Shown piece after piece: positions 1-64,000 of a DNA stretch of 64,000 nt. The notes under the pieces are model-generated. The model was not told the DNA's origin, did not search any database, and saw only the letters and a list, made by a program, of their open reading frames with translations. Numbering within the stretch: position 1 is the stretch's first letter; each line of letters begins with the position of its first letter. A program made the position numbers and the translations under genes. The stretch is taken from assembly GCA_964467905.1 (NCBI GenBank), contig CAYXSY010000004.1:1182-65181 (forward strand). Reading direction: 5' to 3'. This DNA is from an uncultured Planctomycetales bacterium (lineage in GTDB: Bacteria > Omnitrophota > Gorgyraeia > Gygaellales > Profunditerraquicolaceae).

Positions 1-150
1 AGCCTGCAGGATATACGGTTATTTTCCAGGAAGAGGATTATGGCTTTCCCCGGACAGATCAGAAATGTTAACTCGGGCTTTGTTTATCCTGTATCATTTA
101 GCCCTAAGCTCGCCAGTCTAAAGAATTCTCTTATCAGCCGGATAAAGTAA
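1..150 (+). CDS. 3' end of an unidentified CDS running in from the window edge
   Basis: Frame 1 is open from base 1 to TAA at 148-150. The fragment is too short to recognise. The slot upstream of ybaB is often dnaX, but that is context only. Confidence 0.2.
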   Translation, partial: SLQDIRLFSRKRIMAFPGQIRNVNSGFVYPVSFSPKLASLKNSLISRIK

Positions 151-183
151 TTTGTTAATATCAATCTAAAGAAAGGATAACCT

Positions 184-480
184 ATGTTTGGCCAGATGAA
201 ACAGCTTATGGAGATGCAGAAGAAGATGCAGGAGGTAAAAAGGGAGCTTGATAATACTTGCTTTGATATTGTAAGTAGCGATGGAGTAGTGAAAATTACC
301 ATGAGCGCTTCCCAAGAGCTAAAAAATATTAATATTCAATCGGACTTTAGCAGTATTGATAAGAATGCCCTTGAGGCATCTCTTAAAGAGGCGTATAATA
401 AGGCTATAAAACGTTCCCACGAAATAGGCGCTGAAAAAATGAGGCAGGTGACAGGTTTTAATATCCCCGGGCTTACCTAG
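184..480 (+). CDS. ybaB: YbaB/EbfC family nucleoid-associated DNA-binding protein
   Basis: 98 aa. N-terminus MFGQMKQLMEMQKKMQEVKRELD and overall size and charge pattern are typical of the YbaB/EbfC family. Confidence 0.85.
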   Translation: MFGQMKQLMEMQKKMQEVKRELDNTCFDIVSSDGVVKITMSASQELKNINIQSDFSSIDKNALEASLKEAYNKAIKRSHEIGAEKMRQVTGFNIPGLT

Positions 481-489
481 TAAATTGCA

Positions 490-963
490 ATGTTGATATT
501 GTTAAATAAAATAAGCGATTTTCTAAATAAACGTGAGTTTGTCAGTGTGGCTAGCTGTAATCTGGAAGGATGTCCGAATGCGGCCCCCAAGTTTATTCTA
601 AAAGTCGAGAACGGTTTTATTTATCTTGTTGATTATACCATTGGCAGTACATACAGGAATTTAAAGATAAACCCCCGTGTTTCTATATCTTTGGTTGATG
701 CGGATTCGCTTGCTGGATACCAAGTTAACGGAGAAGCTCAGATTCTAGAATCGCCCCAAGTATACGAAGATATCATGCGTGACTTACAGCATAGAAAGAT
801 TGATCTTTCGGCCAGGCGTATTGCCGAAGGCGTATCTAGGGGTAGAAAACACCAGAACTTCGAAGTTTCCATATCCGATAAGATAGTCATTTTTAAGATA
901 AAAATTAATGAAGTTGTAGAAATAGGCCCGCGTGGAGAGATTATCAGGGAGCAGGTATGCTGA
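490..963 (+). CDS. pyridoxamine 5'-phosphate oxidase-like FMN-binding split-barrel protein
   Basis: 157 aa. The N-terminal pattern (EFVSVASCNLEGCPNAAPKF...IYLVDYTIGSTYRNLKINPRVSIS) resembles the PNPOx-like family. Confidence 0.5.
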   Translation: MLILLNKISDFLNKREFVSVASCNLEGCPNAAPKFILKVENGFIYLVDYTIGSTYRNLKINPRVSISLVDADSLAGYQVNGEAQILESPQVYEDIMRDLQHRKIDLSARRIAEGVSRGRKHQNFEVSISDKIVIFKIKINEVVEIGPRGEIIREQVC

Positions 964-1988
964 ATATTAAAGGATTGGCTACCGGTATAGGGAGTCTGCC
1001 TTATAGAAATGCTGAAGAAGCAAGCGAGATAGTATTTAAATATCTTCCTCAGATACCTTTTTGGCCGCAGTTGCCGAAGAGAAGCCTGCGCGAAGGAATG
1101 GTTGCGCAGTTCGGCGAGAATCTTCCTTGTCTTGAGGTTACTGACGACGGCCTGCTTTACAGAGCGCAGAATAAAGAAGACCAGCTTGAGAGATTTTATG
1201 CCAAGATTATCGAGCAGGATCTGGCTTACTTTAATATAAGTCCCAATTGCTCCGAGGGTATATATTCTTTTCATAACAGCCTGCGTAACAGGGATATCAA
1301 TGAAGTAAGTTTTATTAAATGTCACATAACCGGGCCTTTTACTTTTGCTGCCAGCGTAAAAGACGAAAAGGGGGCAATGCTTTTGCACGATGAGATATTT
1401 CTACAGGCATTTACCAAAGCCCTGGCAATGAAGGCGCTCTGGCAAGCAAACCTTTTTAAAGAATTCAATAAAGATATAATTATTTTTATTGATGAGCCTT
1501 ATCTGGGGTGCTTTGGTTCTGCCTATGCCCCTATTACCAGAGATAAGGTTGTTTCTTGCCTGCGTGAGTTGACCGAAGGCATTAAGTCCAAAAACATTTT
1601 TATAGGCATACATTGTTGTGGCAATACGGATTGGTCGATATTTACCGATGTCCCGGCAATAGACATTATTAATTTCGATGCTTTCGGTTTTCTGGATAAA
1701 TTCGTGCTTTATGCTCAAGACCTAGAGCGGTTCCTGAAGCGCGGAGGTTCGATATGCTGGGGTATCGTGCCCACCCAGGAATTCACGGGTAAGGAAGATC
1801 CGCAGCAGCTTATCTTAAGGCTTAACAACGGTATAGATATCTTAAGCAAAAAAGGTCTGGATAAGGATTTAATTAAGGAAAGATTGCTTGTAAGCCCGAG
1901 TTGTGGCTTAGGTTCCCTTGATGTTGAAAAGGCAGACAGAGTTTTGAGGGTTTTGAGCAATTTATCCAGACAGCTGCAGTTACAATAG
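957..1988 (+). CDS. cobalamin-independent methionine synthase (MetE C-terminal domain)-like / URO-D-like protein
   Basis: 343 aa. Contains TGIGSLPY, IGIHCCGNTDW and SPSCGLG (Zn-ligand-like Cys) motifs typical of short MetE-like proteins. Confidence 0.55.
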   Translation: MLNIKGLATGIGSLPYRNAEEASEIVFKYLPQIPFWPQLPKRSLREGMVAQFGENLPCLEVTDDGLLYRAQNKEDQLERFYAKIIEQDLAYFNISPNCSEGIYSFHNSLRNRDINEVSFIKCHITGPFTFAASVKDEKGAMLLHDEIFLQAFTKALAMKALWQANLFKEFNKDIIIFIDEPYLGCFGSAYAPITRDKVVSCLRELTEGIKSKNIFIGIHCCGNTDWSIFTDVPAIDIINFDAFGFLDKFVLYAQDLERFLKRGGSICWGIVPTQEFTGKEDPQQLILRLNNGIDILSKKGLDKDLIKERLLVSPSCGLGSLDVEKADRVLRVLSNLSRQLQLQ

Positions 1989-2049
1989 GTAGCCTGCTAA
2001 CTTAGTTTTCATCTTGCCGGATAGCTCCAGTAGTGCTTAAAAAATTAGT

Positions 2050-2078
2050 TTGACAAATCAATTAAAAGGATATATTAT
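2050..2078 (+). promoter_or_regulatory. sigma70-type promoter for the por operon
   Basis: TTGACA (2050-2055), 17-nt spacer, TATTAT (2073-2078), about 50 nt upstream of the porG start. Confidence 0.5.
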
Positions 2079-2126
2079 AGATAAACCTTTTTGGTTTACC
2101 TTTCTTTTCGAGGAGAAAATAACTAC

Positions 2127-2675
2127 ATGAAAGAAATACGAATACATGCCCGTGCAGGCCAAGGGGCAATAACTACAGCTTCGCTTTTAGGATACGTTTA
2201 CTTCTTAAAAGGTATGTATCCTTATGCCTTCCCGCATTTTGGAGCGGCAAGAATGGGTGCCCCTATGAATGCTTTCGTGAGGGTCGATTCTAACCCCGTA
2301 AGGCTGCGTAGCCAAATATACGAGCCGGATTATGTTATTATAGTTGATGCCACCTTAATGCGCGGTTTCAACTGTTTTTCAGGGCTAAAGGACAAAGGTA
2401 TTGCGATTATAAATGAGCGCGAGGGGGTAGAGATTCCCAAGGTCAAGGCAAGCCAGAAGGTCTATAGCCTGCCTGCTAACGATATCGCCTTAAAGACCAT
2501 AGGCAGGCCGTTGGGTAATACCGCTTTATTAGGCGCCTTTGCTGCTGCTACAGGTGATTTCGAATTAGATGTGTTGCTTGAGGCGATCAAGAAGAGGTTT
2601 GCCGGCAAGGCTCTTGAGGGTAATCTTGAGGCAGCAAAACAGGGTTTTGAGTTTGTTAAGAAAGCTTTAAAATAG
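2127..2675 (+). CDS. porG: pyruvate/2-oxoacid:ferredoxin oxidoreductase gamma subunit
   Basis: MKEIRIHARAGQGAITTA... is a typical POR gamma N-terminus. ATG at 2127 follows a GGAG RBS. The upstream start at 2091 in the track lacks support. Confidence 0.85.
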   Translation: MKEIRIHARAGQGAITTASLLGYVYFLKGMYPYAFPHFGAARMGAPMNAFVRVDSNPVRLRSQIYEPDYVIIVDATLMRGFNCFSGLKDKGIAIINEREGVEIPKVKASQKVYSLPANDIALKTIGRPLGNTALLGAFAAATGDFELDVLLEAIKKRFAGKALEGNLEAAKQGFEFVKKALK

Positions 2676-2687
2676 GGAGAAAAATAG

Positions 2688-2951
2688 ATGTTCGGTCCGC
2701 TCACGGTAAAATCAGGGGCAAGTAGGAATAATAAAACCGGCTCTTGGCGCGTAGAGTCAAAGCCTAAATTCCTTCAGAAAAATTGTATTGCTTGTAAAAT
2801 GTGTGTATTTATTTGTCCCGAAGGATGTATAGAAGGCGAAGGCAAAAACACTTTTCATTGTGATTTTTTGTACTGTAAGGGGTGTGGCAATTGTGCTGCA
2901 ATATGCCCTAAACAGGATATTGAAATGGTTAAAGAGGATACTAAGGAATAA
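2688..2951 (+). CDS. porD: pyruvate:ferredoxin oxidoreductase delta subunit (2x[4Fe-4S] ferredoxin-like)
   Basis: 87 aa with CIACKMCVFICP and CKGCGNCAAICP cluster motifs. Lies between the gamma and alpha subunit genes. Confidence 0.85.
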   Translation: MFGPLTVKSGASRNNKTGSWRVESKPKFLQKNCIACKMCVFICPEGCIEGEGKNTFHCDFLYCKGCGNCAAICPKQDIEMVKEDTKE

Positions 2952-2953
2952 AA

Positions 2954-4135
2954 ATGCGTGAATTTGTAGAAGGTTCACATGCTGTTGCCGAAATAGTCAA
3001 ATTATGTAAACCTGGTGTTATCTCTGCCTACCCGATAACTCCCCAGACGCATATAGTTGAAGATTTGGCTAAGATGGTGGCAGATGGCGAGCTCAATTCG
3101 CAATTCGTTAATGTGGAGTCTGAGCATTCAGCTGCTTCGGTTGTCTTAGGCGGGGTTGCGGCAGGGGTAAGGTCTTACACCGCAAGCAGCTCTCAAGGAC
3201 TTCTTTATATGGGAGAGGTGATTTTTAATATTGCAGGCTTGAGATTACCTTTGGTTTTAACATGTGCTAACCGCGCTGTGTCAGCCCCGATAAATATATG
3301 GAATGACCAACAGGATTCCATTTCTTTGAGAGATGCCGGTTGGATTCAATTGTATGCGGAAGATATACAGGAAGCGGTTGATTTGCACGTTATCGGCTAT
3401 CGTTTAAGCGAAGACAAGACGATTATGCTGCCGGTTATGGTATGTATGGATGGCTTTATACTGACGCACGGGATTGAAACTGTAGATATTCCTTCGCAGG
3501 TGCAGGTAGATAAGTTTTTACCTGCCTATCAGCCCTTGTATAAGCTTGATACTGAACATCCTATGACCATCGGTCCTTTGGTTGATCCCGATGCCTACCT
3601 TGAAACGCGTTACGCAATCGAAGAAACACATAAAGACGTGCTTAAACTTCTGCCGAAAATTACTGCGGAATTTGCTAAAGTATTCGGCCGTACTTATAAT
3701 GGTCTTGTAGAAGAATATAAGGTTAAGGATGCTGAAAAAGTTATAGTTGCTATGGGTTCTGTGTGCGGGACGATAAAGGAAGTAATTGATGAGATGCGCG
3801 CTAAAGGCAAGAAGGTTGGGCTGCTTAAAATAACTTCTTACAGGCCGTTTCCTGCACAAGAGATCTACGAAGCCCTTAAAGGCGTCTCCAAAGTTGCAGT
3901 ATTGGATAAGTCAGTTTCTCTGGGGTCTATTCCTCCTGTAGCCAGCGAGGTAAAGGCGGCTTTCTGCGGCAAGAAAAAGAAACCACAGGTTATTAGCAGT
4001 TTTGTGGCTGGCTTAGGCGGTAGGGATATAACCAAGGATTCTGTTAAGGAGATCTATCGTCTTTTAACTGCCAAAGAAGTGACTGGCGAATTTATAGATT
4101 TGAAACCTGAGCTTCTCAAGGAGAAATATGAATAA
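2954..4135 (+). CDS. porA: pyruvate:ferredoxin oxidoreductase alpha subunit
   Basis: 393 aa. N-terminus EGSHAVAEIVKLCKPGVISAYPITPQT is characteristic of POR/VOR alpha. Confidence 0.9.
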   Translation: MREFVEGSHAVAEIVKLCKPGVISAYPITPQTHIVEDLAKMVADGELNSQFVNVESEHSAASVVLGGVAAGVRSYTASSSQGLLYMGEVIFNIAGLRLPLVLTCANRAVSAPINIWNDQQDSISLRDAGWIQLYAEDIQEAVDLHVIGYRLSEDKTIMLPVMVCMDGFILTHGIETVDIPSQVQVDKFLPAYQPLYKLDTEHPMTIGPLVDPDAYLETRYAIEETHKDVLKLLPKITAEFAKVFGRTYNGLVEEYKVKDAEKVIVAMGSVCGTIKEVIDEMRAKGKKVGLLKITSYRPFPAQEIYEALKGVSKVAVLDKSVSLGSIPPVASEVKAAFCGKKKKPQVISSFVAGLGGRDITKDSVKEIYRLLTAKEVTGEFIDLKPELLKEKYE

Positions 4136-5009
4136 GAATCTTTTTACTACCGGACATACGGCATGCGCGGGTTGCGGACAGGCAATCGGTGCGCGTTTGG
4201 TTATTGAGGCTGCCGGACCGAATACTATAGTAGTAAACAACACGGGGTGCTTGGAGGTTTTCTCCACAAAATTCCCTGAATCAGCCTGGGAAATTCCTTG
4301 GATACATTCCCTGTTTGAGAATGCTGCTGCCGTAGCTTCAGGAGTTGAATCTGCTTTGAAATATTTAGGCAAGAAGGAATCAACAAATGTTATAGCTCAA
4401 GGCGGAGACGGAAGTACCGCCGATATAGGCTTACAGGCCCTATCCGGGATGTTGGAGAGAGGGCATGATATTTTATATGTCTGTTATGACAATGAAGCAT
4501 ATATGAACACAGGTATACAGCGCAGCGGCCTGACGCCATTTGACACCAACACTACCACTAGCCCCGCGGGAGCGCAATCCTCAGGTAATGTTCGCCCCAA
4601 GAAGCCTTTACCCGAGATAGCTTTAGCTCACGGGATACCTTATGTAGCTACTTGTTCTGTAGGTTATCCTCAGGATTTGCAACGCAAAGTAAAAAAAGCG
4701 CTTTCTATTAAGGGCCCAAAATATATACAAGTACATGTCCCGTGTCCTTTAGGCTGGAGGCATGAGACTAATCTCACTTTTGAAATAGCCAAGCTTGCGG
4801 TAGAAACTGGTCTTTATCCTATAATAGAGTATGAAAACGGCGCATTAATTTCCCGGCGGCAGATTAAACCTAAACCTGTTGAGGAATATTTGAAAACTCA
4901 AGGGAGGTTTAAGCATCTGCTAAAAAATCCTGATGAAATACGCAAAATTCAGGCAATTGCCGATAGCAATATAAATAAGTATAATCTGAAAGTTGAGAGT
5001 AGCGCTTAG
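4128..5009 (+). CDS. porB: pyruvate:ferredoxin oxidoreductase beta subunit (TPP-binding)
   Basis: 293 aa. Has a CAGCG motif and the GDG...YDNEAYMNTG TPP-binding signature. Overlaps the porA stop. Confidence 0.9.
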   Translation: MNKNLFTTGHTACAGCGQAIGARLVIEAAGPNTIVVNNTGCLEVFSTKFPESAWEIPWIHSLFENAAAVASGVESALKYLGKKESTNVIAQGGDGSTADIGLQALSGMLERGHDILYVCYDNEAYMNTGIQRSGLTPFDTNTTTSPAGAQSSGNVRPKKPLPEIALAHGIPYVATCSVGYPQDLQRKVKKALSIKGPKYIQVHVPCPLGWRHETNLTFEIAKLAVETGLYPIIEYENGALISRRQIKPKPVEEYLKTQGRFKHLLKNPDEIRKIQAIADSNINKYNLKVESSA

Positions 5010-5023
5010 AGAGGGAGGTAGTT

Positions 5024-5503
5024 ATGGGAAAACAGGCCAGGGCAATCGCTGAATTAAGCCTTAAGGATTTAGTAAAAGATTTAAATAAAGCTTATGCCGA
5101 TGAATGGTTGGCATTTTATCTTTATTGGTATATGGCCCAGACAGTATCGGGTAAGGCCTATGAAGATATGAAAGAGATGTTAGAGAAAATAGCCAAGGAT
5201 GAGCTTGAACATGCTGAAGAGTTGGCTGATTTGATAACTAAACTTGGAGATGTCCCGCCGTCAAATCCGATGGACTTAGAGAAGAATGCCAATGCTCCGT
5301 ATATAATGCCTCCTAAGAATACCGCCGATATTAACCGTATAATCCGTATTGTAACCGAAGCCGAAGCCAGCGCTATCGAAGTTTATCATAAGATTGCCAA
5401 GAAAACAGCTGGTAAGGACCACGTAACATATCAGCTGGTAACGCATATACTCTCCGAAGAGGTAACTCACGAAGAGATGTTTGAGAATTTGTTGGAAAGA
5501 TAA
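5024..5503 (+). CDS. ferritin-like di-iron protein (Dps-like/bacterioferritin-like)
   Basis: 159 aa. Paired ExxH motifs (DELEHAEE, EEVTHEEM) in a four-helix-bundle-sized protein. Confidence 0.6.
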   Translation: MGKQARAIAELSLKDLVKDLNKAYADEWLAFYLYWYMAQTVSGKAYEDMKEMLEKIAKDELEHAEELADLITKLGDVPPSNPMDLEKNANAPYIMPPKNTADINRIIRIVTEAEASAIEVYHKIAKKTAGKDHVTYQLVTHILSEEVTHEEMFENLLER

Positions 5504-5538
5504 TAATACAATATTAATATATTAAAGGAGAAATTGAT

Positions 5539-5724
5539 ATGGCAAAGGTGACAGTAGATGCTTCTACGTGCGTAGGATGTGCTTTGTGTGAACAATCATG
5601 CCCTGAGGTTTTTGAGGTGCGCGGTGACGGGATAGCCCATGTTAAAGTTAGCGTATGCTCAACATGTAATCTTCAGGAAATTGCCGATCAGTGTCCGGTA
5701 AACGCCATTAAGGTAAGCGAGTAA
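5539..5724 (+). CDS. small [4Fe-4S] ferredoxin
   Basis: 61 aa. CVGCALCEQSCP plus a distal CP motif, as in single-cluster ferredoxins. Confidence 0.8.
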   Translation: MAKVTVDASTCVGCALCEQSCPEVFEVRGDGIAHVKVSVCSTCNLQEIADQCPVNAIKVSE

Positions 5725-5726
5725 TT

Positions 5727-7163
5727 TTAGTAAATTTGCGCTTTTTTCTTCGCTTCCTCTAAGAACTTCAAGAAAGCTTCCTGTTTTTTCTGGTTTAACA
5801 ATTGTTCTGAGAAGGCCGCTTTTTCTTCTTTAAACTTTGTCTCGTCAAGTTTAGAGCGGGATTTTATTTTTATGATATAAAAACCCGAAGACATGCCGAT
5901 AATCTTGCTTGGCTGGTTGTCCTCGAGAGCGTCGGCAACATCCCAGAAACTATCAGAAGAACCTATCCCTTCAATATAACTGCCGTATTTAAACGGTGTG
6001 GTTTCCGCATATTTTAAACCTAACCCCTTAGCAATTTTGCTTAAGTCCAGAGACTTAGGGTTGGTTTTGTATTCCGTCTCCACCTGTGCTAAAGCTTCTT
6101 TTATTTTTCCCTCAGCTATATTTTGGGATTCTTCCTTAATCAGCCGGTCTCTTACTTTATCTTTTATCTCCTCAAAATCCGGGACGTATGATTCTTTCCT
6201 TTCTTTTATCCTGAATATATAGTAGTTGGATTCTATGCTGAATACCTGTGTGTAGTCGTTAGTTTTTAGCCTGCTTATTAGTTCGAGCAACTCTTTAGGC
6301 CAACCTATGCCCGGTATCGGACCTGTCTGCGGGAAGAGCCCGGTTTCTTTGACTTCTAATTTTAAGTCTTTAGCTACTTTATTTAAATCTTCTTTTGCTT
6401 TTATGCGCGGCATGATACCGTTTATTTTTTCTTCCACGGCAGTTTTAGTGTCGGCAGTAAAAGGCAGGATAATATACTCCAGGTTGAAAGAAAGAGGCTG
6501 TTTGAATTCCAGTTTATTCTTATCATAATAGCTCTTTAGTTCATCCTGATTGGGCTGGATATACTTTGTAAATTCCTGAGGCGCAGAGCAGATGTAGTAG
6601 ACGCTTATTTCCTGATTTGTTTTTATATAAGCGTTCTTTATTTCTTCTTCGGTAAGCTTTACCGGCTGCGTTATCTCATCGTAGAGCCTGGCTATCATTA
6701 TGTTCTGTCTGGTTTCTTCTTCAAAGGCCCTGGCCGGCGTGTGAAAATAGTATTGCAGCATCTGTTTATAAAGGGCCTTATCAAAAACACCTTTTTTCTG
6801 GAAGAACGGGTAACTTTTAATCAGCTTTATGACATCCTGGTCGTTCGCGCGTATTTTTCTTTTCGCGGCTTCATGGAGCAAAATAAGCCTGTCCCAGGTT
6901 TGCGATTCCATATTCATATATTTCTGCATTTGGGAGAACATCTCTCCGAACTGGATTACCGCCTGGTTGCGTGTTGCTATCAGGGCGTCTTCGTATTCTT
7001 GGAATGAAACCGGCTTGCCGTATAGCTTGCCGGCGATATTGGCTTTTTTGCTTCCTTTCCCTATGCCGCCAGCCCCCCAGAATATAAACAGAGGTACTAC
7101 AATCAACGCTAAGCCAATCCATATTTTCTTGGAAGTCTTCTTATCTCTTAGTTGTTTAAGCAT
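5727..7163 (-). CDS. PpiD/SurA-like periplasmic chaperone (peptidyl-prolyl isomerase D family)
   Basis: 478 aa. N-terminal membrane anchor (KIWIGLALIVVPLFIFWG), then a SurA-N-like region and a parvulin-like segment. The architecture is typical of PpiD. Confidence 0.7.
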   Translation of the reverse strand: MLKQLRDKKTSKKIWIGLALIVVPLFIFWGAGGIGKGSKKANIAGKLYGKPVSFQEYEDALIATRNQAVIQFGEMFSQMQKYMNMESQTWDRLILLHEAAKRKIRANDQDVIKLIKSYPFFQKKGVFDKALYKQMLQYYFHTPARAFEEETRQNIMIARLYDEITQPVKLTEEEIKNAYIKTNQEISVYYICSAPQEFTKYIQPNQDELKSYYDKNKLEFKQPLSFNLEYIILPFTADTKTAVEEKINGIMPRIKAKEDLNKVAKDLKLEVKETGLFPQTGPIPGIGWPKELLELISRLKTNDYTQVFSIESNYYIFRIKERKESYVPDFEEIKDKVRDRLIKEESQNIAEGKIKEALAQVETEYKTNPKSLDLSKIAKGLGLKYAETTPFKYGSYIEGIGSSDSFWDVADALEDNQPSKIIGMSSGFYIIKIKSRSKLDETKFKEEKAAFSEQLLNQKKQEAFLKFLEEAKKKAQIY

Positions 7164-7323
7164 GCCAACTCCTTTATTAATGTTTATTTAGTTTTACACA
7201 GCCGCGGTATTGATAAAATACCCCGCAGAGTTTAATTATAGACAAAATTAGGGATATTGCAATTAAATAGTTATTATACTATTTTATTGGTTTTATATAA
7301 ATTTTAATAGTATAATTGGGCCT

Positions 7324-7929
7324 ATGAAGGATCTGGAGCTCATCCAAAAGTGCGTTGCTGCTGATCCTGCGGCGTGGCACCTCTTCATAAACGAATACTC
7401 TCGTCTTATCTATACTTATATACGTTGTGTTTTGAGGGTAGGCGGACCCACTGCTTCCAAATATTCCTGCGAGGATATCTTTCAGGATTTCTTTGTCCAT
7501 TTACGCTCAGAAGATTTTAAAAGGCTCAAATCTTACAAAGCTAAGAATTCCTGCAGTCTTAGCACTTGGTTGAGGCAGGTAGCGATTAATTTTACCGTTG
7601 ATTATCTACGCAGGCACAAGCCCATGCTATCACTGGATGATAATATAAATGAAGATACTACTTTCGCGGATATCCTCATCGATGGTTCTCCTTTGGCAAG
7701 GCAGGTTTTAATGGATAAAGAGAAGGCAGGGTTATTAAAAGAGTGCATAAAACAGCTTGCCAATAGCGATAAATATTTCTTAGAGCTTTACCTTAACCGT
7801 AATTTAAGCCTGGAGAAAATAAAAGATTTGCTGCGTATTGCACGCGCAGCTGTAGATATGCGCAAGATGCGTATCTTAGAGCGCTTGCGCCGCTGTTTTA
7901 AAAGTAAAGGTTTTATGTTAGATTTATAG
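7324..7929 (+). CDS. ECF-type RNA polymerase sigma-70 family factor
   Basis: 201 aa. Region 2-like FINEYSRLIYTYIR...FQDFFVHL and a region 4 HTH (LSLEKIKDLLRIARAAVDMRKMRILERLR). Confidence 0.85.
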   Translation: MKDLELIQKCVAADPAAWHLFINEYSRLIYTYIRCVLRVGGPTASKYSCEDIFQDFFVHLRSEDFKRLKSYKAKNSCSLSTWLRQVAINFTVDYLRRHKPMLSLDDNINEDTTFADILIDGSPLARQVLMDKEKAGLLKECIKQLANSDKYFLELYLNRNLSLEKIKDLLRIARAAVDMRKMRILERLRRCFKSKGFMLDL

Positions 7930-7965
7930 TTTCTCTTGCGTCTAATATATTAGGAGGAGAGTTTT

Positions 7966-8670
7966 ATGCAAGGCAAGTTCGAGTCTTTTGTCAGGGCGTT
8001 GTATTTGTCCTGGAAAAAGGACAAGGGGCGGGATCTAGATGCACACCCTGACGCGGAGGAAATTTTATCTTTTACCGAAGGTAAGCTTGGGTCTAGGGAA
8101 TCATCTAGAATACAGGAACACCTAATACACTGTGATGCCTGTATGGAAAAACTTTGCATTTCTTTTGAGCTGGGGCAAGTCGAGAGTTTTGAAGATGTTC
8201 CTGAGGGGGCACTAGAAAAGGCTAAGCTGCTTTCTGATTCGTCATTTAATGCCTCAGTATTAGATATATGTCTGCAGCTTAAGAATGGACTATTGGAGAT
8301 TATAAGGGCGACAGGAAATGTACTTATCGGGCAGGAGCTGATACCCGCACCTGTTTTACGCAGTCGTTCGTTAAAAGAATTCAAGGATAACATAACGATC
8401 TTGAAGGATTTCGATAGTGTAAGGATAAAAACAAAAATAGAAAACAGGGGCGGCAGCGGGTTATCCCTGTATGTCTATATAAGCTACAAGGACCTGCAGA
8501 AAACGCCGGATAATATAAGAGCGAGTTTATTCAAGGGCGATTTAGAGGTTGAGTCTTATGTTGCCAAAGATTCAGTTGTTTTTGAGCATATTTTGCCCGG
8601 CTGCTATAGGATAATTATTTCCGATGGTTCAAGCGAATTGGCCGTTGTGTCTTTGGAAATAAAGGTTTGA
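7966..8670 (+). CDS. putative anti-sigma factor, zf-HC2 type, with no predicted TM helix
   Basis: HLIHCDAC matches the H-x3-C-x2-C anti-sigma zinc-finger motif. Lies directly downstream of the ECF sigma gene. I see no hydrophobic stretch long enough for a TM segment. Confidence 0.6.
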   Translation: MQGKFESFVRALYLSWKKDKGRDLDAHPDAEEILSFTEGKLGSRESSRIQEHLIHCDACMEKLCISFELGQVESFEDVPEGALEKAKLLSDSSFNASVLDICLQLKNGLLEIIRATGNVLIGQELIPAPVLRSRSLKEFKDNITILKDFDSVRIKTKIENRGGSGLSLYVYISYKDLQKTPDNIRASLFKGDLEVESYVAKDSVVFEHILPGCYRIIISDGSSELAVVSLEIKV

Positions 8671-10859
8671 TTATGGAACATATAAATTCTGGCTTGATCC
8701 TGGAAGTATCAGTGCAGGGAAATGTTTTGAAAATGGCCTTATTTGAGCGTGAGTCTTTTGCTCAAACTGTTAGGCATTATAATAATGTTGTTGTAGATTT
8801 CAGGCAAATCCAGCATCTCTCCGAGGATATTATCAATAGCTTAAATAGATCTCTTGTTAAGGAAGATATAGATATCTCGGAAAATATAAGAAAGACAGGG
8901 CAGCTTCTCTGGGATTATATTATTGCTAAGCCGGTTAAGGAAAAGTTAAGGCATGTTTCTAGCCAGGACTTAATTTTATCTTTAGAAGAAGAGCTCTCAG
9001 GTATCCCTTGGGAAATGCTTTACGACGGCGTTGATTTTCTATCCCTTAAGTTTAATATAGGCAGATTGCTGAAATCACAAGGCAATACACCTACGCCCAG
9101 ATATCGTAGTTTAAGTTCGGGATTAAAAATGCTTATTTTGGCTGACCCGGGCGGAGATTTGAAGTCTTCTTATCGGGAAGGATTGTATATCAGAAACCGA
9201 TTCGAGAGGAAGCAGGAGAAAATCACGATAGATTTTAAGTCTACGCAGATAGAGAGAATTTATGTTAAAAAAAACCTGCGTGACTACGATATAGTCCATT
9301 TTGCCGGGCATTGCGAATATAGCCAGACAGAACCGCTTAAAACAGGCTGGATATTGAGTGATGGCAAGTTTAGTATTGAAGATATTCAAGCTCTCTCCCA
9401 AAGCCCGCATTTTCCATCTTTGGTTTTTTCAAATTCATGCCACTCGGCTACGTTGGATGCTGATACGCAGATGTGTTGTTCTCAAAGAGAGAATTATAAT
9501 TTGGCTCAGGCTTTCTTGTTTGCTGGCGTAAGGCATTATATAGGATCTATACGCAAGATAGAAGATAGTGCTAGCTTAGCTTTTGCCAGCGAATTCTACG
9601 ATAATTTGATTAAAGGCAGAAGCATAGGAGAATGTATGCGTCTGGGGCGCCTGAAGTTGAAACAGGAGTATGGCCCCAGGGATTCTTTTTGGGCTAGCTA
9701 TTTGCTTTATGGAGATCCGAGTTTTTCGTTTTTTTACCAGCGCCTGAACAGCAGTTCTGGAAGCAAGAAAGACCCGCTTATTTTCAGCAGAAGTTCCTAT
9801 CTTATCTGCATTATTTTTATCCTTACATTATTATTGAGCTTAGCATTCAGGTACCTTCCTACTCTAAACCCGCAGGCATATTCTTTATATCTTAGTTCAA
9901 AGAGCATGCTTTCTAGGGGAGAGAATAAGCAGGCCATTGCTAGCCTAGAGAAGGCTATAACCAGCGATCCGTTATTTCTGGATAATTATGCAATGTTAGC
10001 ACAGCTATATCATAGGACAGCCGATATAGATAATGCGATTAAATATTATTCACTCTATGCCGCAGTAAGCGAAAAGAAAAAAGACTATATTAATTTATCC
10101 AAGGCATATATTTATTTAGGCTGGGTTTATCATCTGCAAGGCAATTATCCAAAGGCCTTTGATTTTTATAATAAGGCATTGTCATTGAGTATCGATAGGC
10201 GCGATAGACTTAACCAGGCTTCTGCATTGAGAAAGCTGGCTATTTGGTATTTGGATAAGGAGGACTACGATAAATCTCTTGAGCTGTTGGTTAAGAGTTC
10301 CGAGATTAACCGTAATGGTAAAGGTTTGCGTGAGCATAAATATAATCTTGCCTGCGATTATTTTGATATCGGTCTGGTTTTTACCAATAAAGAAGATTAT
10401 GCCAGCGCAAAAGAGTTCTATAACAAGAGCAGAAAGCTTTTTGAAAGTTTAAAGTTGGATAATGAGCTTAGCGATTACTGGTTTAATTTAGGCGAGATTA
10501 GCCTTTTTGATAAAGAATATAATACAGCCATTTCTTATTACAAGAGAGGCTTGGTGATAGATCAGAAACAGGGAAATTTGTTTAACTTAGCCTCAGATTA
10601 TAATATGATGGGCGAGTTTTTTATAGAAACCGGCGATATTAAAGAAGCAGAAAAATATTTTGAGAAGGCATTAGATATCTGCCGGAGAATAAAATCACCT
10701 ATGGATTTGGCTTCTGTTTATTATAATCTAGGAATGCTTTATAAAGCAAAAGAGCAAAAGCAGAGAGCAATTGATTATTTAAGGAAGGCGCAGGAGATAT
10801 ATTCTTCTATAGATACACCTGATTATGCTAATATAAAAGAAGAAATAATTAATTTTTAA
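8667..10859 (+). CDS. CHAT domain (caspase-like) protein with central TM helix and C-terminal TPR array
   Basis: IVHFAGHCEY (His codon 9309-9311) and LVFSNSCHSA (Cys codon 9438-9440) match the CHAT His/Cys dyad context. A hydrophobic helix YLICIIFILTLLLSLAF follows. After it come many TPR-like repeats (AIxxYxKAL-type). The start ATG overlaps the anti-sigma stop (ATGA-type coupling). Confidence 0.8.
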   Translation: MIMEHINSGLILEVSVQGNVLKMALFERESFAQTVRHYNNVVVDFRQIQHLSEDIINSLNRSLVKEDIDISENIRKTGQLLWDYIIAKPVKEKLRHVSSQDLILSLEEELSGIPWEMLYDGVDFLSLKFNIGRLLKSQGNTPTPRYRSLSSGLKMLILADPGGDLKSSYREGLYIRNRFERKQEKITIDFKSTQIERIYVKKNLRDYDIVHFAGHCEYSQTEPLKTGWILSDGKFSIEDIQALSQSPHFPSLVFSNSCHSATLDADTQMCCSQRENYNLAQAFLFAGVRHYIGSIRKIEDSASLAFASEFYDNLIKGRSIGECMRLGRLKLKQEYGPRDSFWASYLLYGDPSFSFFYQRLNSSSGSKKDPLIFSRSSYLICIIFILTLLLSLAFRYLPTLNPQAYSLYLSSKSMLSRGENKQAIASLEKAITSDPLFLDNYAMLAQLYHRTADIDNAIKYYSLYAAVSEKKKDYINLSKAYIYLGWVYHLQGNYPKAFDFYNKALSLSIDRRDRLNQASALRKLAIWYLDKEDYDKSLELLVKSSEINRNGKGLREHKYNLACDYFDIGLVFTNKEDYASAKEFYNKSRKLFESLKLDNELSDYWFNLGEISLFDKEYNTAISYYKRGLVIDQKQGNLFNLASDYNMMGEFFIETGDIKEAEKYFEKALDICRRIKSPMDLASVYYNLGMLYKAKEQKQRAIDYLRKAQEIYSSIDTPDYANIKEEIINF

Positions 10860-10927
10860 ATAGCCGTCTCTTAATATAAAAATCAATTTAGTTTGGAAAT
10901 TTACTTAAAAACCATTATAATTGTATT

Positions 10928-12103
10928 ATGAATAATCAGAAGCCCAGCACCATACTTATAGTTTCTTCAGACAAAGAGCTCAGGAAGATACTCAATATCT
11001 GTCTTGTGGGGTGGGGGTATAAGGTTTGTTTGTGGGATAGTGTTGTCGGTGATACCGGTCCGATTAAGAAAATATCTCCGGATGTCATCGTTATAGACGT
11101 GCATACCGCAAATAAAACTGATTTAGAGATATGCCATACATTAAAGAATGACTTTATGACCGCATTTATACCTGTTGTTACTCTGATAAATAAAAGACAG
11201 CTTCGCGGGCAGCTGTTGAATCTAAAGCATGGAGTAGATGATTATCTTATCAAGCCGCCTGATCCGCTTGATTTGCGAATCAGAATAGAGATGGCTTTAA
11301 AGAGGGTGCAGCATAGTTTTTATGTCAGTCCGCTCACTGGCCTCCCGGGAACGAGGATATGCGAAGAAGTATTGAATGATATTTTAGTAACGGGAAAACC
11401 TTTTTCTCTAGGCTATCTTGATATAGACAACTTCAAGTGTTTTAATGATAACTACGGTTATGTTAAAGGCGATATGGTTATAATGCAGGTTGCCTACATG
11501 CTTTATGTAACTATAAAGAAATACGGCACGTCAACGGATTTTATAGGCCACATAGGCGGCGATGATTTTGTTTTTATTACTTCTACCGATAAGTATAAAG
11601 CAGTATGCCATAATTTTATAACTCTTTTTGATAGGGTAATCCCGTTTCATTACACTGTCGAAGACAGGAATAACGGTTTCATCGTTGCCAGAAACAGGAA
11701 TAACCAGGTAAGAAAAACGTCGTTAATGACAGTTTCCATAGCTGTGGTAAACAGGCTTGGGGCATCCGAATTCAAAAATATATTTCAGGTTAATGAAAAG
11801 GCTGCTGAAATTAAGGGATATCTTAAAGGGATACCCGGCAGTAAGTTTATGGCAGAGAGAAGAAATGTTAAAAGTCCGGATCATTTGAACCCGCAGGTAT
11901 ATAAGAGGCAGGGCCATGCAGTAGATTCTTATAAACCTTTGGGCCAAAGGCTGCTTGAAAAACACATCATTTCTTCTGATGAGCTTGATAGTGCTTTAAA
12001 TTCGCACTGGAGAAGAGGTATGCTTTTGGGTGAGACTTTAAAAGAATTGGGTTTGGTAAAAGAGGAACAACTTGAGCGCTTGCTTTCCGAGGAGGGCAGA
12101 TGA
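10928..12103 (+). CDS. atypical receiver - GGDEF-like (GGDDF) - MshEN/T2SSE_N-like domain protein
   Basis: REC-like N-terminus (ILIVSSDKE...VIVIDV...YLIKP). GGDEF fold (SPLTGLPG, LDIDNFKCFNDNYGYVKGD, GGDDF at 11555-11569). The C-terminus has two tandem LGxxLxxxxxIxxxxLxxxL motifs (PLGQRLLEKHIISSDELDSAL / MLLGETLKELGLVKEEQLERLL), as in c-di-GMP-binding MshEN domains. Confidence 0.7.
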   Translation: MNNQKPSTILIVSSDKELRKILNICLVGWGYKVCLWDSVVGDTGPIKKISPDVIVIDVHTANKTDLEICHTLKNDFMTAFIPVVTLINKRQLRGQLLNLKHGVDDYLIKPPDPLDLRIRIEMALKRVQHSFYVSPLTGLPGTRICEEVLNDILVTGKPFSLGYLDIDNFKCFNDNYGYVKGDMVIMQVAYMLYVTIKKYGTSTDFIGHIGGDDFVFITSTDKYKAVCHNFITLFDRVIPFHYTVEDRNNGFIVARNRNNQVRKTSLMTVSIAVVNRLGASEFKNIFQVNEKAAEIKGYLKGIPGSKFMAERRNVKSPDHLNPQVYKRQGHAVDSYKPLGQRLLEKHIISSDELDSALNSHWRRGMLLGETLKELGLVKEEQLERLLSEEGR

Positions 12104-12624
12104 AAAGATTAATTATATTGTTTTCAATGGTTTTATTTATTGGCGCAGGATTCTCTTGGGCGCAGTCGAATAGCGGCTCTCAAGATGTCGCTGCTTTAAA
12201 GGATGAGATAATCCGCCTGCAGAATAGCGGTGAGCTAAGCATTAAAAGCATTAAAGCATGCTCTAAGATTAATGGCTACGGTTCGTACGTGGAGCTTGAT
12301 CCTCCTAAAGTCAAAAGCGGCGACAGGCTGCTTGTTTATCTTGAACCGGCCAACTACTATATAAATAAAAATAACTCTAAGTACGAAATATATCTGATAG
12401 AAGATATGCTTGTTCTAAATGACAAAGGGGATATCCTTTGGGGTAAGGAAGGAGCGGTTAAATATAATTATTCTTCTGATAATCCGGTGTTAGATTTATT
12501 TATTGCTAACGCTATTGATATTAAGGGGCTTGTTCCCGGCCGTTATATCTTTAAGGCAGAGGTCTCAGATAAGTTAAAATCCCAGAAGGCAAGTGCTATA
12601 TTATCTTTTGAGGTTGTTGAATAG
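12100..12624 (+). CDS. secreted hypothetical protein (signal peptide)
   Basis: 174 aa. N-terminal signal sequence MKRLIILFSMVLFIGAGFSWAQ. The start overlaps the stop of the upstream gene (ATGA). Confidence 0.5.
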   Translation: MKRLIILFSMVLFIGAGFSWAQSNSGSQDVAALKDEIIRLQNSGELSIKSIKACSKINGYGSYVELDPPKVKSGDRLLVYLEPANYYINKNNSKYEIYLIEDMLVLNDKGDILWGKEGAVKYNYSSDNPVLDLFIANAIDIKGLVPGRYIFKAEVSDKLKSQKASAILSFEVVE

Positions 12625-12669
12625 CGCGTGCCCTTGACACCGGATTAACTATATGTTAAACTTACTTTG

Positions 12670-12724
12670 ATGCCACGGTGGACAAATAATGATTGTCCAT
12701 AAAACGTGGCATTTTTTGTTTTTA
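12670..12724 (+). terminator. rho-independent terminator (nested stem-loop plus T-run)
   Basis: ATGCCACG (12670-12677) pairs with CGTGGCAT (12705-12712). The stem encloses an inner TGGACAA/TTGTCCA stem and is followed by TTTTTTGTTTTT. Confidence 0.6.
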
Positions 12725-12735
12725 GAAAGGAAACT

Positions 12736-13083
12736 ATGTCATACGCCGGACCGGAAAAACGTAAATACCCACGTCTCGAGCGCGCCTTTCTCGTATATTA
12801 TACCCCTTTATCAGGCCCGCAGGAGTTTGATTTGACCCAGGCTAAAAACATAAGCTTGGGAGGTTTATTGATTACTACCAGTCATCCTCTTGAAAAGGGG
12901 GCTGATCTGTCTTTAAAGATACGCCTTCCGGGGAATTATTACGCGAATCCTACAGCCAGAGTCATAGAGTCCTACCGCGTTAATCCCGGCACCCAGTTTT
13001 ACAATACCCGTCTGCAATTTTCTTCCATGAAAGATGAAGAGCGCAATGCTATGTCGCAGGTGATTGAAAGCTTCTCTAGGTAA
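12736..13083 (+). CDS. PilZ domain protein (c-di-GMP receptor)
   Basis: RKYPR (RxxxR) and NISLGG (D/NxSxxG) motifs. ATG at 12736 follows an AGGAAA RBS. The track start at 12706 lies inside the terminator T-run. Confidence 0.75.
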   Translation: MSYAGPEKRKYPRLERAFLVYYTPLSGPQEFDLTQAKNISLGGLLITTSHPLEKGADLSLKIRLPGNYYANPTARVIESYRVNPGTQFYNTRLQFSSMKDEERNAMSQVIESFSR

Positions 13084-13267
13084 GTTATTCCTCCCAGCCA
13101 AATTTCTTTAAAAAAATCTGTTAGATTTATTATATCTCTTACGTCTATTAAGGTGAGACCGTAATTTTATACCGCATGTGGCTGTATAAGACGGTTTAAC
13201 CCATCCTTAAGCTGGGGGTATCTATTATAAAAATAGGCTTATTGGATATTGGCGTAGGAGGCAGAAG

Positions 13268-14857
13268 ATGTTAAAGCGTTTATTATTTGTTTTTGTTGTC
13301 TTTTTTCTCGAGGCAGTGACGGTATATGCAGATGGTTTATCCTGGAAGCAGATAAGCAGAGATTTACTTGATACTAGAGATGCTGTCTGCAGTTATATTG
13401 ATGGCAATATTATTTATTTGGCGGCCTCAAGCGGGATTTTTATGAGTACGGATAGAGGATCGAACTGGAGGATTGTTTTAGCCGGTAGAAAGATTAATAA
13501 AATATACGCCGATACATCCTTCCCAAAAAGCGTTTACGCTGCTACTTCTGAAGGTATTTGGCAGAGCCCAGACGCAGGACAGAGCTGGAAGCGTATTTTC
13601 AAAGGTAAGGATTCATTGGAAAGGTACAGTACAAGTTTCTTGTCTTTGCCGGATATCATGCTTAACGGTACGCAGTCAGGTCTTTTCTTGAGTACCGACA
13701 AGGGTAGGACCTGGCGTAGGGTATCAGGGTATTTATCCGATACCTGTATATTGGCAATATCTTCATCCGGGGCCAACAGCAAATATATATACGTAGCTTC
13801 CGTGGATGGAGTATATATGTCTTCTGATAAGGGGCAGACTTGGGATAAGATTTATGCGGTTATTGCCCCGGAGAATTATGATGCAGGCTATGAAGAAGAT
13901 GTACAGGAAGATTCGGAACAGTCTTCAATTATAAGATATGTATCTGTTGCTGCGGATAACGATAAAATAATATATATTGCAACTACCGAAGGGGTTTACC
14001 ATAGCGACAATTTAGGTTTAAGCTGGGAGCGCATAAGTAGTTATGGGTTATTAAGCCGGGACGTTTATTTTGTTCTGCCTTTAAGTAAAGATAAGATCTA
14101 TGCTGCGACTAAAACAGGATTATTTTTATTTGATAAAGGGCGTTGGCAGGAATTAACCTTTGGCCTGCCGATAGATGAGATAAGATCAGTCTACAGCGAT
14201 AAAAAAGAAAATCTTTATCTTGCAACTGACCGAGGATTATTTATGAGCCAGGGGGGCAAGAATGAGATTAATGTGGATAAAGATTATCATGATAGTATTA
14301 TTTCTGATGGAGAAGAGCCGGGTATAAATAAAGTCCAGGAAGCGGCTATCGAATATGCGGAGGTTAACATCAAGAAAATCAAAGATTGGAGAAAACAGGC
14401 TCAATTGCGTGCTTTTCTGCCTAAGATAGCGGTGGATTTTGATTGCGATAGGGATAAAACAGTCTCTACCAATACGTGGGGCATATATAGTTCTTATAGC
14501 AACAGCAATATCACTGCTCCGGCAAGGCATTATGTCGGCCCGGATGATAGTACCAGGTACTATAATAATAACTGGGGTGTTTCTTTGGTCTGGGAATTGG
14601 GGGACTTGATTTGGAGCGAAGCCCAAACTTCCATCGATGTGCGCTCTAGGCTTATGGTTCAACTCAGAGACGACGTGTTGGACGAGGTTACGAAGCTTTA
14701 TTTCGAGAGGATTCGTGTCAGAATGGAATTGGACAATTTGTCTATAGAGGACAGGAAAAAGCGTTTCGAGAAAGAATTGAAGTTGGCAGAATTGACTGCA
14801 CAAATCGATGCGCTTACCGGAGGCTACTTTTCGAGCCAGTTGGAGAAGAAGTATTAA
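13268..14857 (+). CDS. secreted BNR/Asp-box repeat beta-propeller protein; its 3' end is the island integration target
   Basis: Signal peptide plus repeated SxDxGxxW motifs (STDRGSNW, SPDAGQSW, STDKGRTW, SSDKGQTW, SDNLGLSW). The C-terminal ~65 aa are duplicated at 19617-19805. Confidence 0.75.
   Translation: MLKRLLFVFVVFFLEAVTVYADGLSWKQISRDLLDTRDAVCSYIDGNIIYLAASSGIFMSTDRGSNWRIVLAGRKINKIYADTSFPKSVYAATSEGIWQSPDAGQSWKRIFKGKDSLERYSTSFLSLPDIMLNGTQSGLFLSTDKGRTWRRVSGYLSDTCILAISSSGANSKYIYVASVDGVYMSSDKGQTWDKIYAVIAPENYDAGYEEDVQEDSEQSSIIRYVSVAADNDKIIYIATTEGVYHSDNLGLSWERISSYGLLSRDVYFVLPLSKDKIYAATKTGLFLFDKGRWQELTFGLPIDEIRSVYSDKKENLYLATDRGLFMSQGGKNEINVDKDYHDSIISDGEEPGINKVQEAAIEYAEVNIKKIKDWRKQAQLRAFLPKIAVDFDCDRDKTVSTNTWGIYSSYSNSNITAPARHYVGPDDSTRYYNNNWGVSLVWELGDLIWSEAQTSIDVRSRLMVQLRDDVLDEVTKLYFERIRVRMELDNLSIEDRKKRFEKELKLAELTAQIDALTGGYFSSQLEKKY
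14663..14857 (+). repeat. left copy of the duplicated BNR-gene 3' end (putative attL plus island-borne surrogate 3' end)
   Basis: 35-bp perfect core, then ~160 bp that differ from 19652-19805 at roughly one position in five (hand alignment), mostly without changing the protein. Confidence 0.7.
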
Positions 14858-14888
14858 GAAAAATATATTTTCTATGGCAGTAAATAAT

Positions 14889-14928
14889 TTACACTACATT
14901 CTTAATTTTATGGTATAATGTAGTGTAA
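14889..14928. promoter_or_regulatory. perfect 11-bp inverted repeat (TTACACTACAT-N18-ATGTAGTGTAA) overlapping a TATAAT box; putative operator/promoter
   Basis: Arms at 14889-14899 and 14918-14928. TATAAT at 14914-14919 overlaps the right arm. About 70 nt upstream of the first island gene. Confidence 0.55.
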
Positions 14929-14929
14929 G

Positions 14930-14978
14930 CCCCGTTACACCACCGAACTGAAGGATAAGGGTTCTGGGTGTAACGGGG
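14930..14978 (+). promoter_or_regulatory. 12-bp perfect stem-loop in the 5' leader of the first island gene
   Basis: CCCCGTTACACC (14930-14941) pairs with GGTGTAACGGGG (14967-14978). 25-nt loop. Sits immediately upstream of the AAGGAG RBS. Confidence 0.5.
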
Positions 14979-14993
14979 TAAAGGAGAAAAGCC

Positions 14994-15299
14994 ATGAAAG
15001 TATTACAAGGGATTCTATCTGAGAGTAAAGATTATTACCTTCAGGTACGGGAGAAGATTAAGAAAAAGCTAGCCGGTTTGCCAAAAGGTAGCGTAAAGGA
15101 AAGAAAGATAGCCGGCAAGAAATACTATTATCTGCAGCAGAGAGTGGGCAAGAAAGTAGTCCATAAGTATTTAGGTAAGAGTAGGCCCGAAGGGGTCGCA
15201 AACCAAATAAAACAACGCAGAGCATTCAGCTTGGAACTAAAAAAGGTCAATGAGGCATTGAGGATTATCAAACGTTCAGAGGGCAGAAGGCGTGGTTGA
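14994..15299 (+). CDS. small basic hypothetical protein (possible regulator or antitoxin partner of the NTase)
   Basis: 101 aa, Lys/Arg-rich (KERKIAGKKYYYLQQRVGKKVVHKYLGK). Good RBS. The stop overlaps the start of the next gene. Confidence 0.5.
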   Translation: MKVLQGILSESKDYYLQVREKIKKKLAGLPKGSVKERKIAGKKYYYLQQRVGKKVVHKYLGKSRPEGVANQIKQRRAFSLELKKVNEALRIIKRSEGRRRG

Positions 15300-15975
15300 T
15301 CTTATTGGAAAGATTATTAAAGTATTTGTTGATAACAACCTTTTTGAAGAAGGGGTTGAGCTAATCGGCAGCTGGTGTTTTAAATTATACCAGAAGCATC
15401 TTGGAGTAGAGAATTTTCCTCTGCGTACACCGGATATCGATTTTCTGATACCTACGCCTTTTCATGGCAAAGCTCATGCGGACTTTATAGAGCAATTACA
15501 GGCATTGGGTTTCGAGACTGATTTCAAAAGTGACGGCTCGATATATCTCTGGAATGCGGAATTAAAAATTGAGTTTATCACTGCTGAAAAAGGCAAGGGA
15601 ACCGATAGGGCGATTAAGGTTAATAAGCTAGGTATTAATGCTATCCCCTTAAGGCATGTTGGCTTGCTTCTGGATAAGCCAATAATTATCACGGATAACG
15701 GAATGAAAATCCGAGTCCCTGCGCCCAGCCGTTTCTGCCTGCATAAGCTTATCATTGCCTCTCGCAGAAGAAAACCGGATAAACGTTTAAAAGACCTGCA
15801 GCAGGCAATTTATACCTCTACAATTGTCGATAAGAAGGAAATGCAAGAGTTATTCCGGACCCTACCGAAGAAGTGGCGTCAGGCTGTGTTAAGGATGTTG
15901 GATGAGGCTAAGCCGGAATTCCCTTTAATGGATACAGAGATGGAGAGGCTATCGATTACACTACAAAGTATGTAA
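15292..15975 (+). CDS. nucleotidyltransferase-fold protein (AbiEii / GSU2403-like)
   Basis: 227 aa. LIGSWCF...LRTPDIDFLIP resembles the G[GS]...R-T-x-D-I-D-F signature of AbiEii-type and related pol-beta-fold NTases. Confidence 0.55.
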   Translation: MVDLIGKIIKVFVDNNLFEEGVELIGSWCFKLYQKHLGVENFPLRTPDIDFLIPTPFHGKAHADFIEQLQALGFETDFKSDGSIYLWNAELKIEFITAEKGKGTDRAIKVNKLGINAIPLRHVGLLLDKPIIITDNGMKIRVPAPSRFCLHKLIIASRRRKPDKRLKDLQQAIYTSTIVDKKEMQELFRTLPKKWRQAVLRMLDEAKPEFPLMDTEMERLSITLQSM

Positions 15976-15994
15976 TAGTCAATATGTAGTGTAA
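15956..15994. promoter_or_regulatory. second copy of the TTACACTACA / ATGTAGTGTAA inverted repeat
   Basis: Left arm 15956-15966 (10/11 match), right arm 15984-15994 (11/11), 17-nt spacer. Spans the stop codon of the NTase gene, upstream of the next gene. Confidence 0.5.
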
Positions 15995-16041
15995 AAGCTA
16001 CAAGATAATCCTTGAGATATTTAAAACGTTCGTTAATTTCT

Positions 16042-16051
16042 GGGGGGGGGG
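16042..16051 (+). repeat. G10 homopolymer tract immediately upstream of the ATG at 16054
   Basis: Ten consecutive G at 16042-16051, 2 nt before the preferred start codon. Confidence 0.9.
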
Positions 16052-16053
16052 AT

Positions 16054-17418
16054 ATGAACACATTTTTCAGCTATCAAGCAATAGATAAAGAAGGTAAGCA
16101 TTGCGGTGGTATAGTTGAGGCAGTTAATCAGGATCAGGCAGTTAAAAAACTACAAGAACAGGGGCTAATTATAACTTCTTGCCTAATGGTGTCGAATAAA
16201 GGGGATAGAAATTCTATTCCAGTCAGCTGGTTCTTTATATCTTGCGGCGTGATTATTCTTCTCGTTATTTTTAGTGCCTCGCTATTTTTTATCCGAATGG
16301 CTTCTAATTCCAGAGATGATTTAATAAAAGGAGGCCATAGCGATAAAGTTGATAAGCAAAAATTTGATAAAGTATATCGTGCTGCGAAAACGCTTACTGC
16401 CTCAATTGAAGGAGGAATTAGCTATCCAAAATTGCAAGAACTAAACCGTGATTTCCTTACAGAGATTTCTATAGCAGAAGATAGCGTTATTACAGATAAA
16501 GAAAAGAAAGTTATAGAATTATATAAAGCAGCTTATTCCGACTATTCAATAGGCGAGACTGTTTGGGAAGCTATTATTAAATATAGTCTCGATAACCATT
16601 GGCATCAGTATCCTGGCAAAAGTAAGTTGGTTTTTGAAAAATTGAAACCAATTATAGAGCAATTCGGATTAGTATTGGTTTCTAAGCAAACAGAATATGA
16701 TGGAACAATGTATGAATTGCCTAAAACGGAACTTTCAAAAATTTGGATTGCTGCAAAAGAATATATTGATGAAGCAAACGCAATTATATTGGACAATAAA
16801 GTTATCGAAGACGCCGGGGCTGAATTACCAAGTCCAATATCTAACAGAGCGCAGGAATCTAATGGCGAGGAAGAACTATTTCAGAAAGCCAAAGCCGAGA
16901 ACAAAATCCAATCCTATAAATATTTTTTGATGCGTTTTCCTAATGGTATATTTTCTGTTGACGCGCAGAATTTATTGGAAAAGCGTTATAGCGAGGGTAT
17001 CAAAGCATGTTCTGATTTAATTATTGAAGCGGTAGATTACTGTTTAAGAGTTTGTTCTGGATATTCAGATATATGGAGCATTTCTACAAAGAGTCGCTAT
17101 TTGAATTTTAATGAACAAGTTTTATCGATGCAAAAAGAATTTAAAGCTAAAGGAATATTAGAAGAAATAAACAAGACTAAACTAAAACTGGAAGAGTTTA
17201 TGAGGAAATTTATTGATCCACCTCCCAAGTATAGTGAAGCATACAAAAAACTTGTGGAATTATATGGAGTATATTCTCAGATATATGCGTTAGCAATACA
17301 GCCTACGGGATCATTGGCTACATTTAATAATTCCATTAACACCTTAAAAAGTAAAACCATCAGTCTAAAAAGTGAATTAGATGCTATGATTAATATGCCT
17401 CTTGATAATAATCCCTAA
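16054..17418 (+). CDS. membrane protein with GspF/PilC-N-terminal-like head domain, one TM helix and a large uncharacterised helical domain
   Basis: MNTFFSYQAIDKEGKHCGGIVEAVNQDQAVKKLQEQGLII resembles the N-terminal module of T2SS/T4P platform protein F. TM helix WFFISCGVIILLVIFSASLFFI. I recognise nothing in the remainder. Confidence 0.5.
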   Translation: MNTFFSYQAIDKEGKHCGGIVEAVNQDQAVKKLQEQGLIITSCLMVSNKGDRNSIPVSWFFISCGVIILLVIFSASLFFIRMASNSRDDLIKGGHSDKVDKQKFDKVYRAAKTLTASIEGGISYPKLQELNRDFLTEISIAEDSVITDKEKKVIELYKAAYSDYSIGETVWEAIIKYSLDNHWHQYPGKSKLVFEKLKPIIEQFGLVLVSKQTEYDGTMYELPKTELSKIWIAAKEYIDEANAIILDNKVIEDAGAELPSPISNRAQESNGEEELFQKAKAENKIQSYKYFLMRFPNGIFSVDAQNLLEKRYSEGIKACSDLIIEAVDYCLRVCSGYSDIWSISTKSRYLNFNEQVLSMQKEFKAKGILEEINKTKLKLEEFMRKFIDPPPKYSEAYKKLVELYGVYSQIYALAIQPTGSLATFNNSINTLKSKTISLKSELDAMINMPLDNNP

Positions 17419-17438
17419 TCTGATCGCTGAGGCACGCA

Positions 17439-18032
17439 ATGAAAGTTACCTTAAATTTTCAAGATATTGATAACGCATATACTTCAGGAAACTTTTCTGC
17501 TGCAGTTAACTGTGCTCATAATTTTCTTCAGAAAGCGTTATATTTCTGTTTAGCGGAAGCTTTAATTTATCTCAATTGTCATTCTAAACTTATTAGAATA
17601 TGTATCAAAAATAATCATCCCGATGCTGTTAGATATCAAAAAGAATTCAAGGGCGCAGAGTATTATATCCGGCAGATTCATATGGATGATGTTAGTCTGA
17701 AGAACTTTGAAATTACAGAAGCTTTTGCTATTGGCTTAATTTCAGAAACAGAATATGCAGAGGTTAAGAATGTTAAAGATTTTAGGGATAAAAAATCAGC
17801 ACACAATCTTTATTTTGATAAAATGGTATCTGCTGGTCAAATACCAAGAACAGAAATAAGGGAAATCATCGATTCGGCAAAAGGTCTTATAACTAAGATT
17901 AATGTCAGGAAAGACCGGGTTGCTAAAGAAAGCTTAACTGAGACTGTGAATAATTTCGGTAAAAATATAAATGAAGTTTTAAGTAAGCACACGATTGATA
18001 AATTATTGCAGATTATTGCAAGAGAGGATTGA
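17439..18032 (+). CDS. hypothetical protein, possibly HEPN-like
   Basis: 197 aa, all-helical look. N-terminal SGNFSAAVNCAHNFLQKAL resembles HEPN helix 1/2. FRDKKSAHNLY fits an R-x5-H variant of the HEPN Rx4-6H motif. The stop overlaps the recombinase start. Confidence 0.4.
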   Translation: MKVTLNFQDIDNAYTSGNFSAAVNCAHNFLQKALYFCLAEALIYLNCHSKLIRICIKNNHPDAVRYQKEFKGAEYYIRQIHMDDVSLKNFEITEAFAIGLISETEYAEVKNVKDFRDKKSAHNLYFDKMVSAGQIPRTEIREIIDSAKGLITKINVRKDRVAKESLTETVNNFGKNINEVLSKHTIDKLLQIIARED

Positions 18033-19690
18033 TGAAATCCGTAATCTATACCAGAGTAAGCAGCAAAGAGCAGGTGGACAAGTATTCTCTTCCCGCACAG
18101 GAGCGAATACTTAAAGAATGCATAGCCAAAGAAGGCCATGAATTTGTTGATATATATACCGATGCCGGCATTTCTGGTGAAAAGATTATCAACAGACCGG
18201 AGTTCCAACGGCTGCTTGTGGATGCTGATGAAAAGAAATTTCAGGCTGTTTGGGTTATAGACCAGGACAGGCTTTCGCGAGGTGATTTGACAGATTTGGC
18301 TTATATAAAGAAAGTTTTTAAGGAAAACAACATACAATTATGTACGCCATACCAAAAGCTGTCTCTCGAAGATGTAGACGATGATTTTATCAGCGATCTC
18401 TTTGGCATTTTAGCTAAGCGCGAAAGATTAAAAATAAAACAGCGCGCAGACAGAGGTAGGCAAATAAAGGCAGAAAAAGGTGAGTGGGGAGGCCGAACCG
18501 CGCCTTTTGGATACAGCTTTGATATCGAGAAAAACAAGCGTTTAGTTATTGACGAAGACGAAGCCCCTATCTATAGACAGATGATTTCTTTATTCTTAAC
18601 CAAGAATTACGGTATTAAGACTATTGCCGCTGAATTGAATAAACAAGGCTTTAGGAACCGTGCTGGCAAGCCATGGAGAATGCAGGCGGTTCACTATATC
18701 TTAAGGAGTCCGACTTACAAGGGTACGCTTGTTCATCAGAAATTCAAGTTTTACTATACCAAGGAAAATAAAAGACGCTGGCGTGACGAAAAGGTATATA
18801 CCGAAATACCTAATGCGCATCCGGCTTTGATTAGCGAAGAAACCTTTGATTTAATCCAGGATAGACTGACGAACAAAAGGAGCTCGCGTGTAGATTTTAA
18901 TTCCCTTCAGTTATTAACCGGCATACTGGAATGTACTTGCTGCCATAATACATTTAAAGTCGGCAGCACAAGCTTTGGTAAATGGCGGCATCAGATTTAC
19001 CGTTGCAAGACGCGTTATGCACATTGGTTTGATAAAGCCAAACCTACCTGCACGATGAAAACATTTCCTCTGGAGGAATATAACAATAAAATCTGGGGTA
19101 CCTTTCAGGAAGTAGCTAGAAGGCCTGAACTTATCAAGACGGCCCTTGAAAAATCAAGGGTGCCTAATTTAACCAGCCTTGAGTTTCATCAAAAAGAATA
19201 CCAACAGGTGACGCAGAGACTCGATAATTTCCAATCCCATAAGGAGAAAGCCATCTCTTTATGTGTAAAAGGCATAATCAGTGAGCAGGAATTCAAAGAA
19301 CAGCTTGCTTCTCTGATTGCGGAAAAGAGGATGCTTGACCAACAGAAGCGGCAATTAGAAGTCAAGGTAGAGTACCTTAAGAAGCTGTCTTCGCAGGATG
19401 TTAGTAAGGATGCCATCCTGAGATACGCCAAATTTTTCTACCAATCAGATAAGAAACTCACCATTAGCCAGAAAAGAAGGATTTTGGAGGCTTTTGTTAG
19501 CAGGATACTTCTATACAGTAACGGCGAATTTGAGCTTATCTTCAAGTTTCCCCTTCCTGATGACTCTCAACTCCAAGAGCTGCAATTGAATACAAATTCA
19601 CGGATACAAGGTGCAGCTCAGAGACGACGTGTTGGACGAGGTTACGAAGCTATATTTCGAGAGGATTCGCGTGAAAATGGAGCTGGATAG
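18029..19690 (+). CDS. large serine recombinase (resolvase/invertase N-terminal domain, recombinase domain, zinc ribbon, coiled coil)
   Basis: VIYTRVSSKEQ catalytic-serine motif. A recombinase domain follows. CTCCHNTF...YRCKTR zinc ribbon. Coiled-coil-like EQEFKEQLASLIAEKRMLDQQKRQLE. The last ~25 codons read through the 35-bp repeat. Confidence 0.9.
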   Translation: MMKSVIYTRVSSKEQVDKYSLPAQERILKECIAKEGHEFVDIYTDAGISGEKIINRPEFQRLLVDADEKKFQAVWVIDQDRLSRGDLTDLAYIKKVFKENNIQLCTPYQKLSLEDVDDDFISDLFGILAKRERLKIKQRADRGRQIKAEKGEWGGRTAPFGYSFDIEKNKRLVIDEDEAPIYRQMISLFLTKNYGIKTIAAELNKQGFRNRAGKPWRMQAVHYILRSPTYKGTLVHQKFKFYYTKENKRRWRDEKVYTEIPNAHPALISEETFDLIQDRLTNKRSSRVDFNSLQLLTGILECTCCHNTFKVGSTSFGKWRHQIYRCKTRYAHWFDKAKPTCTMKTFPLEEYNNKIWGTFQEVARRPELIKTALEKSRVPNLTSLEFHQKEYQQVTQRLDNFQSHKEKAISLCVKGIISEQEFKEQLASLIAEKRMLDQQKRQLEVKVEYLKKLSSQDVSKDAILRYAKFFYQSDKKLTISQKRRILEAFVSRILLYSNGEFELIFKFPLPDDSQLQELQLNTNSRIQGAAQRRRVGRGYEAIFREDSRENGAG

Positions 19691-19805
19691 TTTGCGTATT
19701 GAGGATAGAAAACGCAGGTCAGAGAAGGAATTGAAATTGGCAGAATTGACCGCTTCAATTGATGCCTTAACGGGAGGTTATTTTTCCAAAAACATCAGAA
19801 AATAG
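19617..19805 (+). pseudogene. displaced 3' end fragment of the BNR-repeat gene (putative attR plus original gene tail)
   Basis: Encodes QLRDDVLDEVTKLYFERIRVKMELDSLRIEDRKRRSEKELKLAELTASIDALTGGYFS, about 52/58 residues identical to the C-terminus of the 13268-14857 product. No 5' part, no RBS. Confidence 0.65.
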
Positions 19806-19954
19806 CAAAATCCATCTAAGGCAGATCTTAGGATACGCAAAATAAGCCACGATCTTTTAGCTTCCCACAATTTTCTTGCCAATAAATAATATTTGTGGTA
19901 TCTTATAATCCTATCCCGTCACATTTTAAAAACCTTTTAACCATTTTAAAACTT

Positions 19955-20275
19955 ATGTCTATAGTACATTTTACAGATGCTAATTTTAAGAAAGAAGCAT
20001 TGGAATCATCCTTGCCTGTTCTGGTAGATTTCTGGGCGCCGTGGTGCGGGCCTTGCAAGATGATCGGCCCGTTGGTAGAAGAGTTAAGCAAGGAATACGA
20101 AGGCAAGGTTAAAATTGGCAAGCTTAATGTGGATGAGAATGCAAAAATAGCCACCCACTACGGTATTATGTCTATACCGACACTTATATTTTTAAAAGAC
20201 GGTAAGATTATGGAACAGGCCGTAGGTGTTTTAAGCAAAGCAGAGCTTCGTAAAAAAGTAGAGGCGCTGATTTAG
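19955..20275 (+). CDS. trxA: thioredoxin
   Basis: WAPWCGPCK active site. Length from the ATG at 19955 (106 aa) is typical. The track start at 19895 adds an unsupported extension. Confidence 0.9.
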   Translation: MSIVHFTDANFKKEALESSLPVLVDFWAPWCGPCKMIGPLVEELSKEYEGKVKIGKLNVDENAKIATHYGIMSIPTLIFLKDGKIMEQAVGVLSKAELRKKVEALI

Positions 20276-20328
20276 CAAGCTCCGTTACAAACTATTTTGT
20301 AGCGGGAAGTTAGGAGGTTCGTAACGGG

Positions 20329-21417
20329 GTGAGAAAGCTATTTGTTGCCGCGACTTCGCAGAATGACGGTAAGACGACAGTATCGCTGGGCCTAATCCGC
20401 AATTTTCAGAAACGTTTTAAAAGAATTGGTTTTATCAAACCTATCGGACAAAGGTACCTCGAAGAAGAGGGCCTGAAAATCGACGAAGACTCCATATTAA
20501 TCGAAGAGGTTTGCGGCATAAAATGCGGGCTTAAGGATATGAGTCCCATTGCCGTAGAAAAAGGTTTCACCGAGAAATATATTGCCAAGCCCGATAAGAA
20601 TATTATTACGCGTCAGATAAAGGATGCTTACCGCCGGGTTTCAAAAAGGCAGGATTTAGTTATTATCGAAGGCACTGGGCATGCTGGTGTGGGATCAGTT
20701 TTTGATCATTCTAACGCCAGGGTTGCCAGGTTGTTAGGATCAAAAGTTGTGCTTATTTCTTCCGGTGGCGTAGGCCGGCCGATCGATGAGATTATACTTA
20801 ATAAAGCACTTTTTGATAAAGAGGGCGTTAAATTACTGGGAGTCATTGTTAATAAGGTTTTGCCTTCCAAATTTGATAAGATAAGTAGGCTTGTCAGGAA
20901 AGGTTTGGAGTCACGCGGGATAAAGGTTTTAGGCGTGGTGCCATATGACCCTATGCTTGCCCGGCCGAGTATCGAGCAGATGTTGGAAGAAACTAACTTT
21001 GAGCTTTTGTGTGGCAAGGAATATGTCGAAAGATATGTTTCTTCAGTTATAGTCGGAGCCATGGATTCCAAGGATGCGATAAAATACATCGTTGATGACA
21101 GCCTTCTTATTACAGCCGGGGACAGGCAGGATATGATAATAACCGCGCTTCAGTGTTTCAGGAATTCCGATGAAAAGAAACTGAAGATAGCCGGGTTGAT
21201 TTTATCTTGCGGTATTATTCCGGATGAGCCGATTATGAGTATGCTGAATAAGACCCAGATACCGGTTATGCTGGCAAAATCAGATACTTACGATGTAGCA
21301 ACTACGGTGCATGATTTGACAATTAAAATCAGGCCGCAGGACACAGATAAGGTTAAAACAGCGGTCGATATGATTAAAAATAACGTTAATCTTGAAGCAA
21401 TACTAAAGGGGATTTGA
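20329..21417 (+). CDS. stand-alone Pta N-terminal-like protein (P-loop AAA/CobQ-like plus DRTGG domain)
   Basis: KLFVAATSQNDGKTTVSLGL P-loop start, IIEGTGHAGVG, and a C-terminal DRTGG-like region (LLITAGDRQDMI). This corresponds to the N-terminal part of long (E. coli-type) Pta. Confidence 0.7.
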   Translation: MRKLFVAATSQNDGKTTVSLGLIRNFQKRFKRIGFIKPIGQRYLEEEGLKIDEDSILIEEVCGIKCGLKDMSPIAVEKGFTEKYIAKPDKNIITRQIKDAYRRVSKRQDLVIIEGTGHAGVGSVFDHSNARVARLLGSKVVLISSGGVGRPIDEIILNKALFDKEGVKLLGVIVNKVLPSKFDKISRLVRKGLESRGIKVLGVVPYDPMLARPSIEQMLEETNFELLCGKEYVERYVSSVIVGAMDSKDAIKYIVDDSLLITAGDRQDMIITALQCFRNSDEKKLKIAGLILSCGIIPDEPIMSMLNKTQIPVMLAKSDTYDVATTVHDLTIKIRPQDTDKVKTAVDMIKNNVNLEAILKGI

Positions 21418-22349
21418 AGATGGATACTATAGGTAAAATAAGACAACTAGCTAGAAGCCGCCTGAAGACAATTGTACTTCCTGAATATGATGATAAGCGT
21501 ATGATTGAAGCCGCAAGGATCATAGATGAAGAAAGGATAGCAAAGGTTATATTGTTTACTCCGGATATGGTAAATAGTGACGACCGGGAAAGATATATAG
21601 AGGAATATTACAGGATTCATAAGGCCAAGGATATAGATGTTGATACAGTGCGTAAACTTTTTATGCGAGATACACTCTATTATGCAGCGATGATGACGCG
21701 CGAAGGCAAAGTTGATGGTATCGTCGGCGGGGCATCACATACTACGCCTGATATGGCAAGGGCTGCGATAAGATGCCTGGGTCTTGATGAGAGGCTGACC
21801 GTTGCCTCCAGCTGTTTTATTATGGTTGTCCCTGATTGTCCTTATGGCGATAATGGTACTTTTATTTTTGCCGATTGCGGGATCATTCCGGAGCCAAATG
21901 GGAGGCAGCTGGCATGTATTGCATTCTCTGCTTCAGAATTAGCTGCCAGGGTTCTTGAATTAACTCCGCGCATAGCCATGTTAAGTTATTCTACTAAGGG
22001 CTCGGCAAGAACAAAATCAGCAGAAAAAATACACGAAGCTATAGATTTGCTTAAGGAAATGGCCCCCCAATTGCTTGTTGATGGAGAGCTGCAGGTGGAT
22101 GCGGCAATAGTTCCCGAAGTAGCTAATATTAAATATCCTGATAGTCCTATCGGCGGCAAGGCGAATGTTTTGATATTCCCCAATCTTGAAGCCGGAAATA
22201 TAGGTTATAAACTTACGCAACGTATGTCGGGTGCCCGTGCTTTGGGACCTCTATTTTTGGGGCTGAATAAGCCGGCAAGCGACTTATCGCGCGGATGCTC
22301 TGTCGAGGATATAGTGGATGTTGTTGCCGTTACGGCCATAAGGGCATAA
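21414..22349 (+). CDS. pta: phosphate acetyltransferase (PTA_PTB catalytic domain)
   Basis: 311 aa. IVLPEYDDKRMIEAA, GGASHTT and SYSTKGS motifs. Adjacent to ackA. Confidence 0.9.
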   Translation: MKMDTIGKIRQLARSRLKTIVLPEYDDKRMIEAARIIDEERIAKVILFTPDMVNSDDRERYIEEYYRIHKAKDIDVDTVRKLFMRDTLYYAAMMTREGKVDGIVGGASHTTPDMARAAIRCLGLDERLTVASSCFIMVVPDCPYGDNGTFIFADCGIIPEPNGRQLACIAFSASELAARVLELTPRIAMLSYSTKGSARTKSAEKIHEAIDLLKEMAPQLLVDGELQVDAAIVPEVANIKYPDSPIGGKANVLIFPNLEAGNIGYKLTQRMSGARALGPLFLGLNKPASDLSRGCSVEDIVDVVAVTAIRA

Positions 22350-22353
22350 ATAT

Positions 22354-23412
22354 ATGAGAATACTTGTTATCAATAGCGGCAGTTCTTCTATAAAGTATAA
22401 ACTTTTTTCTATGCCTGCCCAGAGGGTTATTTCAGAAGGGCGGATTGAACATATTGGTGAGCCTGGCGCAGCGGTAGCTGATCATTATACCGGATTAAAA
22501 TCGATTCTTTCCAAAGTTGACGGCGTTGCTGCTGTAGGGCATAGGGTAGTCCATGGAGCAGAAAAGTTCAAGAAGCCGGTATTAGTCGATGATTCGGTAA
22601 TAAGAGATATTAAACAATGTTGTGCTATAGCGCCTTTGCATAATCCGGCTAACTTAGCCGGCATTAATGCCTGCAGGAAGCTCCTGAAGGATGTTAAGCA
22701 GGTCGCTGTATTTGATACAGCTTTTCATCAGAGTATTCCTGCGTATGCTTATATATATGGTTTGCCTTACGAATATTATAATAGATTTTGTATCCGTAAA
22801 TATGGATTTCACGGTACCAGCCATGAATATGTCTCTCACGAGGCAGCCCGCATTCTTAAGAAGCCGCTTCAGAAGCTTAAAATAATTACCTGTCATCTAG
22901 GAAATGGATGTAGTATAGCCGCGGTTTACGCAGGTAAATCTATTGATACAAGCATGGGCTTTACTCCTCTTGAAGGGTTAGTCATGGGTACGCGTTGCGG
23001 AGATATAGACCCGGCATTAGTGACTTATCTTATGAAGAAACTAAAAACCGATATCCAGGGCATTGAGCAGATTCTTAATAAGACAAGCGGATTAAAGGGG
23101 ATATCCGGATTAAGTAATGACATGAGAGTTTTAGAATCGAAAGCCAGAAAAGGCAATAGCAGGGCTAAATTGGCTATAGATATATTTGAGTACCGCATCA
23201 GGAAGTATATAGGTTCATATGCCGCGGTAATGGGAGGCGTTGATATTGTAGTTTTCACTGCCGGGATAGGTGAACATCAGAGCGGTATAAGAAGAAGGGT
23301 GTGTAAAGGGTTGTTTAATTATTTAAAGAAGTCTCCCAGGGTTTTAGTCATTCCTACTAATGAAGAGTTGATGATTGCCCGCCAGACTTATAAGCTGATA
23401 AATAATAAATAG
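22354..23412 (+). CDS. ackA: acetate kinase (compact, 352 aa)
   Basis: ILVINSGSSSIKYKLF, GHRVVHG, FDTAFHQSIP, YGFHGTSH, CHLGNGCS, GTRCGDIDP, FTAGIGE. Confidence 0.9.
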   Translation: MRILVINSGSSSIKYKLFSMPAQRVISEGRIEHIGEPGAAVADHYTGLKSILSKVDGVAAVGHRVVHGAEKFKKPVLVDDSVIRDIKQCCAIAPLHNPANLAGINACRKLLKDVKQVAVFDTAFHQSIPAYAYIYGLPYEYYNRFCIRKYGFHGTSHEYVSHEAARILKKPLQKLKIITCHLGNGCSIAAVYAGKSIDTSMGFTPLEGLVMGTRCGDIDPALVTYLMKKLKTDIQGIEQILNKTSGLKGISGLSNDMRVLESKARKGNSRAKLAIDIFEYRIRKYIGSYAAVMGGVDIVVFTAGIGEHQSGIRRRVCKGLFNYLKKSPRVLVIPTNEELMIARQTYKLINNK

Positions 23413-23427
23413 AAGGGGGAAGGTATA

Positions 23428-23799
23428 ATGTTGCGTTTAATGCTAAAATCTAAAATTCATCGTGCCCGGGTTACAGAGGCCAATCTCTACTATGAGGGAA
23501 GTATAACTATTGATTCTCTTTTGATGAAGGCAGCCGATATTATGGAATATGAAAAAGTAGAAGTGCTCAATCTTAATAACGGCCACCGCCTTGAAACATA
23601 TGCTATCAGAGGAAAACCGGGAAGCGGAGTTATCTGCTTGAATGGTCCGGCCGCAAGAGGAGCGTGTGTGGGGGATCAGATTATAATTGTGGCTTATGGT
23701 ATTTTAGAAGACGGTAAGGCTAGGCTTATTAAGCCGAAAGTTATAAAGGTAGATGGTTCTAACCGTATTAATCCAACTAAAACCGGTAAGAGAAAATAG
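23428..23799 (+). CDS. panD: aspartate 1-decarboxylase
   Basis: [25 protein letters not shown] contains the self-processing G-S site context. Confidence 0.9.
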
Positions 23800-23801
23800 C
23801 A

Positions 23802-24344
23802 ATGGAACACCTAAACATAAAATTCTTGGGCGATCCTGTATTACGCAAGAAGGCTAAGCGTGTGTCCGGCATAAATAAACGGCACCAGGATGTATTAAGT
23901 CAGATGGCCCGCCTCATGTATGATAGTTCAGGTATAGGTTTGGCTGCCCCCCAAGTCGGCTTGAGTGAGGCAATGATTGTTGTTGATGTCGGGAGTGGTT
24001 TATTTAAACTCATAAACCCGGTTATAATAAAGAAGAGCGGTTCCCAGTCACAGGAAGAAGGGTGTCTTAGTCTCCCCGGGATCTGCATTAAAGTAAAAAG
24101 GGCCAAAAACATAGTTATACGTGCCCAGGATGAAAACGGCAAGCATGTTGAAGTAGAGGCCAAAGACTTATTGGCTTGCGTCTTCCAGCATGAGATAGAC
24201 CATCTAAGGGGTAAGCTTATCGTAGATTATGCGTCTTTTTTTGATAAGATTAGACTTAAGAAAAAGATAGAATACTTAAGGCAGAAAGTCAAAGATAATG
24301 AACTGTCCGAATCAGAAAAAAAATCTTGCCAGCTGCAATTGTAG
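23802..24344 (+). CDS. def: peptide deformylase
   Basis: [15 protein letters not shown] and HEIDHL motifs. Confidence 0.92.
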
Positions 24345-24495
24345 TTATGAGCCATGCCAGAGGAAAGGCATATGCTGTGAGTGTGTTGCTTACCATCGCA
24401 AGAATTTTGAACTGCCGGCCTGTTTCTTCAGCGATAATATAGAAAAAAGTTATGACCGCTCCGTAAGTGCATTCATCAGGGCAAATAAGGAGTAA
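24298..24495 (+). CDS. small Cys-rich protein (DUF6485-like)
   Basis: 65 aa. [21 protein letters not shown]...PACFF cysteine pattern. Overlaps the def 3' end by 47 nt. Confidence 0.45.
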
Positions 24496-24544
24496 TTTGT
24501 ATAACAGTCTTACTTAACCCTTTTTTAATCTTACAATCAATCAA

Positions 24545-25462
24545 ATGAGTGTTATCTATGATTTAATTATTATAGGGGCTGGTCCGGCAGGTTTAACTGC
24601 CGCGCTTTACGCCGGGAGATTCAGGCTCAAGACGCTGGTTTTAGAAAAAATGAGTGTCGGCGGGCAGATTATTCTTTCCCAATCGATAGAGAATTTTCCC
24701 GGTTTCCCCGGAGGCTTAAGCACGGATGAGCTTATCAGCAGAATTAAAAAACAGGTTGATGAGTTGGGGGTTGATTTTGTCAGCGGAGAGGTATCGGAAA
24801 TCTCTGGCAAGGATGAATTTTGCGTAAAGACATCGGAAAGCCAGTATCAGGCAAAAACAATTATTCTCGCATGCGGGGCGCATTCTAAAAGTCTGGATGT
24901 TGCGGGAGAAGATAGGTTAATAGGACGAGGAGTTTCTTATTGCGCTACTTGTGACGGCCCGCTTTATAAGAATAAAAATGTTTTAGTTGTGGGGGGCGGC
25001 GATAAAGCCATTGAAGAAGCGATTTTTCTGGCCGAATATGCTTCTTCGGTAAAATTAGTTCATCGCAGGCAGCTTTTTAGAGCCTCAGCCATACTAGTTG
25101 AGAAGGTAAAAGCTAATCCAAAAATAAGTTTTGTTCTTGATAGCGTTGTTAAGGAAATAGCCGGAGATAAAAAGGTTGAGTCTGTTGAATTAATGAATGT
25201 AAATACCAAGGCTACAAATAGAGTTACCTGCGACGGTGTATTTATATTCGTAGGCATAGAGCCTAATACCCAATTTGCAAGAAACTTATTGCATTTAGAT
25301 GATTCGGGTTTTATAATTACTGCTCATGATGGAGCTACTTCGCAGGCGGGTATTTTTGCCTGTGGCGACTGTATTCATAAAAGTCTTTATCAGGTAATTA
25401 ATGCCTGTGGTGAAGGCGCGGTGGCGGTTGATTCGGCGCACAAATATTTATTGAATAGGTGA
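24545..25462 (+). CDS. trxB: thioredoxin-disulfide reductase
   Basis: GAGPAG FAD motif, CATCDG redox-active site, GGGDKA NADPH motif. Confidence 0.92.
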   Translation: MSVIYDLIIIGAGPAGLTAALYAGRFRLKTLVLEKMSVGGQIILSQSIENFPGFPGGLSTDELISRIKKQVDELGVDFVSGEVSEISGKDEFCVKTSESQYQAKTIILACGAHSKSLDVAGEDRLIGRGVSYCATCDGPLYKNKNVLVVGGGDKAIEEAIFLAEYASSVKLVHRRQLFRASAILVEKVKANPKISFVLDSVVKEIAGDKKVESVELMNVNTKATNRVTCDGVFIFVGIEPNTQFARNLLHLDDSGFIITAHDGATSQAGIFACGDCIHKSLYQVINACGEGAVAVDSAHKYLLNR

Positions 25463-25466
25463 AGAT

Positions 25467-27257
25467 ATGTATAAGATAAGTGCAACGCATAATAAGAAGT
25501 TAAAAGATTGGGTTAGTAAGATGGCTCGCCTATGCCAGCCGGATGATATCGTCTGGATAGACGGGTCCGATGAGCAGAAGCGTCTTTTAGAGAAGGAGGC
25601 GATTAGTTCTGGAGAACTGATACAGCTTGATCAGAATAAGCTTCCCGGATGTTTCTTACATCGTACCGCTAAAGATGATGTTGCCAGAACCGAGCATCTC
25701 ACCTTTATATGTACAAGAAAGAAAGCCGATGCCGGACCGACTAACAACTGGATGAGCCCCAAGAAAGCTTATCAGAAGGCAAGGGGGTATTTTAAGGGCG
25801 CGATGAAAGGCAGGAGGATGTATGTAATACCTTTCTCTATGGGCCCGGTCGGATCTTCTTTTAGCAAAATTGGCGTGGAATTAACGGATTCGCGTTATGT
25901 TGTCTTGAATATGTTGATTATGACCAGGGTAGGGGCTTCGGTCTTGCGAGAGCTGGAAAAAACAGGAGATTTTACCAAATGCCTTCATTCTAAGGCCGAA
26001 CTGGATATTAATAAGAGATTGATATTGCATTTTCCAGAAGATAATACTATTTGGAGTGTGGGTTCAGGCTACGGCGGAAACGTCCTGCTAGGTAAGAAGT
26101 GCTTGTCTCTTAGAATAGCAAGTTACTTGGGGAAAAAAGAGAAGTGGTTAGCCGAGCATATGCTGATTATGGGCATTGAGGAGCCAAACGGACAGATTGA
26201 ATATATCGCTGGGGCTTTCCCGAGTGCCTGTGGAAAAACTAATTTGGCTATGTTGGTTCCGCCTGTAGGGTTAAAGAAAAAAGGTTATCGTATCTGGACC
26301 GTAGGAGATGATATCGCCTGGATGCGTATTGATTCGGATGGTTCTTTATGGGCGATTAATCCTGAAACAGGATTTTTCGGTGTTGTTCCGGGAACAAATT
26401 CTGAAACTAACCTGAATATGGTGGAGACAATTAAGAAAAACACAATATATACTAATGTTGTTTTAAAGCCTGATAATACTGTCTGGTGGGAAGGCGCTGA
26501 TGGAGAGATCCCCGAAGAAGGTATTGATTGGCAGGGCAAGTTATGGAAGCCCGGGATGCTTGATGCTAACGGTAAACCGGTTAAGGGGGCACATCCTAAC
26601 AGTCGCTTTACGGCCCCGATTATAAATTGTCCTTCTGCATCTTTCAGGTTAGAGCAGCATCACGGGGTACCTCTAAAGGCAATTATATTAGGCTCACGTA
26701 GGCAGCATCTTACCCCTTTGGTGTATGAAGCTTTTAATTGGCAACATGGTGTATTCGTCGGTGCGATAATGGCTTCAGAGTTGACTGCGGCTCAGGTCGG
26801 ACAGGTAGGAGAGATTAGGCGTGACCCCATGGCAATGATACCATTTTGCGGATATAATATGGCGGATTATTTCGAACATTGGTTAGCTATGGGCAAGCGT
26901 ATGTCAAAACCGCCTAAGATCTTTTGCGTTAATTGGTTTAGGACAGATGAAAAAGGAAAGTTTCTATGGCCGGGATTCAAAGAAAATCTGCGGGTCCTTG
27001 AATGGATACTTGACCGTTGCAACGGTAAAGTCGGAGCGCTTCAGACGCCTATAGGTTATGTCCCACGCCCTACAGATTTGGATATGACGGGTATAGATAT
27101 AGGGCGAAATGTTTTGGAGAAGCTTCTGGAAGTAGATAGTAAAGCATGGGCGGAAGAATTAAAAGGTATTAATAAATTCTTTAAGATGTTTAAGAAGGAC
27201 CTGCCTGTTGAGCTCTGGCAGGAATACGAAGCGCTTTCTAAGCGCCTGAAGGATTAA
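25467..27257 (+). CDS. pckG: phosphoenolpyruvate carboxykinase (GTP)
   Basis: 596 aa. FPSACGKTN kinase-1a motif and overall GTP-PEPCK pattern. Confidence 0.92.
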   Translation: MYKISATHNKKLKDWVSKMARLCQPDDIVWIDGSDEQKRLLEKEAISSGELIQLDQNKLPGCFLHRTAKDDVARTEHLTFICTRKKADAGPTNNWMSPKKAYQKARGYFKGAMKGRRMYVIPFSMGPVGSSFSKIGVELTDSRYVVLNMLIMTRVGASVLRELEKTGDFTKCLHSKAELDINKRLILHFPEDNTIWSVGSGYGGNVLLGKKCLSLRIASYLGKKEKWLAEHMLIMGIEEPNGQIEYIAGAFPSACGKTNLAMLVPPVGLKKKGYRIWTVGDDIAWMRIDSDGSLWAINPETGFFGVVPGTNSETNLNMVETIKKNTIYTNVVLKPDNTVWWEGADGEIPEEGIDWQGKLWKPGMLDANGKPVKGAHPNSRFTAPIINCPSASFRLEQHHGVPLKAIILGSRRQHLTPLVYEAFNWQHGVFVGAIMASELTAAQVGQVGEIRRDPMAMIPFCGYNMADYFEHWLAMGKRMSKPPKIFCVNWFRTDEKGKFLWPGFKENLRVLEWILDRCNGKVGALQTPIGYVPRPTDLDMTGIDIGRNVLEKLLEVDSKAWAEELKGINKFFKMFKKDLPVELWQEYEALSKRLKD

Positions 27258-27260
27258 CAG

Positions 27261-28157
27261 ATGCAAAAAGGGATTTTACTTAAGACTGATTTTAAGGACT
27301 TAAAGTTATTCCGCCGGGGTAAAGTACGCGATGTATACGACCTTGGAGACAGGCTATTAGTTGTATCTACTGACCGTATATCATGTTTTGATGTTATATT
27401 GCCTTGCGGTATACCACATAAGGGAGAAGTGCTTAATAGCATTTCTCTTTTTTGGTTTGATTTAGTGCGTGATATCTGCCCTACGCATTTTATTAGCGCC
27501 GATGTCAAAGATTATCCGGAAGAATTAAAGGCTTACACATCGGACCTTAAAGGCAGATCCATGCTTGTTAAGAAGGCAAAAGGCTTGCCTGTAGAATGTG
27601 TAGTAAGAGGATATCTTTCCGGTTCGGGTTGGAAAGAATATAGGGCCAACCAGTCGATTTGCGGAATCAAGCTTCCCCCCGGACTCAAAGAATCCGATAA
27701 GTTGCCACAGGTTATATTTACGCCTTCGACAAAAGCCGATGTCGGTCATGACATGAATGTTAGTTTCGATTATATAGAGAAAGATTTAGGCAAGGATACC
27801 GCCGATAAGCTAAAAAGAATTAGCATTGCTATTTATAATAAGGCGGCAGATTATGCTCTTGGTAAGGGCATTATAATTGCCGACACAAAGTTTGAATTTG
27901 GTATTTACGCCGATAATATAATTTTAATTGACGAGGTGCTTACTCCCGATTCTTCACGTTTCTGGCCAAAGGACCAATATTCTCCCGGTCGTCCACAACC
28001 TAGCTTTGACAAGCAGTTTGTCAGAGATTATTTAGAGACTTTGAGCTGGGATAAAACTCCCCCTGCGCCTATGCTCCCAGAGGATATAATAGAGAAAACA
28101 AGCGCAAAGTATCTTGAAGCATATAAGAAACTTACAGGTAAAGGCCTTAAAGTTTGA
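27261..28157 (+). CDS. purC: phosphoribosylaminoimidazole-succinocarboxamide synthase
   Basis: GKVRDVYD...[13 protein letters not shown] and the long-form SAICAR synthetase pattern. Confidence 0.9.
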
Positions 28158-29125
28158 AAGCTACCTTCAGGAACGCAACCCCAATTATCTTAAGAGTTCT
28201 CTTAAGCGCAATCCTAATCTTTATTCTCTTAAATTTTATAGACAAAGATGCGGTTCTGTCAGCTATATTAAGAGCCGATAAATTTTATTTGTTAACGGCA
28301 TTCTTACTATTGCTCGTCAATTATTCTTTTTGTCTCTTTAGATGGTATTTGCTGCTTAAGGAATTTAATCTCGGGATAACTTTTAAAAGAGCTTCCCTTG
28401 CATTTTGCGCCGGACTTTTTATGAGTTTATTTGTTCCTTCTATAGTGGGGATTGATTTGGCAAGAGGAGCGGATTTGTCCGTCCATACGAAAAAGCCGCG
28501 CCAGGTGTTGGCTACCATATTGTTAGACAGATTAAGCGGTTTTGCGGGGATAATAATATTGCTTTCTTTGGCTTGCATATTTGTCTGTCAAGCTGTAACC
28601 GAAAAGGTTATTCCGGCATTCCTGATTGCATCTTATATTTTACTGGGCGTTACCTTGTTCATAGCGTTTAATAAAAGCGTTTATTCTCATATAACTGCTT
28701 TCTTGCGCAAGAGGTCAGGAAAACTAAGAGAGGTACTTGTTAATATCTACGAAGATATACATATGTTTAAGGGTAGGTCTGTTTTGTTAATTAAGATTCT
28801 TGTTCTTTCTGTTTTAAGCCAGGCTATTCTACCGCTTGTTTTCTATTTCACGGCGCTTTCTCTGGGGCTTAAAACCAGCATTATTTATTTCTTTGTTTTT
28901 GTGCCGTTAATAGGAGCCATAGCCCTTATCCCGTTGACGCTTTCCGGGTTGGGGTTAAGAGATTTATCTACGGTTTTCTTTTTTAGTAAAATCGGGATAG
29001 CTGAGGCTGCGTCTTTTTCCATTTCTCTTCTGAATTTCTTCTTTGTGGTAGCCGCAGGGGTATTGGGAGGTTTATTTTATGTCTTTGCTGTATCTTATAG
29101 ACGGGTGCAATGTAATAAACCATAA
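28154..29125 (+). CDS. flippase-like / lysylphosphatidylglycerol-synthase-TM-region family membrane protein (UPF0104)
   Basis: 323 aa polytopic membrane protein. N-terminal pattern with FRWYLLL, typical of the family. Confidence 0.55.
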
Positions 29126-29576
29126 GTCTTTTCTGCAGGGCAAAAGAAAGACTGTCCAGGATTCAAGGATGGCGCTTTTGGATTTAATCAAAAGCCGAGA
29201 GCTTGTCGGAAGTCCAAGAAACAGGTGTATTGTGGTTTTTGACGGATATCCTCCGAGAACAGGGTATTCTTATGAGCGCAAAGGAGCAGTGAGTGCGGTA
29301 TTTTCTTTTGATGATTCAGCAGACGATAAGATAATGAAATTATTGAGGCAGGGAGGCAATCCTAAGAATATAGTGGTTGTTTCTGATGATAAGCAGATAG
29401 TGTCTTTCGCCAGGCTGCATAATGCCGCGGTATCATCAGTTGATGAATTCTTGAAAATAAGCATTGAGCCGGCGCAGCAGAAAGCTGCGCGTCGCGCAGA
29501 AGAAGATGCAAAGCTTAACTATACGCAGGCCGATAAAATAAACCGCGAATTAAAAAAGTTATGGTTGGATAGTTAG
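29079..29576 (+). CDS. NYN-domain (YacP/Rae1-like) ribonuclease
   Basis: [12 protein letters not shown]...VVFDG...VVSDD pattern of YacP-like NYN proteins. Confidence 0.7.
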   Translation: MSLLYLIDGCNVINHKSFLQGKRKTVQDSRMALLDLIKSRELVGSPRNRCIVVFDGYPPRTGYSYERKGAVSAVFSFDDSADDKIMKLLRQGGNPKNIVVVSDDKQIVSFARLHNAAVSSVDEFLKISIEPAQQKAARRAEEDAKLNYTQADKINRELKKLWLDS

Positions 29577-29636
29577 CAACTAGTAACTAGTAACTCGTAA
29601 CTCGTAACTAGTAACTAGTAACTAGTAATTAGTAAT
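29574..29636. repeat. 9-unit heptanucleotide tandem repeat (TAGTAAC family)
   Basis: TAGCAAC, TAGTAAC x2, TCGTAAC x2, TAGTAAC x2, TAGTAAT x2. The array starts at the stop codon of the NYN gene and ends 33 nt before the next start. Confidence 0.95.
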
Positions 29637-29669
29637 TTAAAATATTCAAAGATAAGCCCATTAAAAGAT

Positions 29670-30434
29670 ATGCCTAACAATTTCCTAAAATTCCTCGGTA
29701 CCTCCGGTGCCCGTTTTGTAATGATTAAACAGTTACGCTCTTCAGGAGGTATATGGGTAAATTCCGGAGGCACTAATGTATTAATTGACCCTGGCCCGGG
29801 CAGCATAGTTAGGTGCGCTAAATCCCGTCCAAGGCTTGACCCTACCAAATTAGACGGGATTATACTGACCCACCGGCACTTGGATCATTCAGGCGATATA
29901 AATGTTATGATTGAGGCTATGACAGAGGGCGGCTTTAAGAAAAGGGGGGTAGTATTTTGTCCCGCAGATGCAGTTAAGAAAGACCCGGTTATATTGGATT
30001 ATATTAAGAATTTCCCACAGGAGATACGTATAATCAAAGCTCTAAAAAAATATAGTGTAGGGAATCTTGATTTTTACACTTCCATGAGGCATATTCATCC
30101 GGTTGAAACTTATGGCCTGAAATTTAAAGTTAATGGTTCTACTATAGGGCTTTTGTCTGATACCAGATATTTCAATGGTTTATTAAAATTCTATAAGAAT
30201 ATCGATGTTCTTATTATCTGCGTGGTATTTTACGAAAAGCGTCCAGGCATAGACCATCTTTGTTTGCCTGAAGCAGAGAGGATAATAAGAATGGTCCGTC
30301 CCGGCAAAGCCATATTGACCCATTTTGGTTTGACTATGCTTAAGGCTGGGCTGGATTCCCAGGCAGAGAGAATTTCTGACACATTAGGAATTGAGGTTTT
30401 ATCCGCTTATGACGGTATGAGGGTCAATTTATAA
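29670..30434 (+). CDS. MBL-fold metallo-hydrolase
   Basis: THRHLDHSGD (HxHxDH) motif. Confidence 0.75.
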   Translation: MPNNFLKFLGTSGARFVMIKQLRSSGGIWVNSGGTNVLIDPGPGSIVRCAKSRPRLDPTKLDGIILTHRHLDHSGDINVMIEAMTEGGFKKRGVVFCPADAVKKDPVILDYIKNFPQEIRIIKALKKYSVGNLDFYTSMRHIHPVETYGLKFKVNGSTIGLLSDTRYFNGLLKFYKNIDVLIICVVFYEKRPGIDHLCLPEAERIIRMVRPGKAILTHFGLTMLKAGLDSQAERISDTLGIEVLSAYDGMRVNL

Positions 30435-30559
30435 AGTGTTTTCGTATATAAGCTTGCGGATAGGCCACTTACTTATTTTTACTTATTTTTTCTTGACAGG
30501 ACAACAATATTATGTTAATGTTATACAAACTAACCTAAACAACAAAAGGAGGTGGTTAG

Positions 30560-31237
30560 ATGGGTAATTGGCAAATGGTGATTCTAGAACCAGCCAGATC
30601 CGTGTTTTCGCAGGTGGGACAGTTTTTGGTTAACGTGCTGTTGGTTATTGTCATACTCATTATCGGTTGGGTGCTTTCAAGATTGGTGCAAGGTTTGGTA
30701 ACCAAGCTTTTGAGAGCTGTAAGACTCGATGATTTATCTGACCGTATTGAGTTAGACGCCATTCTGGAAAAGGGAGGCATAAAGTATTCGCTTTCAGAGT
30801 TGGTAGGGATTCTTGTCTATTGGGTTGGTATCCTTATTACTGTAGTTGTGGCTATCAATGCCGTAGGACTTACTACCGCCGCTGATTTGTTAAATAGAAT
30901 AGTCCTTTATGTCCCCAACATTATCATTGGGATATTCATCTTGATACTGGGAATGTTTGTGGCGACATTGTTGGGCAATATAGTCCATACTGCAGCCAGC
31001 AACGCAGGCCTTGCTCAGGATAAGCTTTTCGGCAACTTGGCAAAGATAGTAGTTATGATTTTTGCTATAGCTATTACGCTCGAACAGCTTGGCATCGGAG
31101 CCGAGATTATTAAGTTGACAATAAGCATAATCTTAGGTTCTATGGGTTTGGCGCTTGGTTTGTCTTTTGGACTTGGATGCAAAGATATGGCAGCTAAGTT
31201 TATGGCTGAGATGGTCGATAAGTTAAAAAAGAAATAA
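30560..31237 (+). CDS. membrane protein with conserved TM-helix repeats (MscS-associated TM_helix family-like)
   Basis: 225 aa. Repeated hydrophobic helices with a VxxVLxxxIILIIGW-type pattern. Confidence 0.45.
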   Translation: MGNWQMVILEPARSVFSQVGQFLVNVLLVIVILIIGWVLSRLVQGLVTKLLRAVRLDDLSDRIELDAILEKGGIKYSLSELVGILVYWVGILITVVVAINAVGLTTAADLLNRIVLYVPNIIIGIFILILGMFVATLLGNIVHTAASNAGLAQDKLFGNLAKIVVMIFAIAITLEQLGIGAEIIKLTISIILGSMGLALGLSFGLGCKDMAAKFMAEMVDKLKKK

Positions 31238-31264
31238 ACGTATTTTTTGTTTGATTTTTTCTAT

Positions 31265-31304
31265 AAACCCCGCATCTTGATGTAAATTTTAAGGTGCGGG
31301 GTTT
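31265..31304 (+). terminator. stem-loop terminator candidate
   Basis: AAACCCCGCA (31265-31274) pairs with TGCGGGGTTT (31295-31304). The T-tract is weak. Confidence 0.45.
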
Positions 31305-31321
31305 ATCATTAGGAGAGGGTT

Positions 31322-32341
31322 ATGGGTAATCCTGCGGGGCTTCTAAAGTTTCTTTCCGATAATAAAAAGCGTATTGGCTCACTGTTAATTCTGACCCACG
31401 ATTATCCGGATTCTGATGCTATAGCTAGCGCTTTCGCCCTCTATTACTTAGCAACCAATTTTGGGATTAAATCAAAGATAGCCTACGGCGGTATAATAAA
31501 CAACATAGAAAACCGCACGATGATTTCTCTTTTACGCATCCCCATAAGCAAGCTTAAGAGTTCCGACTTTAAGAGGTACAAATCTTACGCTCTGGTGGAC
31601 ACGCAGCCACTATTTAATAATAATTCTTTCCCCGATAGTAAGCACGCAAACATTGTTATAGACCAGCATTTATATTCTAAGAGGCCCGAGGCAGATTTCT
31701 CCATCATAGACCTTGAATGCGGAGCTACGGCAGTTATCTTAGCACAGGCAATATTCTCTTCCGGGCTGGGTATGCCTAAGAATCTTGCTACCGCACTTAC
31801 CTACGGCATTATTATAGATACTTTAAACCTTTATAGGGTTAAAAGGCAGGGGGTATTTCGTACTTATATGGAGGTTTTGACTAATTGCGATATGAAAGCT
31901 TTGGTACGCATACAAAATCCTCCTCGTCCGAGAATGTATTATCTTATCTTTAAAAAGGCCCTTGAGCGCGCAAGGCAGGTTGGTAATTTGGTTTTTTGCA
32001 ATCTTGGGTCCATAGATGATCAGGTGTATGTGGCTTATATTGCCGATTTTCTTCTGCCTTTGGAAGGTGCCAAATGGTCTTTTTGCGCCGGCCGCTATAG
32101 GGATAGATTGTATGTGTCTTTGAGAACTTCTGTTAAAGCCCCGCCAGCTTTAAACGTATTAAGAGAAGTTTTTAAGGATTCAAGCCATGCAGGAGGCCAT
32201 GGTACAATAGCCGGCGGCAGTATTTATATAGGCAGTAAAGTAAAAGAGAGCATATGGATGCAAGAAGAGCGTGAGATTATAAGAAGATTATTGCTTGCTT
32301 TGAAGATTAATCCCGACAAACCGATAAGGCATAGCTTTTAA
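31322..32341 (+). CDS. DHH/DHHA1 family phosphoesterase (NrnA-like)
   Basis: HDYPDSDAIASA, DTQP, DQH (variant of DHH) and GGHGTIAGG motifs. Confidence 0.65.
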   Translation: MGNPAGLLKFLSDNKKRIGSLLILTHDYPDSDAIASAFALYYLATNFGIKSKIAYGGIINNIENRTMISLLRIPISKLKSSDFKRYKSYALVDTQPLFNNNSFPDSKHANIVIDQHLYSKRPEADFSIIDLECGATAVILAQAIFSSGLGMPKNLATALTYGIIIDTLNLYRVKRQGVFRTYMEVLTNCDMKALVRIQNPPRPRMYYLIFKKALERARQVGNLVFCNLGSIDDQVYVAYIADFLLPLEGAKWSFCAGRYRDRLYVSLRTSVKAPPALNVLREVFKDSSHAGGHGTIAGGSIYIGSKVKESIWMQEEREIIRRLLLALKINPDKPIRHSF

Positions 32342-32368
32342 TAATTTAGAGGAAGAGCAGGAATTGGC

Positions 32369-34057
32369 ATGTTAGAAAGCGTTACGGAGAATATAAACAG
32401 GTTATCAAGCTTGAATTTTAACGCCTTATTTCTTTTGGGCCTGATTTTGTTCGTGGGCACCATAGGAGGAGGTCTGCTTAAGAAATTAAGGACTCCCCAG
32501 GTGGTAGGCTATATTGTGGCAGGTATCGTTTTGGGCAAGACCGGATTTAATATTATCGATACCAATATGATAAATACCCTGGCACCTTTTAATTATTTTG
32601 CTTTAGGATTAATAGGTTTTATGATCGGCGGAGAATTGAAGAAAGATGTCTTAAGGCGTTATGGAAAGCAATTTGCGATTATCTTGTTATCTGAAGGCCT
32701 GTTTGCTTTCTTGGCAGTCTTTATTTTTGTCGGCGTAATAGGCAGTTTAGTTTTCGGAAACGGCCTGTATTATTGGGCCCTTGGTTTATTGTTAGGCGCC
32801 ATTGCGTCTGCTACTGCGCCTGCTGCTACCACAGATGTGCTCTGGGAATACAAAACCCGCGGCCCGCTGACAAGCATAGTATTAGGTATTGTTGCTTTGG
32901 ATGACGGGCTGGCTTTGGTTTTATTTGCTCTGGCCTCGAGTATTGCCCCTGCCATACTAGGCGTGCATTCTTCGTCATGGTCTACAATAATAAGGCCGGT
33001 GTATGAAATCGGCGTGGCGATATTATTGGGGATTACCTTTGGTTTTGTCCTTATAAAGATTTTAAGAAAATACGCCGATAGGGAAAAAATACTGGTTTAT
33101 TCTATAAGTACTATACTTTTTGTTTTAGGGCTTTCACTTATTATTGATGTTGATATGCTCTTGGCGGCAATGACTCTTGGGGTTGTGCTTGTGAATTGGG
33201 AAGCCCGTTTAAGCAAGGAAGTATTTACTATGGTTTCGGCCTTTGCCACGCCTTTTTATATATTATTCTTTGTGATGGTGGGAGCAAAGTTTGAGTTAAA
33301 GAGTGTTACGCTAAGCGTTATAGTTATCGCTTTGGCCTATCTTTTGGGCAGGACTTTTGGCAAGATGTTTGGAGCAAATTTTGGTTCCAGAATATCGGGC
33401 GCGCCCAAAACAGTGCAAAAATATCTTCCGTATTGTCTTTTTAGCCAGGCAGGTGTGGCTATTGGTTTATCCATTGTGGCTTATAATATGTTTCCGGGAT
33501 CTATCGGCAATTCCATTATTATAGTTATAACTTTCACCACTTTTATCGTGCAGCTTTTAGGTCCGCCTTCGGTAAAATATGCGGTGGCTAAAGCCGGAGA
33601 AATCGGGCTTAATGTTACGCAAAATGACGTGTTAAGGAGGACTAACATTTCGGAAGTCATGGATAAAGAGCCACCACTTATATATGCGAGTATGCATTTA
33701 GGGGAAATATTAGATATATTCAGCAATAGCCACTATCATAATTATCCGGTTGTGGATAAAGACAAAAAGGTAGTCGGAGTTATCAGCACCGAGAGTATCC
33801 GTCAGTCGCTGCCGAATATAGAAGCAGGGAATCTTATATGTGCCTATGATATTATGGAGCCGGTTACCAAAATGAAAATAGATCCCGATTTCTCTCTTTC
33901 CGAAGCCGATGAGCTTTTCGATAAGTATAATCTTGATTATCTTCCGGTAGCCGATAGGCATTCCAGGATTGTAGGTTTCTTAGAGAAGAGGATGATAAAC
34001 AAGTTTGTCTCGTCAAAGTTAATCGAAGCAGAACAGAAAATAACATCCCTTGGTTGA
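32369..34057 (+). CDS. cation:proton antiporter (CPA family) with C-terminal CBS pair
   Basis: About 400 aa polytopic Na+/H+-exchanger-like region, then CBS-like repeats (HNYPVVDKDKKVVGVIS; LDYLPVADRHSRIVGFL). Confidence 0.8.
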   Translation: MLESVTENINRLSSLNFNALFLLGLILFVGTIGGGLLKKLRTPQVVGYIVAGIVLGKTGFNIIDTNMINTLAPFNYFALGLIGFMIGGELKKDVLRRYGKQFAIILLSEGLFAFLAVFIFVGVIGSLVFGNGLYYWALGLLLGAIASATAPAATTDVLWEYKTRGPLTSIVLGIVALDDGLALVLFALASSIAPAILGVHSSSWSTIIRPVYEIGVAILLGITFGFVLIKILRKYADREKILVYSISTILFVLGLSLIIDVDMLLAAMTLGVVLVNWEARLSKEVFTMVSAFATPFYILFFVMVGAKFELKSVTLSVIVIALAYLLGRTFGKMFGANFGSRISGAPKTVQKYLPYCLFSQAGVAIGLSIVAYNMFPGSIGNSIIIVITFTTFIVQLLGPPSVKYAVAKAGEIGLNVTQNDVLRRTNISEVMDKEPPLIYASMHLGEILDIFSNSHYHNYPVVDKDKKVVGVISTESIRQSLPNIEAGNLICAYDIMEPVTKMKIDPDFSLSEADELFDKYNLDYLPVADRHSRIVGFLEKRMINKFVSSKLIEAEQKITSLG

Positions 34058-34091
34058 AAATAATAGTATTTTATACAACCCGTTATAACTA

Positions 34092-35810
34092 TTGAATTAT
34101 CTTAGCGAAAATAACATCTATATATTTCTGTTGCAAATCTTCCTGCTTTTGGGTTCAGCCAGAGTGCTCGGTGAGCTATTCCGCAGGTGGAGGCAGCCGC
34201 CTTTGACCGCAGAAATAATAGTCGGGCTTATTTTCGGGCCGACTATCCTCGGCAGGTTTTTCCCTACTCTGCATCAATTCATATTTCCTTTAGATCCTGT
34301 ACAGCAGGGGATGCTTGATACAGTTGCCTGGCTGGGTGTCTTGTTTTTGCTTCTTGAGACCGGGCTGGAGATAGACTTTTCCAGCGCCTGGAGGCAGAGG
34401 GGTGATGCTTTAAAGATTGCCTTGTCAGATATCATTATCCCTATGGTCATCGCTTTTGTCCCTTGTTTTTTCCTGCCGGATTATTATCTTGCTAATATTG
34501 ATAGAAGATTAATCTTTGCTGTCTTTATGGCTACGGTAATGACTATAAGTGCTATGCCTATTACCGCCAGGGCGTTGCATGATTTAAAATTATCAAAGAG
34601 CGATTTAGGTTTCTTGATTATGTCGGCTCTTTCCGTAAATGATATTATCGGTTGGCTGATTTTTACGATAGTCCTGGGGATTTTTACCCAGACAAGTTTT
34701 AACTTAGGCGGATCGGTAATAATATTTTTATCTACAATAGGTTTTACGGTGTTTTGCCTTAGTTGGGGGAGGAGGTTTGCTGATTATGTTATTTCAAAGA
34801 TTAACTCAAACAGACTACCCGAACCTTCAAGCTCGCTTACTTTTATTTGCCTTTTAGGCTTCTTATGCGGAGCTATTACGCAAAGATTCGGGATACATGC
34901 TTTATTTGGTTTCTTCTTAGCAGGAATAATTGCCGGTGAAGCTAAGGCTCTTTCGGAGAGAACGCGCCAGATTATTTCCCAGATGGTTTATGCTTTATTC
35001 GTGCCGATTTTCTTCGTGAATATAGGCTTGAAAGTAGACTTCTATGCTAATTTTGACCTTTTTCTTGTATCATTACTTTCTGTTATTGGCATATCGGCTA
35101 GATTCATCGGGGCATGGCTTGGCGTAAATTTTACTAAGGTAGACAAGACGAATCGTCTTGCTATAGCTATTGCGCATATCCCCGGAGGCGTGATGGAGAT
35201 AGTTGTAGGTTTGCTTGCCTTAGAATATAAGCTTATTACCGAGCCGGTTTTTGTTGCAATTGTCTTTAGTGCAGTTCTCTCTTCGGTGATATTGGGTCCA
35301 TGGTTAAGCTATGCCATTAATAAGCGCAAACAAATAGCGATACTGGAGTTTTTCTCCCGTGCAGCGGTTATTCCTGATTTAGTTGTTTCGGGCAGGGATG
35401 AAGCAATAAAGAAGCTTTGTGAAGTTGTTTCCGTTCAGGAAGAGATGCCAGATGCAGCGCCGTTATACTCTGCGGTGCTCAACCGCGAGAATGTTATGGG
35501 TACGGCAGTAGAAGACGGGATTGCTGTGCCGCATGCAAGGGGAGTCTTTGTAAAAAAGCCGGTTATTGCCTTCGGCAGATCCACTTCGGGGATAGAATGG
35601 AATGCTCCCGACGGAAGCCCATCTAATTTCATCTTTTTAATATTAATCCCTTCCGATAATGATGTTCAAGTGCAGATATTATCTTCGATAATGAAAGCTT
35701 TTAGCGATAAAGAAGCAAGGGGCAGGTTAAAACAGGCAAGGGATTCCCAGGAGATATGGAGTCTTTTCCAGGAAGTATTTTCTGCGCACATTATTGTGAA
35801 AAAGGCATAA
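34092..35810 (+). CDS. cation:proton antiporter with C-terminal PTS EIIA(Ntr/Fru)-like domain
   Basis: Polytopic exchanger region followed by ...GTAVEDGIAVPHAR... (EIIA-2 His motif). The start codon is uncertain (non-ATG in the track). Confidence 0.75.
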   Translation: MNYLSENNIYIFLLQIFLLLGSARVLGELFRRWRQPPLTAEIIVGLIFGPTILGRFFPTLHQFIFPLDPVQQGMLDTVAWLGVLFLLLETGLEIDFSSAWRQRGDALKIALSDIIIPMVIAFVPCFFLPDYYLANIDRRLIFAVFMATVMTISAMPITARALHDLKLSKSDLGFLIMSALSVNDIIGWLIFTIVLGIFTQTSFNLGGSVIIFLSTIGFTVFCLSWGRRFADYVISKINSNRLPEPSSSLTFICLLGFLCGAITQRFGIHALFGFFLAGIIAGEAKALSERTRQIISQMVYALFVPIFFVNIGLKVDFYANFDLFLVSLLSVIGISARFIGAWLGVNFTKVDKTNRLAIAIAHIPGGVMEIVVGLLALEYKLITEPVFVAIVFSAVLSSVILGPWLSYAINKRKQIAILEFFSRAAVIPDLVVSGRDEAIKKLCEVVSVQEEMPDAAPLYSAVLNRENVMGTAVEDGIAVPHARGVFVKKPVIAFGRSTSGIEWNAPDGSPSNFIFLILIPSDNDVQVQILSSIMKAFSDKEARGRLKQARDSQEIWSLFQEVFSAHIIVKKA

Positions 35811-35863
35811 GATATCAGGGTAAGAGTTACTCTAAATTTATTTAACTAGGAGGTATATTAAAA

Positions 35864-36625
35864 ATGAAACAATGGTATGAAGCATTATATGAGAATTACG
35901 CGCATAAATACGATAAGGAATGTTTTGTGCAGGGGACTATAGGTGAATGTGATTTTATTGAGCAGGAAATTAATCATGATAAATCGTTAAAAATTATTGA
36001 TATTGGCTGTGGCACTGGACGCCATGCGATTGAATTAGCCAAGAGAGGCTATCAGACTACCGGTATAGATCTTTCAGAGTCGCAGCTTAAGAGGGCAAGA
36101 GAAAAAGCAAAAGAGCAGGGGGTAGAAATCGACTTTCAGAGACATGACGCCAGAAATCTTCCTTTTGAAGGCAAGTTTGATCTGGCGATTATGTTGTGTG
36201 AGGGCGGTTTTTCTTTGATGGAAACGGATGAAATGAATTTCGAAATATTAAAGAATGCGACAAAGGCCTTAAAAGATAAGGGAAAGTTTATATTCACGAC
36301 ATTAAACGGATTATTCCCGCTATATCATTCCGTCAAGGAATTTTATGAGTCCGCGGCCAAAGAAGGTAATTCAGCGTGTAAAAATTGCTCTTTCGATTTG
36401 ATGACGTTCCGGGACCACAACACCGTTGTGTTTGAGGACGATGCGGGAAACAAAAAGGAATTAACCTGTAACGAGCGCTACTATGTGCCAAGCGAAATTA
36501 CATGGCTTTTAAAGACATTGGGGTATAAGAAAATCGATATTTTCGGCGCTAAGCTTGGAGCTTTTTCGCGCAAAGACAAGCTGGCTACGGAAGATTTTGA
36601 GATGCTTATTATCGCGCAAAAATAG
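35864..36625 (+). CDS. class I SAM-dependent methyltransferase
   Basis: IIDIGCGTGRH motif I. Confidence 0.8.
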   Translation: MKQWYEALYENYAHKYDKECFVQGTIGECDFIEQEINHDKSLKIIDIGCGTGRHAIELAKRGYQTTGIDLSESQLKRAREKAKEQGVEIDFQRHDARNLPFEGKFDLAIMLCEGGFSLMETDEMNFEILKNATKALKDKGKFIFTTLNGLFPLYHSVKEFYESAAKEGNSACKNCSFDLMTFRDHNTVVFEDDAGNKKELTCNERYYVPSEITWLLKTLGYKKIDIFGAKLGAFSRKDKLATEDFEMLIIAQK

Positions 36626-36715
36626 CCGCCAATCGACATAGCAGATGTAGATTTAATAATTGTAAGATTGGTAGGTAGGAAATTTAACACAAGTAAGAAA
36701 AGAGGAGAGTATATT

Positions 36716-37246
36716 ATGATGCCGGTAGGTCCTTTGATGCAGGAGCACAGGCTTATTGAACGAATGATAAGAATAATGGGTGCAAGGCTTGAGACCGCAA
36801 AAAAGGATGGTAGAATTGACCCTTTGTTTGTAGAGATAGCTGTAGACTTTATCCGGGTTTACGCTGATCAGTGTCATCACGGTAAAGAGGAAGACATATT
36901 GTTTAGAGATCTGGCTAAAAAGAATCTCTCGGAAGAGCACAATAGAATTATGAACGAGCTTATAAAAGAGCATATCCTTGGAAGAAATAACTTAAAGAAG
37001 CTTTCCGAAGCAAAAGAAAGCTATATCCAGGAAGATAAAGAAGCGCTAAAGGATATCATAAAGAATATGGAAGCATTGGTCAATTTCTATCCGCTCCATA
37101 TAGAAAAAGAGGATAAGCACTTTTTTATCCCTTGCATGGATTATTTTTCAGATAAAGAAAAAGAGAATATGTTAAAAGAAATGCGGGATTTTGATAAGAA
37201 TATGATCCATAAAAAATACGGGAAAGTTGTAGAAGGCCTAGAATAA
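36716..37246 (+). CDS. hemerythrin-like metal-binding domain protein
   Basis: MQEHRLIERM...CHHGKEEDILF...HIEKEDKHFF His/Glu ligand pattern. ATG at 36716 follows a GAGGAG RBS. Confidence 0.75.
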   Translation: MMPVGPLMQEHRLIERMIRIMGARLETAKKDGRIDPLFVEIAVDFIRVYADQCHHGKEEDILFRDLAKKNLSEEHNRIMNELIKEHILGRNNLKKLSEAKESYIQEDKEALKDIIKNMEALVNFYPLHIEKEDKHFFIPCMDYFSDKEKENMLKEMRDFDKNMIHKKYGKVVEGLE

Positions 37247-37252
37247 AGTGAG

Positions 37253-37564
37253 GTGCAGATGCAACCTGCTAAATTAGTTGATATGGTGAATTATCAGGAT
37301 GGCTCTATTGTCAGCAGAGAGGTCATTAAGAAAGAAACAGGCACGGTTACATTATTTGCTTTTGACAAAGGGCAAGGCTTAAGCGAGCATACCGCGCCGT
37401 TTGAGGCATTGGTTAATGTTATTGAGGGGCAGGCTCGGGTGAGGATATCTGCAGAGGTTTTCATTGTAAAAGAGGGAGAGCTGATAATTATGCCTGCGGA
37501 TAAGCCGCATTCCATACAGGCAATAGAAAGATTCAAAATGCTCTTAGTATTAGTTAAGAAATAG
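37253..37564 (+). CDS. cupin domain protein
   Basis: About 100 aa. GLSEHTAPFEALVNVIEGQARV...IMPADKPHSI cupin motifs. The start could be GTG 37253 or ATG 37259. Confidence 0.75.
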   Translation: MQMQPAKLVDMVNYQDGSIVSREVIKKETGTVTLFAFDKGQGLSEHTAPFEALVNVIEGQARVRISAEVFIVKEGELIIMPADKPHSIQAIERFKMLLVLVKK

Positions 37565-37696
37565 CGCGGGGTTATATTTTTAGGTTCCAGATTTAATATC
37601 GATAAGAAAAAAAATAAGGAAAAGTTCTTTATCTACACCAATTTTATGTTTTTACAAAACCAGGAGTAAAGATAGGAATTAGAGAAAAGATAACAA

Positions 37697-39127
37697 ATGT
37701 TAATAGCACGTAAAATAATTTTTTATTTGTTTTTGCTGATTTATTGCATTCTTTGTCCGATTCTTATAATGTATTCATTCGGTTATATCTTGAATCCGGT
37801 CAACAAAGAGATTGCGCAAACCGGATTAATCCATATTGAAACCATCCCTGCCGGGGCCGATATTTTCCTTGGAAGAAGCCATTATGAATACAAGACGCCG
37901 GCATCTATTGTTAATCTAGTCCCCGGGCAATATCAAATTACGGTTAAATTAAAAGGGCATCGTTTATGGAGTCACGAAGTTTCGGTTAGAGAAGGTCAAT
38001 CTTCGGCTTTTAATAATATCTTGCTTTTGCCCAAGAAATTAAATCCCAAAATACTTATATCCCAGCCAGATTATCAAAATCTAATATTATTGCCTGAAAC
38101 GAATAGCTTTATCCTCAGAAAGAGTCCTCAGCTCAAAGATTTCTATATCTTTGATTGGGGGAAGGGCCAGTTACAGCCATTACTTAAAAGATATGGCGTA
38201 TATACTGACTTTCTGGTTTCGGACATATATCCGCGGATGGGAAACAAGAAAATAGTTATCTTTGGTGGTTCATTATGGAATAAGAAGTTTTATCTGATTG
38301 ATTTAGGGGATAGAGATCAACCTATAGTCGATATCACAAAACTCTTTGACGGTAAACCCAATAAATTTGTATGGAATACGGTATATAAAAATAATTGTTT
38401 TGCTATTTATAATGATTATGTCAATCGCTTAGATCTTAAAGAGATGTCGCTTTACCCGAAATTCATAGAAGATGTGAAGGGTTTTGGTCTGTCGGATAGA
38501 TGGCTGTATTCTTTGGGGAAGGATAATAGAATTTCGAAGATGACTTTAGATGAAGCTCATCGCGTGATAATATTTGAGGACAGAAATTTTGGTAAAAATA
38601 TTTTTAATAAATCACACTTTTATGAAATAAAATTTATCAGTGACGAAAATATTCTTTTCCTTGGGAATAAGGGCGATTTGATTATGACCTTGCCTCCCTT
38701 TGTTATATCAGAGAGCGGAGTATTGGGGACAAGCTATCATAACCCCAGTCAAAAACTCCTATTTTGGTCAAAAAACACGATTGGAGTGGTCGATTTTACG
38801 CAAGGTGACGGGGAAGGCTTACTGTTTTCCGATAGGATTATCGTAAAGACTGTTTATGCACAAGGAAAAAATATTATACAATGTTTTTGGGCTTATGACG
38901 GGACTCATGTTATATTCAGAGATGGGGCTGGAGTTTTCCTATTGGAATTGTTGTCTGGAGCTAAGCCTCACATTGAACCTATCGTCAACACTAAAAATAA
39001 TAGCGACGTATTATATTCTGATGAAACCGGAAGTCTATATTATTTGGACCCTAAAGGGAGGTTGTTAACCCAAAAAATAATTCCTTCCGCTCCTTTTATT
39101 GAAACTGACCAAGAAAAGGAAGAATAA
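37697..39127 (+). CDS. membrane-anchored PEGA domain protein with a large extracytoplasmic domain
   Basis: N-terminal TM helix. PEGA pattern IETIPAGADIFLG...YKTPASIVNLVPGQYQITVKLKGH. Confidence 0.65.
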   Translation: MLIARKIIFYLFLLIYCILCPILIMYSFGYILNPVNKEIAQTGLIHIETIPAGADIFLGRSHYEYKTPASIVNLVPGQYQITVKLKGHRLWSHEVSVREGQSSAFNNILLLPKKLNPKILISQPDYQNLILLPETNSFILRKSPQLKDFYIFDWGKGQLQPLLKRYGVYTDFLVSDIYPRMGNKKIVIFGGSLWNKKFYLIDLGDRDQPIVDITKLFDGKPNKFVWNTVYKNNCFAIYNDYVNRLDLKEMSLYPKFIEDVKGFGLSDRWLYSLGKDNRISKMTLDEAHRVIIFEDRNFGKNIFNKSHFYEIKFISDENILFLGNKGDLIMTLPPFVISESGVLGTSYHNPSQKLLFWSKNTIGVVDFTQGDGEGLLFSDRIIVKTVYAQGKNIIQCFWAYDGTHVIFRDGAGVFLLELLSGAKPHIEPIVNTKNNSDVLYSDETGSLYYLDPKGRLLTQKIIPSAPFIETDQEKEE

Positions 39128-39129
39128 GA

Positions 39130-40770
39130 ATGAATTTTAATTATTCCCGGCATGAAACCGAAGGCAGGGAAGCAAAGCTCCAGCGGTTACTTGAAATCTT
39201 CCCAGGGCTCTTAAGTTGGGGAATCATCATCGGAATATGTGTTCTTTCCGTCATGAAACCGCTTATTGCTGCCGTTTTCATGATCGCATTTCTTCTGTAT
39301 TGGCTGTTTAGGATACTTTATATGAATATTTTCCTCATTCTTTCTTATGCCCGTCTTGAAATCGAGAAAGATATTGATTGGCTTGAGCGTATTTCAGCCA
39401 TAGATAAATTAAAATCGCAAGCCCCGCTTTTTTGTGACTTGAGTAAAATTAAGGGTATTAAAGGTAAGCTATCTGCCAGTATGCATTGCCGGCAATTACT
39501 ATGCCTTAAGAAAGCCGATAAGTTGCCGCCTTTATCTAATGATATATATCATCTGGTTATTTTTCCTGTTATCCGGGAAAACTTTGAGGTTGTTGAACCG
39601 GGTATCAAAGCAATAAAAAATGGAACATATCCGTCTAATAGGTTTTTGGTGATAATTGCCCTTGAAGAAACGGCCCAGGATGAAGTAAAGCAGGATATGG
39701 ATAAAATTAAAGAAAAGTACAAAAGCGAATTTTTAGATTTGTTTGTCGTGCTCCATCCAGCGAATCAGCCCGCAGAGGCCAGGGTGAAAGGAGCTAATAC
39801 GACATTCGCCGCTAAATATGCGCAAGATTATTTCAATAAAAAGAATATCCCTGCTGAAAATGTGCTCGCGTCATGTTTTGACGCCGATACTGTGGCAAAT
39901 CCAGACTACTTTAGCTGCCTGACTTATTATTTTATGATTAACCCGAATAGGTCGAATTCAAGTTATCAGCCGATACCAGTCTACCATAACAATATATGGG
40001 AAGTCCCAGGATTTGCCAGAATCATTGATATAGGAACGTCATTTTTCCAGCTCATTGAAGCGACTAATCCAAGTAAGCTCGTTACATTTTCCAGCCATAG
40101 CATGAGTTTTGCTACGTTGCGTGATGTCGGATATTGGCCGGTTGATATGATTTCCGATGATTCGGCTATATTCTGGAAGGCATTTATCCATTATGAGGGC
40201 GATTATCACGTAACGCCTATCTATACAACTGTTTCTATGGATGTTGTAACCGGGCCTACGCTTAAGAAGACTTTTGTCGCTATTTATAAACAGAAACGTA
40301 GATGGGCTTGGGGGGTAGAGAATCTTCCCATTGTCATCAGGGCATTTTTGCGGTTAAATAAGATAAGCTGGAAACAAAAAATAAGTTACGGTTATAAACT
40401 TTTCGATTCATTTATTTCATGGTCAACTTGGTCATTTTTACTATTATTCGGGAGTTGGCTGCCAGCATTTTTTGCTTCTAGGGAATTTGCTTCTAGCACT
40501 GTTTATTATACAGCTCCGCGTATTCGTGGAGTTATGTTTGGCTTGGCTTCTATTGGAATTGTGGTTTGCATGATAATAAGTTTGCTATTGCTTCCAAGGA
40601 AGAATGGGAAATACAGCATTTTTATTAAAGTTAAACATGCCTTTGAATGGCTTTTGATTCCGGTTATTATTTTGTTTTTGAGCGCAGCTCCGGCCTTAGA
40701 CGCACAAACACGATTGATGTTTGGCAAATATATGGAATTCTGGGTGACAGATAAGTTTAGGAAAAACTAA
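39130..40770 (+). CDS. family-2 glycosyltransferase, membrane-integrated, processive-type (QxxRW)
   Basis: CFDADT (DxD-like) and QKRRWAWG (QxxRW) motifs, flanked by N- and C-terminal TM helices. 3 nt after the PEGA gene. Confidence 0.7.
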   Translation: MNFNYSRHETEGREAKLQRLLEIFPGLLSWGIIIGICVLSVMKPLIAAVFMIAFLLYWLFRILYMNIFLILSYARLEIEKDIDWLERISAIDKLKSQAPLFCDLSKIKGIKGKLSASMHCRQLLCLKKADKLPPLSNDIYHLVIFPVIRENFEVVEPGIKAIKNGTYPSNRFLVIIALEETAQDEVKQDMDKIKEKYKSEFLDLFVVLHPANQPAEARVKGANTTFAAKYAQDYFNKKNIPAENVLASCFDADTVANPDYFSCLTYYFMINPNRSNSSYQPIPVYHNNIWEVPGFARIIDIGTSFFQLIEATNPSKLVTFSSHSMSFATLRDVGYWPVDMISDDSAIFWKAFIHYEGDYHVTPIYTTVSMDVVTGPTLKKTFVAIYKQKRRWAWGVENLPIVIRAFLRLNKISWKQKISYGYKLFDSFISWSTWSFLLLFGSWLPAFFASREFASSTVYYTAPRIRGVMFGLASIGIVVCMIISLLLLPRKNGKYSIFIKVKHAFEWLLIPVIILFLSAAPALDAQTRLMFGKYMEFWVTDKFRKN

Positions 40771-40880
40771 TAATCGTTATCGGATTCGGTTAAGACCGGT
40801 ATCGGTATGTCAGGTTTTGGTGTGCAGAATTTATCAGGGGCTAAAAAATATTATTAATCGTTAACTAAAAAGGAGGGATT

Positions 40881-41267
40881 ATGGTCAGGAGGATATTGTG
40901 CGTTGTTGTTAGTTTGATTATCGCTGTGAATTTGTGCGGATGTGCTTTGTTATTGGCAGGCGCTGCGGGCGGGGCAGGAACAGCGTTTTGGTTATCAGGC
41001 AAACTAAGTGACGAGGTAAGCGCTTCTTACGAAAAGACTATAGGCGCTACAAAGAGGGCGTTGAGTTCTCTTAATATGGCAGTTGTTAAAGAAACAAGGT
41101 CAGATGAAGTGGCACAGATAAAAAGTAACTATACCGATGGGAGCGAAGTCTGGATTGATATACGTCCGCTTACAGAAAAAAGCTCGAAAATCGAAATCCG
41201 TGTTGGTATAAAGGGAAATAAAGAAGCTTCAACCAAGATATTAGAAAGGATTAAAAGATATCTCTAA
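40881..41267 (+). CDS. small lipoprotein (DUF3568-like)
   Basis: Signal peptide ending in the lipobox-like NLCGC. Confidence 0.55.
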   Translation: MVRRILCVVVSLIIAVNLCGCALLLAGAAGGAGTAFWLSGKLSDEVSASYEKTIGATKRALSSLNMAVVKETRSDEVAQIKSNYTDGSEVWIDIRPLTEKSSKIEIRVGIKGNKEASTKILERIKRYL

Positions 41268-41326
41268 ATATTAATTTAGGGTATCGGCTAACTCCGTGCC
41301 TTTTTAACAAAAAATAATAATAGTCG

Positions 41327-42526
41327 ATGAATAAAGAAGTGTCAGAATTACATAGCGCTATGGATAGAGAAAAGGAAGGAAGAAATAAGGCTTTTATTTA
41401 TACCTTCGGATGTCAGATGAATGTCCGGGATTCGGAGGTAATCGCTGGGTTGCTTAAGAACGCTGGATATGTAATTAGCGATGATGAAGCAGGTGTTGAT
41501 ATCGCTATTTTTAATACCTGTTCGGTACGTCAACATGCCGAGGATAAAGTTTGGAGCGCAGTGGGCCGTTCCAAGGCTAAGGTTATTGGGGTTGTTGGGT
41601 GTATGGCTAACAATTACCGCGAAGCAATATTTGAAAAGGCGCCGAAGGTTGATTTTGTAGTAGGGACTGCCGATATCTCTAAAATCCCCGGGATTATAAA
41701 AGAAATAGAGAAACACAAGAATAGCCCTTTTGAGAAGAAGATTTATGAAACAGATGCTGATTTCAGGGAAGATGAAATTTACCATACTGGATTTCATTTG
41801 GATAGAGAACACGCCTTTGTGGTGATTTCGGAAGGCTGCGAGAATTTTTGTTCTTACTGTGTTGTGCCTTATGTGCGCGGGAAGTTACGCTCCCGTAATT
41901 TTGAAGATGTCATTAGCGAGATTAAAGAAGACATAGCATGCGGCATTAAAAAGATTACTCTTTTGGGCCAGAACGTAAATGCCTATCATTCAAAATCTCC
42001 AAGCTATAAGATTACTAATTCCGAAGTAAATTTTCCCGCATTACTTAAGTTGGTTGACGGGATTAATGGGTTGGATGAATTTGGCTTTGTTACTTCTCAT
42101 CCGAAAGATACGGGTGATGATTTATTCGGTGCCATGAGTGAGTGTTCTAAGCTTAAGAAATATTTGCATCTTCCGGTGCAGTCCGGTTCAGACCGTATTT
42201 TGAAGCTGATGAATCGCGGCTATACAAGAAGATTTTATTTGGATTTAGTCGCTAATTATCGTAGAATTGTTAAAGGTGGAGCGCTTACCACTGATATAAT
42301 CGTAGGGTTTCCAGGTGAAACAGAGCGTGATTTTCAGGATACTTATGATTTAGTAAAAGATGTGGAATTTAATGCCGCTTTTATATTCAAATATTCGCCC
42401 CGGCCGCATACCGAGGCTTTGAAATTTATGGATGATGTTCCTAAAGAAGAGAAGGAAAGAAGGCACGCGTTAGTACTTCAACTACAGAAAGAGATATCAA
42501 GAAAGAATGGTAAAAACCGAGCATAA
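41327..42526 (+). CDS. miaB: tRNA methylthiotransferase MiaB-like radical SAM enzyme, apparently lacking the TRAM domain
   Basis: FIYTFGCQMN (UPF0004 domain) and CENFCSYCVVPYVRG (CxxxCxxC). The protein ends ~40 aa after the radical SAM core. Confidence 0.8.
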   Translation: MNKEVSELHSAMDREKEGRNKAFIYTFGCQMNVRDSEVIAGLLKNAGYVISDDEAGVDIAIFNTCSVRQHAEDKVWSAVGRSKAKVIGVVGCMANNYREAIFEKAPKVDFVVGTADISKIPGIIKEIEKHKNSPFEKKIYETDADFREDEIYHTGFHLDREHAFVVISEGCENFCSYCVVPYVRGKLRSRNFEDVISEIKEDIACGIKKITLLGQNVNAYHSKSPSYKITNSEVNFPALLKLVDGINGLDEFGFVTSHPKDTGDDLFGAMSECSKLKKYLHLPVQSGSDRILKLMNRGYTRRFYLDLVANYRRIVKGGALTTDIIVGFPGETERDFQDTYDLVKDVEFNAAFIFKYSPRPHTEALKFMDDVPKEEKERRHALVLQLQKEISRKNGKNRA

Positions 42527-43292
42527 ATTCAAACTATGTTTTGTCATTTGTGTTTTGGCATTTGGATTTCTCAATAGTGCCTATGCCATGAATTTTGATG
42601 CCTTGAAGATGTATTATCTGCAGGGAGAATATAAGCAGGCTATAAAAGAAGGCGAACGGCTGGTTGCACAGGCTAACCATTCAAGCGGCGCTGATGAACT
42701 TTATTATATCCTGGCGTTGAGTTATCTTAAGGATGGCAATTATCTGCGCGCATCCGATATCTTCGAGATTATTCTGAATGAATTCTCCGGTACTTCTTTG
42801 AGAGAGAAAGCAAAGTTAGGTTTAGCCGATACTTATTTCTTCAGAGGAGATTTCTTAAAAGCCCAAAGTCAATATAAAGACATACTCCAGAGTAACCCTT
42901 CAACAAATCTTAGGCCGCAGATTTATTATCGTTTAAGCCGCGTAGCGCAAAAGACAGGTGATACTGCAGAGGCCGATGAATATGCGTCTAAACTTAAGTC
43001 CGAATTTCCGTTAAATGTAGAAGCCATTGTTAATAATGAATGCATATTTACGGAGGCGTCTTCGGGATCTTTCTATAGCGTTCAGGTTGGTTCATTTTCC
43101 GATTCTTCTAATGCTTATAACCTGCGTGATAAGCTTATAGGATCCGGTTATCAGGCTTTTATTGAAGATACCGATGATTCTTCCGGGAAAATGTATCGGG
43201 TAAAAGTAGGTAAATTACAAAAGCAGGAAGACGCCGCATTACTTGCAGATAAGTTATCCCGGGAAGGTTACCCTACTAAAATCTGCCCTTGA
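42507..43292 (+). CDS. TPR plus SPOR domain protein (peptidoglycan-binding)
   Basis: Signal sequence, TPR-like repeats, and a C-terminal SPOR pattern (YSVQVGSFSDSSNAYNLRDKL...YRVKVGKLQKQEDA). Confidence 0.75.
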   Translation: MVKTEHKFKLCFVICVLAFGFLNSAYAMNFDALKMYYLQGEYKQAIKEGERLVAQANHSSGADELYYILALSYLKDGNYLRASDIFEIILNEFSGTSLREKAKLGLADTYFFRGDFLKAQSQYKDILQSNPSTNLRPQIYYRLSRVAQKTGDTAEADEYASKLKSEFPLNVEAIVNNECIFTEASSGSFYSVQVGSFSDSSNAYNLRDKLIGSGYQAFIEDTDDSSGKMYRVKVGKLQKQEDAALLADKLSREGYPTKICP

Positions 43293-44245
43293 TGCCATAC
43301 CCCTTATCACATAGCTCATACCCCAAGATTATTTTTCTCGTTGGGCCAACGGCAGTGGGCAAGACTAAAGTCGCGCTTGCGCTAGCTAAGAAAATATCCG
43401 GAGAAATAATTTCCTGTGATTCCATGCAGATATACAAGGGCATGGATATAGTAACATCTAAGCCTTCGCCAAAAGACAGAAAAGCAGTCCCACATCATCT
43501 CATAGATTTTGTTTCTCCAAGAAGCCAGTATGATGTTTCTAAATACAGAAGAAAAGCCTTGGCTTATATTAATGATATTGTCAGGCGCGGCAAGATTCCG
43601 GTTCTTGTGGGTGGCACGGGGTTGTATATGTCCATGCTTATAGACGGTATATTCGAATTAAAGGCCAATAGCCAGAGCTTGCGTAACTCATTGTATAAAG
43701 AAGCAGCGAAGCATGGCAGTGCATACCTGCACCAGCGTCTTAGTAAAATAGATCCCCAGGCAGCGGCTAAAATACACCCGAATGACGCCAAGCGTATAAT
43801 AAGGGCGTTGGAGGTTTATAAACTTACAGGCAAAACCATATCGGAACTCAAAAATCAAAGAAAGGGCCTTTCAGATAGTTATGATGTCAGAGTATTTTGT
43901 TTGAATATGAATCGTTATATTTTATACAAAAGAATAGACAGGCGTGTGGATGAAATGTTTAAGCAGGGGCTTTTGAATGAGGTAAAGAAGCTGCTTAAGG
44001 TAAAATTAAGCCGGACTGCATATTACGCTATTGGCATCAGGGAACTGGAGGGATATCTTAATGGTAGACATGGTTTAGATGAAGCGGTATCTTTAATGAA
44101 GCGTAATAGCCGTAATTATTCCAAGAGGCAATTGACGTGGTTTCGCAAAGATAAACGTATTTGCTGGGTTAATATTAAAGATAAGGATAGGCCTCTAGGG
44201 GTAGCTCGTAAAATAATAAAGAAGCTGAATTCGGGGAGAATGTAG
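43289..44245 (+). CDS. miaA: tRNA dimethylallyltransferase
   Basis: GPTAVGKT P-loop, SCDSMQIYKGMDI, HHLID. Confidence 0.9.
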   Translation: MMPYPLSHSSYPKIIFLVGPTAVGKTKVALALAKKISGEIISCDSMQIYKGMDIVTSKPSPKDRKAVPHHLIDFVSPRSQYDVSKYRRKALAYINDIVRRGKIPVLVGGTGLYMSMLIDGIFELKANSQSLRNSLYKEAAKHGSAYLHQRLSKIDPQAAAKIHPNDAKRIIRALEVYKLTGKTISELKNQRKGLSDSYDVRVFCLNMNRYILYKRIDRRVDEMFKQGLLNEVKKLLKVKLSRTAYYAIGIRELEGYLNGRHGLDEAVSLMKRNSRNYSKRQLTWFRKDKRICWVNIKDKDRPLGVARKIIKKLNSGRM

Positions 44246-44248
44246 CAA

Positions 44249-44755
44249 TTGAAGAGAATATTTTCTTTAATATCCTATATATTATTTATTTTCTTTTGTT
44301 TGGGATATTCTGTTGCCCAGCAGAACAATAGTGCAATTACTGGCGCAGGCGTGAGTGTCAACACGGATATGAGCAGCTACCGGAGGGATCAGGCAATACA
44401 AATAGAGATTAAAAACGGTTTATCTGTGAGCATATTTTCTATTGCTGCCAGCTCAACTCCTGCTATTGCTATTGACAGCATCGAGAAGATGTCTGTTGAC
44501 GGCAAGTGGATAAAACATCCTGTAAGATGCGGCTATCCGGAATGCTATATAGACCATGATTTTCCGGCAGAGATTAAACCGGGTAGTTCGTCTAAATTCA
44601 GCTGGATTCCGGTTATCTATAAAGGTAATCTTAAGGAGGATGTGGCAGGCAAAGGAACATACCGTATCTGTGTCAGTTACCAAATAAGAGAAGTAAATAA
44701 TTCCAGAGATTGGAAATGGCAACAGGCATATACTAACATATTTAATATAGATTAA
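44249..44755 (+). CDS. secreted hypothetical protein
   Basis: Signal-peptide-like N-terminus. Non-ATG start in the track. No recognised motif. Confidence 0.4.
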   Translation: MKRIFSLISYILFIFFCLGYSVAQQNNSAITGAGVSVNTDMSSYRRDQAIQIEIKNGLSVSIFSIAASSTPAIAIDSIEKMSVDGKWIKHPVRCGYPECYIDHDFPAEIKPGSSSKFSWIPVIYKGNLKEDVAGKGTYRICVSYQIREVNNSRDWKWQQAYTNIFNID

Positions 44756-44759
44756 TATT

Positions 44760-46019
44760 ATGGAAAAGGCGTTAATTGTTACTATTAAGCTAAAGAACGA
44801 GAAAAATAATTGGCCTATGGAAGACGTCGCCGAGGAGATGGAAGAGCTGTTGCTTACTTCCGGAGCGCAGGCAATTGATAACATTATTTATACTTGCGAA
44901 AGGCCAACCCCGAATCTTTTTATCGGTCGTGGTAAAGCCGAAGAGATAGCGGCGATATGCGAGCAGGAGGGTATCGATACGGTGATTTTTAGCCGGGACC
45001 TTTCCGGAACGCAGCAGCGTAATTTAGAAGATATTATCGGCAAAAAAACCATAGACCGCACTCAGTTAATATTAGATATATTTGCTAAACATGCCCGGAG
45101 TCCGGAAGGAAAAACGCAGGTTGAGTTGGCTCAGCTTCAGTATCTTCTTCCGCGCCTGACAGGTAAAGGCATCATATTATCCCGTTTAGGAGGCGGGATA
45201 GGAACAAGGGGGCCGGGCGAGCAGAAGCTTGAGGTTGACCGCAGGCGCATAAGAAAAAGAATAGACAGATTAAAGCAAGATTTAAAAGATAATGCCGCAC
45301 ATCGCAATATTATCAGAAAGAGGCGTTTTGAGAATGCCGTTCCTGTGGTTGCTTTAGTCGGCTACACCAATGCCGGGAAATCTACGCTGCTAAATGCGTT
45401 GACTGGCTCATCACAGACAGTCGCCGATAGTTTATTTACTACTCTAGATACAATTTATAAGAATCTTACTCTTCCTAATGGAGAGAGGATAGTCATTTGC
45501 GATACGGTAGGATTTTTAAATAACCTGCCGCATCATTTGATAGAGGCTTTTAAGTCAACACTTGAAGAAGTAACGCAGGCGGACCTATTGATAAAAGTAT
45601 TAGATGTAAGCCACCCTAGGGTATACGAAAGGGATAAGGCAGTTGAAGATGTTCTAAGCAGTCTGGATGCCAATAACAAGCCGATGATAAGAGCGCTTAA
45701 TAAGATTGATCTTCTAGATGACAAGGCTTGGCTTAAGCAATTGGAAGCAGAATTTGATAATGCAGTGGCTATATCTGCTAAGAATAAAATAAATATCGCG
45801 GGGTTGCTTCAGAGGATAGCTGGTATCTTTAAAGAGCGCATGGTAAATAAGTATATAAAGATTAAAGGTTATCGTATGGATATAGTTGATATCCTATATA
45901 GCCAAGGCAAGGTTGAAGAGATACAATACGGACAGAAGGAGATAAGATTAAGAGCACAGTTACCCAGTATAGTTTACCATAAGCTATTGCAGAACAATGA
46001 TATAGAGGATATCAGTTAG
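44760..46019 (+). CDS. hflX: GTPase HflX
   Basis: HflX N-domain pattern plus GYTNAGKSTLLNALTG, DTVGF and NKID G-motifs. Confidence 0.9.
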   Translation: MEKALIVTIKLKNEKNNWPMEDVAEEMEELLLTSGAQAIDNIIYTCERPTPNLFIGRGKAEEIAAICEQEGIDTVIFSRDLSGTQQRNLEDIIGKKTIDRTQLILDIFAKHARSPEGKTQVELAQLQYLLPRLTGKGIILSRLGGGIGTRGPGEQKLEVDRRRIRKRIDRLKQDLKDNAAHRNIIRKRRFENAVPVVALVGYTNAGKSTLLNALTGSSQTVADSLFTTLDTIYKNLTLPNGERIVICDTVGFLNNLPHHLIEAFKSTLEEVTQADLLIKVLDVSHPRVYERDKAVEDVLSSLDANNKPMIRALNKIDLLDDKAWLKQLEAEFDNAVAISAKNKINIAGLLQRIAGIFKERMVNKYIKIKGYRMDIVDILYSQGKVEEIQYGQKEIRLRAQLPSIVYHKLLQNNDIEDIS

Positions 46020-46047
46020 AATATCTAATTAGAATTATTAAAATATC

Positions 46048-46076
46048 TTGACAATACTGTTATTTTATGTTATGTT
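46048..46076 (+). promoter_or_regulatory. sigma70-type promoter candidate for the MerR-like gene (and possibly clpB)
   Basis: TTGACA (46048-46053), 17 nt, TATGTT (46071-46076). Confidence 0.4.
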
Positions 46077-46103
46077 TATTATGGAATAGAAAGGATTGGG
46101 CTT

Positions 46104-46367
46104 ATGCCTATCTTTGATGTTTATATAAGTCCGGATGAACCGGTATACGTAATTAGCGTAGTAAGCAAATTGGTGGATTTACCGGTTTGGACTTTACGCC
46201 AGCTAGACAAACAAGGTGTTGTGCGTCCTAAGAGGATCGGCAGGAAAAGCCGCCTTTATTCTTTAAAAGATGTCAAGAGATTGGAATATATACATTACTT
46301 AATGGAAGACAAACACGTAAATATTCATGGTATAAAAATTATATTAGAGAAAGAAATAAGCGAATAA
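46104..46367 (+). CDS. small MerR-family (HspR-like) transcriptional regulator
   Basis: 87 aa. The MerR HTH pattern YVISVVSKLVDLPVWTLRQLDKQGVVRP...YSLKDVKRLEYI resembles heat-shock HspR-type regulators. Lies directly upstream of clpB. Confidence 0.7.
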   Translation: MPIFDVYISPDEPVYVISVVSKLVDLPVWTLRQLDKQGVVRPKRIGRKSRLYSLKDVKRLEYIHYLMEDKHVNIHGIKIILEKEISE

Positions 46368-46383
46368 TTTTTTTACTTATTTA

Positions 46384-46410
46384 TTAGCACTCACAGAACA
46401 GGAGTGCTAA
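46384..46410. promoter_or_regulatory. CIRCE operator (HrcA binding site), perfect consensus
   Basis: TTAGCACTC-N9-GAGTGCTAA, 30 nt upstream of the clpB ATG. Confidence 0.9.
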
Positions 46411-46440
46411 AGATTGCTAGAGTATAGACAGGAGAATTCT

Positions 46441-49047
46441 ATGAGATTGGATAAGATGACGGTAAAATTGCAGGAGGCTTTACAGGAGGCGGTAAGCTTT
46501 GCTACCGAATCCGGACATCAACAGGTTGAGCCCGAGCATATCATTTATGCTTTGCTTAAACAGGATCAGTCTATTGTATCTTCTGCGTTTGATAAACTTG
46601 GATTGCCTGTGCAGGAAGTCTTAAAGATAATAGAGAATGATTTTTTAAAGAAAGCTTCTGTTTCCGGCTCTGCTGCAGCCGTATATTTTTCCGGAAGGAC
46701 TAACCGGCTTTTGGTTAAGGCGCAAAAAGAGGCAGCGGCTTTAAAGGATGAGTTTATTTCGGGGGAGCATGTGCTTTTGGCGGTTTTAGATGATACTGAT
46801 TCTATTTTAGCACAAGAGCTTAAGCGTCGGGGTATTAATAAAGAAAGAGTTTTGTCTGCGTTAAGCCAGATTCGCGGAAGCCACCGTATTACCGATGATA
46901 ACCCGGAGGAGAAATTCGGCGCGCTGCAGAAATACGGCCAGGATTTAACCGAGCTCGCCCAGAAAAATAAGCTTGATCCGGTTATCGGCCGCGATAAGGA
47001 AGTACGCAGACTCATGCAGGTATTATCACGCCGCACCAAGAATAATCCTGTTTTGATAGGGGATGCAGGTGTTGGTAAAACCGCTATTGTTGAAGGTCTT
47101 GCCCAGCGTATTGTGTCGCATGACGTGCCGGAAGGCCTTAAAGATAAAAGAATCATTGCCCTTGATTTAGGTTCTCTGGTTGCCGGGACAAAGTTCAGGG
47201 GAGAATTCGAGAATAGGCTAAAGGCATTATTACGCGAGATACAAAGTAAAAACGGACAGATCATCCTGTTTATTGACGAATTGCATACTTTAGTCGGAGC
47301 AGGGGCTGCTGAAGGAGCCATTGATGCTTCCAATATGTTAAAGCCTATGCTTGCCAGGGGACAATTACGCTGTATAGGCGCTACAACGTTGGATGAATAC
47401 AGAAAATATATAGAAAAAGACAGCGCTTTAGAGCGCAGGTTCCAGCAGGTATTTGTAGAGGAGCCCAGCGTAGAAGATACGATTGCTATTCTAAGGGGGC
47501 TTAAAGAAAAATACGAGGTACATCATGGAGTGCGTATTAAGGATGCGGCTCTGATTGCCGCAGCGACTTTATCCGAGCGTTATTTAAGCGAGCGGCATCT
47601 CCCGGATAAGGCTATTGATTTGGTGGATGAGGCGGCCTCGCGCTTAAAAATAGAGATCGACAGCATGCCTACGGAAATAGACGTAGTTCAGCGTAAACTT
47701 ATCCAGCTTGAAATTGAACGGCAGGCGTTAAGAAAGGATAAGGATCATTCTGCACAGGAGCGCCTGTCAAAGATAGAGAAAGAGATAGACGCGCTTAAAA
47801 AAGAGCTCGATTCTAAGAAGGTGCAGTGGGAGAAGGAAAAAGGAGTTATTGTAAAAACCAAGCAAATTAAAGAACAGATTGAGAATTTAAAGATTCAGGC
47901 AACAGCCGCAGAAAAAACAGGGGATTTAGATACGGCAGCCCAGATTAAATACGGCAAACTTATCGAACTAGATAAACAGCTTGAAGATTATAATAAGGAA
48001 CTTTTAAAGATACAGCAGGGTTTTGGAATGTTAAAACAGCAGGTAGATGAGGATGACATTGCAGAAATTGTTTCTGAATGGACAGGGGTTCCTTTGTCTA
48101 AATTGATGGAAACCCAGGCCCAGAAACTTATTAAAATGGAAGAGTTTCTGGAGTCAAAGGTTATCGGCCAGGATGATGCCATTGAGGTGATATCTAATTG
48201 TATAAGGCGCTCGCGTTCAGGGTTAAGTGACGATAAGCGCCCGATGGGTTCGTTTATCTTTATGGGTCCTACAGGCGTAGGTAAGACAAAATTAGCTAAG
48301 AGCCTGGCGTGGTTTTTATTTGATGACGAAGAGGCTCTGGTTAGAATTGATATGTCTGAATATATGGAAAAACACAGTGTTTCCCGCCTGATAGGTTCTC
48401 CGCCGGGATATGTCGGTTATGAGGAAGGGGGCCAGCTTACGGAAAAAGTGCGCCGCAGGCCTTATGCGGTAATCCTCTTGGATGAGATTGAGAAAGCGCA
48501 TCCTGAGGTATTTAATTTGTTGCTGCAAATACTTGATGAAGGCCGTCTGACAGACGGACATGGCCGTACGGTTAATTTCAGGAATACGGTTATAATCATG
48601 ACTTCTAATATAGGCCAGGAGCTTATACAGCAGGGTGCACTTGGGTTCAAGCAGAGAAAAGACGATACACAGTATCAGCAGATGAGGCAGAAACTTCTTG
48701 ATGAAGTAAAGAGGTTTTTCAGGCCGGAATTCTTAAACCGTGTAGATGATATAGTGATATTTCATCCTTTAGCAAAGGAGGGTATATTGCGTATTGTGGA
48801 CCTGGAGCTCGAGCCGTTGATAAATAAGCTTATGGCCCAAGGGGTGGGATTTAAGGTCAGCAATGCGGTTAAGGAATATCTGGTTAAAGAAGGATTCGAC
48901 CCGAATTTCGGCGCCCGTCCTTTAAAAAGGACGATACAGAAATATATACAGGATCCGCTTTCTTTGATGTTGCTTGAAGGCAAACTCAAGAATGGATCTA
49001 AGATTAGCGCGGAGATGGGAAAGGACAATACAGTTATTTTTAGATAA
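46441..49047 (+). CDS. clpB: ATP-dependent chaperone ClpB
   Basis: Clp-N, two AAA+ modules ([16 protein letters not shown]) and a long middle coiled-coil. ATG at 46441 follows AGGAG. The track start at 46414 has no RBS. Confidence 0.95.
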
Positions 49048-49054
49048 AACGGCT

Positions 49055-49082
49055 TTGACAAAGCGGCTTTTTGTGCTAAAAT
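49055..49082 (+). promoter_or_regulatory. sigma70-type promoter of the hrcA-grpE-dnaK-dnaJ operon
   Basis: TTGACA (49055-49060), 16 nt, TAAAAT (49077-49082). The CIRCE element starts 7 nt downstream. Confidence 0.55.
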
Positions 49083-49088
49083 TGCTTT

Positions 49089-49115
49089 TTAGCATTCTCT
49101 CGTAGTGAGTGCTAA
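49089..49115. promoter_or_regulatory. CIRCE operator (one mismatch)
   Basis: TTAGCATTC-N9-GAGTGCTAA, just downstream of the -10 box. Confidence 0.85.
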
Positions 49116-49158
49116 TTTCAGCCTTTTAGGTTGTATATTATTCTTGGAGAAGAAGGTT

Positions 49159-49899
49159 ATGGTTCGCAGTGTAAATTATGATTCTAGGCGTAAGGCTATA
49201 TTAGCCAGCGTAATAAAAAGATACATAAAGGATGCTAATCCTGTGTCTTCTGAAGAGATATCCCGGGAGTTTGATTTAAGCTCCGCTACTATCAGGAATA
49301 TATTCGCCGAATTAGAGCAGGACGGTTATCTCACGCATCCTTATACATCAGGCGGGCGCATTCCGACTAATAAGGGCTATCGTTATTACGTTGATTTCCT
49401 GCTTTCGCAGATGGAGCTTCTGGATGAGAAGAAACAGCATATAATCGGCAAATACCAGGAGCGCATAAATCGTCTTGAAGATGCGCTAGAGATAACATCG
49501 GAAGTCATCTCTAATATTACGCATTATGCAGGCATCGTTTCTTTCTTGGAGTGGCAGGACAAGATGTTTTATAAAGGGGTAAGTTTTATTCTTGAGCAGC
49601 CGGAGTTCCGTGATATACAGAAGCTGCGGATTATCTTAAAGATGATTGAGGATAAACAGCAATTGCTGCAGATTATCAACCGGGATTTTCCGGAGAAGGT
49701 CAAAGTTTATATCGGGGACGAACTTGATTGTCCGCAGATAAGTAATTGCTCTATAGTGGTCTCTAATTATTGTATTAACGATAAACCGTTAGGAAAGATT
49801 GCAGTTTTCGGGCCTAACCGCATGGATTATCATAATATAATACCTGCTTTGGAGTATGTTTCGGATGTCCTCGTTGATGTTTTAGGAGATAAGGTTTAG
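49159..49899 (+). CDS. hrcA: heat-inducible transcription repressor HrcA (short form)
   Basis: RRKAILASVIKRYIKDANPVSSEEISREFDLSSATIRNIFAELEQDGYLTHPYTSGGRIPT is a typical HrcA wHTH N-terminus. The track start at 49105 lies inside CIRCE, so I prefer the ATG at 49159. Confidence 0.88.
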   Translation: MVRSVNYDSRRKAILASVIKRYIKDANPVSSEEISREFDLSSATIRNIFAELEQDGYLTHPYTSGGRIPTNKGYRYYVDFLLSQMELLDEKKQHIIGKYQERINRLEDALEITSEVISNITHYAGIVSFLEWQDKMFYKGVSFILEQPEFRDIQKLRIILKMIEDKQQLLQIINRDFPEKVKVYIGDELDCPQISNCSIVVSNYCINDKPLGKIAVFGPNRMDYHNIIPALEYVSDVLVDVLGDKV

Positions 49900-49902
49900 G
49901 AT

Positions 49903-50451
49903 ATGGACAATACACATAATAAAGATAGCCATAATAAGGAAGAGAAGCTTCGGGAAGCCAATGAAGTTATTTTGTCTAAGCAGGAGTACGAAAAGCTAAA
50001 AGAACAGGCAGATAAGGCCTCTGAATATTGGGATAGAATTTTGAGGCTTCAGGCGGATTTTGATAATACGCGTAAGCGTCTGGATAGGGAAAAACAGGAT
50101 TTCTATAAGTTTGCAAATGAAGGCATAATAGTCGAGTTATTGAATATCCTGGATGATTTAGAGCGTACATTAGAACTTGCTCAAACCAAGCATCAAGATC
50201 TGCCGACATTCTTAAAAGGCGTTGAAATGATCCTGGCCCATCTCTATGATTTATTGAAGGAACACGGGGTTAGGCCGGTTGAGTCCGTGGGAAAGAGCTT
50301 CGATCCAAATTATCATGAAGCATTAATGCAGGTCGAAGACGATAAGGCAGCAGAGCATACGATATTAGAAGAATTGCAAAAAGGTTATACTATGAATGAC
50401 CGGGTAATTCGTACGGCCAAGGTTAAGGTTTCAAAGAAGGGGCAAAATTAG
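49903..50451 (+). CDS. grpE: nucleotide exchange factor GrpE
   Basis: LRLQADFDNTRKR...FDPNYHEA pattern. Confidence 0.92.
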   Translation: MDNTHNKDSHNKEEKLREANEVILSKQEYEKLKEQADKASEYWDRILRLQADFDNTRKRLDREKQDFYKFANEGIIVELLNILDDLERTLELAQTKHQDLPTFLKGVEMILAHLYDLLKEHGVRPVESVGKSFDPNYHEALMQVEDDKAAEHTILEELQKGYTMNDRVIRTAKVKVSKKGQN

Positions 50452-50477
50452 AATTTTAAAAAATCCGGAGGTGCGAT

Positions 50478-52361
50478 ATGGCTAAAGTAATAGGTATTGA
50501 TTTGGGAACATCTAATTCAGCAGCAGCTGTTATGGAGGGTGGCAGGCCGGTAATTATCCCATCAGCAGAAGGCGCAGGCGTTGCTTCAGGCAAAGCTTTC
50601 CCTTCTTACGTTGCTTTCACTAAAGACGAACAGCGCTTGGTCGGTGAGCCGGCAAGGCGTCAAGCGGCAATTAATCCGGAAGGAACCATTCAGGCTGCAA
50701 AGCGCAAAATGGGTACGGATTATAAATTTAAGGTGCATGGTAAAGAATATACTCCGCAGCAGATTTCAGCTTTTATACTGCAGAAAATTAAACAGGATGC
50801 TGAAGCTTACTTAGGTGATAAAGTTGAAGAGGCGGTTATTACTTGCCCCGCTTATTTTGATGATAATCAACGCACGGCAACTAAAGATGCAGGGGAAATT
50901 GCCGGGCTTAAGGTTTTACGTATAATAAATGAACCTACGGCTGCATGTTTGGCTTATGGCCTGGAGAAATCGCAGAAAGAACAAAGAATCATGGTCTTTG
51001 ATTTAGGCGGCGGGACTCTGGACGTAACGATTATGGAGATGGCCCAGGGTGTATTCGAAGTTAAGTCTACGTCAGGAGATACACAACTCGGCGGGACTGA
51101 CATGGACAATACGCTTATAGAATATATAGTTTCTCAGTTTAGGCGCGAGACAGGAATTGATTTAACTAATGATAAAATGGCAATGCAGCGTTTACGTGAA
51201 GCATCCGAAAAGGCCAAGGTTGAATTATCTTCGACTTTGACAACAGATATTAACCTTCCGTTTATTACTGCAGATGCCAGCGGGCCTAAGCACTTGACTA
51301 TGCCTATTACACGCGCAAAACTTGAAGAATTAGTCGGGCCGATTATTGACAGGTGCCGCCATCCGATGGAGCAGGCGCTTTCTGATGCTAAACTTAGCGC
51401 CAAAGAGATTGACCGTATTATTATGGTCGGCGGACCTACGCGTATGCCGATAGTCCAGAAATTCGTAGAAGATTATGTCGGCAAAAAGATAGAGCGCGGG
51501 GTTGACCCGATGGAGTGTGTTGCTTTGGGCGCTGCCATTCAGGCGGCAATTATCAAGGGGGACATGAAGGATGTGCTTTTGTTAGACGTCACTCCTTTAT
51601 CACTGGGTATTGAAACGTTGGGAGGGGTAAATACCAGGCTCATCGAGCGTAATACTACTATCCCTACGAAAAAAAGCCAGGTGTTTTCAACTGCGGCCGA
51701 TAACCAAACCGCCGTTACTATTCGTGTTCTTCAGGGTGAGCGCCAGATGGCCAATGACAATGTGGAGCTGGGGCGTTTTGATTTGGTAGGTATTCCTGCT
51801 GCGCCTCGCGGTATTCCGCAGATAGAGGTCGGTTTTGATATCGATGCTAATGGTATCGTTCATGTTTCAGCCAAGGATTTAGGAACCGGCAAAGAGCAAT
51901 CTATACGTATTACCGCTCCTAAAAAGCTTTCTAAGGAAGAGATTGATAAGATGGTTAAGGATGCGGAGAAATTTGCCGCAGATGATGCCAAGAAAAAAGA
52001 AGAGGTTGAGGTTATAAATCAGGCGGACACCCTTGTATACGCTACCGAGAAATCATTGAAAGATTTCGGGGATAAGGTAAGCCAGGCTGAAAGAGCCGAT
52101 ATCGAAGCAAAGATTAATGATTTAAAACAGTCGATTAAAGATAAGAATGTCGATAGAATCAAGAAAGGGATGGATGAGTTAACTAAGGTGTCCCATAAAT
52201 TAGCCGAAGAAGTATATAAGCAGGCAGCGGCTAAACAGCAAGCGGGGGCACAAGGGGCTCAAGCCGGACAGGACACGCCCTCCCAAGAGGAGCCTAAAGA
52301 GCATAAGAAAGACGAAGATATCATCGACGCTGATTTCAAGGAAGAGGATGGGAAACAGTAG
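50478..52361 (+). CDS. dnaK: molecular chaperone DnaK (Hsp70)
   Basis: [18 protein letters not shown] and VGGPTRMP signatures. Confidence 0.97.
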
Positions 52362-52436
52362 GTAGTAGATAGTGGTTAGTAGTTAGGATATGCAAAACCC
52401 TACATACTACCTGCTACATGCTACCTACTATTCGCG

Positions 52437-53588
52437 ATGAGCGCTAAACGTGATTATTATGAAATATTGGGTGTTAAGAAAAATGCTACCCTTGATGAGA
52501 TAAAAAAGGTGTATAGGGAGCTTGCTTTGCGTTTTCACCCCGATAGGGTACCCCACGAGCAAAAGAAGGAAGCAGAGGAGAAATTCAAGGAAATATCCGA
52601 AGCCTATGCGGTCTTATCTGATTCGCAAAAAAGAGCATTATATGATCAGTATGGGCATTCAGGCATAGATCAGAAGTACGCTTACGAAGATATATTTAAG
52701 GGGGCGGATTTTAGCAGCGTTTTTCAGGATCTTGGTGAGTTTGGTTTAGGCGGCGGTGTTTTTGAGGAAGTCTTTTCTGATCTGGGATTTGATATTTTCG
52801 GAACACGCTCGCGGCGTAAAGGCGCAAGGCGCGGCAGAGACCTGCAGATAGCTGTGGGTATTACTTTAGAGGAGGCATTCTCTGGGGTCGAGAAATCCAT
52901 AAGTGTCCCGCGCTATGAAACCTGTCCGGTATGCGGCGGCAGCGGAGCAAAACCCGGGAGCAAGAAGACAACCTGCAGTCAGTGCAAGGGTTCGGGGCGT
53001 ACTGTAGTATCAAATGGTTTTTTCCAGCTGGCGCAAACATGTTCTCGCTGCGGCGGAGAGGGTTATGTTGTCCAGAATCCATGTACCGAATGTTCCGGGC
53101 AGGGTCGTAAGAAAGTAACGCGCACGATTAAAGTTAAAATACCACCCGGTGTCGATAACGGTTCTCAATTAAGAGTCCGCGGTGAAGGGGAGGCTGCTGC
53201 CGGAGGCAAGGGTGATTTATATGTGGTTATCGAAGTCCACTCACATCCGGTATTTGAGCGCCATGATAATGATATATTGACGAGTATAAATATAAGCATA
53301 GCCAAAGCGATGCTTGGTTGTGAAATAGAGGTTCCTACCATTGACGCAAAGGTGAAGATGAAAATACCGGCGGGTACGCAGCCCGGCAGGATATTTCGTT
53401 TAAAAGGAAAAGGGATGCCGGATGTACACGGCAGAGGCATTGGCGATGAGTTGGTAAAGGTAGACATTGAGATACCTGTAAGGTTAAACAGCGAGCAGCG
53501 CAGGCTAATAGAGGAATTTGCCAAGGTCTCGGGAGAAGATATAGACAAAGAAAGTTTTACGGATAAAATAAAGAAGACATTCAGGTAA
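52437..53588 (+). CDS. dnaJ: molecular chaperone DnaJ
   Basis: J-domain (DYYEILGV...HPDR), G/F region, four CxxCxGxG zinc motifs. Confidence 0.95.
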
Positions 53589-53614
53589 ATAACTTATAAT
53601 CAGGAGTGTTGCAG

Positions 53615-53863
53615 ATGCCTACATATGATTATCAATGCACAAGTTGCAAGCATGTTTTCGAAGTTTTTCAGAATATTAATGACAAACCGATAAATAAATG
53701 CCCTAAATGCGGCAAGAAGGTCAAGCGCCTTATAGGAAGCGGAGCAGGTATAATATTCAAGGGCAGCGGTTTCTATGCTACTGATTATCGCAAACAAGCA
53801 AAGGGCGGCCCCGGCACCTGCCCCAAGGCGCATGATGGCTGCAAAGGTTGTTCTAATGGCTAA
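53615..53863 (+). CDS. FmdB-family zinc-ribbon protein
   Basis: MPTYDYQCTSCKHVFE...CPKCG pattern. Confidence 0.75.
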   Translation: MPTYDYQCTSCKHVFEVFQNINDKPINKCPKCGKKVKRLIGSGAGIIFKGSGFYATDYRKQAKGGPGTCPKAHDGCKGCSNG

Positions 53864-55145
53864 GGTGAGGCCTTTTAAGGCCGTTATTTATAATCAAAGT
53901 AAATTTAAAGATATTACAGATCTCGTTTGCCCGCCTTACGACGTAATTTCCCCCCAGGAGCAAAAAGATTATCATCAGGCCAATCCGTATAATTTTATTC
54001 ATATTCTTTTAGGCCTGGATGTAGCAGGCGATGACAAGTATAAGCGCGCAGCAGCTTATTTTAAGGAATGGCTTAAGGAAAACGTCTTTATTGAAGATGA
54101 TAAGCCAGCTGTATATCTTCATATTCAGGATTATGTAGTAAGGGGAGAGAAGAAAACCCGCGTAGGTTTTATTGCGCTTTTAGGACTACCCAGCGGAGAT
54201 TCTTCTGTATTTGCTCATGAACATACCAGACTTGAGCCCAGAGAAGATAGGCTTAAATTAATCAAAGCCGTAAAAGCTAACTTGAGTCCAATATTTGTAG
54301 TTTTTCCGGATAAGAGCCGGTTGATGCAGCGCATAACTACCAAATGCAATCCGCAGGAGCACAAGCCTTTTATAGACGTTACGGATAGGCAAAATATAAG
54401 GAATCGTTTATGGAAGATAGATTCCCCGGAGCTCCTAGGCGAGATAGAAAGCAGAATGGCCGATGAAAATATATTTATCGCCGATGGCCATCATCGCTAT
54501 GAGGTTGCCTGCGCTTACCGTGACTACCTAAAAGAAAGAAAAATAAATCTGGATGAAGATAGCCCGGTTAATTATGTCATGGCTTATTTTACGAATTCAG
54601 ACCCTCGCGGGTTAACTATAATGCCGATACACAGGCTGGTGAAGCTAAAGAATCCATCGAATTTTGATAAAATATTTGATATGGGGCAGGAGTATTTTGA
54701 TATAGAACAGATAAAGGACAAAACAAAATTCTTATTTCTTCTGGAGAAGGCCGGCAAAACAGAACACGTTATCGGGATGTACAAAAATAAGAAATACTGG
54801 CTCCTGCGTTTGAAAAATATAAAGATTTTGGATAAGATGATTCCGGATAAGCCGAAAGAATACAGGTCTTTGGATGCATCCATATTAAATGCTATCATGT
54901 TTTCCCAGATTTTGGGTCTTGATTCAGCTGGCAAAGATGGTATTATATTTAGTCCGGATGCCCAGGAACTTATGGAGCGCTCAGAATCCAGCGATGAGTT
55001 TGTTTTGTTTTTATTAAACCCGGTTAATATGCAGCAGATAATATCGGTTGCTTTAACAGGTAACAGGATGCCGCCGAAGTCGACGTATTTCTATCCTAAG
55101 ATTCTGTCGGGGCTCCTGATAAACAAATTAGATGGTTCTTTGTAG
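53856..55145 (+). CDS. DUF1015 family protein
   Basis: MAKVRPFKAVIYN...CPPYDVIS...IADGHHRYE pattern. The start overlaps the upstream stop. Confidence 0.75.
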   Translation: MAKVRPFKAVIYNQSKFKDITDLVCPPYDVISPQEQKDYHQANPYNFIHILLGLDVAGDDKYKRAAAYFKEWLKENVFIEDDKPAVYLHIQDYVVRGEKKTRVGFIALLGLPSGDSSVFAHEHTRLEPREDRLKLIKAVKANLSPIFVVFPDKSRLMQRITTKCNPQEHKPFIDVTDRQNIRNRLWKIDSPELLGEIESRMADENIFIADGHHRYEVACAYRDYLKERKINLDEDSPVNYVMAYFTNSDPRGLTIMPIHRLVKLKNPSNFDKIFDMGQEYFDIEQIKDKTKFLFLLEKAGKTEHVIGMYKNKKYWLLRLKNIKILDKMIPDKPKEYRSLDASILNAIMFSQILGLDSAGKDGIIFSPDAQELMERSESSDEFVLFLLNPVNMQQIISVALTGNRMPPKSTYFYPKILSGLLINKLDGSL

Positions 55146-55174
55146 ATGGTTTCTTATGCATAAAGCGAGGAACG

Positions 55175-56014
55175 ATGGCCATATTTGGTAAGCCAAAATA
55201 TACTATTGTCAGGGTTAGAAAAAGAGAGATACCGGATGGTATCTGGGTGAAGTGTGAAGGTTGTTCTGAACCGCTCTATAGCAAGGCCCTGGAAGAAAAT
55301 CTTAAAACCTGCCCGAAGTGCAACCATCATTTTATATTAGGCGCATATGAGAGAATCAAGGTTACTTTAGACGACGGAACTTTTGATGAATTTGATAAAG
55401 ATATGACGTCAAAAGATCCTCTTAATTTTAAGGGCCCTAAAACTTATAAAGAAAAACTAAAGCAGGATGAGGCTGCTACGGGATTGAAGGAAGCAGTGGC
55501 AACAGGGAGCGGGCTTATAAACGGCAGTAAAGTGGTAGTCGCCGTGACAGATTCACGTTTTATAATGGGATCATTAGGTTCGGTGGTCGGTGAGAAAATA
55601 ACCAGGGCGATTGAGACAGCAACCCAGAAACGCCTGCCCATGATTATTATTTCCGGTTCCGGTGGGGGGGCCAGAATGTATGAGGGAATGTTTAGTCTTA
55701 TGCAGATGTCTAAGACATCGGCAGCCCTTTCTTATCATAATAAAGAAGGCCTGCCCTATATCTCTGTTTTAACTAATCCAACTATGGCAGGGGTTATGGC
55801 TTCTTTTGCCGGTTTAGGTGATATTATCATTGCCGAACCTAAAGCGCTAATTGGCTTCACCGGGCCCAGGGTAATTGAGCAAACTATAAGACAAAAGCTT
55901 CCCCCGGGGTTCCAGCGTTCGGAATTTTTGTTAGAACATGGGCTTATTGATATGATTGTACATCGTAAAGAAATGAAAGATACTCTGGCCAAACTTATTT
56001 ATTATCTTAGTTGA
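55175..56014 (+). CDS. accD: acetyl-CoA carboxylase carboxyltransferase beta subunit
   Basis: N-terminal zinc ribbon CEGC...CPKCNHH and the carboxyltransferase core (GSMG, SGGARM). Confidence 0.9.
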   Translation: MAIFGKPKYTIVRVRKREIPDGIWVKCEGCSEPLYSKALEENLKTCPKCNHHFILGAYERIKVTLDDGTFDEFDKDMTSKDPLNFKGPKTYKEKLKQDEAATGLKEAVATGSGLINGSKVVVAVTDSRFIMGSLGSVVGEKITRAIETATQKRLPMIIISGSGGGARMYEGMFSLMQMSKTSAALSYHNKEGLPYISVLTNPTMAGVMASFAGLGDIIIAEPKALIGFTGPRVIEQTIRQKLPPGFQRSEFLLEHGLIDMIVHRKEMKDTLAKLIYYLS

Positions 56015-56029
56015 TTTTCAAAAGAAAAA

Positions 56030-56038
56030 TGTTATAAT
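56030..56038 (+). promoter_or_regulatory. extended -10 promoter element (TGtTATAAT)
   Basis: TG at 56030-56031, TATAAT at 56033-56038, about 50 nt upstream of the ABC ATPase start. Confidence 0.4.
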
Positions 56039-56088
56039 ATGGCCTAATTGTCAGGCGCTGTCAGTTATTAAGAAAGAGGCAGGTTTAT

Positions 56089-57192
56089 ATGTCGCAAGTC
56101 AGTTTAAAAGATGTTTCCAAGACCTTTCCCAACGGCACAAAAGTAGTAAATCGGCTTAATTTAGGGGTTGAGAGCAAGGAATTTATGGTTTTAGTCGGCC
56201 CTTCCGGTTGTGGCAAATCCACAACCTTAAGAATGATTGCCGGGCTTGAGGATATAAGCGAAGGTAACATCTATATCGGAGATAAGTTGGTAAATGATGT
56301 ACCGGCTAAAGACCGCGATATAGCAATGGTGTTTCAGAATTACGCTTTATATCCGCATATGACTGCTTTTGAAAATATGGCTTTTGGACTTAAATTACGC
56401 CGCTATTCAAAGTCTGAGATAATTACACGCGTCAATGAGGCGGCAGATATATTGGGCATAAAACACCTTCTTGCCCGTAAACCGAAAGAACTCTCGGGTG
56501 GAGAAAGGCAGCGCGTAGCAGTAGGTAGGGCCATCGTAAGGAAACCGATGGCTTTTCTTTTTGATGAGCCCCTAAGCAATTTAGACGCAAAATTAAGAGT
56601 TCAGATGCGCACCGAAATCCACAAGCTACACATAAGGCTGCAGACAACTATTATTTACGTTACGCACGATCAGGTTGAAGCTATGACCATGGGTGATAGA
56701 GTTGCCGTTATGAAGGGTGGAGTGTTGCAGCAGGTGGCTGATCCGATAACAGTTTATGATTATCCTAAGAATAAGTTTGTGGCCGGTTTTATAGGTTCGC
56801 CCCCGATGAATTTTATGAACGGACGTATAATAAAGAAAGACAGCCGTATTTATTTTGATGAAGGCCGCATAAAAGTTAAAGTAGTCGAGGACATGTATCC
56901 TAAGTTAATGTCTTATGTAGGCAAAGAGGTAATTTTAGGCATAAGGGCGGAGGATATCTACGATAAATTGTTTGTTTCAGAGGCTCCTCCGGAAAATATA
57001 GTTAGCGTAAATTGTGAAGTAGTTGAGCCGATGGGCTCCGAGGTTTATTTGTATCTTAATACAGGCAAGCATACTTTTGTGGCGCGCGTCGGGGCCCATG
57101 ACAGACCCGGCGTAAATCAGGATATGGACGTAGTTTTTGATATGAGCAAGGTCCATTTTTTTGATAAGGATACCGAAGATACCATAGTTTAA
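56089..57192 (+). CDS. sugar-type ABC transporter ATP-binding protein (MalK/UgpC/MsmX-like)
   Basis: GPSGCGKST Walker A, LSGGERQRV signature, FLFDEPLSNLD Walker B, C-terminal TOBE-like regulatory domain. Confidence 0.85.
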   Translation: MSQVSLKDVSKTFPNGTKVVNRLNLGVESKEFMVLVGPSGCGKSTTLRMIAGLEDISEGNIYIGDKLVNDVPAKDRDIAMVFQNYALYPHMTAFENMAFGLKLRRYSKSEIITRVNEAADILGIKHLLARKPKELSGGERQRVAVGRAIVRKPMAFLFDEPLSNLDAKLRVQMRTEIHKLHIRLQTTIIYVTHDQVEAMTMGDRVAVMKGGVLQQVADPITVYDYPKNKFVAGFIGSPPMNFMNGRIIKKDSRIYFDEGRIKVKVVEDMYPKLMSYVGKEVILGIRAEDIYDKLFVSEAPPENIVSVNCEVVEPMGSEVYLYLNTGKHTFVARVGAHDRPGVNQDMDVVFDMSKVHFFDKDTEDTIV

Positions 57193-57276
57193 TTTATGGT
57201 GTTATTTTCCGTAACCCCGAGCCATTGTAATTATTTTTTAAGAAGAGGTTAAGGTTATACGAATAGGCCTAAATTT

Positions 57277-58533
57277 TTGTTAAATATCTTTTTATTTTTC
57301 CTCTACGCAATCCTGCCGGTTTTTCTTGTTAAGTTACTGCATCAGACAATTCCCGCGTTATTGTTGTATTATCTTATTTTGCTAAGTATACTTTTTTATT
57401 TCTTTAAGAAGAGGGCCTTTTTGAAAAGGCGTTTTGAAATTAAGCGCCAGGAAATAAGGGAGAATACTAATATCCTCAAGGATGATATATCGCGTGATAA
57501 TAAAAACAAAGATTCGGCTTTAGATAAAATCTCACGTTATTATCATCTTAAGGATATACTCGTAAAGCTGAACCAGAATTTTGATATTGATGCAATAGCC
57601 GAAGATTTAGTTTCGATATCGTTTTCTAATATTGGGAAAGAAAGCGGTACCTGCCTTTTATATCTTGCCGATAAAAAAGAAAGAATCCACTTAGGATTAT
57701 TTAAGAGTAAAAAAGAAGATAAGGACCTGGTTATAAAAGCCAAGGAGGGAGATATATTTGATTTTTGGGTTCTAAGACATGCCAGTCCTATTCTGATTGA
57801 GGATTTAAAAAGAGACTTCCGTTTTGACCTTGAAAAACTCGACCGCCGGCATACAAGGATATTCTCTTCGCTTATCAGCTCTCCGTTAATAAGTGAAACT
57901 GAATTTGTCGGTATATTAAGGTTAGATAACCATAAATCTTATTTTTATTCTCAAGATGACCTTAGGTTTTTAGCCACTATCTCAGATTTATCTGCAGTGG
58001 CACTAGAAAATGCCCAGCTTTTCCGTAGAACAGAAGAGCTGGCGATAAAAGATGCCCTCACTTCTTTTTACCGGAAAGAATATTTTCTGGGGCGCCTGGA
58101 TGAGGAATGCAAAAGAGCGGTACGCAAAAATGAGTTTTTTTCATTACTGATGCTGGATATCGATCATTTCAAAGATTACAATGATAAGTTTGGGCACGCA
58201 TCAGGAGATATAGTCTTAAAGAATTTGAGCGCGCATATAGAAGAATTCTTGCGAGATTATAACCCTATTATAGGGCGTTTTGGGGGCGAGGAATTTTGCA
58301 TTATCCTTCCTTTTGCCGATAAAGAGAGAGCTGTTCAGATAGCTCAAGATTTGCGTTTATCTGTAGAAGGGATGAAAATAGTTTTGCGCCGCCTGGAGAA
58401 CAAAATTACTGTCTCGGTAGGAGTAGCCACTTTTTTAAAAGATGCGCCTGAAGCAGGAGAGCTTATATTTAAGGCGGATCATGCTATGTATGAGGCAAAA
58501 AAACAGGGAAGGAACAGGGTAGCTTATGCTTAA
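57277..58533 (+). CDS. membrane-anchored GAF-GGDEF diguanylate cyclase
   Basis: N-terminal TM helices, GAF-like region, DALTSFYRKEYF...LDIDHFKDYNDKFGHASGD...GGEEF. Confidence 0.85.
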   Translation: MLNIFLFFLYAILPVFLVKLLHQTIPALLLYYLILLSILFYFFKKRAFLKRRFEIKRQEIRENTNILKDDISRDNKNKDSALDKISRYYHLKDILVKLNQNFDIDAIAEDLVSISFSNIGKESGTCLLYLADKKERIHLGLFKSKKEDKDLVIKAKEGDIFDFWVLRHASPILIEDLKRDFRFDLEKLDRRHTRIFSSLISSPLISETEFVGILRLDNHKSYFYSQDDLRFLATISDLSAVALENAQLFRRTEELAIKDALTSFYRKEYFLGRLDEECKRAVRKNEFFSLLMLDIDHFKDYNDKFGHASGDIVLKNLSAHIEEFLRDYNPIIGRFGGEEFCIILPFADKERAVQIAQDLRLSVEGMKIVLRRLENKITVSVGVATFLKDAPEAGELIFKADHAMYEAKKQGRNRVAYA

Positions 58534-59527
58534 CCTCAGCATATATATCCTACTGGCTATTTTATTCTCGGCAGTTATTTTAGCGAAAAAGAAGCTTGCT
58601 TTAAAGGCGGTTCTTTTAGAAAGGGAGTGTTTGTTTTTAGATGACGGGTATAAGAAATTATATGCAGATAGTTTAAGGCTTAAAGACGAGCTGCGCAGTT
58701 TATATCTTCAGCTGGATGAGACAGTGGCTATCTATAATACTGCAAATAATATTTGTAAGAGCCTTGATGATAACGTCGTATTCAGTTTGTTTAAGGAAGA
58801 AATCAGGAAATATCTAAAAATCGGCGATTGTGTCTTTCTAAGAAAGGGACAGGACGCGTCTTCTTATGCCGGATATCTAAGTATACCTTTAGAAATCGAT
58901 AAGAATAATTCAGTCAACTTATTGGTGTCGGGAGTGAATGAATCCGACAGGGAGAAGCTCAATATTCTTTCCCAGCAGTTCTTACTTGGGCTTAAAAGAG
59001 CAACGCTTTATGGCAGAATTCAGGAACTAGCGATAACAGATACTTTGACCGCAGCTTTCAGTCGCAGGTATTCATTGGAAAGAATGGAAGATGAATTGCA
59101 GCGTTCAAAGAATATGAAACTCCATTTCTCTGTTTTGATGATTGATGTAGACCACTTCAAGGAATTTAACGATAAATACGGACATCTTGTGGGAGACGTT
59201 GTCTTAAGAAAAATAGCCGCGGTCATCAAGGATAACATAAGGCAGATTGATATGTTGGGCAGATACGGAGGAGAAGAGTTTTTAGTTGTTTTAAGCGAAA
59301 CCGCCCGTCAGGATGCATCTTTTGTTGCCGAACGTATAAGACAGGCCGTGGAGAATGTGGTTATCGACGCCTATGACGAGAAACTAAAGACAACGATTAG
59401 TATAGGCGTAGCCGTGTTCCCTAATTCGGCTCTTAGTGTCCAGGGGCTGATTGATAAGGCAGATAGGGCAATGTATGCTGCAAAAAGCTCAGGTAGGAAT
59501 AGAGTCAATATTTATTCAGAACCTTAA
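58526..59527 (+). CDS. membrane-anchored GGDEF diguanylate cyclase
   Basis: TM helix, DTLTAAFSRRY...IDVDHFKEFNDKYGHLVGD...GGEEF. Overlaps the upstream gene by 8 nt. Confidence 0.85.
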   Translation: MLNLSIYILLAILFSAVILAKKKLALKAVLLERECLFLDDGYKKLYADSLRLKDELRSLYLQLDETVAIYNTANNICKSLDDNVVFSLFKEEIRKYLKIGDCVFLRKGQDASSYAGYLSIPLEIDKNNSVNLLVSGVNESDREKLNILSQQFLLGLKRATLYGRIQELAITDTLTAAFSRRYSLERMEDELQRSKNMKLHFSVLMIDVDHFKEFNDKYGHLVGDVVLRKIAAVIKDNIRQIDMLGRYGGEEFLVVLSETARQDASFVAERIRQAVENVVIDAYDEKLKTTISIGVAVFPNSALSVQGLIDKADRAMYAAKSSGRNRVNIYSEP

Positions 59528-59682
59528 CTCGTTATTAATAATAAAGTAATATTCTTTCAGGTCCTTCCATATATTTATATTGCAATTAAAATATATTTAA
59601 TATAGAATAAAACGCTATAAACTCGTTTTTTTGAGTGAGCGTGAGGTATTCAGAGTTAAGCCGACGTTGTAAAAAGGATGAG

Positions 59683-60606
59683 ATGGTGAAAAAAGATTTA
59701 ATTGCGGCTGTTGATTTAGGTGGGACCAACCTTAAGGTAGCTCTTGTCAGCAAGAAATATAAGATAATCGATAGGTTATATATTGATACCTCCGGCTTTA
59801 AAAACCGGCAGGATTTGATTAAGGGCATAGTTTCTGCCGTAAAAAGCATTGCTAAAAATAATAAGCTTTCTTTAGGGGCGATATTAGGTTTGGGTATAGG
59901 TCTCCCCGGCCCCGTTGATAACAAATCAGGGCGTGTCCATTTCTTGCCTAACATATCCGGATGGAAAGATGTTTTGCTCAAGGGCATATTAGAGAAGCAG
60001 CTTGGTATCCCGGTATTTGTGGATAATGATGCTAAGTTAATGTGTCTGGCTGAATACACGGTAGGTGCAGCTAAGGGGTCTCAGAATGCTATATGCGTGA
60101 CTTTAGGCACGGGAGTAGGGGGAGGAATTATAATCTCTGGTAAACTATACCGTGGGCTTGATAATGCCGCAGGAGAACTGGGGCATCTGCCTATCAATGA
60201 AAATGGCCCGATATGCAATTGCGGAGGCAGAGCTTGTCTTGAGGCATATGTCGGAAATAAGAGGATAATAAATTCAGCAAAAAAGATATTTTCTGATTTT
60301 ACGACATTGGAAGCGTTGTCAGATTCTGCTAATAAGGGCAATAAGAAGGCGGCGCTTTTTTGGTCGCGTATAGGAGAGCATATCGGAAGTGCGCTGATAG
60401 GATTAGTAAACATATTTAATCCTGAATGTATTGTAATCGGAGGGGGGATTTCGTGCGCAGGAAGGATTCTTTTTGATCCGATCCGCAAGAAGGTAGAAGA
60501 TTATGCCATGCCTGTACAGGCAAAAAGAGTCAGTATTATCAAAGCCAAGCTTTCTAAGGATGCCGGGTTAATCGGCGCGGCAATATTAGTAAGAGAAAAC
60601 ATATAA
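59683..60606 (+). CDS. ROK family glucokinase
   Basis: [20 protein letters not shown] and the [10 protein letters not shown] zinc motif. I prefer the ATG at 59683 over the track start at 59635. Confidence 0.8.
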
Positions 60607-60607
60607 A

Positions 60608-61252
60608 ATGAAAATATTTATTGATAGCGCAAACATAAAAGAGATAAAAGAGGCTTTGTCAATCGGCATTATAGATGGTGTTACTACCAACCCTACATTA
60701 GTCGCTAAAGAAGGACGTCCCGCATTAGAGCTCTTAAAAGAAATATGTTCTCTTGTCAGCGGCCCGGTGAGTGCAGAGGTCATTGGTTTGAGTGCAGACG
60801 AGATGGTTGTAGAGGCAAAGCAACTTTCAAAAATAGCAAAAAACATTGTGATTAAGGTGCCGCTTATAAAGGAAGGGCTGAAAGCAGTAAAAATTTTATC
60901 TTCGGAAGGTATAAAAACTAATGTTACCCTGTGTTTTTCTCCTACGCAAGCGCTTCTAGCCGCTAAGGCAGGGGCAAGTTATATTTCTCCTTTTATCGGT
61001 AGGCTGGATGATATAAGTCAAAGGGGTATGGATTTGATTGCCCAGATAAAAACGATATATGATAATTATGAATATCAGACTCAGATAATTGTTGCTTCGG
61101 TGCGTAATCCTATGCATGTAGTTGATGCTGCGTTACTAGGCGCTGATATTGCTACGGTACCTTTTGGCGTGATTGAACAGCTTATCAAGCATCCCCTTAC
61201 TGAAATAGGCGTACAGAGATTTTTGGATGATTTCAAAAAGATTCCTAAATAA
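60608..61252 (+). CDS. short transaldolase / fructose-6-phosphate aldolase
   Basis: [15 protein letters not shown]...GVTTNPTL...KVP pattern. 214 aa. Confidence 0.85.
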
Positions 61253-63462
61253 TGCAGATTAAAAATCAAATACTAAAGATTAGAGCTGTAGGCAAAGAAC
61301 AAAGGATTAAACTTGCGGTGGCCTTTATTTGCTTAGGTTGCTGCGGCTTGATTTTTAATTTTGCCTGTTATGCATCCGGTTCGAACGAAAGCCCTATTAT
61401 TGTAAACGGAGATACCGTAGAGTATATGACGGATAGCAGCGAGGCATCCGCAAGCGGTAACGTGGTTGTCGTTTATAAGGGGGCAAAGCTTACCTGCGAT
61501 AAACTTAGCGTTAATACCCAGACTAAAGATGCTTCGGCAGAAGGCAATGTAAAAATCGAGGACCCAGAATACGGAATTATACAGGGTCCGAAAATGACTT
61601 ATAATTTTGAGACAAAGACAGGCGTTATTTTGGACGCGGAATTTAAATCTAATCCTTATTTTGGCAAGGCAAAGAAGATAGAGAAAGTCAGCGATACCGA
61701 ATTTGTCGCTTACCAAGGATATGCCTCTACCTGCGACTACGATCATCCGCACTACCGCATCCAATCAAAAGAAGTCAAGATGTTCCCGGGTGATAAAATA
61801 CAAACCAGGGATAACCGTTTTTATATCGGAGACATCCCGTTCTTTTATCTGCCGTTTTATAATCATAGCCTGAAAGAACCGCTTATGCATGTAAGAGTTT
61901 CTCCGGGGCAGCGTAAGGAATGGGGAGGTTATGTCTTGAGCGCCTGGAGGTATAATCTTACTGAAAATGTTAATGGCAGGGTGTATTTTGATTACCGGCA
62001 AAAGTTAGGTTTTGCAGAAGGTTTCGGGGTTAATTACGATACTAAGCGTTTTGGCAAGGGCGATTTTAAATTCTACTATACCGATGAACATCCCGAGACT
62101 CTCTCTATAGGAGAGCCGGAGTATTTTAACCGCTACCTTGCGCGCCTGCGGCATACCTGGGCAATTGATTCCAGGACATTCTTCACCACAGAGTATTATA
62201 AGATTCTTGATGAAAAAAGAAAATTCGCTCCTGCAACAGACGGCTTCTTAAAGGAATATTTTTACCGCGAATACGAAAAAGAATCACAACCTCTTTCTTA
62301 TGTTTTGCTGCAGCATAACTTTAATTATTCCAGCATCAGTGTATTGTTCCAGGACCGCACTAACCACTGGTTTGATTATATAGAGAAAAAACCGGAAGCC
62401 ATATTCAGTATGCCGGCTTATCAGTTGGCGCAGTCTCCTTTTTATTATTCAAATGAGACTACAGTGGCTAATTTCGATAGAAAGGGAGGCGATGTTGGTG
62501 ATGATACGACCGTAGCAAGGCTTGATACTTTAAATAAGATATCCATTCCTATGAGCCTTTCTATTTTTAGGATAGCCCCTTTTGTCGCTGAAAGAGGGAC
62601 TTTCTATGATACGGGAGAATTAAGCACCGACAGTATAAACCGGGCTATATTTTATTCCGGAGTTGAGGCAAGCACAAAACTTTACCGCGTTCTAAATGTA
62701 AAGTCTAACTTCTTGGGCATGGATGTAGATGGTTTACGTCATATTATCAGCCCTTCCGTTAAGTTCAACTATAATCATAAGCCGACAGTAAACAGCAGCA
62801 TGATCAGGCAGATAGATTCAGTGGATGATATAGCCGCGAATTCTTCTCTTTATATAGAACTTTCAAATAAATTGCAAACCAAAAGAGATGGTAAGTCAAT
62901 TGACTTGGTCGATTTCCTGGTTTATACAAATTACTATTTTAATTCTTTTGATACCACTAATAATATTAAGCGTACCGATGAATTTTCGGATATCTTTATG
63001 CAGTTAAAAATGAAGCCTTATGCCTGGTTGCGCGTGGATTTTGACTCTACTTATAAAAGGTCAGGCCCGCGTAATAACGGCAATTACGGGCATTTTTCTG
63101 ATGTAAACTACGATTTTAATTTTGATTTCGCAAAAGAAAGGTCTTTCGGCATCGGACAGCGTTACGAACGCAATGGCAGTAACGAAATAACTGCGCAAAT
63201 TGACTGGCGTATAAATCCCAAATGGAAATTTAGTATATATGAGCGTTATAATGCTTCCGCAGATACGGATTTAAAACGCGGTTTGCGCGAACAGGAATAC
63301 AGGTTATCAAGAGACATGCATTGCTGGATTATGGATATGGTCTATAACATCAGTAAAGAGGATGGCCATACAATATGGTTTGTTTTTAAGCTCAAAGCCT
63401 TCCCTGAAACCGAGTTTGACTTTGACCAGAATTATCATAAGCCCAAGTCAGGAGCACAATAA
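61252..63462 (+). CDS. lptD: LPS-assembly outer-membrane protein LptD (OstA family)
   Basis: Signal-like N-terminus, OstA-N beta-jellyroll pattern (ASGNVVVVYKGAKLTCDKLSVNTQTKDASAEGNVKI), and a large beta-barrel-like C-terminus rich in aromatic/Gly repeats. Confidence 0.78.
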   Translation: MQIKNQILKIRAVGKEQRIKLAVAFICLGCCGLIFNFACYASGSNESPIIVNGDTVEYMTDSSEASASGNVVVVYKGAKLTCDKLSVNTQTKDASAEGNVKIEDPEYGIIQGPKMTYNFETKTGVILDAEFKSNPYFGKAKKIEKVSDTEFVAYQGYASTCDYDHPHYRIQSKEVKMFPGDKIQTRDNRFYIGDIPFFYLPFYNHSLKEPLMHVRVSPGQRKEWGGYVLSAWRYNLTENVNGRVYFDYRQKLGFAEGFGVNYDTKRFGKGDFKFYYTDEHPETLSIGEPEYFNRYLARLRHTWAIDSRTFFTTEYYKILDEKRKFAPATDGFLKEYFYREYEKESQPLSYVLLQHNFNYSSISVLFQDRTNHWFDYIEKKPEAIFSMPAYQLAQSPFYYSNETTVANFDRKGGDVGDDTTVARLDTLNKISIPMSLSIFRIAPFVAERGTFYDTGELSTDSINRAIFYSGVEASTKLYRVLNVKSNFLGMDVDGLRHIISPSVKFNYNHKPTVNSSMIRQIDSVDDIAANSSLYIELSNKLQTKRDGKSIDLVDFLVYTNYYFNSFDTTNNIKRTDEFSDIFMQLKMKPYAWLRVDFDSTYKRSGPRNNGNYGHFSDVNYDFNFDFAKERSFGIGQRYERNGSNEITAQIDWRINPKWKFSIYERYNASADTDLKRGLREQEYRLSRDMHCWIMDMVYNISKEDGHTIWFVFKLKAFPETEFDFDQNYHKPKSGAQ

Positions 63463-63470
63463 GAGGTTTT

Positions 63471-64000
63471 ATGCCCAGTTATTACGCCCATCTGCTTAAA
63501 GCAATTAAGACAAGAAAAGCCAAAATCGCCATAGTAGGTTTAGGTTATGTCGGCCTGCCTTTGGCGGTAGAGTTTGCTAAAAAGGGATTCGCGGTTTTAG
63601 GTTTTGATGCCGATAAAGACAGGGTAGAGAATCTGCGCAGAAAACATTCCTATATAACTGATATATCAAGCAAAGAGGTAGCTGCTTTGGTATCAAGAGG
63701 CAAGCTTATTCCTTCGTCAGATCCGCATACTTTAAGGCAGGCTGACGTGCTTTTGATTTGTGTACCTACGCCATTAAAAAGAAAATACGATCCGGATATT
63801 TCTTTTATTAAGAGCGCGGTTAAATCGATAGTAAATAATCTTAAAAAAGGTGCCTTAGTAATACTGGAGAGTACGACATATCCGGGGACAACAGAAGAAG
63901 TGATATTGCCTATGTTTAAGTCCAGAGGGTTGGCTCATGGCAGGGATTTTTATCTTTGTTTTTCTCCGGAGAGGATAGACCCCGGTAATGCTAATTTCCC
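63471..64000 (+). CDS. nucleotide-sugar dehydrogenase (UDP-N-acetyl-D-mannosamine/UDP-glucose dehydrogenase family), 5' partial at the window edge
   Basis: My own translation from the ATG at 63471 gives MPSYYAHLLKAIKTRKAKIAIVGLGYVGLPLAVEFAKKGF...ICVPTPL...ESTTYPGTT...FSPERIDPGN. Not in the ORF track because it runs off the window. Confidence 0.8.
   Translation, partial: MPSYYAHLLKAIKTRKAKIAIVGLGYVGLPLAVEFAKKGFAVLGFDADKDRVENLRRKHSYITDISSKEVAALVSRGKLIPSSDPHTLRQADVLLICVPTPLKRKYDPDISFIKSAVKSIVNNLKKGALVILESTTYPGTTEEVILPMFKSRGLAHGRDFYLCFSPERIDPGNANF

Follow-up and report, generated by a model that had tools for sequence, protein, structure and literature searches.

A GGDDF-type diguanylate cyclase candidate of Omnitrophota with an altered receiver domain and a C-terminal MshEN_N module

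Can a protein displaying GGDDF in its GGDEF domain still produce a second messenger, and what would control it if its receiver is altered and a relative of MshEN domains is fused to its C-terminus? This question was raised by a gene for a 391-aa protein in 64,000 nucleotides of DNA from an uncultured member of the Omnitrophota (hereafter the window, meaning the whole stretch analysed). Omnitrophota are a phylum not known to have cultured representatives. The original prediction had described a REC-GGDEF(GGDDF)-MshEN fusion with a possibly impaired or altered-specificity cyclase, and had linked it to a secreted protein, a PilZ protein and an upstream ECF/CHAT operon. The reading preferred here, to which slightly less than an even chance is given, is that of a GTP-specific diguanylate cyclase in which a fused c-di-GMP sensor would take the place of phospho-control and I-site feedback. 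Coordinates of the relevant features are collected in Table 1.

Table 1. Features of the locus (positions in the window) and the evidence on which each is based
Feature	Position	Strand	Evidence
Gene of the 391-aa protein (probable pseudo-REC / GGDDF-type GGDEF / MshEN_N)	10928..12103	+	ORF and domain matches
REC domain, aa 8-125, quintet S13-S14-D57-I87-K109	10949..11302	+	PF00072, PleD alignment, orthologue columns, AF2
Full GGDEF-fold domain, aa 133-312, 'GHIGGDDF' subtype	11324..11863	+	Pfam/TIGR00254 half-match, AF2, Foldseek
GGDDF signature codons, G210-F214	11555..11569	+	Sequence reading
MshEN_N module, aa 337-389, PLGQRLLEKHIISSDELDSALNSH-WRRGM-LLGETLKELGLVKEEQLERLLSEE	11936..12094	+	NF053729, PilF match, AF2
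174-aa signal-peptide protein	12100..12624	+	ORF, 4-nt ATGA overlap with cyclase stop codon
Intrinsic terminator, interrupted 17-bp hairpin and U-tract	12669..12725	+	RNA folding
Stand-alone PilZ protein, 115 aa from ATG 12736	12736..13083	+	Pfam PilZ PF07238, motifs, L087 gene call

Domain architecture and the receiver domain

The 391-aa protein was 100 % identical to database protein P0001 and had more than 100 orthologues in Omnitrophota, at about 60 % identity. Pfam and NCBIfam matches bore out the predicted architecture: a receiver, a full GGDEF-fold domain carrying GGDDF and a C-terminal MshEN_N module of 53 residues. The motifs cited earlier were all found (IVSSDKE, VIVIDV, IKPP, FNDNYGYVKGD and GGDDF), and none of the variants is a one-off: S13/S14, GY and GHIGGDDF were each displayed by no fewer than 115 of the 120 Omnitrophota orthologues. 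The protein is soluble, and it displayed no output domain beyond REC, GGDEF and MshEN_N.

The receiver barely passed the Pfam cut-off (Response_reg PF00072, aa 9-120, 32.2 bits versus 30.2), and its AF2 model displayed the alternating strand/helix pattern of receivers. The canonical phosphorylation quintet is D12, D13, D57, T/S87 and K109 in CheY numbering; here it reads S-S-D-I-K, with S13 and S14 aligned with D9 and D10 of PleD. These five residues were found in 115, 118, 120, 119 and 119 of the 120 orthologues, respectively. The phospho-acceptor Asp, the KP motif and the Ser-Ser-Asp stretch had been correctly noted before, but the Ile at the equivalent of CheY T87 had been overlooked and the receiver treated as essentially intact, which was not borne out. 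Since its quintet is S-S-D-I-K, the domain is probably a pseudo-receiver. Having lost three of the five phosphorylation/switch residues, it would probably have no other role than that of a scaffold in dimerisation or in the binding of a partner; some unorthodox phosphorylation is conceivable because D57 and K109 are kept.

All 43 REC-GGDDF relatives devoid of MshEN displayed the quintet DDD[T/S]K, and 54 of 74 paralogues with a full MshEN domain displayed EHDIN. Among representatives at 50 % identity, canonical quintets were encountered in only three of the 14 MshEN-bearing proteins versus 101 of the 123 MshEN-less ones (Fisher p 8e-6, phylogeny not corrected for). According to these counts, receiver degeneration goes along with the MshEN fusion, a correlation that may stem from one ancestral event instead of repeated co-evolution.

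The GGDDF domain and its family

The Pfam GGDEF profile (PF00990) matched aa 135-220 with 45.8 bits (cut-off 23.8) over profile positions 5-90 of 161 only, and TIGR00254 (51.7 bits, cut-off 37.4) was aligned by its N-terminal half alone. The AF2 model of the whole protein had a mean pLDDT of 79, with values of about 80-93 in the GGDEF domain. Foldseek retrieved PleD (2v0n, E 2e-19) with this model and also matched DgcR and WspR; with isolated GGDEF domains, target-normalised TM-scores were 0.75-0.80 (E about 1e-9). According to the model, the palm-like GGDEF fold is complete. A Cas10/mCpol-like 'GGDD' cyclase, considered on account of the GGDD(F) motif, was ruled out by the GGDEF profile and structure matches and by the retained DxDxFKxxND motif.

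The signature departs from [G/A/S]G[D/E]E[F/Y] by an Asp at position 4. GGDDF was found in 118 of 120 orthologues, and the Asp-Asp pair in 147 of 150 representatives of a broad REC-GGDDF family that comprised 669 clusters at 50 % identity. Whether GGDDF homologues form a distinct clade had been left to profile searches; they did form a distinct and large group.

With the response-regulator cyclases PleD, WspR and DgcR, the protein shares the order REC-GGDEF, the fold and the residues that bind metal, phosphate and guanine. It differs from them in its GGDDF instead of GG[D/E]EF, in H208 instead of the Arg usually found two residues ahead of GG and in Y178 instead of the usual His of GH. The clade-specific, invariant Y242, D246 and R257 lie in an insertion about a dozen residues long. 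In the receiver, the acidic pair and the T87 equivalent are missing, and MshEN_N is added. The protein also lacks the I-site, a common but not obligatory RxxD located five residues before GG: TSTD was found instead, only the Asp of RxxD (D204) being conserved, and relatives mostly displayed N..D at this place.

Positions equivalent to those of PleD were D165 (D327), K170 (K332), N173 (N335), D182 (D344) and D212/D213 (E370/E371). All 120 orthologues displayed D165, D167, K170, N173, D174, G181 and D182, as well as G210, G211, D212, D213, K296 and K300. The catalytic set was nearly invariant in the 150 broad-family representatives too, Asp occupying the D182 position in 140 of them. The set is intact and strongly selected: all 120 orthologues kept it despite an overall identity of only about 60 %. 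An impaired or altered-specificity cyclase, as originally suspected, is unsupported since every substrate- and metal-binding position of PleD is retained, among them the guanine readers N173 and D182.

A catalytically dead GGDDF domain would leave a pure receptor or adaptor for c-di-GMP (perhaps GTP), binding its ligand via MshEN_N and signalling through contacts of the pseudo-receiver and the GGDEF scaffold. Activity is usually lacking where the GGDEF motif is non-canonical, as in the GGDDF of PA3258 (GGDDF-EAL), and receptors with a degenerate GGDEF domain, PelD among them, are well known. The half-length matches to the Pfam and TIGR profiles and the replacements H208 and Y178 also point in this direction. 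However, receptor GGDEF domains normally lose their catalytic residues patchily, whereas metal, phosphate and base contacts were invariant here in 120 orthologues and across the 669-cluster family; moreover, no other output domain is present and GGDDF activity has been demonstrated elsewhere. Loss of catalysis is considered unlikely.

The sole published evidence found for an active GGDDF concerns GSU1937, a Hypr GGDEF protein of Geobacter sulfurreducens, whose GGDDF domain made cGAMP and c-di-GMP in vivo while its GADDF mutant was inactive, this activity being seen in one chimeric construct only (PMC8835794). By this precedent, GGDDF is compatible with catalysis. As far as its published description allows comparison, GSU1937 resembles the 391-aa protein in its GGDDF and in having no partner EAL or HD-GYP domain, but displays transmembrane HAMP domains N-terminal to GGDDF, whereas the present protein is soluble and carries REC and MshEN_N. 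GSU1937 also possesses the Hypr Ser that permits cGAMP; Asp is found there in the 391-aa protein, and c-di-GMP is therefore the predicted product.

Hypr-type altered base specificity was ruled out because D182 is invariant. In a broader form, the GHIGGDDF subfamily could make another product (cGAMP, c-di-AMP, a linear dinucleotide or other) to which the variant MshEN_N, with its P...H motif 1, would be tuned. Three replacements close to the active site (E by D, R by H and H by Y/F) were fixed together across the clade, the insertion residues Y242, D246 and R257 are invariant, and GSU1937, the one GGDDF enzyme tested, belongs to the Hypr type and produces cGAMP. Against this, Hypr specificity needs Ser at the PleD D344 position, which is Asp in every orthologue and in 140 of the 150 representatives; N173 is invariant and the equivalents of the guanine-reading Gly residues of MshE are kept. 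Another product is considered very unlikely. No more weight is given to the idea that altered chemistry or product of the GHIGGDDF clade, with P...H-type MshEN as a dedicated sensor, forms a self-contained synthase-receptor unit for an undescribed signal or logic.

The MshEN_N module and putative feedback

NCBIfam model NF053729 ('c-di-GMP_motif, MshE-related') matched aa 337-388 over positions 1-52 of 53, with 51.5 bits versus a curated cut-off of 38, and the MshEN homology proposed for the C-terminus was thereby upheld. The module is composed of two 24-residue motifs (aa 337-360 and 366-389) separated by the 5-residue spacer WRRGM. This layout is common to the MshEN domains of V. cholerae MshE, E. 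coli NfrB and T. thermophilus PilF (GSPII-B/GSPII-C), as are a predicted four-helix bundle (four helices at aa 338-390 in the AF2 model), Leu triads and conserved Gly residues. A profile of 25 orthologues matched residues 302-360 of Thermus PilF in the PDB (overall E 5e-11), a match assigned to GSPII-C because the limits of that domain are residues 304-476 (PMC11731258). In contrast to these systems, only MshEN_N is present here, and it is located C-terminally on a cyclase, not on an ATPase or glycosyltransferase. No PF05157 match to an MshEN_C / T2SSE_N1 subdomain was obtained, the protein ending at aa 391, two residues past motif 2.

P337, G339, L353, L357 and G368 were displayed by 120 of 120 orthologues, G375 and L382 by 118, L338 by 115 and L386 by 113. 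Both hydrophobic triads of MshE were kept (L338/L382/L386 for Leu10/54/58 and L353/L357/L367 for Leu25/29/39), as were both guanine-reading Gly residues, G339 and G368. The backbone amides located at the conserved Gly of MshE recognise guanine through O6/N7 and keep adenine out; changes in the hydrophobic triads or Gly residues cost more than 10-fold in affinity, those in charged residues less than 5-fold.

The strict motif, RLGxx(L/V/I)(L/V/I)xxG(L/V/I)(L/V/I)xxxxLxxxLxxQ, was not matched by this module. From the relaxed pattern of Wang et al. 2016, [RKPN]hGxxhhxx[GAS]hhxxxxhxxxhxx[QNKRYWST], motif 1 deviated at positions 10 (H) and 24 (H), and motif 2 at positions 1 (L), 7 (K) and 24 (E), the last of which is Q in 94 of the 120 orthologues. 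Unlike in MshE, NfrB and PilF, position 1 of both motifs is not Arg, motif 1 ends with His and motif 2 of the 391-aa protein with Glu; neither of the stacking Arg residues of MshE is present. Some of these deviations have precedents in proven binders. The motif-1 consensus of the family, PLGQILLEK.II..EQLDEAL, is almost identical to motif 1 of NfrB, which starts with PLGQILLEN and belongs to a proven c-di-GMP binder (Kd 1 uM). Among further proven binders, PilF GSPII-C displays Pro at motif position 1 and GSPII-B (Kd 6 nM) Lys or Leu. PilF GSPII-A, whose motif II is degenerate and which displays H at position 24, fails to bind c-di-GMP. MshE D108, which may contact the ligand, is located in MshEN_C.

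The cyclase might also be active while its degenerate MshEN_N binds no nucleotide and serves dimerisation or partner docking, as in the N-domains of GspE/XpsE-type ATPases. Five motif positions are off consensus, the stacking Arg pair and MshEN_C are missing, and non-binding MshEN homologues are on record (XpsE, PA4526 and PilF GSPII-A). Nevertheless, the triads and Gly residues that proved critical in mutagenesis are invariant here, NF053729 scored above its cut-off and most orthologues display Q at motif-2 position 24, which makes a non-binding module rather improbable. On the conserved residues, the module most likely binds c-di-GMP.

The MshEN fusion was recurrent, a point that had been left to profile searches: proteins of about 395 aa carried MshEN_N only and others of about 485 aa a full MshEN domain. 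The latter, Omnitrophota REC-GGDDF paralogues such as P0123, P0125 and P0287, had in common with the 391-aa protein the GHIGGDDF core, the absence of RxxD, a degenerate receiver with Ile at the T87 position and a PLG...H-type motif 1. They differed in their REC quintet (mostly EHDIN versus SSDIK), in a canonical motif 2 (K/R-I-G...Q) and in an MshEN_C (T2SSE_N) subdomain, and it is because this subdomain is kept that PF05157 flags them. No GGDEF-MshEN architecture is listed in Supplementary Table 4 of Wang et al. 2016, and no described fusion of this kind was found in the literature searched.

In the preferred reading, the enzyme would be a GTP-specific diguanylate cyclase of a distinct and widespread 'GHIGGDDF' REC-GGDEF subfamily, in an Omnitrophota lineage where two usual controls, receiver phosphorylation and RxxD product inhibition, are gone. 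The 53-residue four-helix MshEN_N module, most likely binding c-di-GMP, would let it detect in cis either what it has produced itself or the cellular pool; in the simplest case, negative feedback would keep c-di-GMP at a set point. In agreement with this reading, components of c-di-GMP signalling occur in these genomes: the 64-kb window contained two canonical GGEEF cyclases and a PilZ gene, and PilZ and HD-GYP genes were located near some orthologues. The linker (aa 312-333) had a pLDDT below 50 in the AF2 model, which therefore predicts no intramolecular interface. A parallel is DgcJ-NfrB of E. coli, where a cyclase is likewise physically coupled to an MshEN receptor and the signal is local. 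In that pair, cyclase and receptor are distinct polypeptides and a glycosyltransferase is under the control of the receptor, whereas in the present protein both are joined in one chain without a downstream output domain, which is why self-regulation is suggested.

If this reading holds, the protein would be a clear-cut example from nature of second-messenger control that is local or self-sensing, in which a cyclase carries its own high-affinity c-di-GMP receptor and the fused MshEN_N stands in for phospho-relay input and I-site feedback. A function would also be assigned to a protein about 60 % identical across Omnitrophota. Attention would also be drawn to the large REC-GGDDF subfamily, only one tested GGDDF enzyme having been found in the literature and the signature being usually scored as degenerate in c-di-GMP censuses. 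Since Pfam-based annotation misses MshEN_N, counts of c-di-GMP receptors in such genomes are too low.

Neighbouring genes

The cyclase and the downstream gene overlapped by 4 nt (ATGA). The 174-aa product of this gene displayed a signal-peptide-like N-terminus (MKRLIILFSMVLFIGAGFSWA) and had no Pfam or NCBIfam family match; with only five homologue clusters it was lineage-restricted. Its AF2 model was poor (pLDDT 60), consisted of a beta-sandwich and had no PDB match at E<=1e-3.

Neighbourhoods were compared on nine contigs from an exact protein look-up and in about 35 loci from GTDB species representatives. As originally proposed, a single functional module might be made up of the cyclase, the secreted 174-aa protein, PilZ and the upstream ECF-sigma/anti-sigma/CHAT genes. 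The overlap with the secreted-protein gene agrees with this, PilZ genes occurred near some orthologues, and the order CHAT, cyclase, small protein was kept with the same overlap in the closest relative (identities of 71 %, 53 % and 45 % for the cyclase, the CHAT protein and the small protein, respectively). However, this order was kept in that relative only. Neighbours differed in almost all of the approximately 35 orthologous loci, none being conserved family-wide across the compared loci. No homologue of the 174-aa protein adjoined another cyclase orthologue in these loci. Among 53 genes downstream of orthologues, two encoded PilZ and none resembled the 174-aa protein, a 62 %-identical copy of which followed HSP20 with no cyclase adjoining. 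ECF/CHAT genes were absent upstream in loci L001, L003, L005 and L090, and at the present locus a strong terminator lies between PilZ and the cyclase pair. The single-module proposal was largely refuted by this synteny and appears highly improbable; only among nearest relatives are the secreted protein, PilZ and ECF/CHAT linked to the cyclase. A conserved operon was likewise rejected beyond genus-level synteny, as no neighbour was common to the whole family.

The terminator anticipated ahead of the PilZ gene was recovered as a hairpin at 12669-12713 followed by UUUUUUGUUUUU; region 12625-12740 folded with an MFE of -28.9 kcal/mol (z -2.6). It was detected by RNA folding, a simple terminator scan having overlooked it. 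An RNA element between the secreted-protein and PilZ genes was rejected: the Rfam scan of 10700-13400 (E<=1) returned a spurious lncRNA match alone, and the structure corresponds to a plain terminator.

The PilZ ORF scored 39.3 bits with Pfam PilZ (cut-off 22.5; E 6.6e-10 for the 115-aa form), and its two expected motifs, RxxxR and NxSxxG, were present as RKYPR and NISLGG. The GTG at 12706, listed as the start, falls within the terminator stem and was discarded in favour of the ATG given in Table 1; on contig L087, which is identical, the gene call likewise has 115 aa.

Domain architecture and catalytic residues

All motifs quoted in the original prediction were found in the window sequence and, together with the domain matches listed in the table, they confirmed the REC-GGDEF-MshEN arrangement described there. 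E-values of these matches (1e-7 to 1e-14) were far beyond chance. Although the GGDEF profile was matched over only half of its length, the GGDEF fold was complete in an AlphaFold2 model (mean pLDDT 79), for which Foldseek returned PleD (2v0n) with an E-value of 2e-19 and isolated GGDEF domains with target-normalised TM-scores of 0.75-0.80. Four C-terminal helices (residues 338-390) were also displayed by this model.

Features of the window protein and of its surroundings (window coordinates unless marked aa)
Feature	Position	Strand	Details
Promoter-like site	10893-10928		TTGGAA-17-TATAAT, 10/12, ending 7 nt 5' of cyclase ATG
Cyclase ORF, 391 aa	10928-12103	+	matches three profile families
Response_reg (Pfam)	aa 9-120		32.2 bits, barely above cut-off of 30.2
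GGDEF (Pfam)	aa 135-220		45.8 bits; profile positions 5-90 of 161 only
NF053729 (NCBIfam, 'cyclic di-GMP-binding domain, MshE-related')	aa 337-388		51.5 bits, cut-off 38; 52/53 positions
174-aa signal-peptide protein	12100-12624		
Promoter-like site and terminator region	12634-12735		TTGACA-17-TAAACT with upstream TG, 10/12, just 5' of hairpin
Terminator hairpin	12669-12713		strong, followed by U-tract
PilZ gene start	12736		ATG
529-aa signal-peptide protein	13268-14857		BNR/Sortilin-Vps10-like repeats
Candidate mobile island	14994-19690		large serine recombinase
GAF-GGDEF protein, 418 aa	57277-58533		canonical GGEEF cyclase
GGDEF protein, 333 aa	58526-59527		canonical GGEEF cyclase; RxxD site RQID

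In an HMM alignment with PleD, residues D165, K170, N173 and D182 of the window protein corresponded to D327, K332, N335 and D344, and D212 and D213 to E370 and E371. All these PleD-equivalent catalytic positions were invariant among 120 orthologues (Omnitrophota relatives). The fourth residue of the signature is the cross-dimer catalytic base, and an Asp preserves its carboxylate; the Hypr switch towards cGAMP needs a Ser at the position of PleD D344, which is an Asp here. With the catalytic set invariant and this Asp in place, the view of an impaired or altered-specificity cyclase was not upheld. The window protein is instead predicted to be an active, GTP-specific cyclase, because every catalytic position is strictly kept across a large family and no other enzymatic domain is present. 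The changes at H208, Y178 and D213 could alter its kinetics or chemistry. As to other GGDDF domains, that of GSU1937 gives cGAMP and c-di-GMP in vivo, its GADDF mutant being dead (PMC8835794), and the GGDDF-EAL protein PA3258 is inactive. An altered product is considered very improbable for a protein with Asp at this position, and a receptor-only protein unlikely for one with an invariant catalytic set.

The window protein contrasts with two GGEEF cyclases of the same genome, encoded by adjacent genes (57277-59527) with an 8-nt overlap, both of which matched the whole Pfam GGDEF model (138 and 160 bits). It is predicted to work like PleD, WspR and DgcR-type cyclases, but displays neither their strict signature, nor their I-site, nor their receiver quintet.

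The GGDDF family and its receivers

One database entry was identical to the window protein. Orthologues were well over a hundred (386-438 aa, ~60 % identity); every named one was labelled Candidatus Omnitrophica/Omnitrophota, and the full-length form was found in ~40 Omnitrophota MAGs (species-representative genomes). Among the 120 aligned orthologues, S13 was found in 115, S14 in 118, K109 and Y178 in 119 each, and D57, H208, G210, G211, D212 and D213 in all. Judged by these columns, the variants of the window protein characterise the family as a whole and are not chance changes.

When 1.84 billion cluster representatives were searched exhaustively with HMMER (E<=1e-30), 669 clusters were retrieved, mostly ~310-aa REC-GGDEF proteins with a match spanning residues 8-313. 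The D-D pair was kept in 147, H208 in 144 and Y/F178 in 138 of the best 150 of these 669 clusters. Since the signature columns recur across them, the window protein is placed by sequence in a 'GHIGGDDF' subfamily of REC-GGDEF proteins that is both large and distinct, in line with the distinct clade whose existence was to be checked. Residues Y242, D246 and R257 were clade-specific invariants within an insertion downstream of the signature. D204, the Asp of the erstwhile RxxD position, was also kept in the clade. These residues could conceivably make up a substitute site for nucleotide binding or inhibition. Databases label these proteins merely 'diguanylate cyclase' or 'response regulator'. 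Full-length orthologues of Omnitrophota type (50-63 % identity) were also located on contigs L018, L020, L022, L023, L026, L030, L036 and L039, from MAGs labelled Patescibacteria, Planctomycetia/Planctomycetales, Deltaproteobacteria or Methanosarcinales; wrong labelling or contamination of these bins is the probable cause, not horizontal transfer.

S13 and S14 aligned to D9 and D10, the acidic pair of PleD, so the replacement of this pair by Ser was correctly noticed at the outset; overlooked was the loss at the equivalent of CheY T87 (query position 87), which is Ile in 119/120 orthologues and T/S in 121/150 representatives of the broad REC-GGDDF family. The quintet of CheY positions D12, D13, D57, T/S87 and K109 consequently reads S-S-D-I-K. 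In response regulators, the Mg2+-binding acidic pair and the switch Thr serve canonical phosphorylation; as both are lost, such phosphorylation is unlikely and the domain is a probable pseudo-receiver.

The fusion to MshEN proved recurrent. Five ~480-aa relatives (P0123, P0125, P0128, P0141 and P0198) had a full MshEN after their REC-GGDDF part; four of the five matched NF053729, and each aligned with PilB residues 2-138 or NfrB residues 471-604. A search seeded with the database protein P0129 revealed that such ~480-aa proteins, which Pfam PF05157 flags, make up another large family in Omnitrophota besides the MshEN_N-only one, and uncovered a third family of ~308 aa with REC-GGDDF only. The receiver quintet was DDD[T/S]K in 43/43 MshEN-less proteins, EHDIN in 54/74 full-MshEN paralogues and SSDIK in the window family, which has MshEN_N only. 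Among 50%-identity representatives, the canonical quintet was present in three of the 14 proteins with MshEN versus 101 of the 123 without it (Fisher p 8e-6; phylogeny was not corrected for, so that the association possibly reflects one ancestral event). The RxxD product-inhibition site was absent from MshEN-less, full-MshEN and window-family REC-GGDDF proteins alike. This pattern suggests that, in the fused lineage, phosphorylation and feedback via the I-site gave way to the fused, predicted c-di-GMP-binding module as regulatory input.

A shorter Omnitrophota paralogue (320-332 aa, loci L044-L047 and L055) displayed REC-GGDDF without MshEN, with V-P-D at the acidic-pair positions (LAVPDLKLREIL); its sole aligned representative, P0127, had Ile at the T87 position. 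Receiver degeneration would here have taken another form, in a protein lacking the fusion, which makes this paralogue in part an exception to the correlation between REC and MshEN.

The MshEN_N module and a possible feedback

Besides NF053729, Thermus PilF (residues 302-360, PDB) was matched by a profile of 25 orthologues, which supported the proposed MshEN homology; by profile, the C-terminal module belongs to the MshEN_N family. As the protein ends two residues past motif 2, only the N subdomain is present. Pfam T2SSE_N does not flag it, because MshEN_C is absent and that model omits the first helices of MshEN_N.

Binding by MshE depends chiefly on two Leu triads (Leu10/54/58 and Leu25/29/39), on backbone amides at the conserved Gly of either motif, on the turn Gly and on a terminal Gln per motif; hydrophobic mutations lowered affinity >10-fold and charged-residue mutations <5-fold (Wang et al. 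2016). The window equivalents (L338/L382/L386, L353/L357/L367, G339/G368 and turn G375) were kept in 113-120 of the 120 orthologues, with L367 itself retained in 81 and replaced by F in 34. Motif 1 deviated by Pro at position 1, lack of Gly at position 10 and His at position 24, and motif 2 by a hydrophobic residue at position 1, Lys at position 7 and Glu at position 24 (Gln in 94/120 orthologues). Several of these deviations also occur in modules for which binding is established: motif 1 of NfrB (Kd 1 uM) starts PLGQILLEN, and PilF displays Pro at position 1 in GSPII-C and Lys and Leu at position 1 in GSPII-B, which binds at 6 nM. The non-binder PilF GSPII-A combines His at position 24 with a degenerate motif II. 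Binding of c-di-GMP by the window module is judged likely, with moderate confidence, and a non-binding C-terminal helical bundle rather improbable.

In the proposed mechanism, the protein would dimerise via its pseudo-receiver without phosphorylation, its GGDDF domains would turn GTP into c-di-GMP, MshEN_N would bind c-di-GMP, and the ligand-bound module would restrain productive GGDEF pairing, resulting in negative feedback or a set point. This last step is the weakest; positive feedback or partner signalling would fit equally well. The mechanism as a whole, from pseudo-receiver dimer to feedback, is put forward tentatively, as a serious possibility rather than a probability. GGDEF-MshEN fusions were found neither among the architectures catalogued by Wang et al. 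2016 nor in the searchable literature. The protein is of moderate interest to c-di-GMP specialists and does not represent a novel type of system.

Gene neighborhood

Both the ATGA overlap with the gene of the 174-aa protein and the downstream terminator were recovered as predicted, the PilZ start being ATG 12736 and not the GTG inside the terminator stem. A functional cluster with the secreted protein, PilZ and ECF/CHAT genes was not supported beyond local synteny, because neighbors vary. Among 53 downstream genes at orthologous loci, PilZ was found twice and lookalikes of the 174-aa protein never; the latter had five homologue clusters only, one of which follows an HSP20 gene. Orthologues were directly followed by STAS-PilZ (L001), immediately preceded by PAS-GGDEF-HD-GYP with three PilZ genes further upstream (L003), or preceded by three PilZ genes (L090) or glycosyltransferases (L005). 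The nearest relative alone (cyclase 71 % identical) keeps CHAT-TPR (53 %), cyclase and small protein (45 %) with the same overlap, which is what a short divergence time would give. A true multi-gene module is thus highly improbable, and the occasional PilZ and HD-GYP neighbors confirm only a placement in c-di-GMP signalling. The PilZ genes of the Omnitrophota contigs L003 (1-955) and L090 (642-1870), which are stand-alone, arranged in tandem and a few kb away from the orthologue on its upstream side, suggest a looser c-di-GMP gene neighborhood in one sub-lineage.

The terminator U-tract ends only ~10 nt from the PilZ ATG, so that this gene would need read-through or a hairpin-initiated transcript; Rfam detected no riboswitch at 12634-12735. 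No obvious Shine-Dalgarno preceded the cyclase ATG, and this gene may have a leaderless mRNA whose transcription does not depend on the CHAT gene upstream. The promoter-like site of the cyclase gene is a consensus match only, and the count of such sites in the region (11) does not rise above that obtained by shuffling (8.2 +/- 3.0).

The 529-aa protein, whose gene is next after PilZ, resembled the glycosylhydrolase family F510_1955 (NCBIfam; E 1e-30, short of the cut-off). The following region looks like a mobile island: it encodes a small ORF, a nucleotidyltransferase (Pfam NTP_transf_8), two ORFs without family match and the recombinase (Resolvase, Recombinase and Zn ribbon). GC content was 0.34 at 16001-18000 versus ~0.41 elsewhere. 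Over the whole window, coding-strand bias was extreme (61 of 63 called ORFs on the + strand) and GC skew was positive in each 2-kb window.

Follow-up and report, generated by a model that had tools for sequence, protein, structure and literature searches.

The 64,000-nt stretch of DNA analyzed here (the window; contig CAYXSY010000004.1 of assembly GCA_964467905.1, Omnitrophota lineage) raises the question of how a conserved propeller gene came to have two 3' ends, one in frame and one about 5 kb downstream, behind a large serine recombinase (LSR) gene. Our answer, to which we assign a probability of roughly 0.85, is that positions 14659-19612 are an integrative element of 4,954 bp from a family that has not been described before, is confined to Omnitrophota and is defined by a distinct LSR clade. 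The element was placed by its LSR in the end of the propeller gene and supplied a replacement for the last 66 codons.

The propeller gene and its two tails

The target gene (13268-14857, plus strand) encodes a 529-aa secreted BNR/Ycf48-like protein with a 7-bladed propeller and a C-terminal helical-hairpin domain, as assigned from Pfam matches (Sortilin-Vps10/BNR/PSII_BNR) and an AF2 model. In the model (pLDDT 85-94), residues 25-327 form the propeller and residues 451-490 and 496-528 are helical; fold matches of the propeller include Ycf48, GH74 and HTCS sensors. We identified 933 homologues, and those with a named source, like every locus fetched, were from Omnitrophota. The open reading frame is chimeric, with codons 1-463 derived from the host and codons ~464-529 and the stop derived from the element.

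A preliminary description of this DNA had reported a 35-bp perfect direct repeat bounding about 5 kb. This was exact: CTCAGAGACGACGTGTTGGACGAGGTTACGAAGCT is present at 14663-14697 and 19617-19651, with no third match in the window even when 3 mismatches were allowed and 0 occurrences in 100 shuffles. In a repeat search the similarity spanned 177 nt (14656-14832 and 19610-19786; 80% identity, spacing 4,954 bp). The reported continuation to the right at about 80% nucleotide identity with nearly identical peptides also held; over 58 codons the copies differ at 35 nt (codon positions 6/6/23) and 6 amino acids, and over 62 codons at 42/186 nt (dN/dS ~0.10, pS = 0.62, Nei-Gojobori). The absence of similarity to the left did not hold, since 7 more nucleotides can be paired at 14656-14662 (GGTTCAA vs GGTGCAG; 5/7 match, and each encodes Val-Gln).

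The left-hand copy (14659-14857, plus strand) is an element-borne surrogate 3' end comprising codons ~464-529 and TAA, and it continues the reading frame of the host 5' part; by sequence match, the left repeat copy (14663-14697, plus strand) is its proximal portion and not the crossover itself. The right-hand copy (19613-19805, plus strand), identified by orthologue match, is the displaced native 3' end, with codons 464-527 and TAG in an intact reading frame. The right repeat copy sits inside it. Comparison with related genomes, as had been proposed, identified a syntenic relative, L001, which carries the PilZ-BNR-thioredoxin arrangement without the island at 88-89% nucleotide identity over 26 kb and aligns left of attL and right of attR, downstream intergenic DNA included. 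The L001 gene ends in the right-hand tail type, and the left-hand tail therefore arrived with the element. The native tail is 95% identical in amino acids to the P0002/L001 tail (33/186 nt and 3 amino-acid differences from L001, dN/dS 0.025), with the same end, stop included, and its …SKNIRK ending is common to the three closest orthologues P0002-P0004. The right-hand tail is thus the displaced original, as first proposed.

Analysis of the surrogate tail likewise bore out its arrival with the island. Its lineage, …GGYFSSQ[IL]K, recurs in related elements whose hosts have BNR proteins only ~45% identical. The tail is common to the window copy, L002, L003 and the distal part of L096, and is 82% identical in nucleotides to the attL tail of L002. 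The BNR protein of the L002 host is 45% identical to that of the window. Surrogate tails gave dN/dS values of 0.04-0.10 in the unsaturated pairs (window/L002 and L002/L096), comparisons with L003 being saturated at synonymous sites. The earlier suggestion that the element's tail evolved in another host needs refining: the tail is not simply another host's relic, because purifying selection has acted on it in the element lineage and it has recombined with host tails.

Recombinase, backbone and cargo of the element

The island ends, as first described, in an intact LSR gene (18032-19690, plus strand; likely ATG at 18032), identified by domain search and encoding 552 aa in the integrated form. 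The 552/553-aa reading frame contains Resolvase, Recombinase and Zn_ribbon_recom domains and matches the phrog_95 integrase (E = 1e-107); the nearest solved structure is SPbeta integrase. The best NCBIfam matches were CcrC/CcrB, but with 147 bits against family cutoffs of 900 the enzyme falls far short and is not a Ccr. The 31 clusters of its clade are 49-83% identical, the next match only 28%, and the catalytic R9-V10-S11 and DQDRLSRG motifs are invariant across the clade. No member was found in a search of IMG/VR, and a literature search found neither Omnitrophota paired with a serine recombinase nor the propeller gene as a target.

The 3' end of the recombinase gene is tied to the target. 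Clade C-termini follow G-x-x-x-[RG] and a stop, which is the VQLRDD-encoding DNA read in the recombinase frame. Of the loci examined, 16 related ones keep the recombinase 3' end, one of them a deleted fossil (52-83% LSR identity; Omnitrophota wherever a source is named), and in 16/16 a tail fragment follows the LSR in the same phase. The LSR or its remnant precedes an in-phase BNR tail in L002, L003, L004, L005, L011, L091, L093, L094, L095, L096, L099, L100, L101 and L102; the L096 recombinase survives only as its N-terminal 50 and C-terminal 55 residues. In the window, the final 26 recombinase codons span the crossover and the right 35-bp repeat and enter the native tail in another frame, with the stop at 19690 within the displaced tail. 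The usual TGA stop is lost in this copy (GAC GAC), which would give 552 aa integrated and 601 aa excised vs ~531 aa in relatives; this C-terminal extension might impair the enzyme.

The conserved backbone order is tail, palindromic operator/promoter, DUF6788 and nucleotidyltransferase pair, second operator, and LSR. Alignment and motif search identified a conserved non-coding block (14882-14928, plus strand) with palindrome O1, TTACACTACAT-N18-ATGTAGTGTAA, whose arms flank an extended -10 box, TGGTATAAT. This block, a putative promoter/operator for the two-gene operon, is 94-96% identical in L002 and L006, against ~80% for flanking coding DNA. Between O1 and the ribosome-binding site lies a window-specific 53-nt perfect hairpin (14929-14981, plus strand; inverted 12-mers, fold z-score -6.9) that was absent from L002, L003 and L006 in the alignment. 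The 101-aa DUF6788 protein (14994-15299, plus strand), a putative DNA-binding regulator or antitoxin, is 80-85% identical in L002, L003 and L006. It had no match in local Pfam, NCBIfam, PADLOC or PHROGs scans, and was assigned from PF20586, precomputed on 120/120 homologues among the matches listed, of 330 clusters. The overlapping gene (15292-15975, plus strand; 8-nt overlap) encodes a 227-aa NTP_transf_8 nucleotidyltransferase-fold protein (PF12281, E = 8.5e-28), 84-85% identical in the same three elements. Together the pair is probably a regulator/toxin-antitoxin-like maintenance module.

A second palindrome copy, O2, was found by motif search at the nucleotidyltransferase gene 3' end (15956-15994, plus strand); in the minimal element L002 it lies immediately upstream of the recombinase gene. 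The window copy has two extra low-GC cargo genes between O2 and the recombinase. The first (16012-17418, plus strand; GC 0.31-0.37 in windows covering it) encodes a 468-aa protein not found in related elements, with only a 40-residue GspF/PilC-N-terminal-like segment (TIGR02120 at residues 19-59, far under cutoff). The second (17439-18032, plus strand) is a window-specific open reading frame for a 197-aa protein, its stop overlapping the recombinase start, and had no family match in Pfam, NCBIfam, PADLOC or PHROGs scans. Elements of the family range from 3 to 11+ kb and lack conjugation genes.

It is possible, although we consider it the less probable case, that the insertion is real but past and the island is now immobile, domesticated or decaying, with the surrogate tail as a fixed gene end. 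Pfam, NCBIfam, PADLOC and PHROGs scans identified no excisionase/RDF, transfer or replication genes, no recombination directionality factor was recognizable in the window element, the recombinase stop codon is lost, and fossilization is known in the family from the recombinase remnants of L096. In contrast, the recombinase frame is intact with all catalytic motifs kept, attL and attR are both intact, and the native remnant is undecayed, with its few differences from L001 and a conserved stop, which suggests a recent insertion. The related L003 contig also has a 56-bp terminal redundancy that fits a 6,208-bp circle with attP and tail. This contig is possibly the circular attP form; an integrated copy with a 56-bp perfect tract on either side could give the same redundancy.

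Attachment sites and crossover

We located attL at 14631-14683 and attR at 19585-19637 (both plus strand), with approximate extents of ~+/-25 bp assumed by analogy with characterized LSRs. The P arm of attR is the recombinase gene 3' end. The target is the most conserved stretch of the gene, …SIDVRSRLM/VQLRDDVLDE…, and residue 464 falls inside helix 451-490 of the AF2 model. Comparison of four independent junction pairs (window, L002, L096 and L095) revealed that attL/attR identity has the same GGT as its left limit in 4/4, and the L001 blastn alignment restarts exactly at 19610. In L095, a distant member, the element has no tail and the host gene is truncated after R467, which limits the crossover to TTGATGGTGGAA. 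The dinucleotides common to the window, L002 and L095 junctions are GG, GT or CA. We infer that the crossover dinucleotide lies within GGT (14656-14658 in attL, 19610-19612 in attR); CA at 14660-14661 is less likely. Dyad symmetry of attB peaks at GG (mean 8.8/22 vs ~5.5 expected by chance, 22 x 0.25), and none was clear in attP at the proposed center. The crossover had been placed near the left edge of the repeat; the junction pairs uphold the left edge but put it a few nucleotides outside the 35 bp.

An unlikely alternative is that the perfect repeat is itself the recombination core, with attP and attB required to share long identity. The window alone is compatible with any crossover dinucleotide in 14663-14697, and L096 also has a long perfect tract. 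However, the L002 junctions share at most 10 identical nucleotides in the region, the only sequence shared by the L095 junctions is to the left of the core, and past ~+10 the L095 element is without BNR homology. By the established LSR mechanism, identity is required only at the central dinucleotide. Minimal attB sites are reported to be 26-38 bp (Durrant 2022, PMC10083194). Because comparison of the four junction pairs places the crossover just left of the tract, the repeat is not the core; most likely it arose when the two tail copies recombined or underwent gene conversion. Within the tract, 0 synonymous differences were observed vs ~5.8 expected from the distal pS of 0.72. The fossil L096 island has an 81-bp perfect tract between its tail copies, and its tail is a mosaic, differing from L097 at 18/81 proximal vs 8/105 distal positions.

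An assembly chimera, in which element and host contigs were misjoined through the shared 35-bp or homeologous repeat, is very improbable. The contig is metagenome-assembled and those of related elements often break at these repeats (L002, L003 and L006), but two independent false joins would be required, assembly usually uses k-mers longer than the 35-bp identity, and both junctions recur with the same architecture in the independent assemblies L002, L095 and L096. Least probable of all is an ancient tandem duplication of the gene 3' end, with unrelated genes including the recombinase accumulating between the copies and no site-specific insertion; it would likewise give two direct-orientation coding-type copies, but L001, a close relative, carries one tail and nothing intervening, the left tail groups with recombinase-element tails of distant hosts and not with the host lineage, and the recombinase 3' end is fused to the tail fragment in fixed phase at 16 loci.

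In the site-specific insertion that we favor, the recombinase recognizes a single site in the conserved propeller gene, inside a long C-terminal alpha-helix, and would exchange strands at a dinucleotide within ATG/GT. The attP site lies at the extreme end of the recombinase gene, followed in the sub-lineage of the window copy by an in-frame copy of the target's last 66 codons, so that the host reading frame is kept full length upon integration. Integration joins host codons 1-463 to the surrogate tail and swaps the last few recombinase codons in the same event, while the native tail, now 5 kb farther downstream, is left as a remnant that would go untranslated. While integrated, the surrogate tail would serve as the working host C-terminus, and purifying selection would accordingly act on it in the element lineage. 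The homeologous copies may also recombine or convert, leaving the tracts seen in the window and in L096.

Comparison with known systems

The element family is new; the general kind of element is already familiar. In staphylococci, SCC/SCCmec cassettes are inserted by the LSRs CcrAB/CcrC at the 3' end of rlmH/orfX, give the terminal codons that keep the target reading frame intact, and have no transfer machinery of their own. The window element resembles them as an LSR-driven cassette without transfer machinery that preserves the reading frame at a conserved gene 3' end, and CcrC/CcrB are the best curated matches of its recombinase. It differs in its target gene and phylum and in the length of the replaced segment, which is 66 codons of structured helix here but only a few terminal codons in the cassettes.

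The rumA-targeting single-serine-integrase ICEs of streptococci and clostridia have their att site inside the integrase gene 3' end, and integration reciprocally swaps the 3' ends of target and integrase genes (Ambroset et al. 2016, PMC4701971). The window element shares this att position, the 3'-end exchange, and direct repeats in target and integrase gene. In the ICEs the exchange shifts the frame and disrupts rumA, and 29/29 serine-integrase ICE insertions disrupt their target (PMC4701971); in contrast, the window element supplies a homologous in-frame tail, and the elements of its family measure 3 to 11+ kb and have no conjugation genes. Tyrosine-integrase islands and prophages also duplicate protein-gene 3' ends, with guaA, rplL, rpsI and lysS among the targets (PMC4701971). 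In these islands, whether in tRNA/tmRNA or protein genes, an attP surrogate 3' end likewise keeps the target functional and displaces the native end. The window recombinase, however, is a serine enzyme with a 2-bp stagger and no branch migration, so its mechanism does not call for long identity.

Site-specific LSR clades that use one conserved intragenic site, such as in prolyl isomerase or Mg-chelatase/comM genes, have been described (Durrant et al. 2022, PMC10083194). The window clade is similarly locked, down to ~50% identity, onto one coding site across divergent hosts, but the targets of those earlier clades are described as disrupted by integration (PMC10083194). The LSRs of SPbeta (SprA), skin (SpoIVCA) and A118-type prophages are of the same enzyme class and also insert within genes. 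These elements split the gene, which regains its function only by excision; for the window element, by contrast, the sequence predicts a host gene that stays functional in the integrated state.

The empty site and its target gene

The closest orthologue of the window's propeller (BNR) protein, P0002 (85% amino acid identity), is encoded on a 62.6-kb contig, L001, where the gene order PilZ, BNR, thioredoxin, CbiA/DRTGG, Pta and AckA is that of the window minus the island. Comparison of the two by blastn revealed collinearity at 88-89% nucleotide identity, with window 3266-14832 matching L001 1-11565 and window 19610-29723 matching L001 11389-21584. The island was the sole break in 26 kb, and the right-hand alignment restarted exactly at 19610. 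These related genomes differ by the presence or absence of a 4,954-bp segment (14659-19612) at a defined site, and this segment is flanked by direct repeats (attL and attR) with an integrase gene at one end, abutting attR. A second BNR-thioredoxin locus, L118, also lacks the island. L001 is a Logan-assembled relative, strictly collinear with window 3266-29723 apart from the island, with nearly all genes on the plus strand. Near the end of the aligned region, the window carries an intergenic 7-nt tandem repeat (TAGTAAC, 8.9 copies, 29574-29635) before a metallo-beta-lactamase-fold gene; L001 has about three copies at this place plus an unrelated GC-rich palindromic insert.

The window contains two exact copies of the 35-bp repeat CTCAGAGACGACGTGTTGGACGAGGTTACGAAGCT (14663-14697 and 19617-19651). 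A search allowing up to three mismatches yielded no additional copy in the window, and 100 shuffles yielded none. When extended, the repeat pair spans 177 nt at 80% identity (14656-14832 and 19610-19786, spacing 4,954 bp). In the frame of the BNR open reading frame (13268-14857), the two tail copies differ at 35 nucleotides over 58 codons (6, 6 and 23 by codon position) and at 6 residues; over 62 codons, dN/dS was ~0.10 with a pS of 0.62. The preliminary description had reported a 35-bp perfect direct repeat bounding about 5 kb with a terminal large serine recombinase (LSR) gene, and about 80% nucleotide identity with near-identical peptides to the right of the cores; both statements hold, the first on the exact repeats, the domain matches and the LSR gene abutting attR. 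Its assertion that similarity is lacking to the left of the cores was incorrect, as the homology reaches 7 nt further left than the perfect core (GGTTCAA versus GGTGCAG, both encoding Val-Gln).

A three-way alignment showed that L001 tracks attL on the left and attR on the right, including the intergenic DNA past the stop codon. The L001 protein ends …GGYFSKNIRK, an ending shared with homologues P0003 and P0004 and with the window right-hand copy, while the left-hand copy ends …GGYFSSQLEKKY. Thus, the native tail is the right-hand copy, which has been displaced, and the left-hand copy is of foreign origin, in agreement with the earlier proposal of an island-borne surrogate and a displaced original. 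The comparison with related genomes that the preliminary description had called for gave the same answer: the island-free L001 gene ends with the right-hand-type tail.

The BNR gene product has 529 residues and belongs to a family of 933 database homologues of about 520-540 aa, all from Candidatus Omnitrophota/Omnitrophica wherever the source names an organism. In an AlphaFold2 model built with 58 homologues (mean pLDDT 78.5), a signal/anchor helix precedes a propeller of seven blades (residues 25-327) that is similar to Ycf48, GH74 and HTCS sensor domains; next comes a C-terminal domain made up of helices plus two strands, and the chain closes with a long helical hairpin (residues 451-490 and 496-528, pLDDT 85-94). 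The …TSIDVRSRLMVQLRDDVLDEVTKLYFERIR… stretch is almost invariant across the family. The insertion point, at codon 463/464, falls within the predicted long helix, so that an unrepaired insertion would delete a conserved structural element. A PDB sequence search with the C-terminal domain gave chance-level matches only, and in a Foldseek search with the full model the propeller matches dominated, giving no class for the C-terminal domain. A tRNA-type target was rejected, as the window contains no tRNA or tmRNA gene, and an Rfam search of the whole window at gathering thresholds gave no match.

The recombinase and the position of the crossover

The interval ends in an open reading frame of 552/553 aa (18029/18032-19690) with Resolvase, Recombinase and Zn-ribbon domains. 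The resolvase catalytic domain (PF00239, E = 1.8e-25) and the LSR C-terminal domain (PF07508, E = 5.6e-25) were both identified, and the zinc ribbon (PF13408, E = 4.3e-5) scored 24.2 bits, slightly under the gathering score of 25.3, with cysteines C302, C305, C326 and C341 present. The protein also matched the phrog_95 integrase (E = 1e-107). Residues R9, V10 and S11 (the YxRVS nucleophilic serine motif) and R81, S83 and R84 (around the DRLSR arginines) are invariant in a 31-member clade alignment. Membership of the SCC-type Ccr recombinases was rejected: the NCBIfam CcrA/B/C equivalogs demand 900 bits, and the protein scored 147.5 and 143.3.

Database searches recovered 31 cluster-level relatives of the LSR at 49-83% identity, with the next-best match at 28%; all clade matches with a named organism were Omnitrophota. 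No clade member was found in IMG/VR viral contigs, where the best match was 33% identical. When metagenome contigs were scanned with the LSR alignment, generic serine-recombinase motifs dominated the output, and clade members made up only 3 of the 80 loci returned. The clade C-termini (G-x-x-x followed by R or G and the stop) are what the propeller-gene DNA for V-Q/E-L-R-D-D encodes in the frame of the recombinase, where GAT-GAx provides the TGA stop. A BNR tail fragment in the same phase, starting from residue about 460-464, follows the LSR in every related locus that retains the recombinase 3' end (L002, L003, L004, L005, L011, L091, L093, L094, L095, L096, L099, L100, L101 and L102). The clade thus has one common attachment site, a pattern described by Durrant et al. 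for site-specific LSR clades (PMC10083194). In the window LSR (18032-19690), the usual TGA stop is lost (GAT GAx to GAC GAC); the reading frame crosses the right-hand repeat and stops within the displaced tail, a second point on which the preliminary description needs amending. As a result, the protein has 552 aa in the integrated state and a predicted 601 aa in the excised circle, compared with about 531 aa in relatives, and its C-terminus depends on the integration state.

The crossover was placed by comparing four attL/attR pairs, on the assumption that strands are always exchanged at one distance from the conserved P arm (the recombinase gene 3' end). The window pair shares GGT, CA and then the 35-bp core; the pair from L002, a minimal element, shares GGT, CAG and then scattered matches of up to 10 nt; the pair from L096, a fossil island, shares a perfect tract from G|GTG onward (81 nt from the Val codon); and the pair from L095, a distant relative, shares only TTGATGGTGGAA (plus TG). 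The dinucleotides allowed in all four pairs are GG (14656-57), GT (14657-58) and C/G-A (14660-61), and only GGT is the same across all hosts and elements. When the reconstructed attB sites were scored for dyad symmetry, the maximum fell at GG (on average 8.8 mirrored positions out of 22, versus about 5.5 by chance, 22 x 0.25); attP scoring revealed no comparable peak. With a crossover at GGT, the G-CAG of attR would be host-derived, matching L001, and the T-CAA of attL element-derived. This assignment supports the earlier guess of a crossover near the left core edge but moves the site to just outside the core. On these junctions, GG/GT at 14656-14658 is the candidate central dinucleotide for the staggered 2-bp cut of a putative attP x attB exchange.

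Several features are in favor of mobility. The catalytic motifs and both att sites are intact, and the native remnant is undecayed, with 3 amino acid differences from L001 and a dN/dS of 0.025. The contig of a related element, L003, has exact 56-bp redundant ends, through which the end of the LSR gene would connect with tail and cargo; this may reflect either a 6,208-bp circle or a repeat-bounded assembly. No recognizable directionality factor or transfer function was found in the window element, and fossilization does occur in the family (L096).

Backbone and cargo of the element family

The window element, L002, L003 and a fourth element, L006, share a backbone of surrogate tail, non-coding block, DUF6788 gene, NTP_transf_8 gene and recombinase. 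The non-coding block (47 bp) is 94-96% identical in L002 and L006, and the DUF6788 (101 aa) and NTP_transf_8 (227 aa) proteins, encoded by overlapping genes, show 80-85% amino acid identity across the four elements. A palindrome in the non-coding block, TTACACTACAT-N18-ATGTAGTGTAA, surrounds an extended -10 box. Copies with an N17/18 spacer occur in the window at 14889-14928 and 15956-15994, as well as in L002, L003, L006 and L117; they bracket the two-gene pair, the second lying at the end of the nucleotidyltransferase gene. In L002 (2,971 bp), the recombinase gene follows the second palindrome directly, which suggests that a single DNA-binding protein controls both operons. The same bracketed module is found in L117 behind a BNR gene with a different tail (P0045), on a contig that ends before a recombinase could be seen.

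The DUF6788 family comprises 330 clusters, many on tiny contigs, and every source-named member is from Omnitrophota; on this basis, the pair has the look of a widespread selfish or maintenance module, for example a toxin-antitoxin (TA)-like or regulatory pair. Its overlapping two-gene layout, palindromic operator and wide copy number are circumstantial TA-like traits, and no defence or TA family match was found for it in PADLOC or NCBIfam. The bracketed module may be an independent cassette or TA-like unit, and the pair might also act as a self-contained mobile or regulatory cassette controlling the recombinase. No function was assigned to the four cargo genes by PADLOC, PHROGs or NCBIfam, and a PDB sequence search with the nucleotidyltransferase gave chance-level matches only. 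Consensus scans for promoters and terminators found no more matches than in shuffled sequence and were left unused.

Besides the lost recombinase stop, two features set the window copy apart from this backbone. A 53-nt perfect hairpin (14929-14981, CCCCGTTACACC…GGTGTAACGGGG; fold z-score -6.9) lies between the operator and the DUF6788 ribosome-binding site; it is absent from the three related elements, and no other copy was found in the window. Two low-GC cargo genes (16012-18032) are also missing from the relatives. The first of these (16012-17418) encodes a 468-aa protein whose sole recognizable feature is a segment of about 40 residues resembling the N-terminus of GspF/PilC, the type II secretion and type IV pilus platform protein; a role as a pilus-interfering or exclusion factor is speculation.

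A prophage or phage satellite was rejected, as PHROGs matched only the integrase in the window island, and genes for structure, packaging or replication were not among its matches. TerL, D5 primase or Rep_O do occur in some distant relatives, and the same recombinase clade mobilizes far larger and different cargos. Examples are TerL, a D5-type primase, VRR_NUC and HTH_17 without a surrogate tail in L095 (268-11586), an OLD-like TOPRIM ATPase and PLD nuclease pair in L099 (about 3365-11611), a DUF3854/D5 primase with a MerR/HTH_17 gene adjoining the LSR in L102, and Phage_rep_O in L091. In the fossil island L096 (11366-14476), the recombinase is cut down to its first 50 and last 55 residues, and the cargo consists of an NTP_transf_2/Polbeta pair and a serpin.

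The replacement tail and its place among known systems

The LSR of L002 is 82% identical to that of the window, while its host propeller protein is merely 45% identical. The L002 attL tail nevertheless shows 82% nucleotide identity to the window attL tail and ends …GGYFSSQIKGKD, and the native tail left as a remnant at its attR is of a quite different type. The tails of L003 (LSR 78% identical) and fossil L096 are of the same lineage as these element tails. Differences between element tails fall largely at third codon positions, and comparisons with unsaturated synonymous sites gave dN/dS values of 0.10 (window versus L002) and 0.04 (L002 versus L096). Taken together, these data indicate that the tail evolves as coding sequence within the element lineage, as expected of a segment that serves as the working C-terminus of the host protein in the integrated state. 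Not all elements bring a surrogate tail: the L095 element (11.3 kb, LSR 60%) has none, and its host gene stops nine codons past R467. For L004, L005, L011, L091, L099 and L102, the left junction lay outside the upstream stretch fetched (up to 10 kb; 654 bp to the contig end for L004). BNR proteins with element-like tails formed a mixed group, with P0065 belonging to the fossil island L096 and P0089 (L097/L098) lacking an island. The L097 (2873-3073) and L098 (1599-1799) genes have an element-type tail ending …SSQIKGKF, 95% identical to the L002 element tail, with no island or remnant downstream; these genes either belong to the lineage that donated the surrogate tail or are scars of element loss through tail-tail recombination.

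The perfect tract differs sharply from the remainder of the tail. Distal to the core, 72% of synonymous sites differ between the window tails, compared with 0 of about 8 within it (P ~4e-5, computed from those values). Serine recombinases have no requirement for such long identity, and L002 integrated despite 12 differences over the same 36 nt. The two tails of fossil L096, at attL and attR, match without a difference over the first 81 nt from the crossover; compared with related element-type tails, the proximal part of the attL tail is 22-25% divergent and the distal part only 8-12%, making this tail a mosaic. The most economical explanation for the perfect tract is recombination or gene conversion between the homeologous tail copies. 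Conversion could have occurred between the tails after integration; alternatively, excision or loss through the tails may have been followed by site-specific re-integration. The window tract differs from both L001 and L002 at 7 of 35 positions, so this comparison does not assign it to host or element.

It is conceivable, though on balance we doubt it, that the surrogate tail is not passive but undergoes repeated homeologous exchange with host tails, by loss through the tails and re-integration or by gene conversion, making the C-terminal hairpin a shuffled module with LSR elements as its vector. If so, the part of an element's tail nearest the attachment site would be brought into line with the host that it currently occupies, elements that are lost would leave behind tails of the element type as scars (L097 and L098 being candidates), and a conserved Omnitrophota envelope-protein hairpin would be horizontally shuffled by an LSR element family.

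Omnitrophota are a widespread uncultivated phylum of very small cells whose mobile elements are almost undescribed, and a full-text literature search found no paper pairing them with serine recombinases. With this locus, an LSR clade is defined whose members share one attachment site, in a conserved gene, throughout the phylum, in a family ranging from a 3-kb minimal cassette to islands of >10 kb with phage-like or defence cargo. In practical terms, it provides natural attB/attP pairs for a new LSR clade and draws attention to chimeric C-termini among the BNR-family proteins annotated in metagenomes.

Supplying a surrogate 3' end is a classical strategy of tyrosine-integrase islands. The closest functional analogues are SCC/SCCmec, in which the Ccr LSRs insert at the 3' end of rlmH without breaking its reading frame; CcrC and CcrB were the best curated matches to the window recombinase, far below the cutoff, and the likeness is one of analogy rather than membership. 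Serine-integrase ICEs targeting rumA are also close, with an att site in the integrase gene 3' end and reciprocal exchange of gene ends; in contrast, the exchange there is disruptive, as was every insertion in a survey of 29 serine-integrase ICEs (PMC4701971). The window locus overturns no principle, and shows that serine-recombinase elements can bring their own gene end at the scale of a 66-codon structured domain. Compared with these systems, the element family, its phylum and its target gene are new, as is a serine-recombinase element with a 66-codon replacement domain that is under selection and bears signs of tail shuffling.
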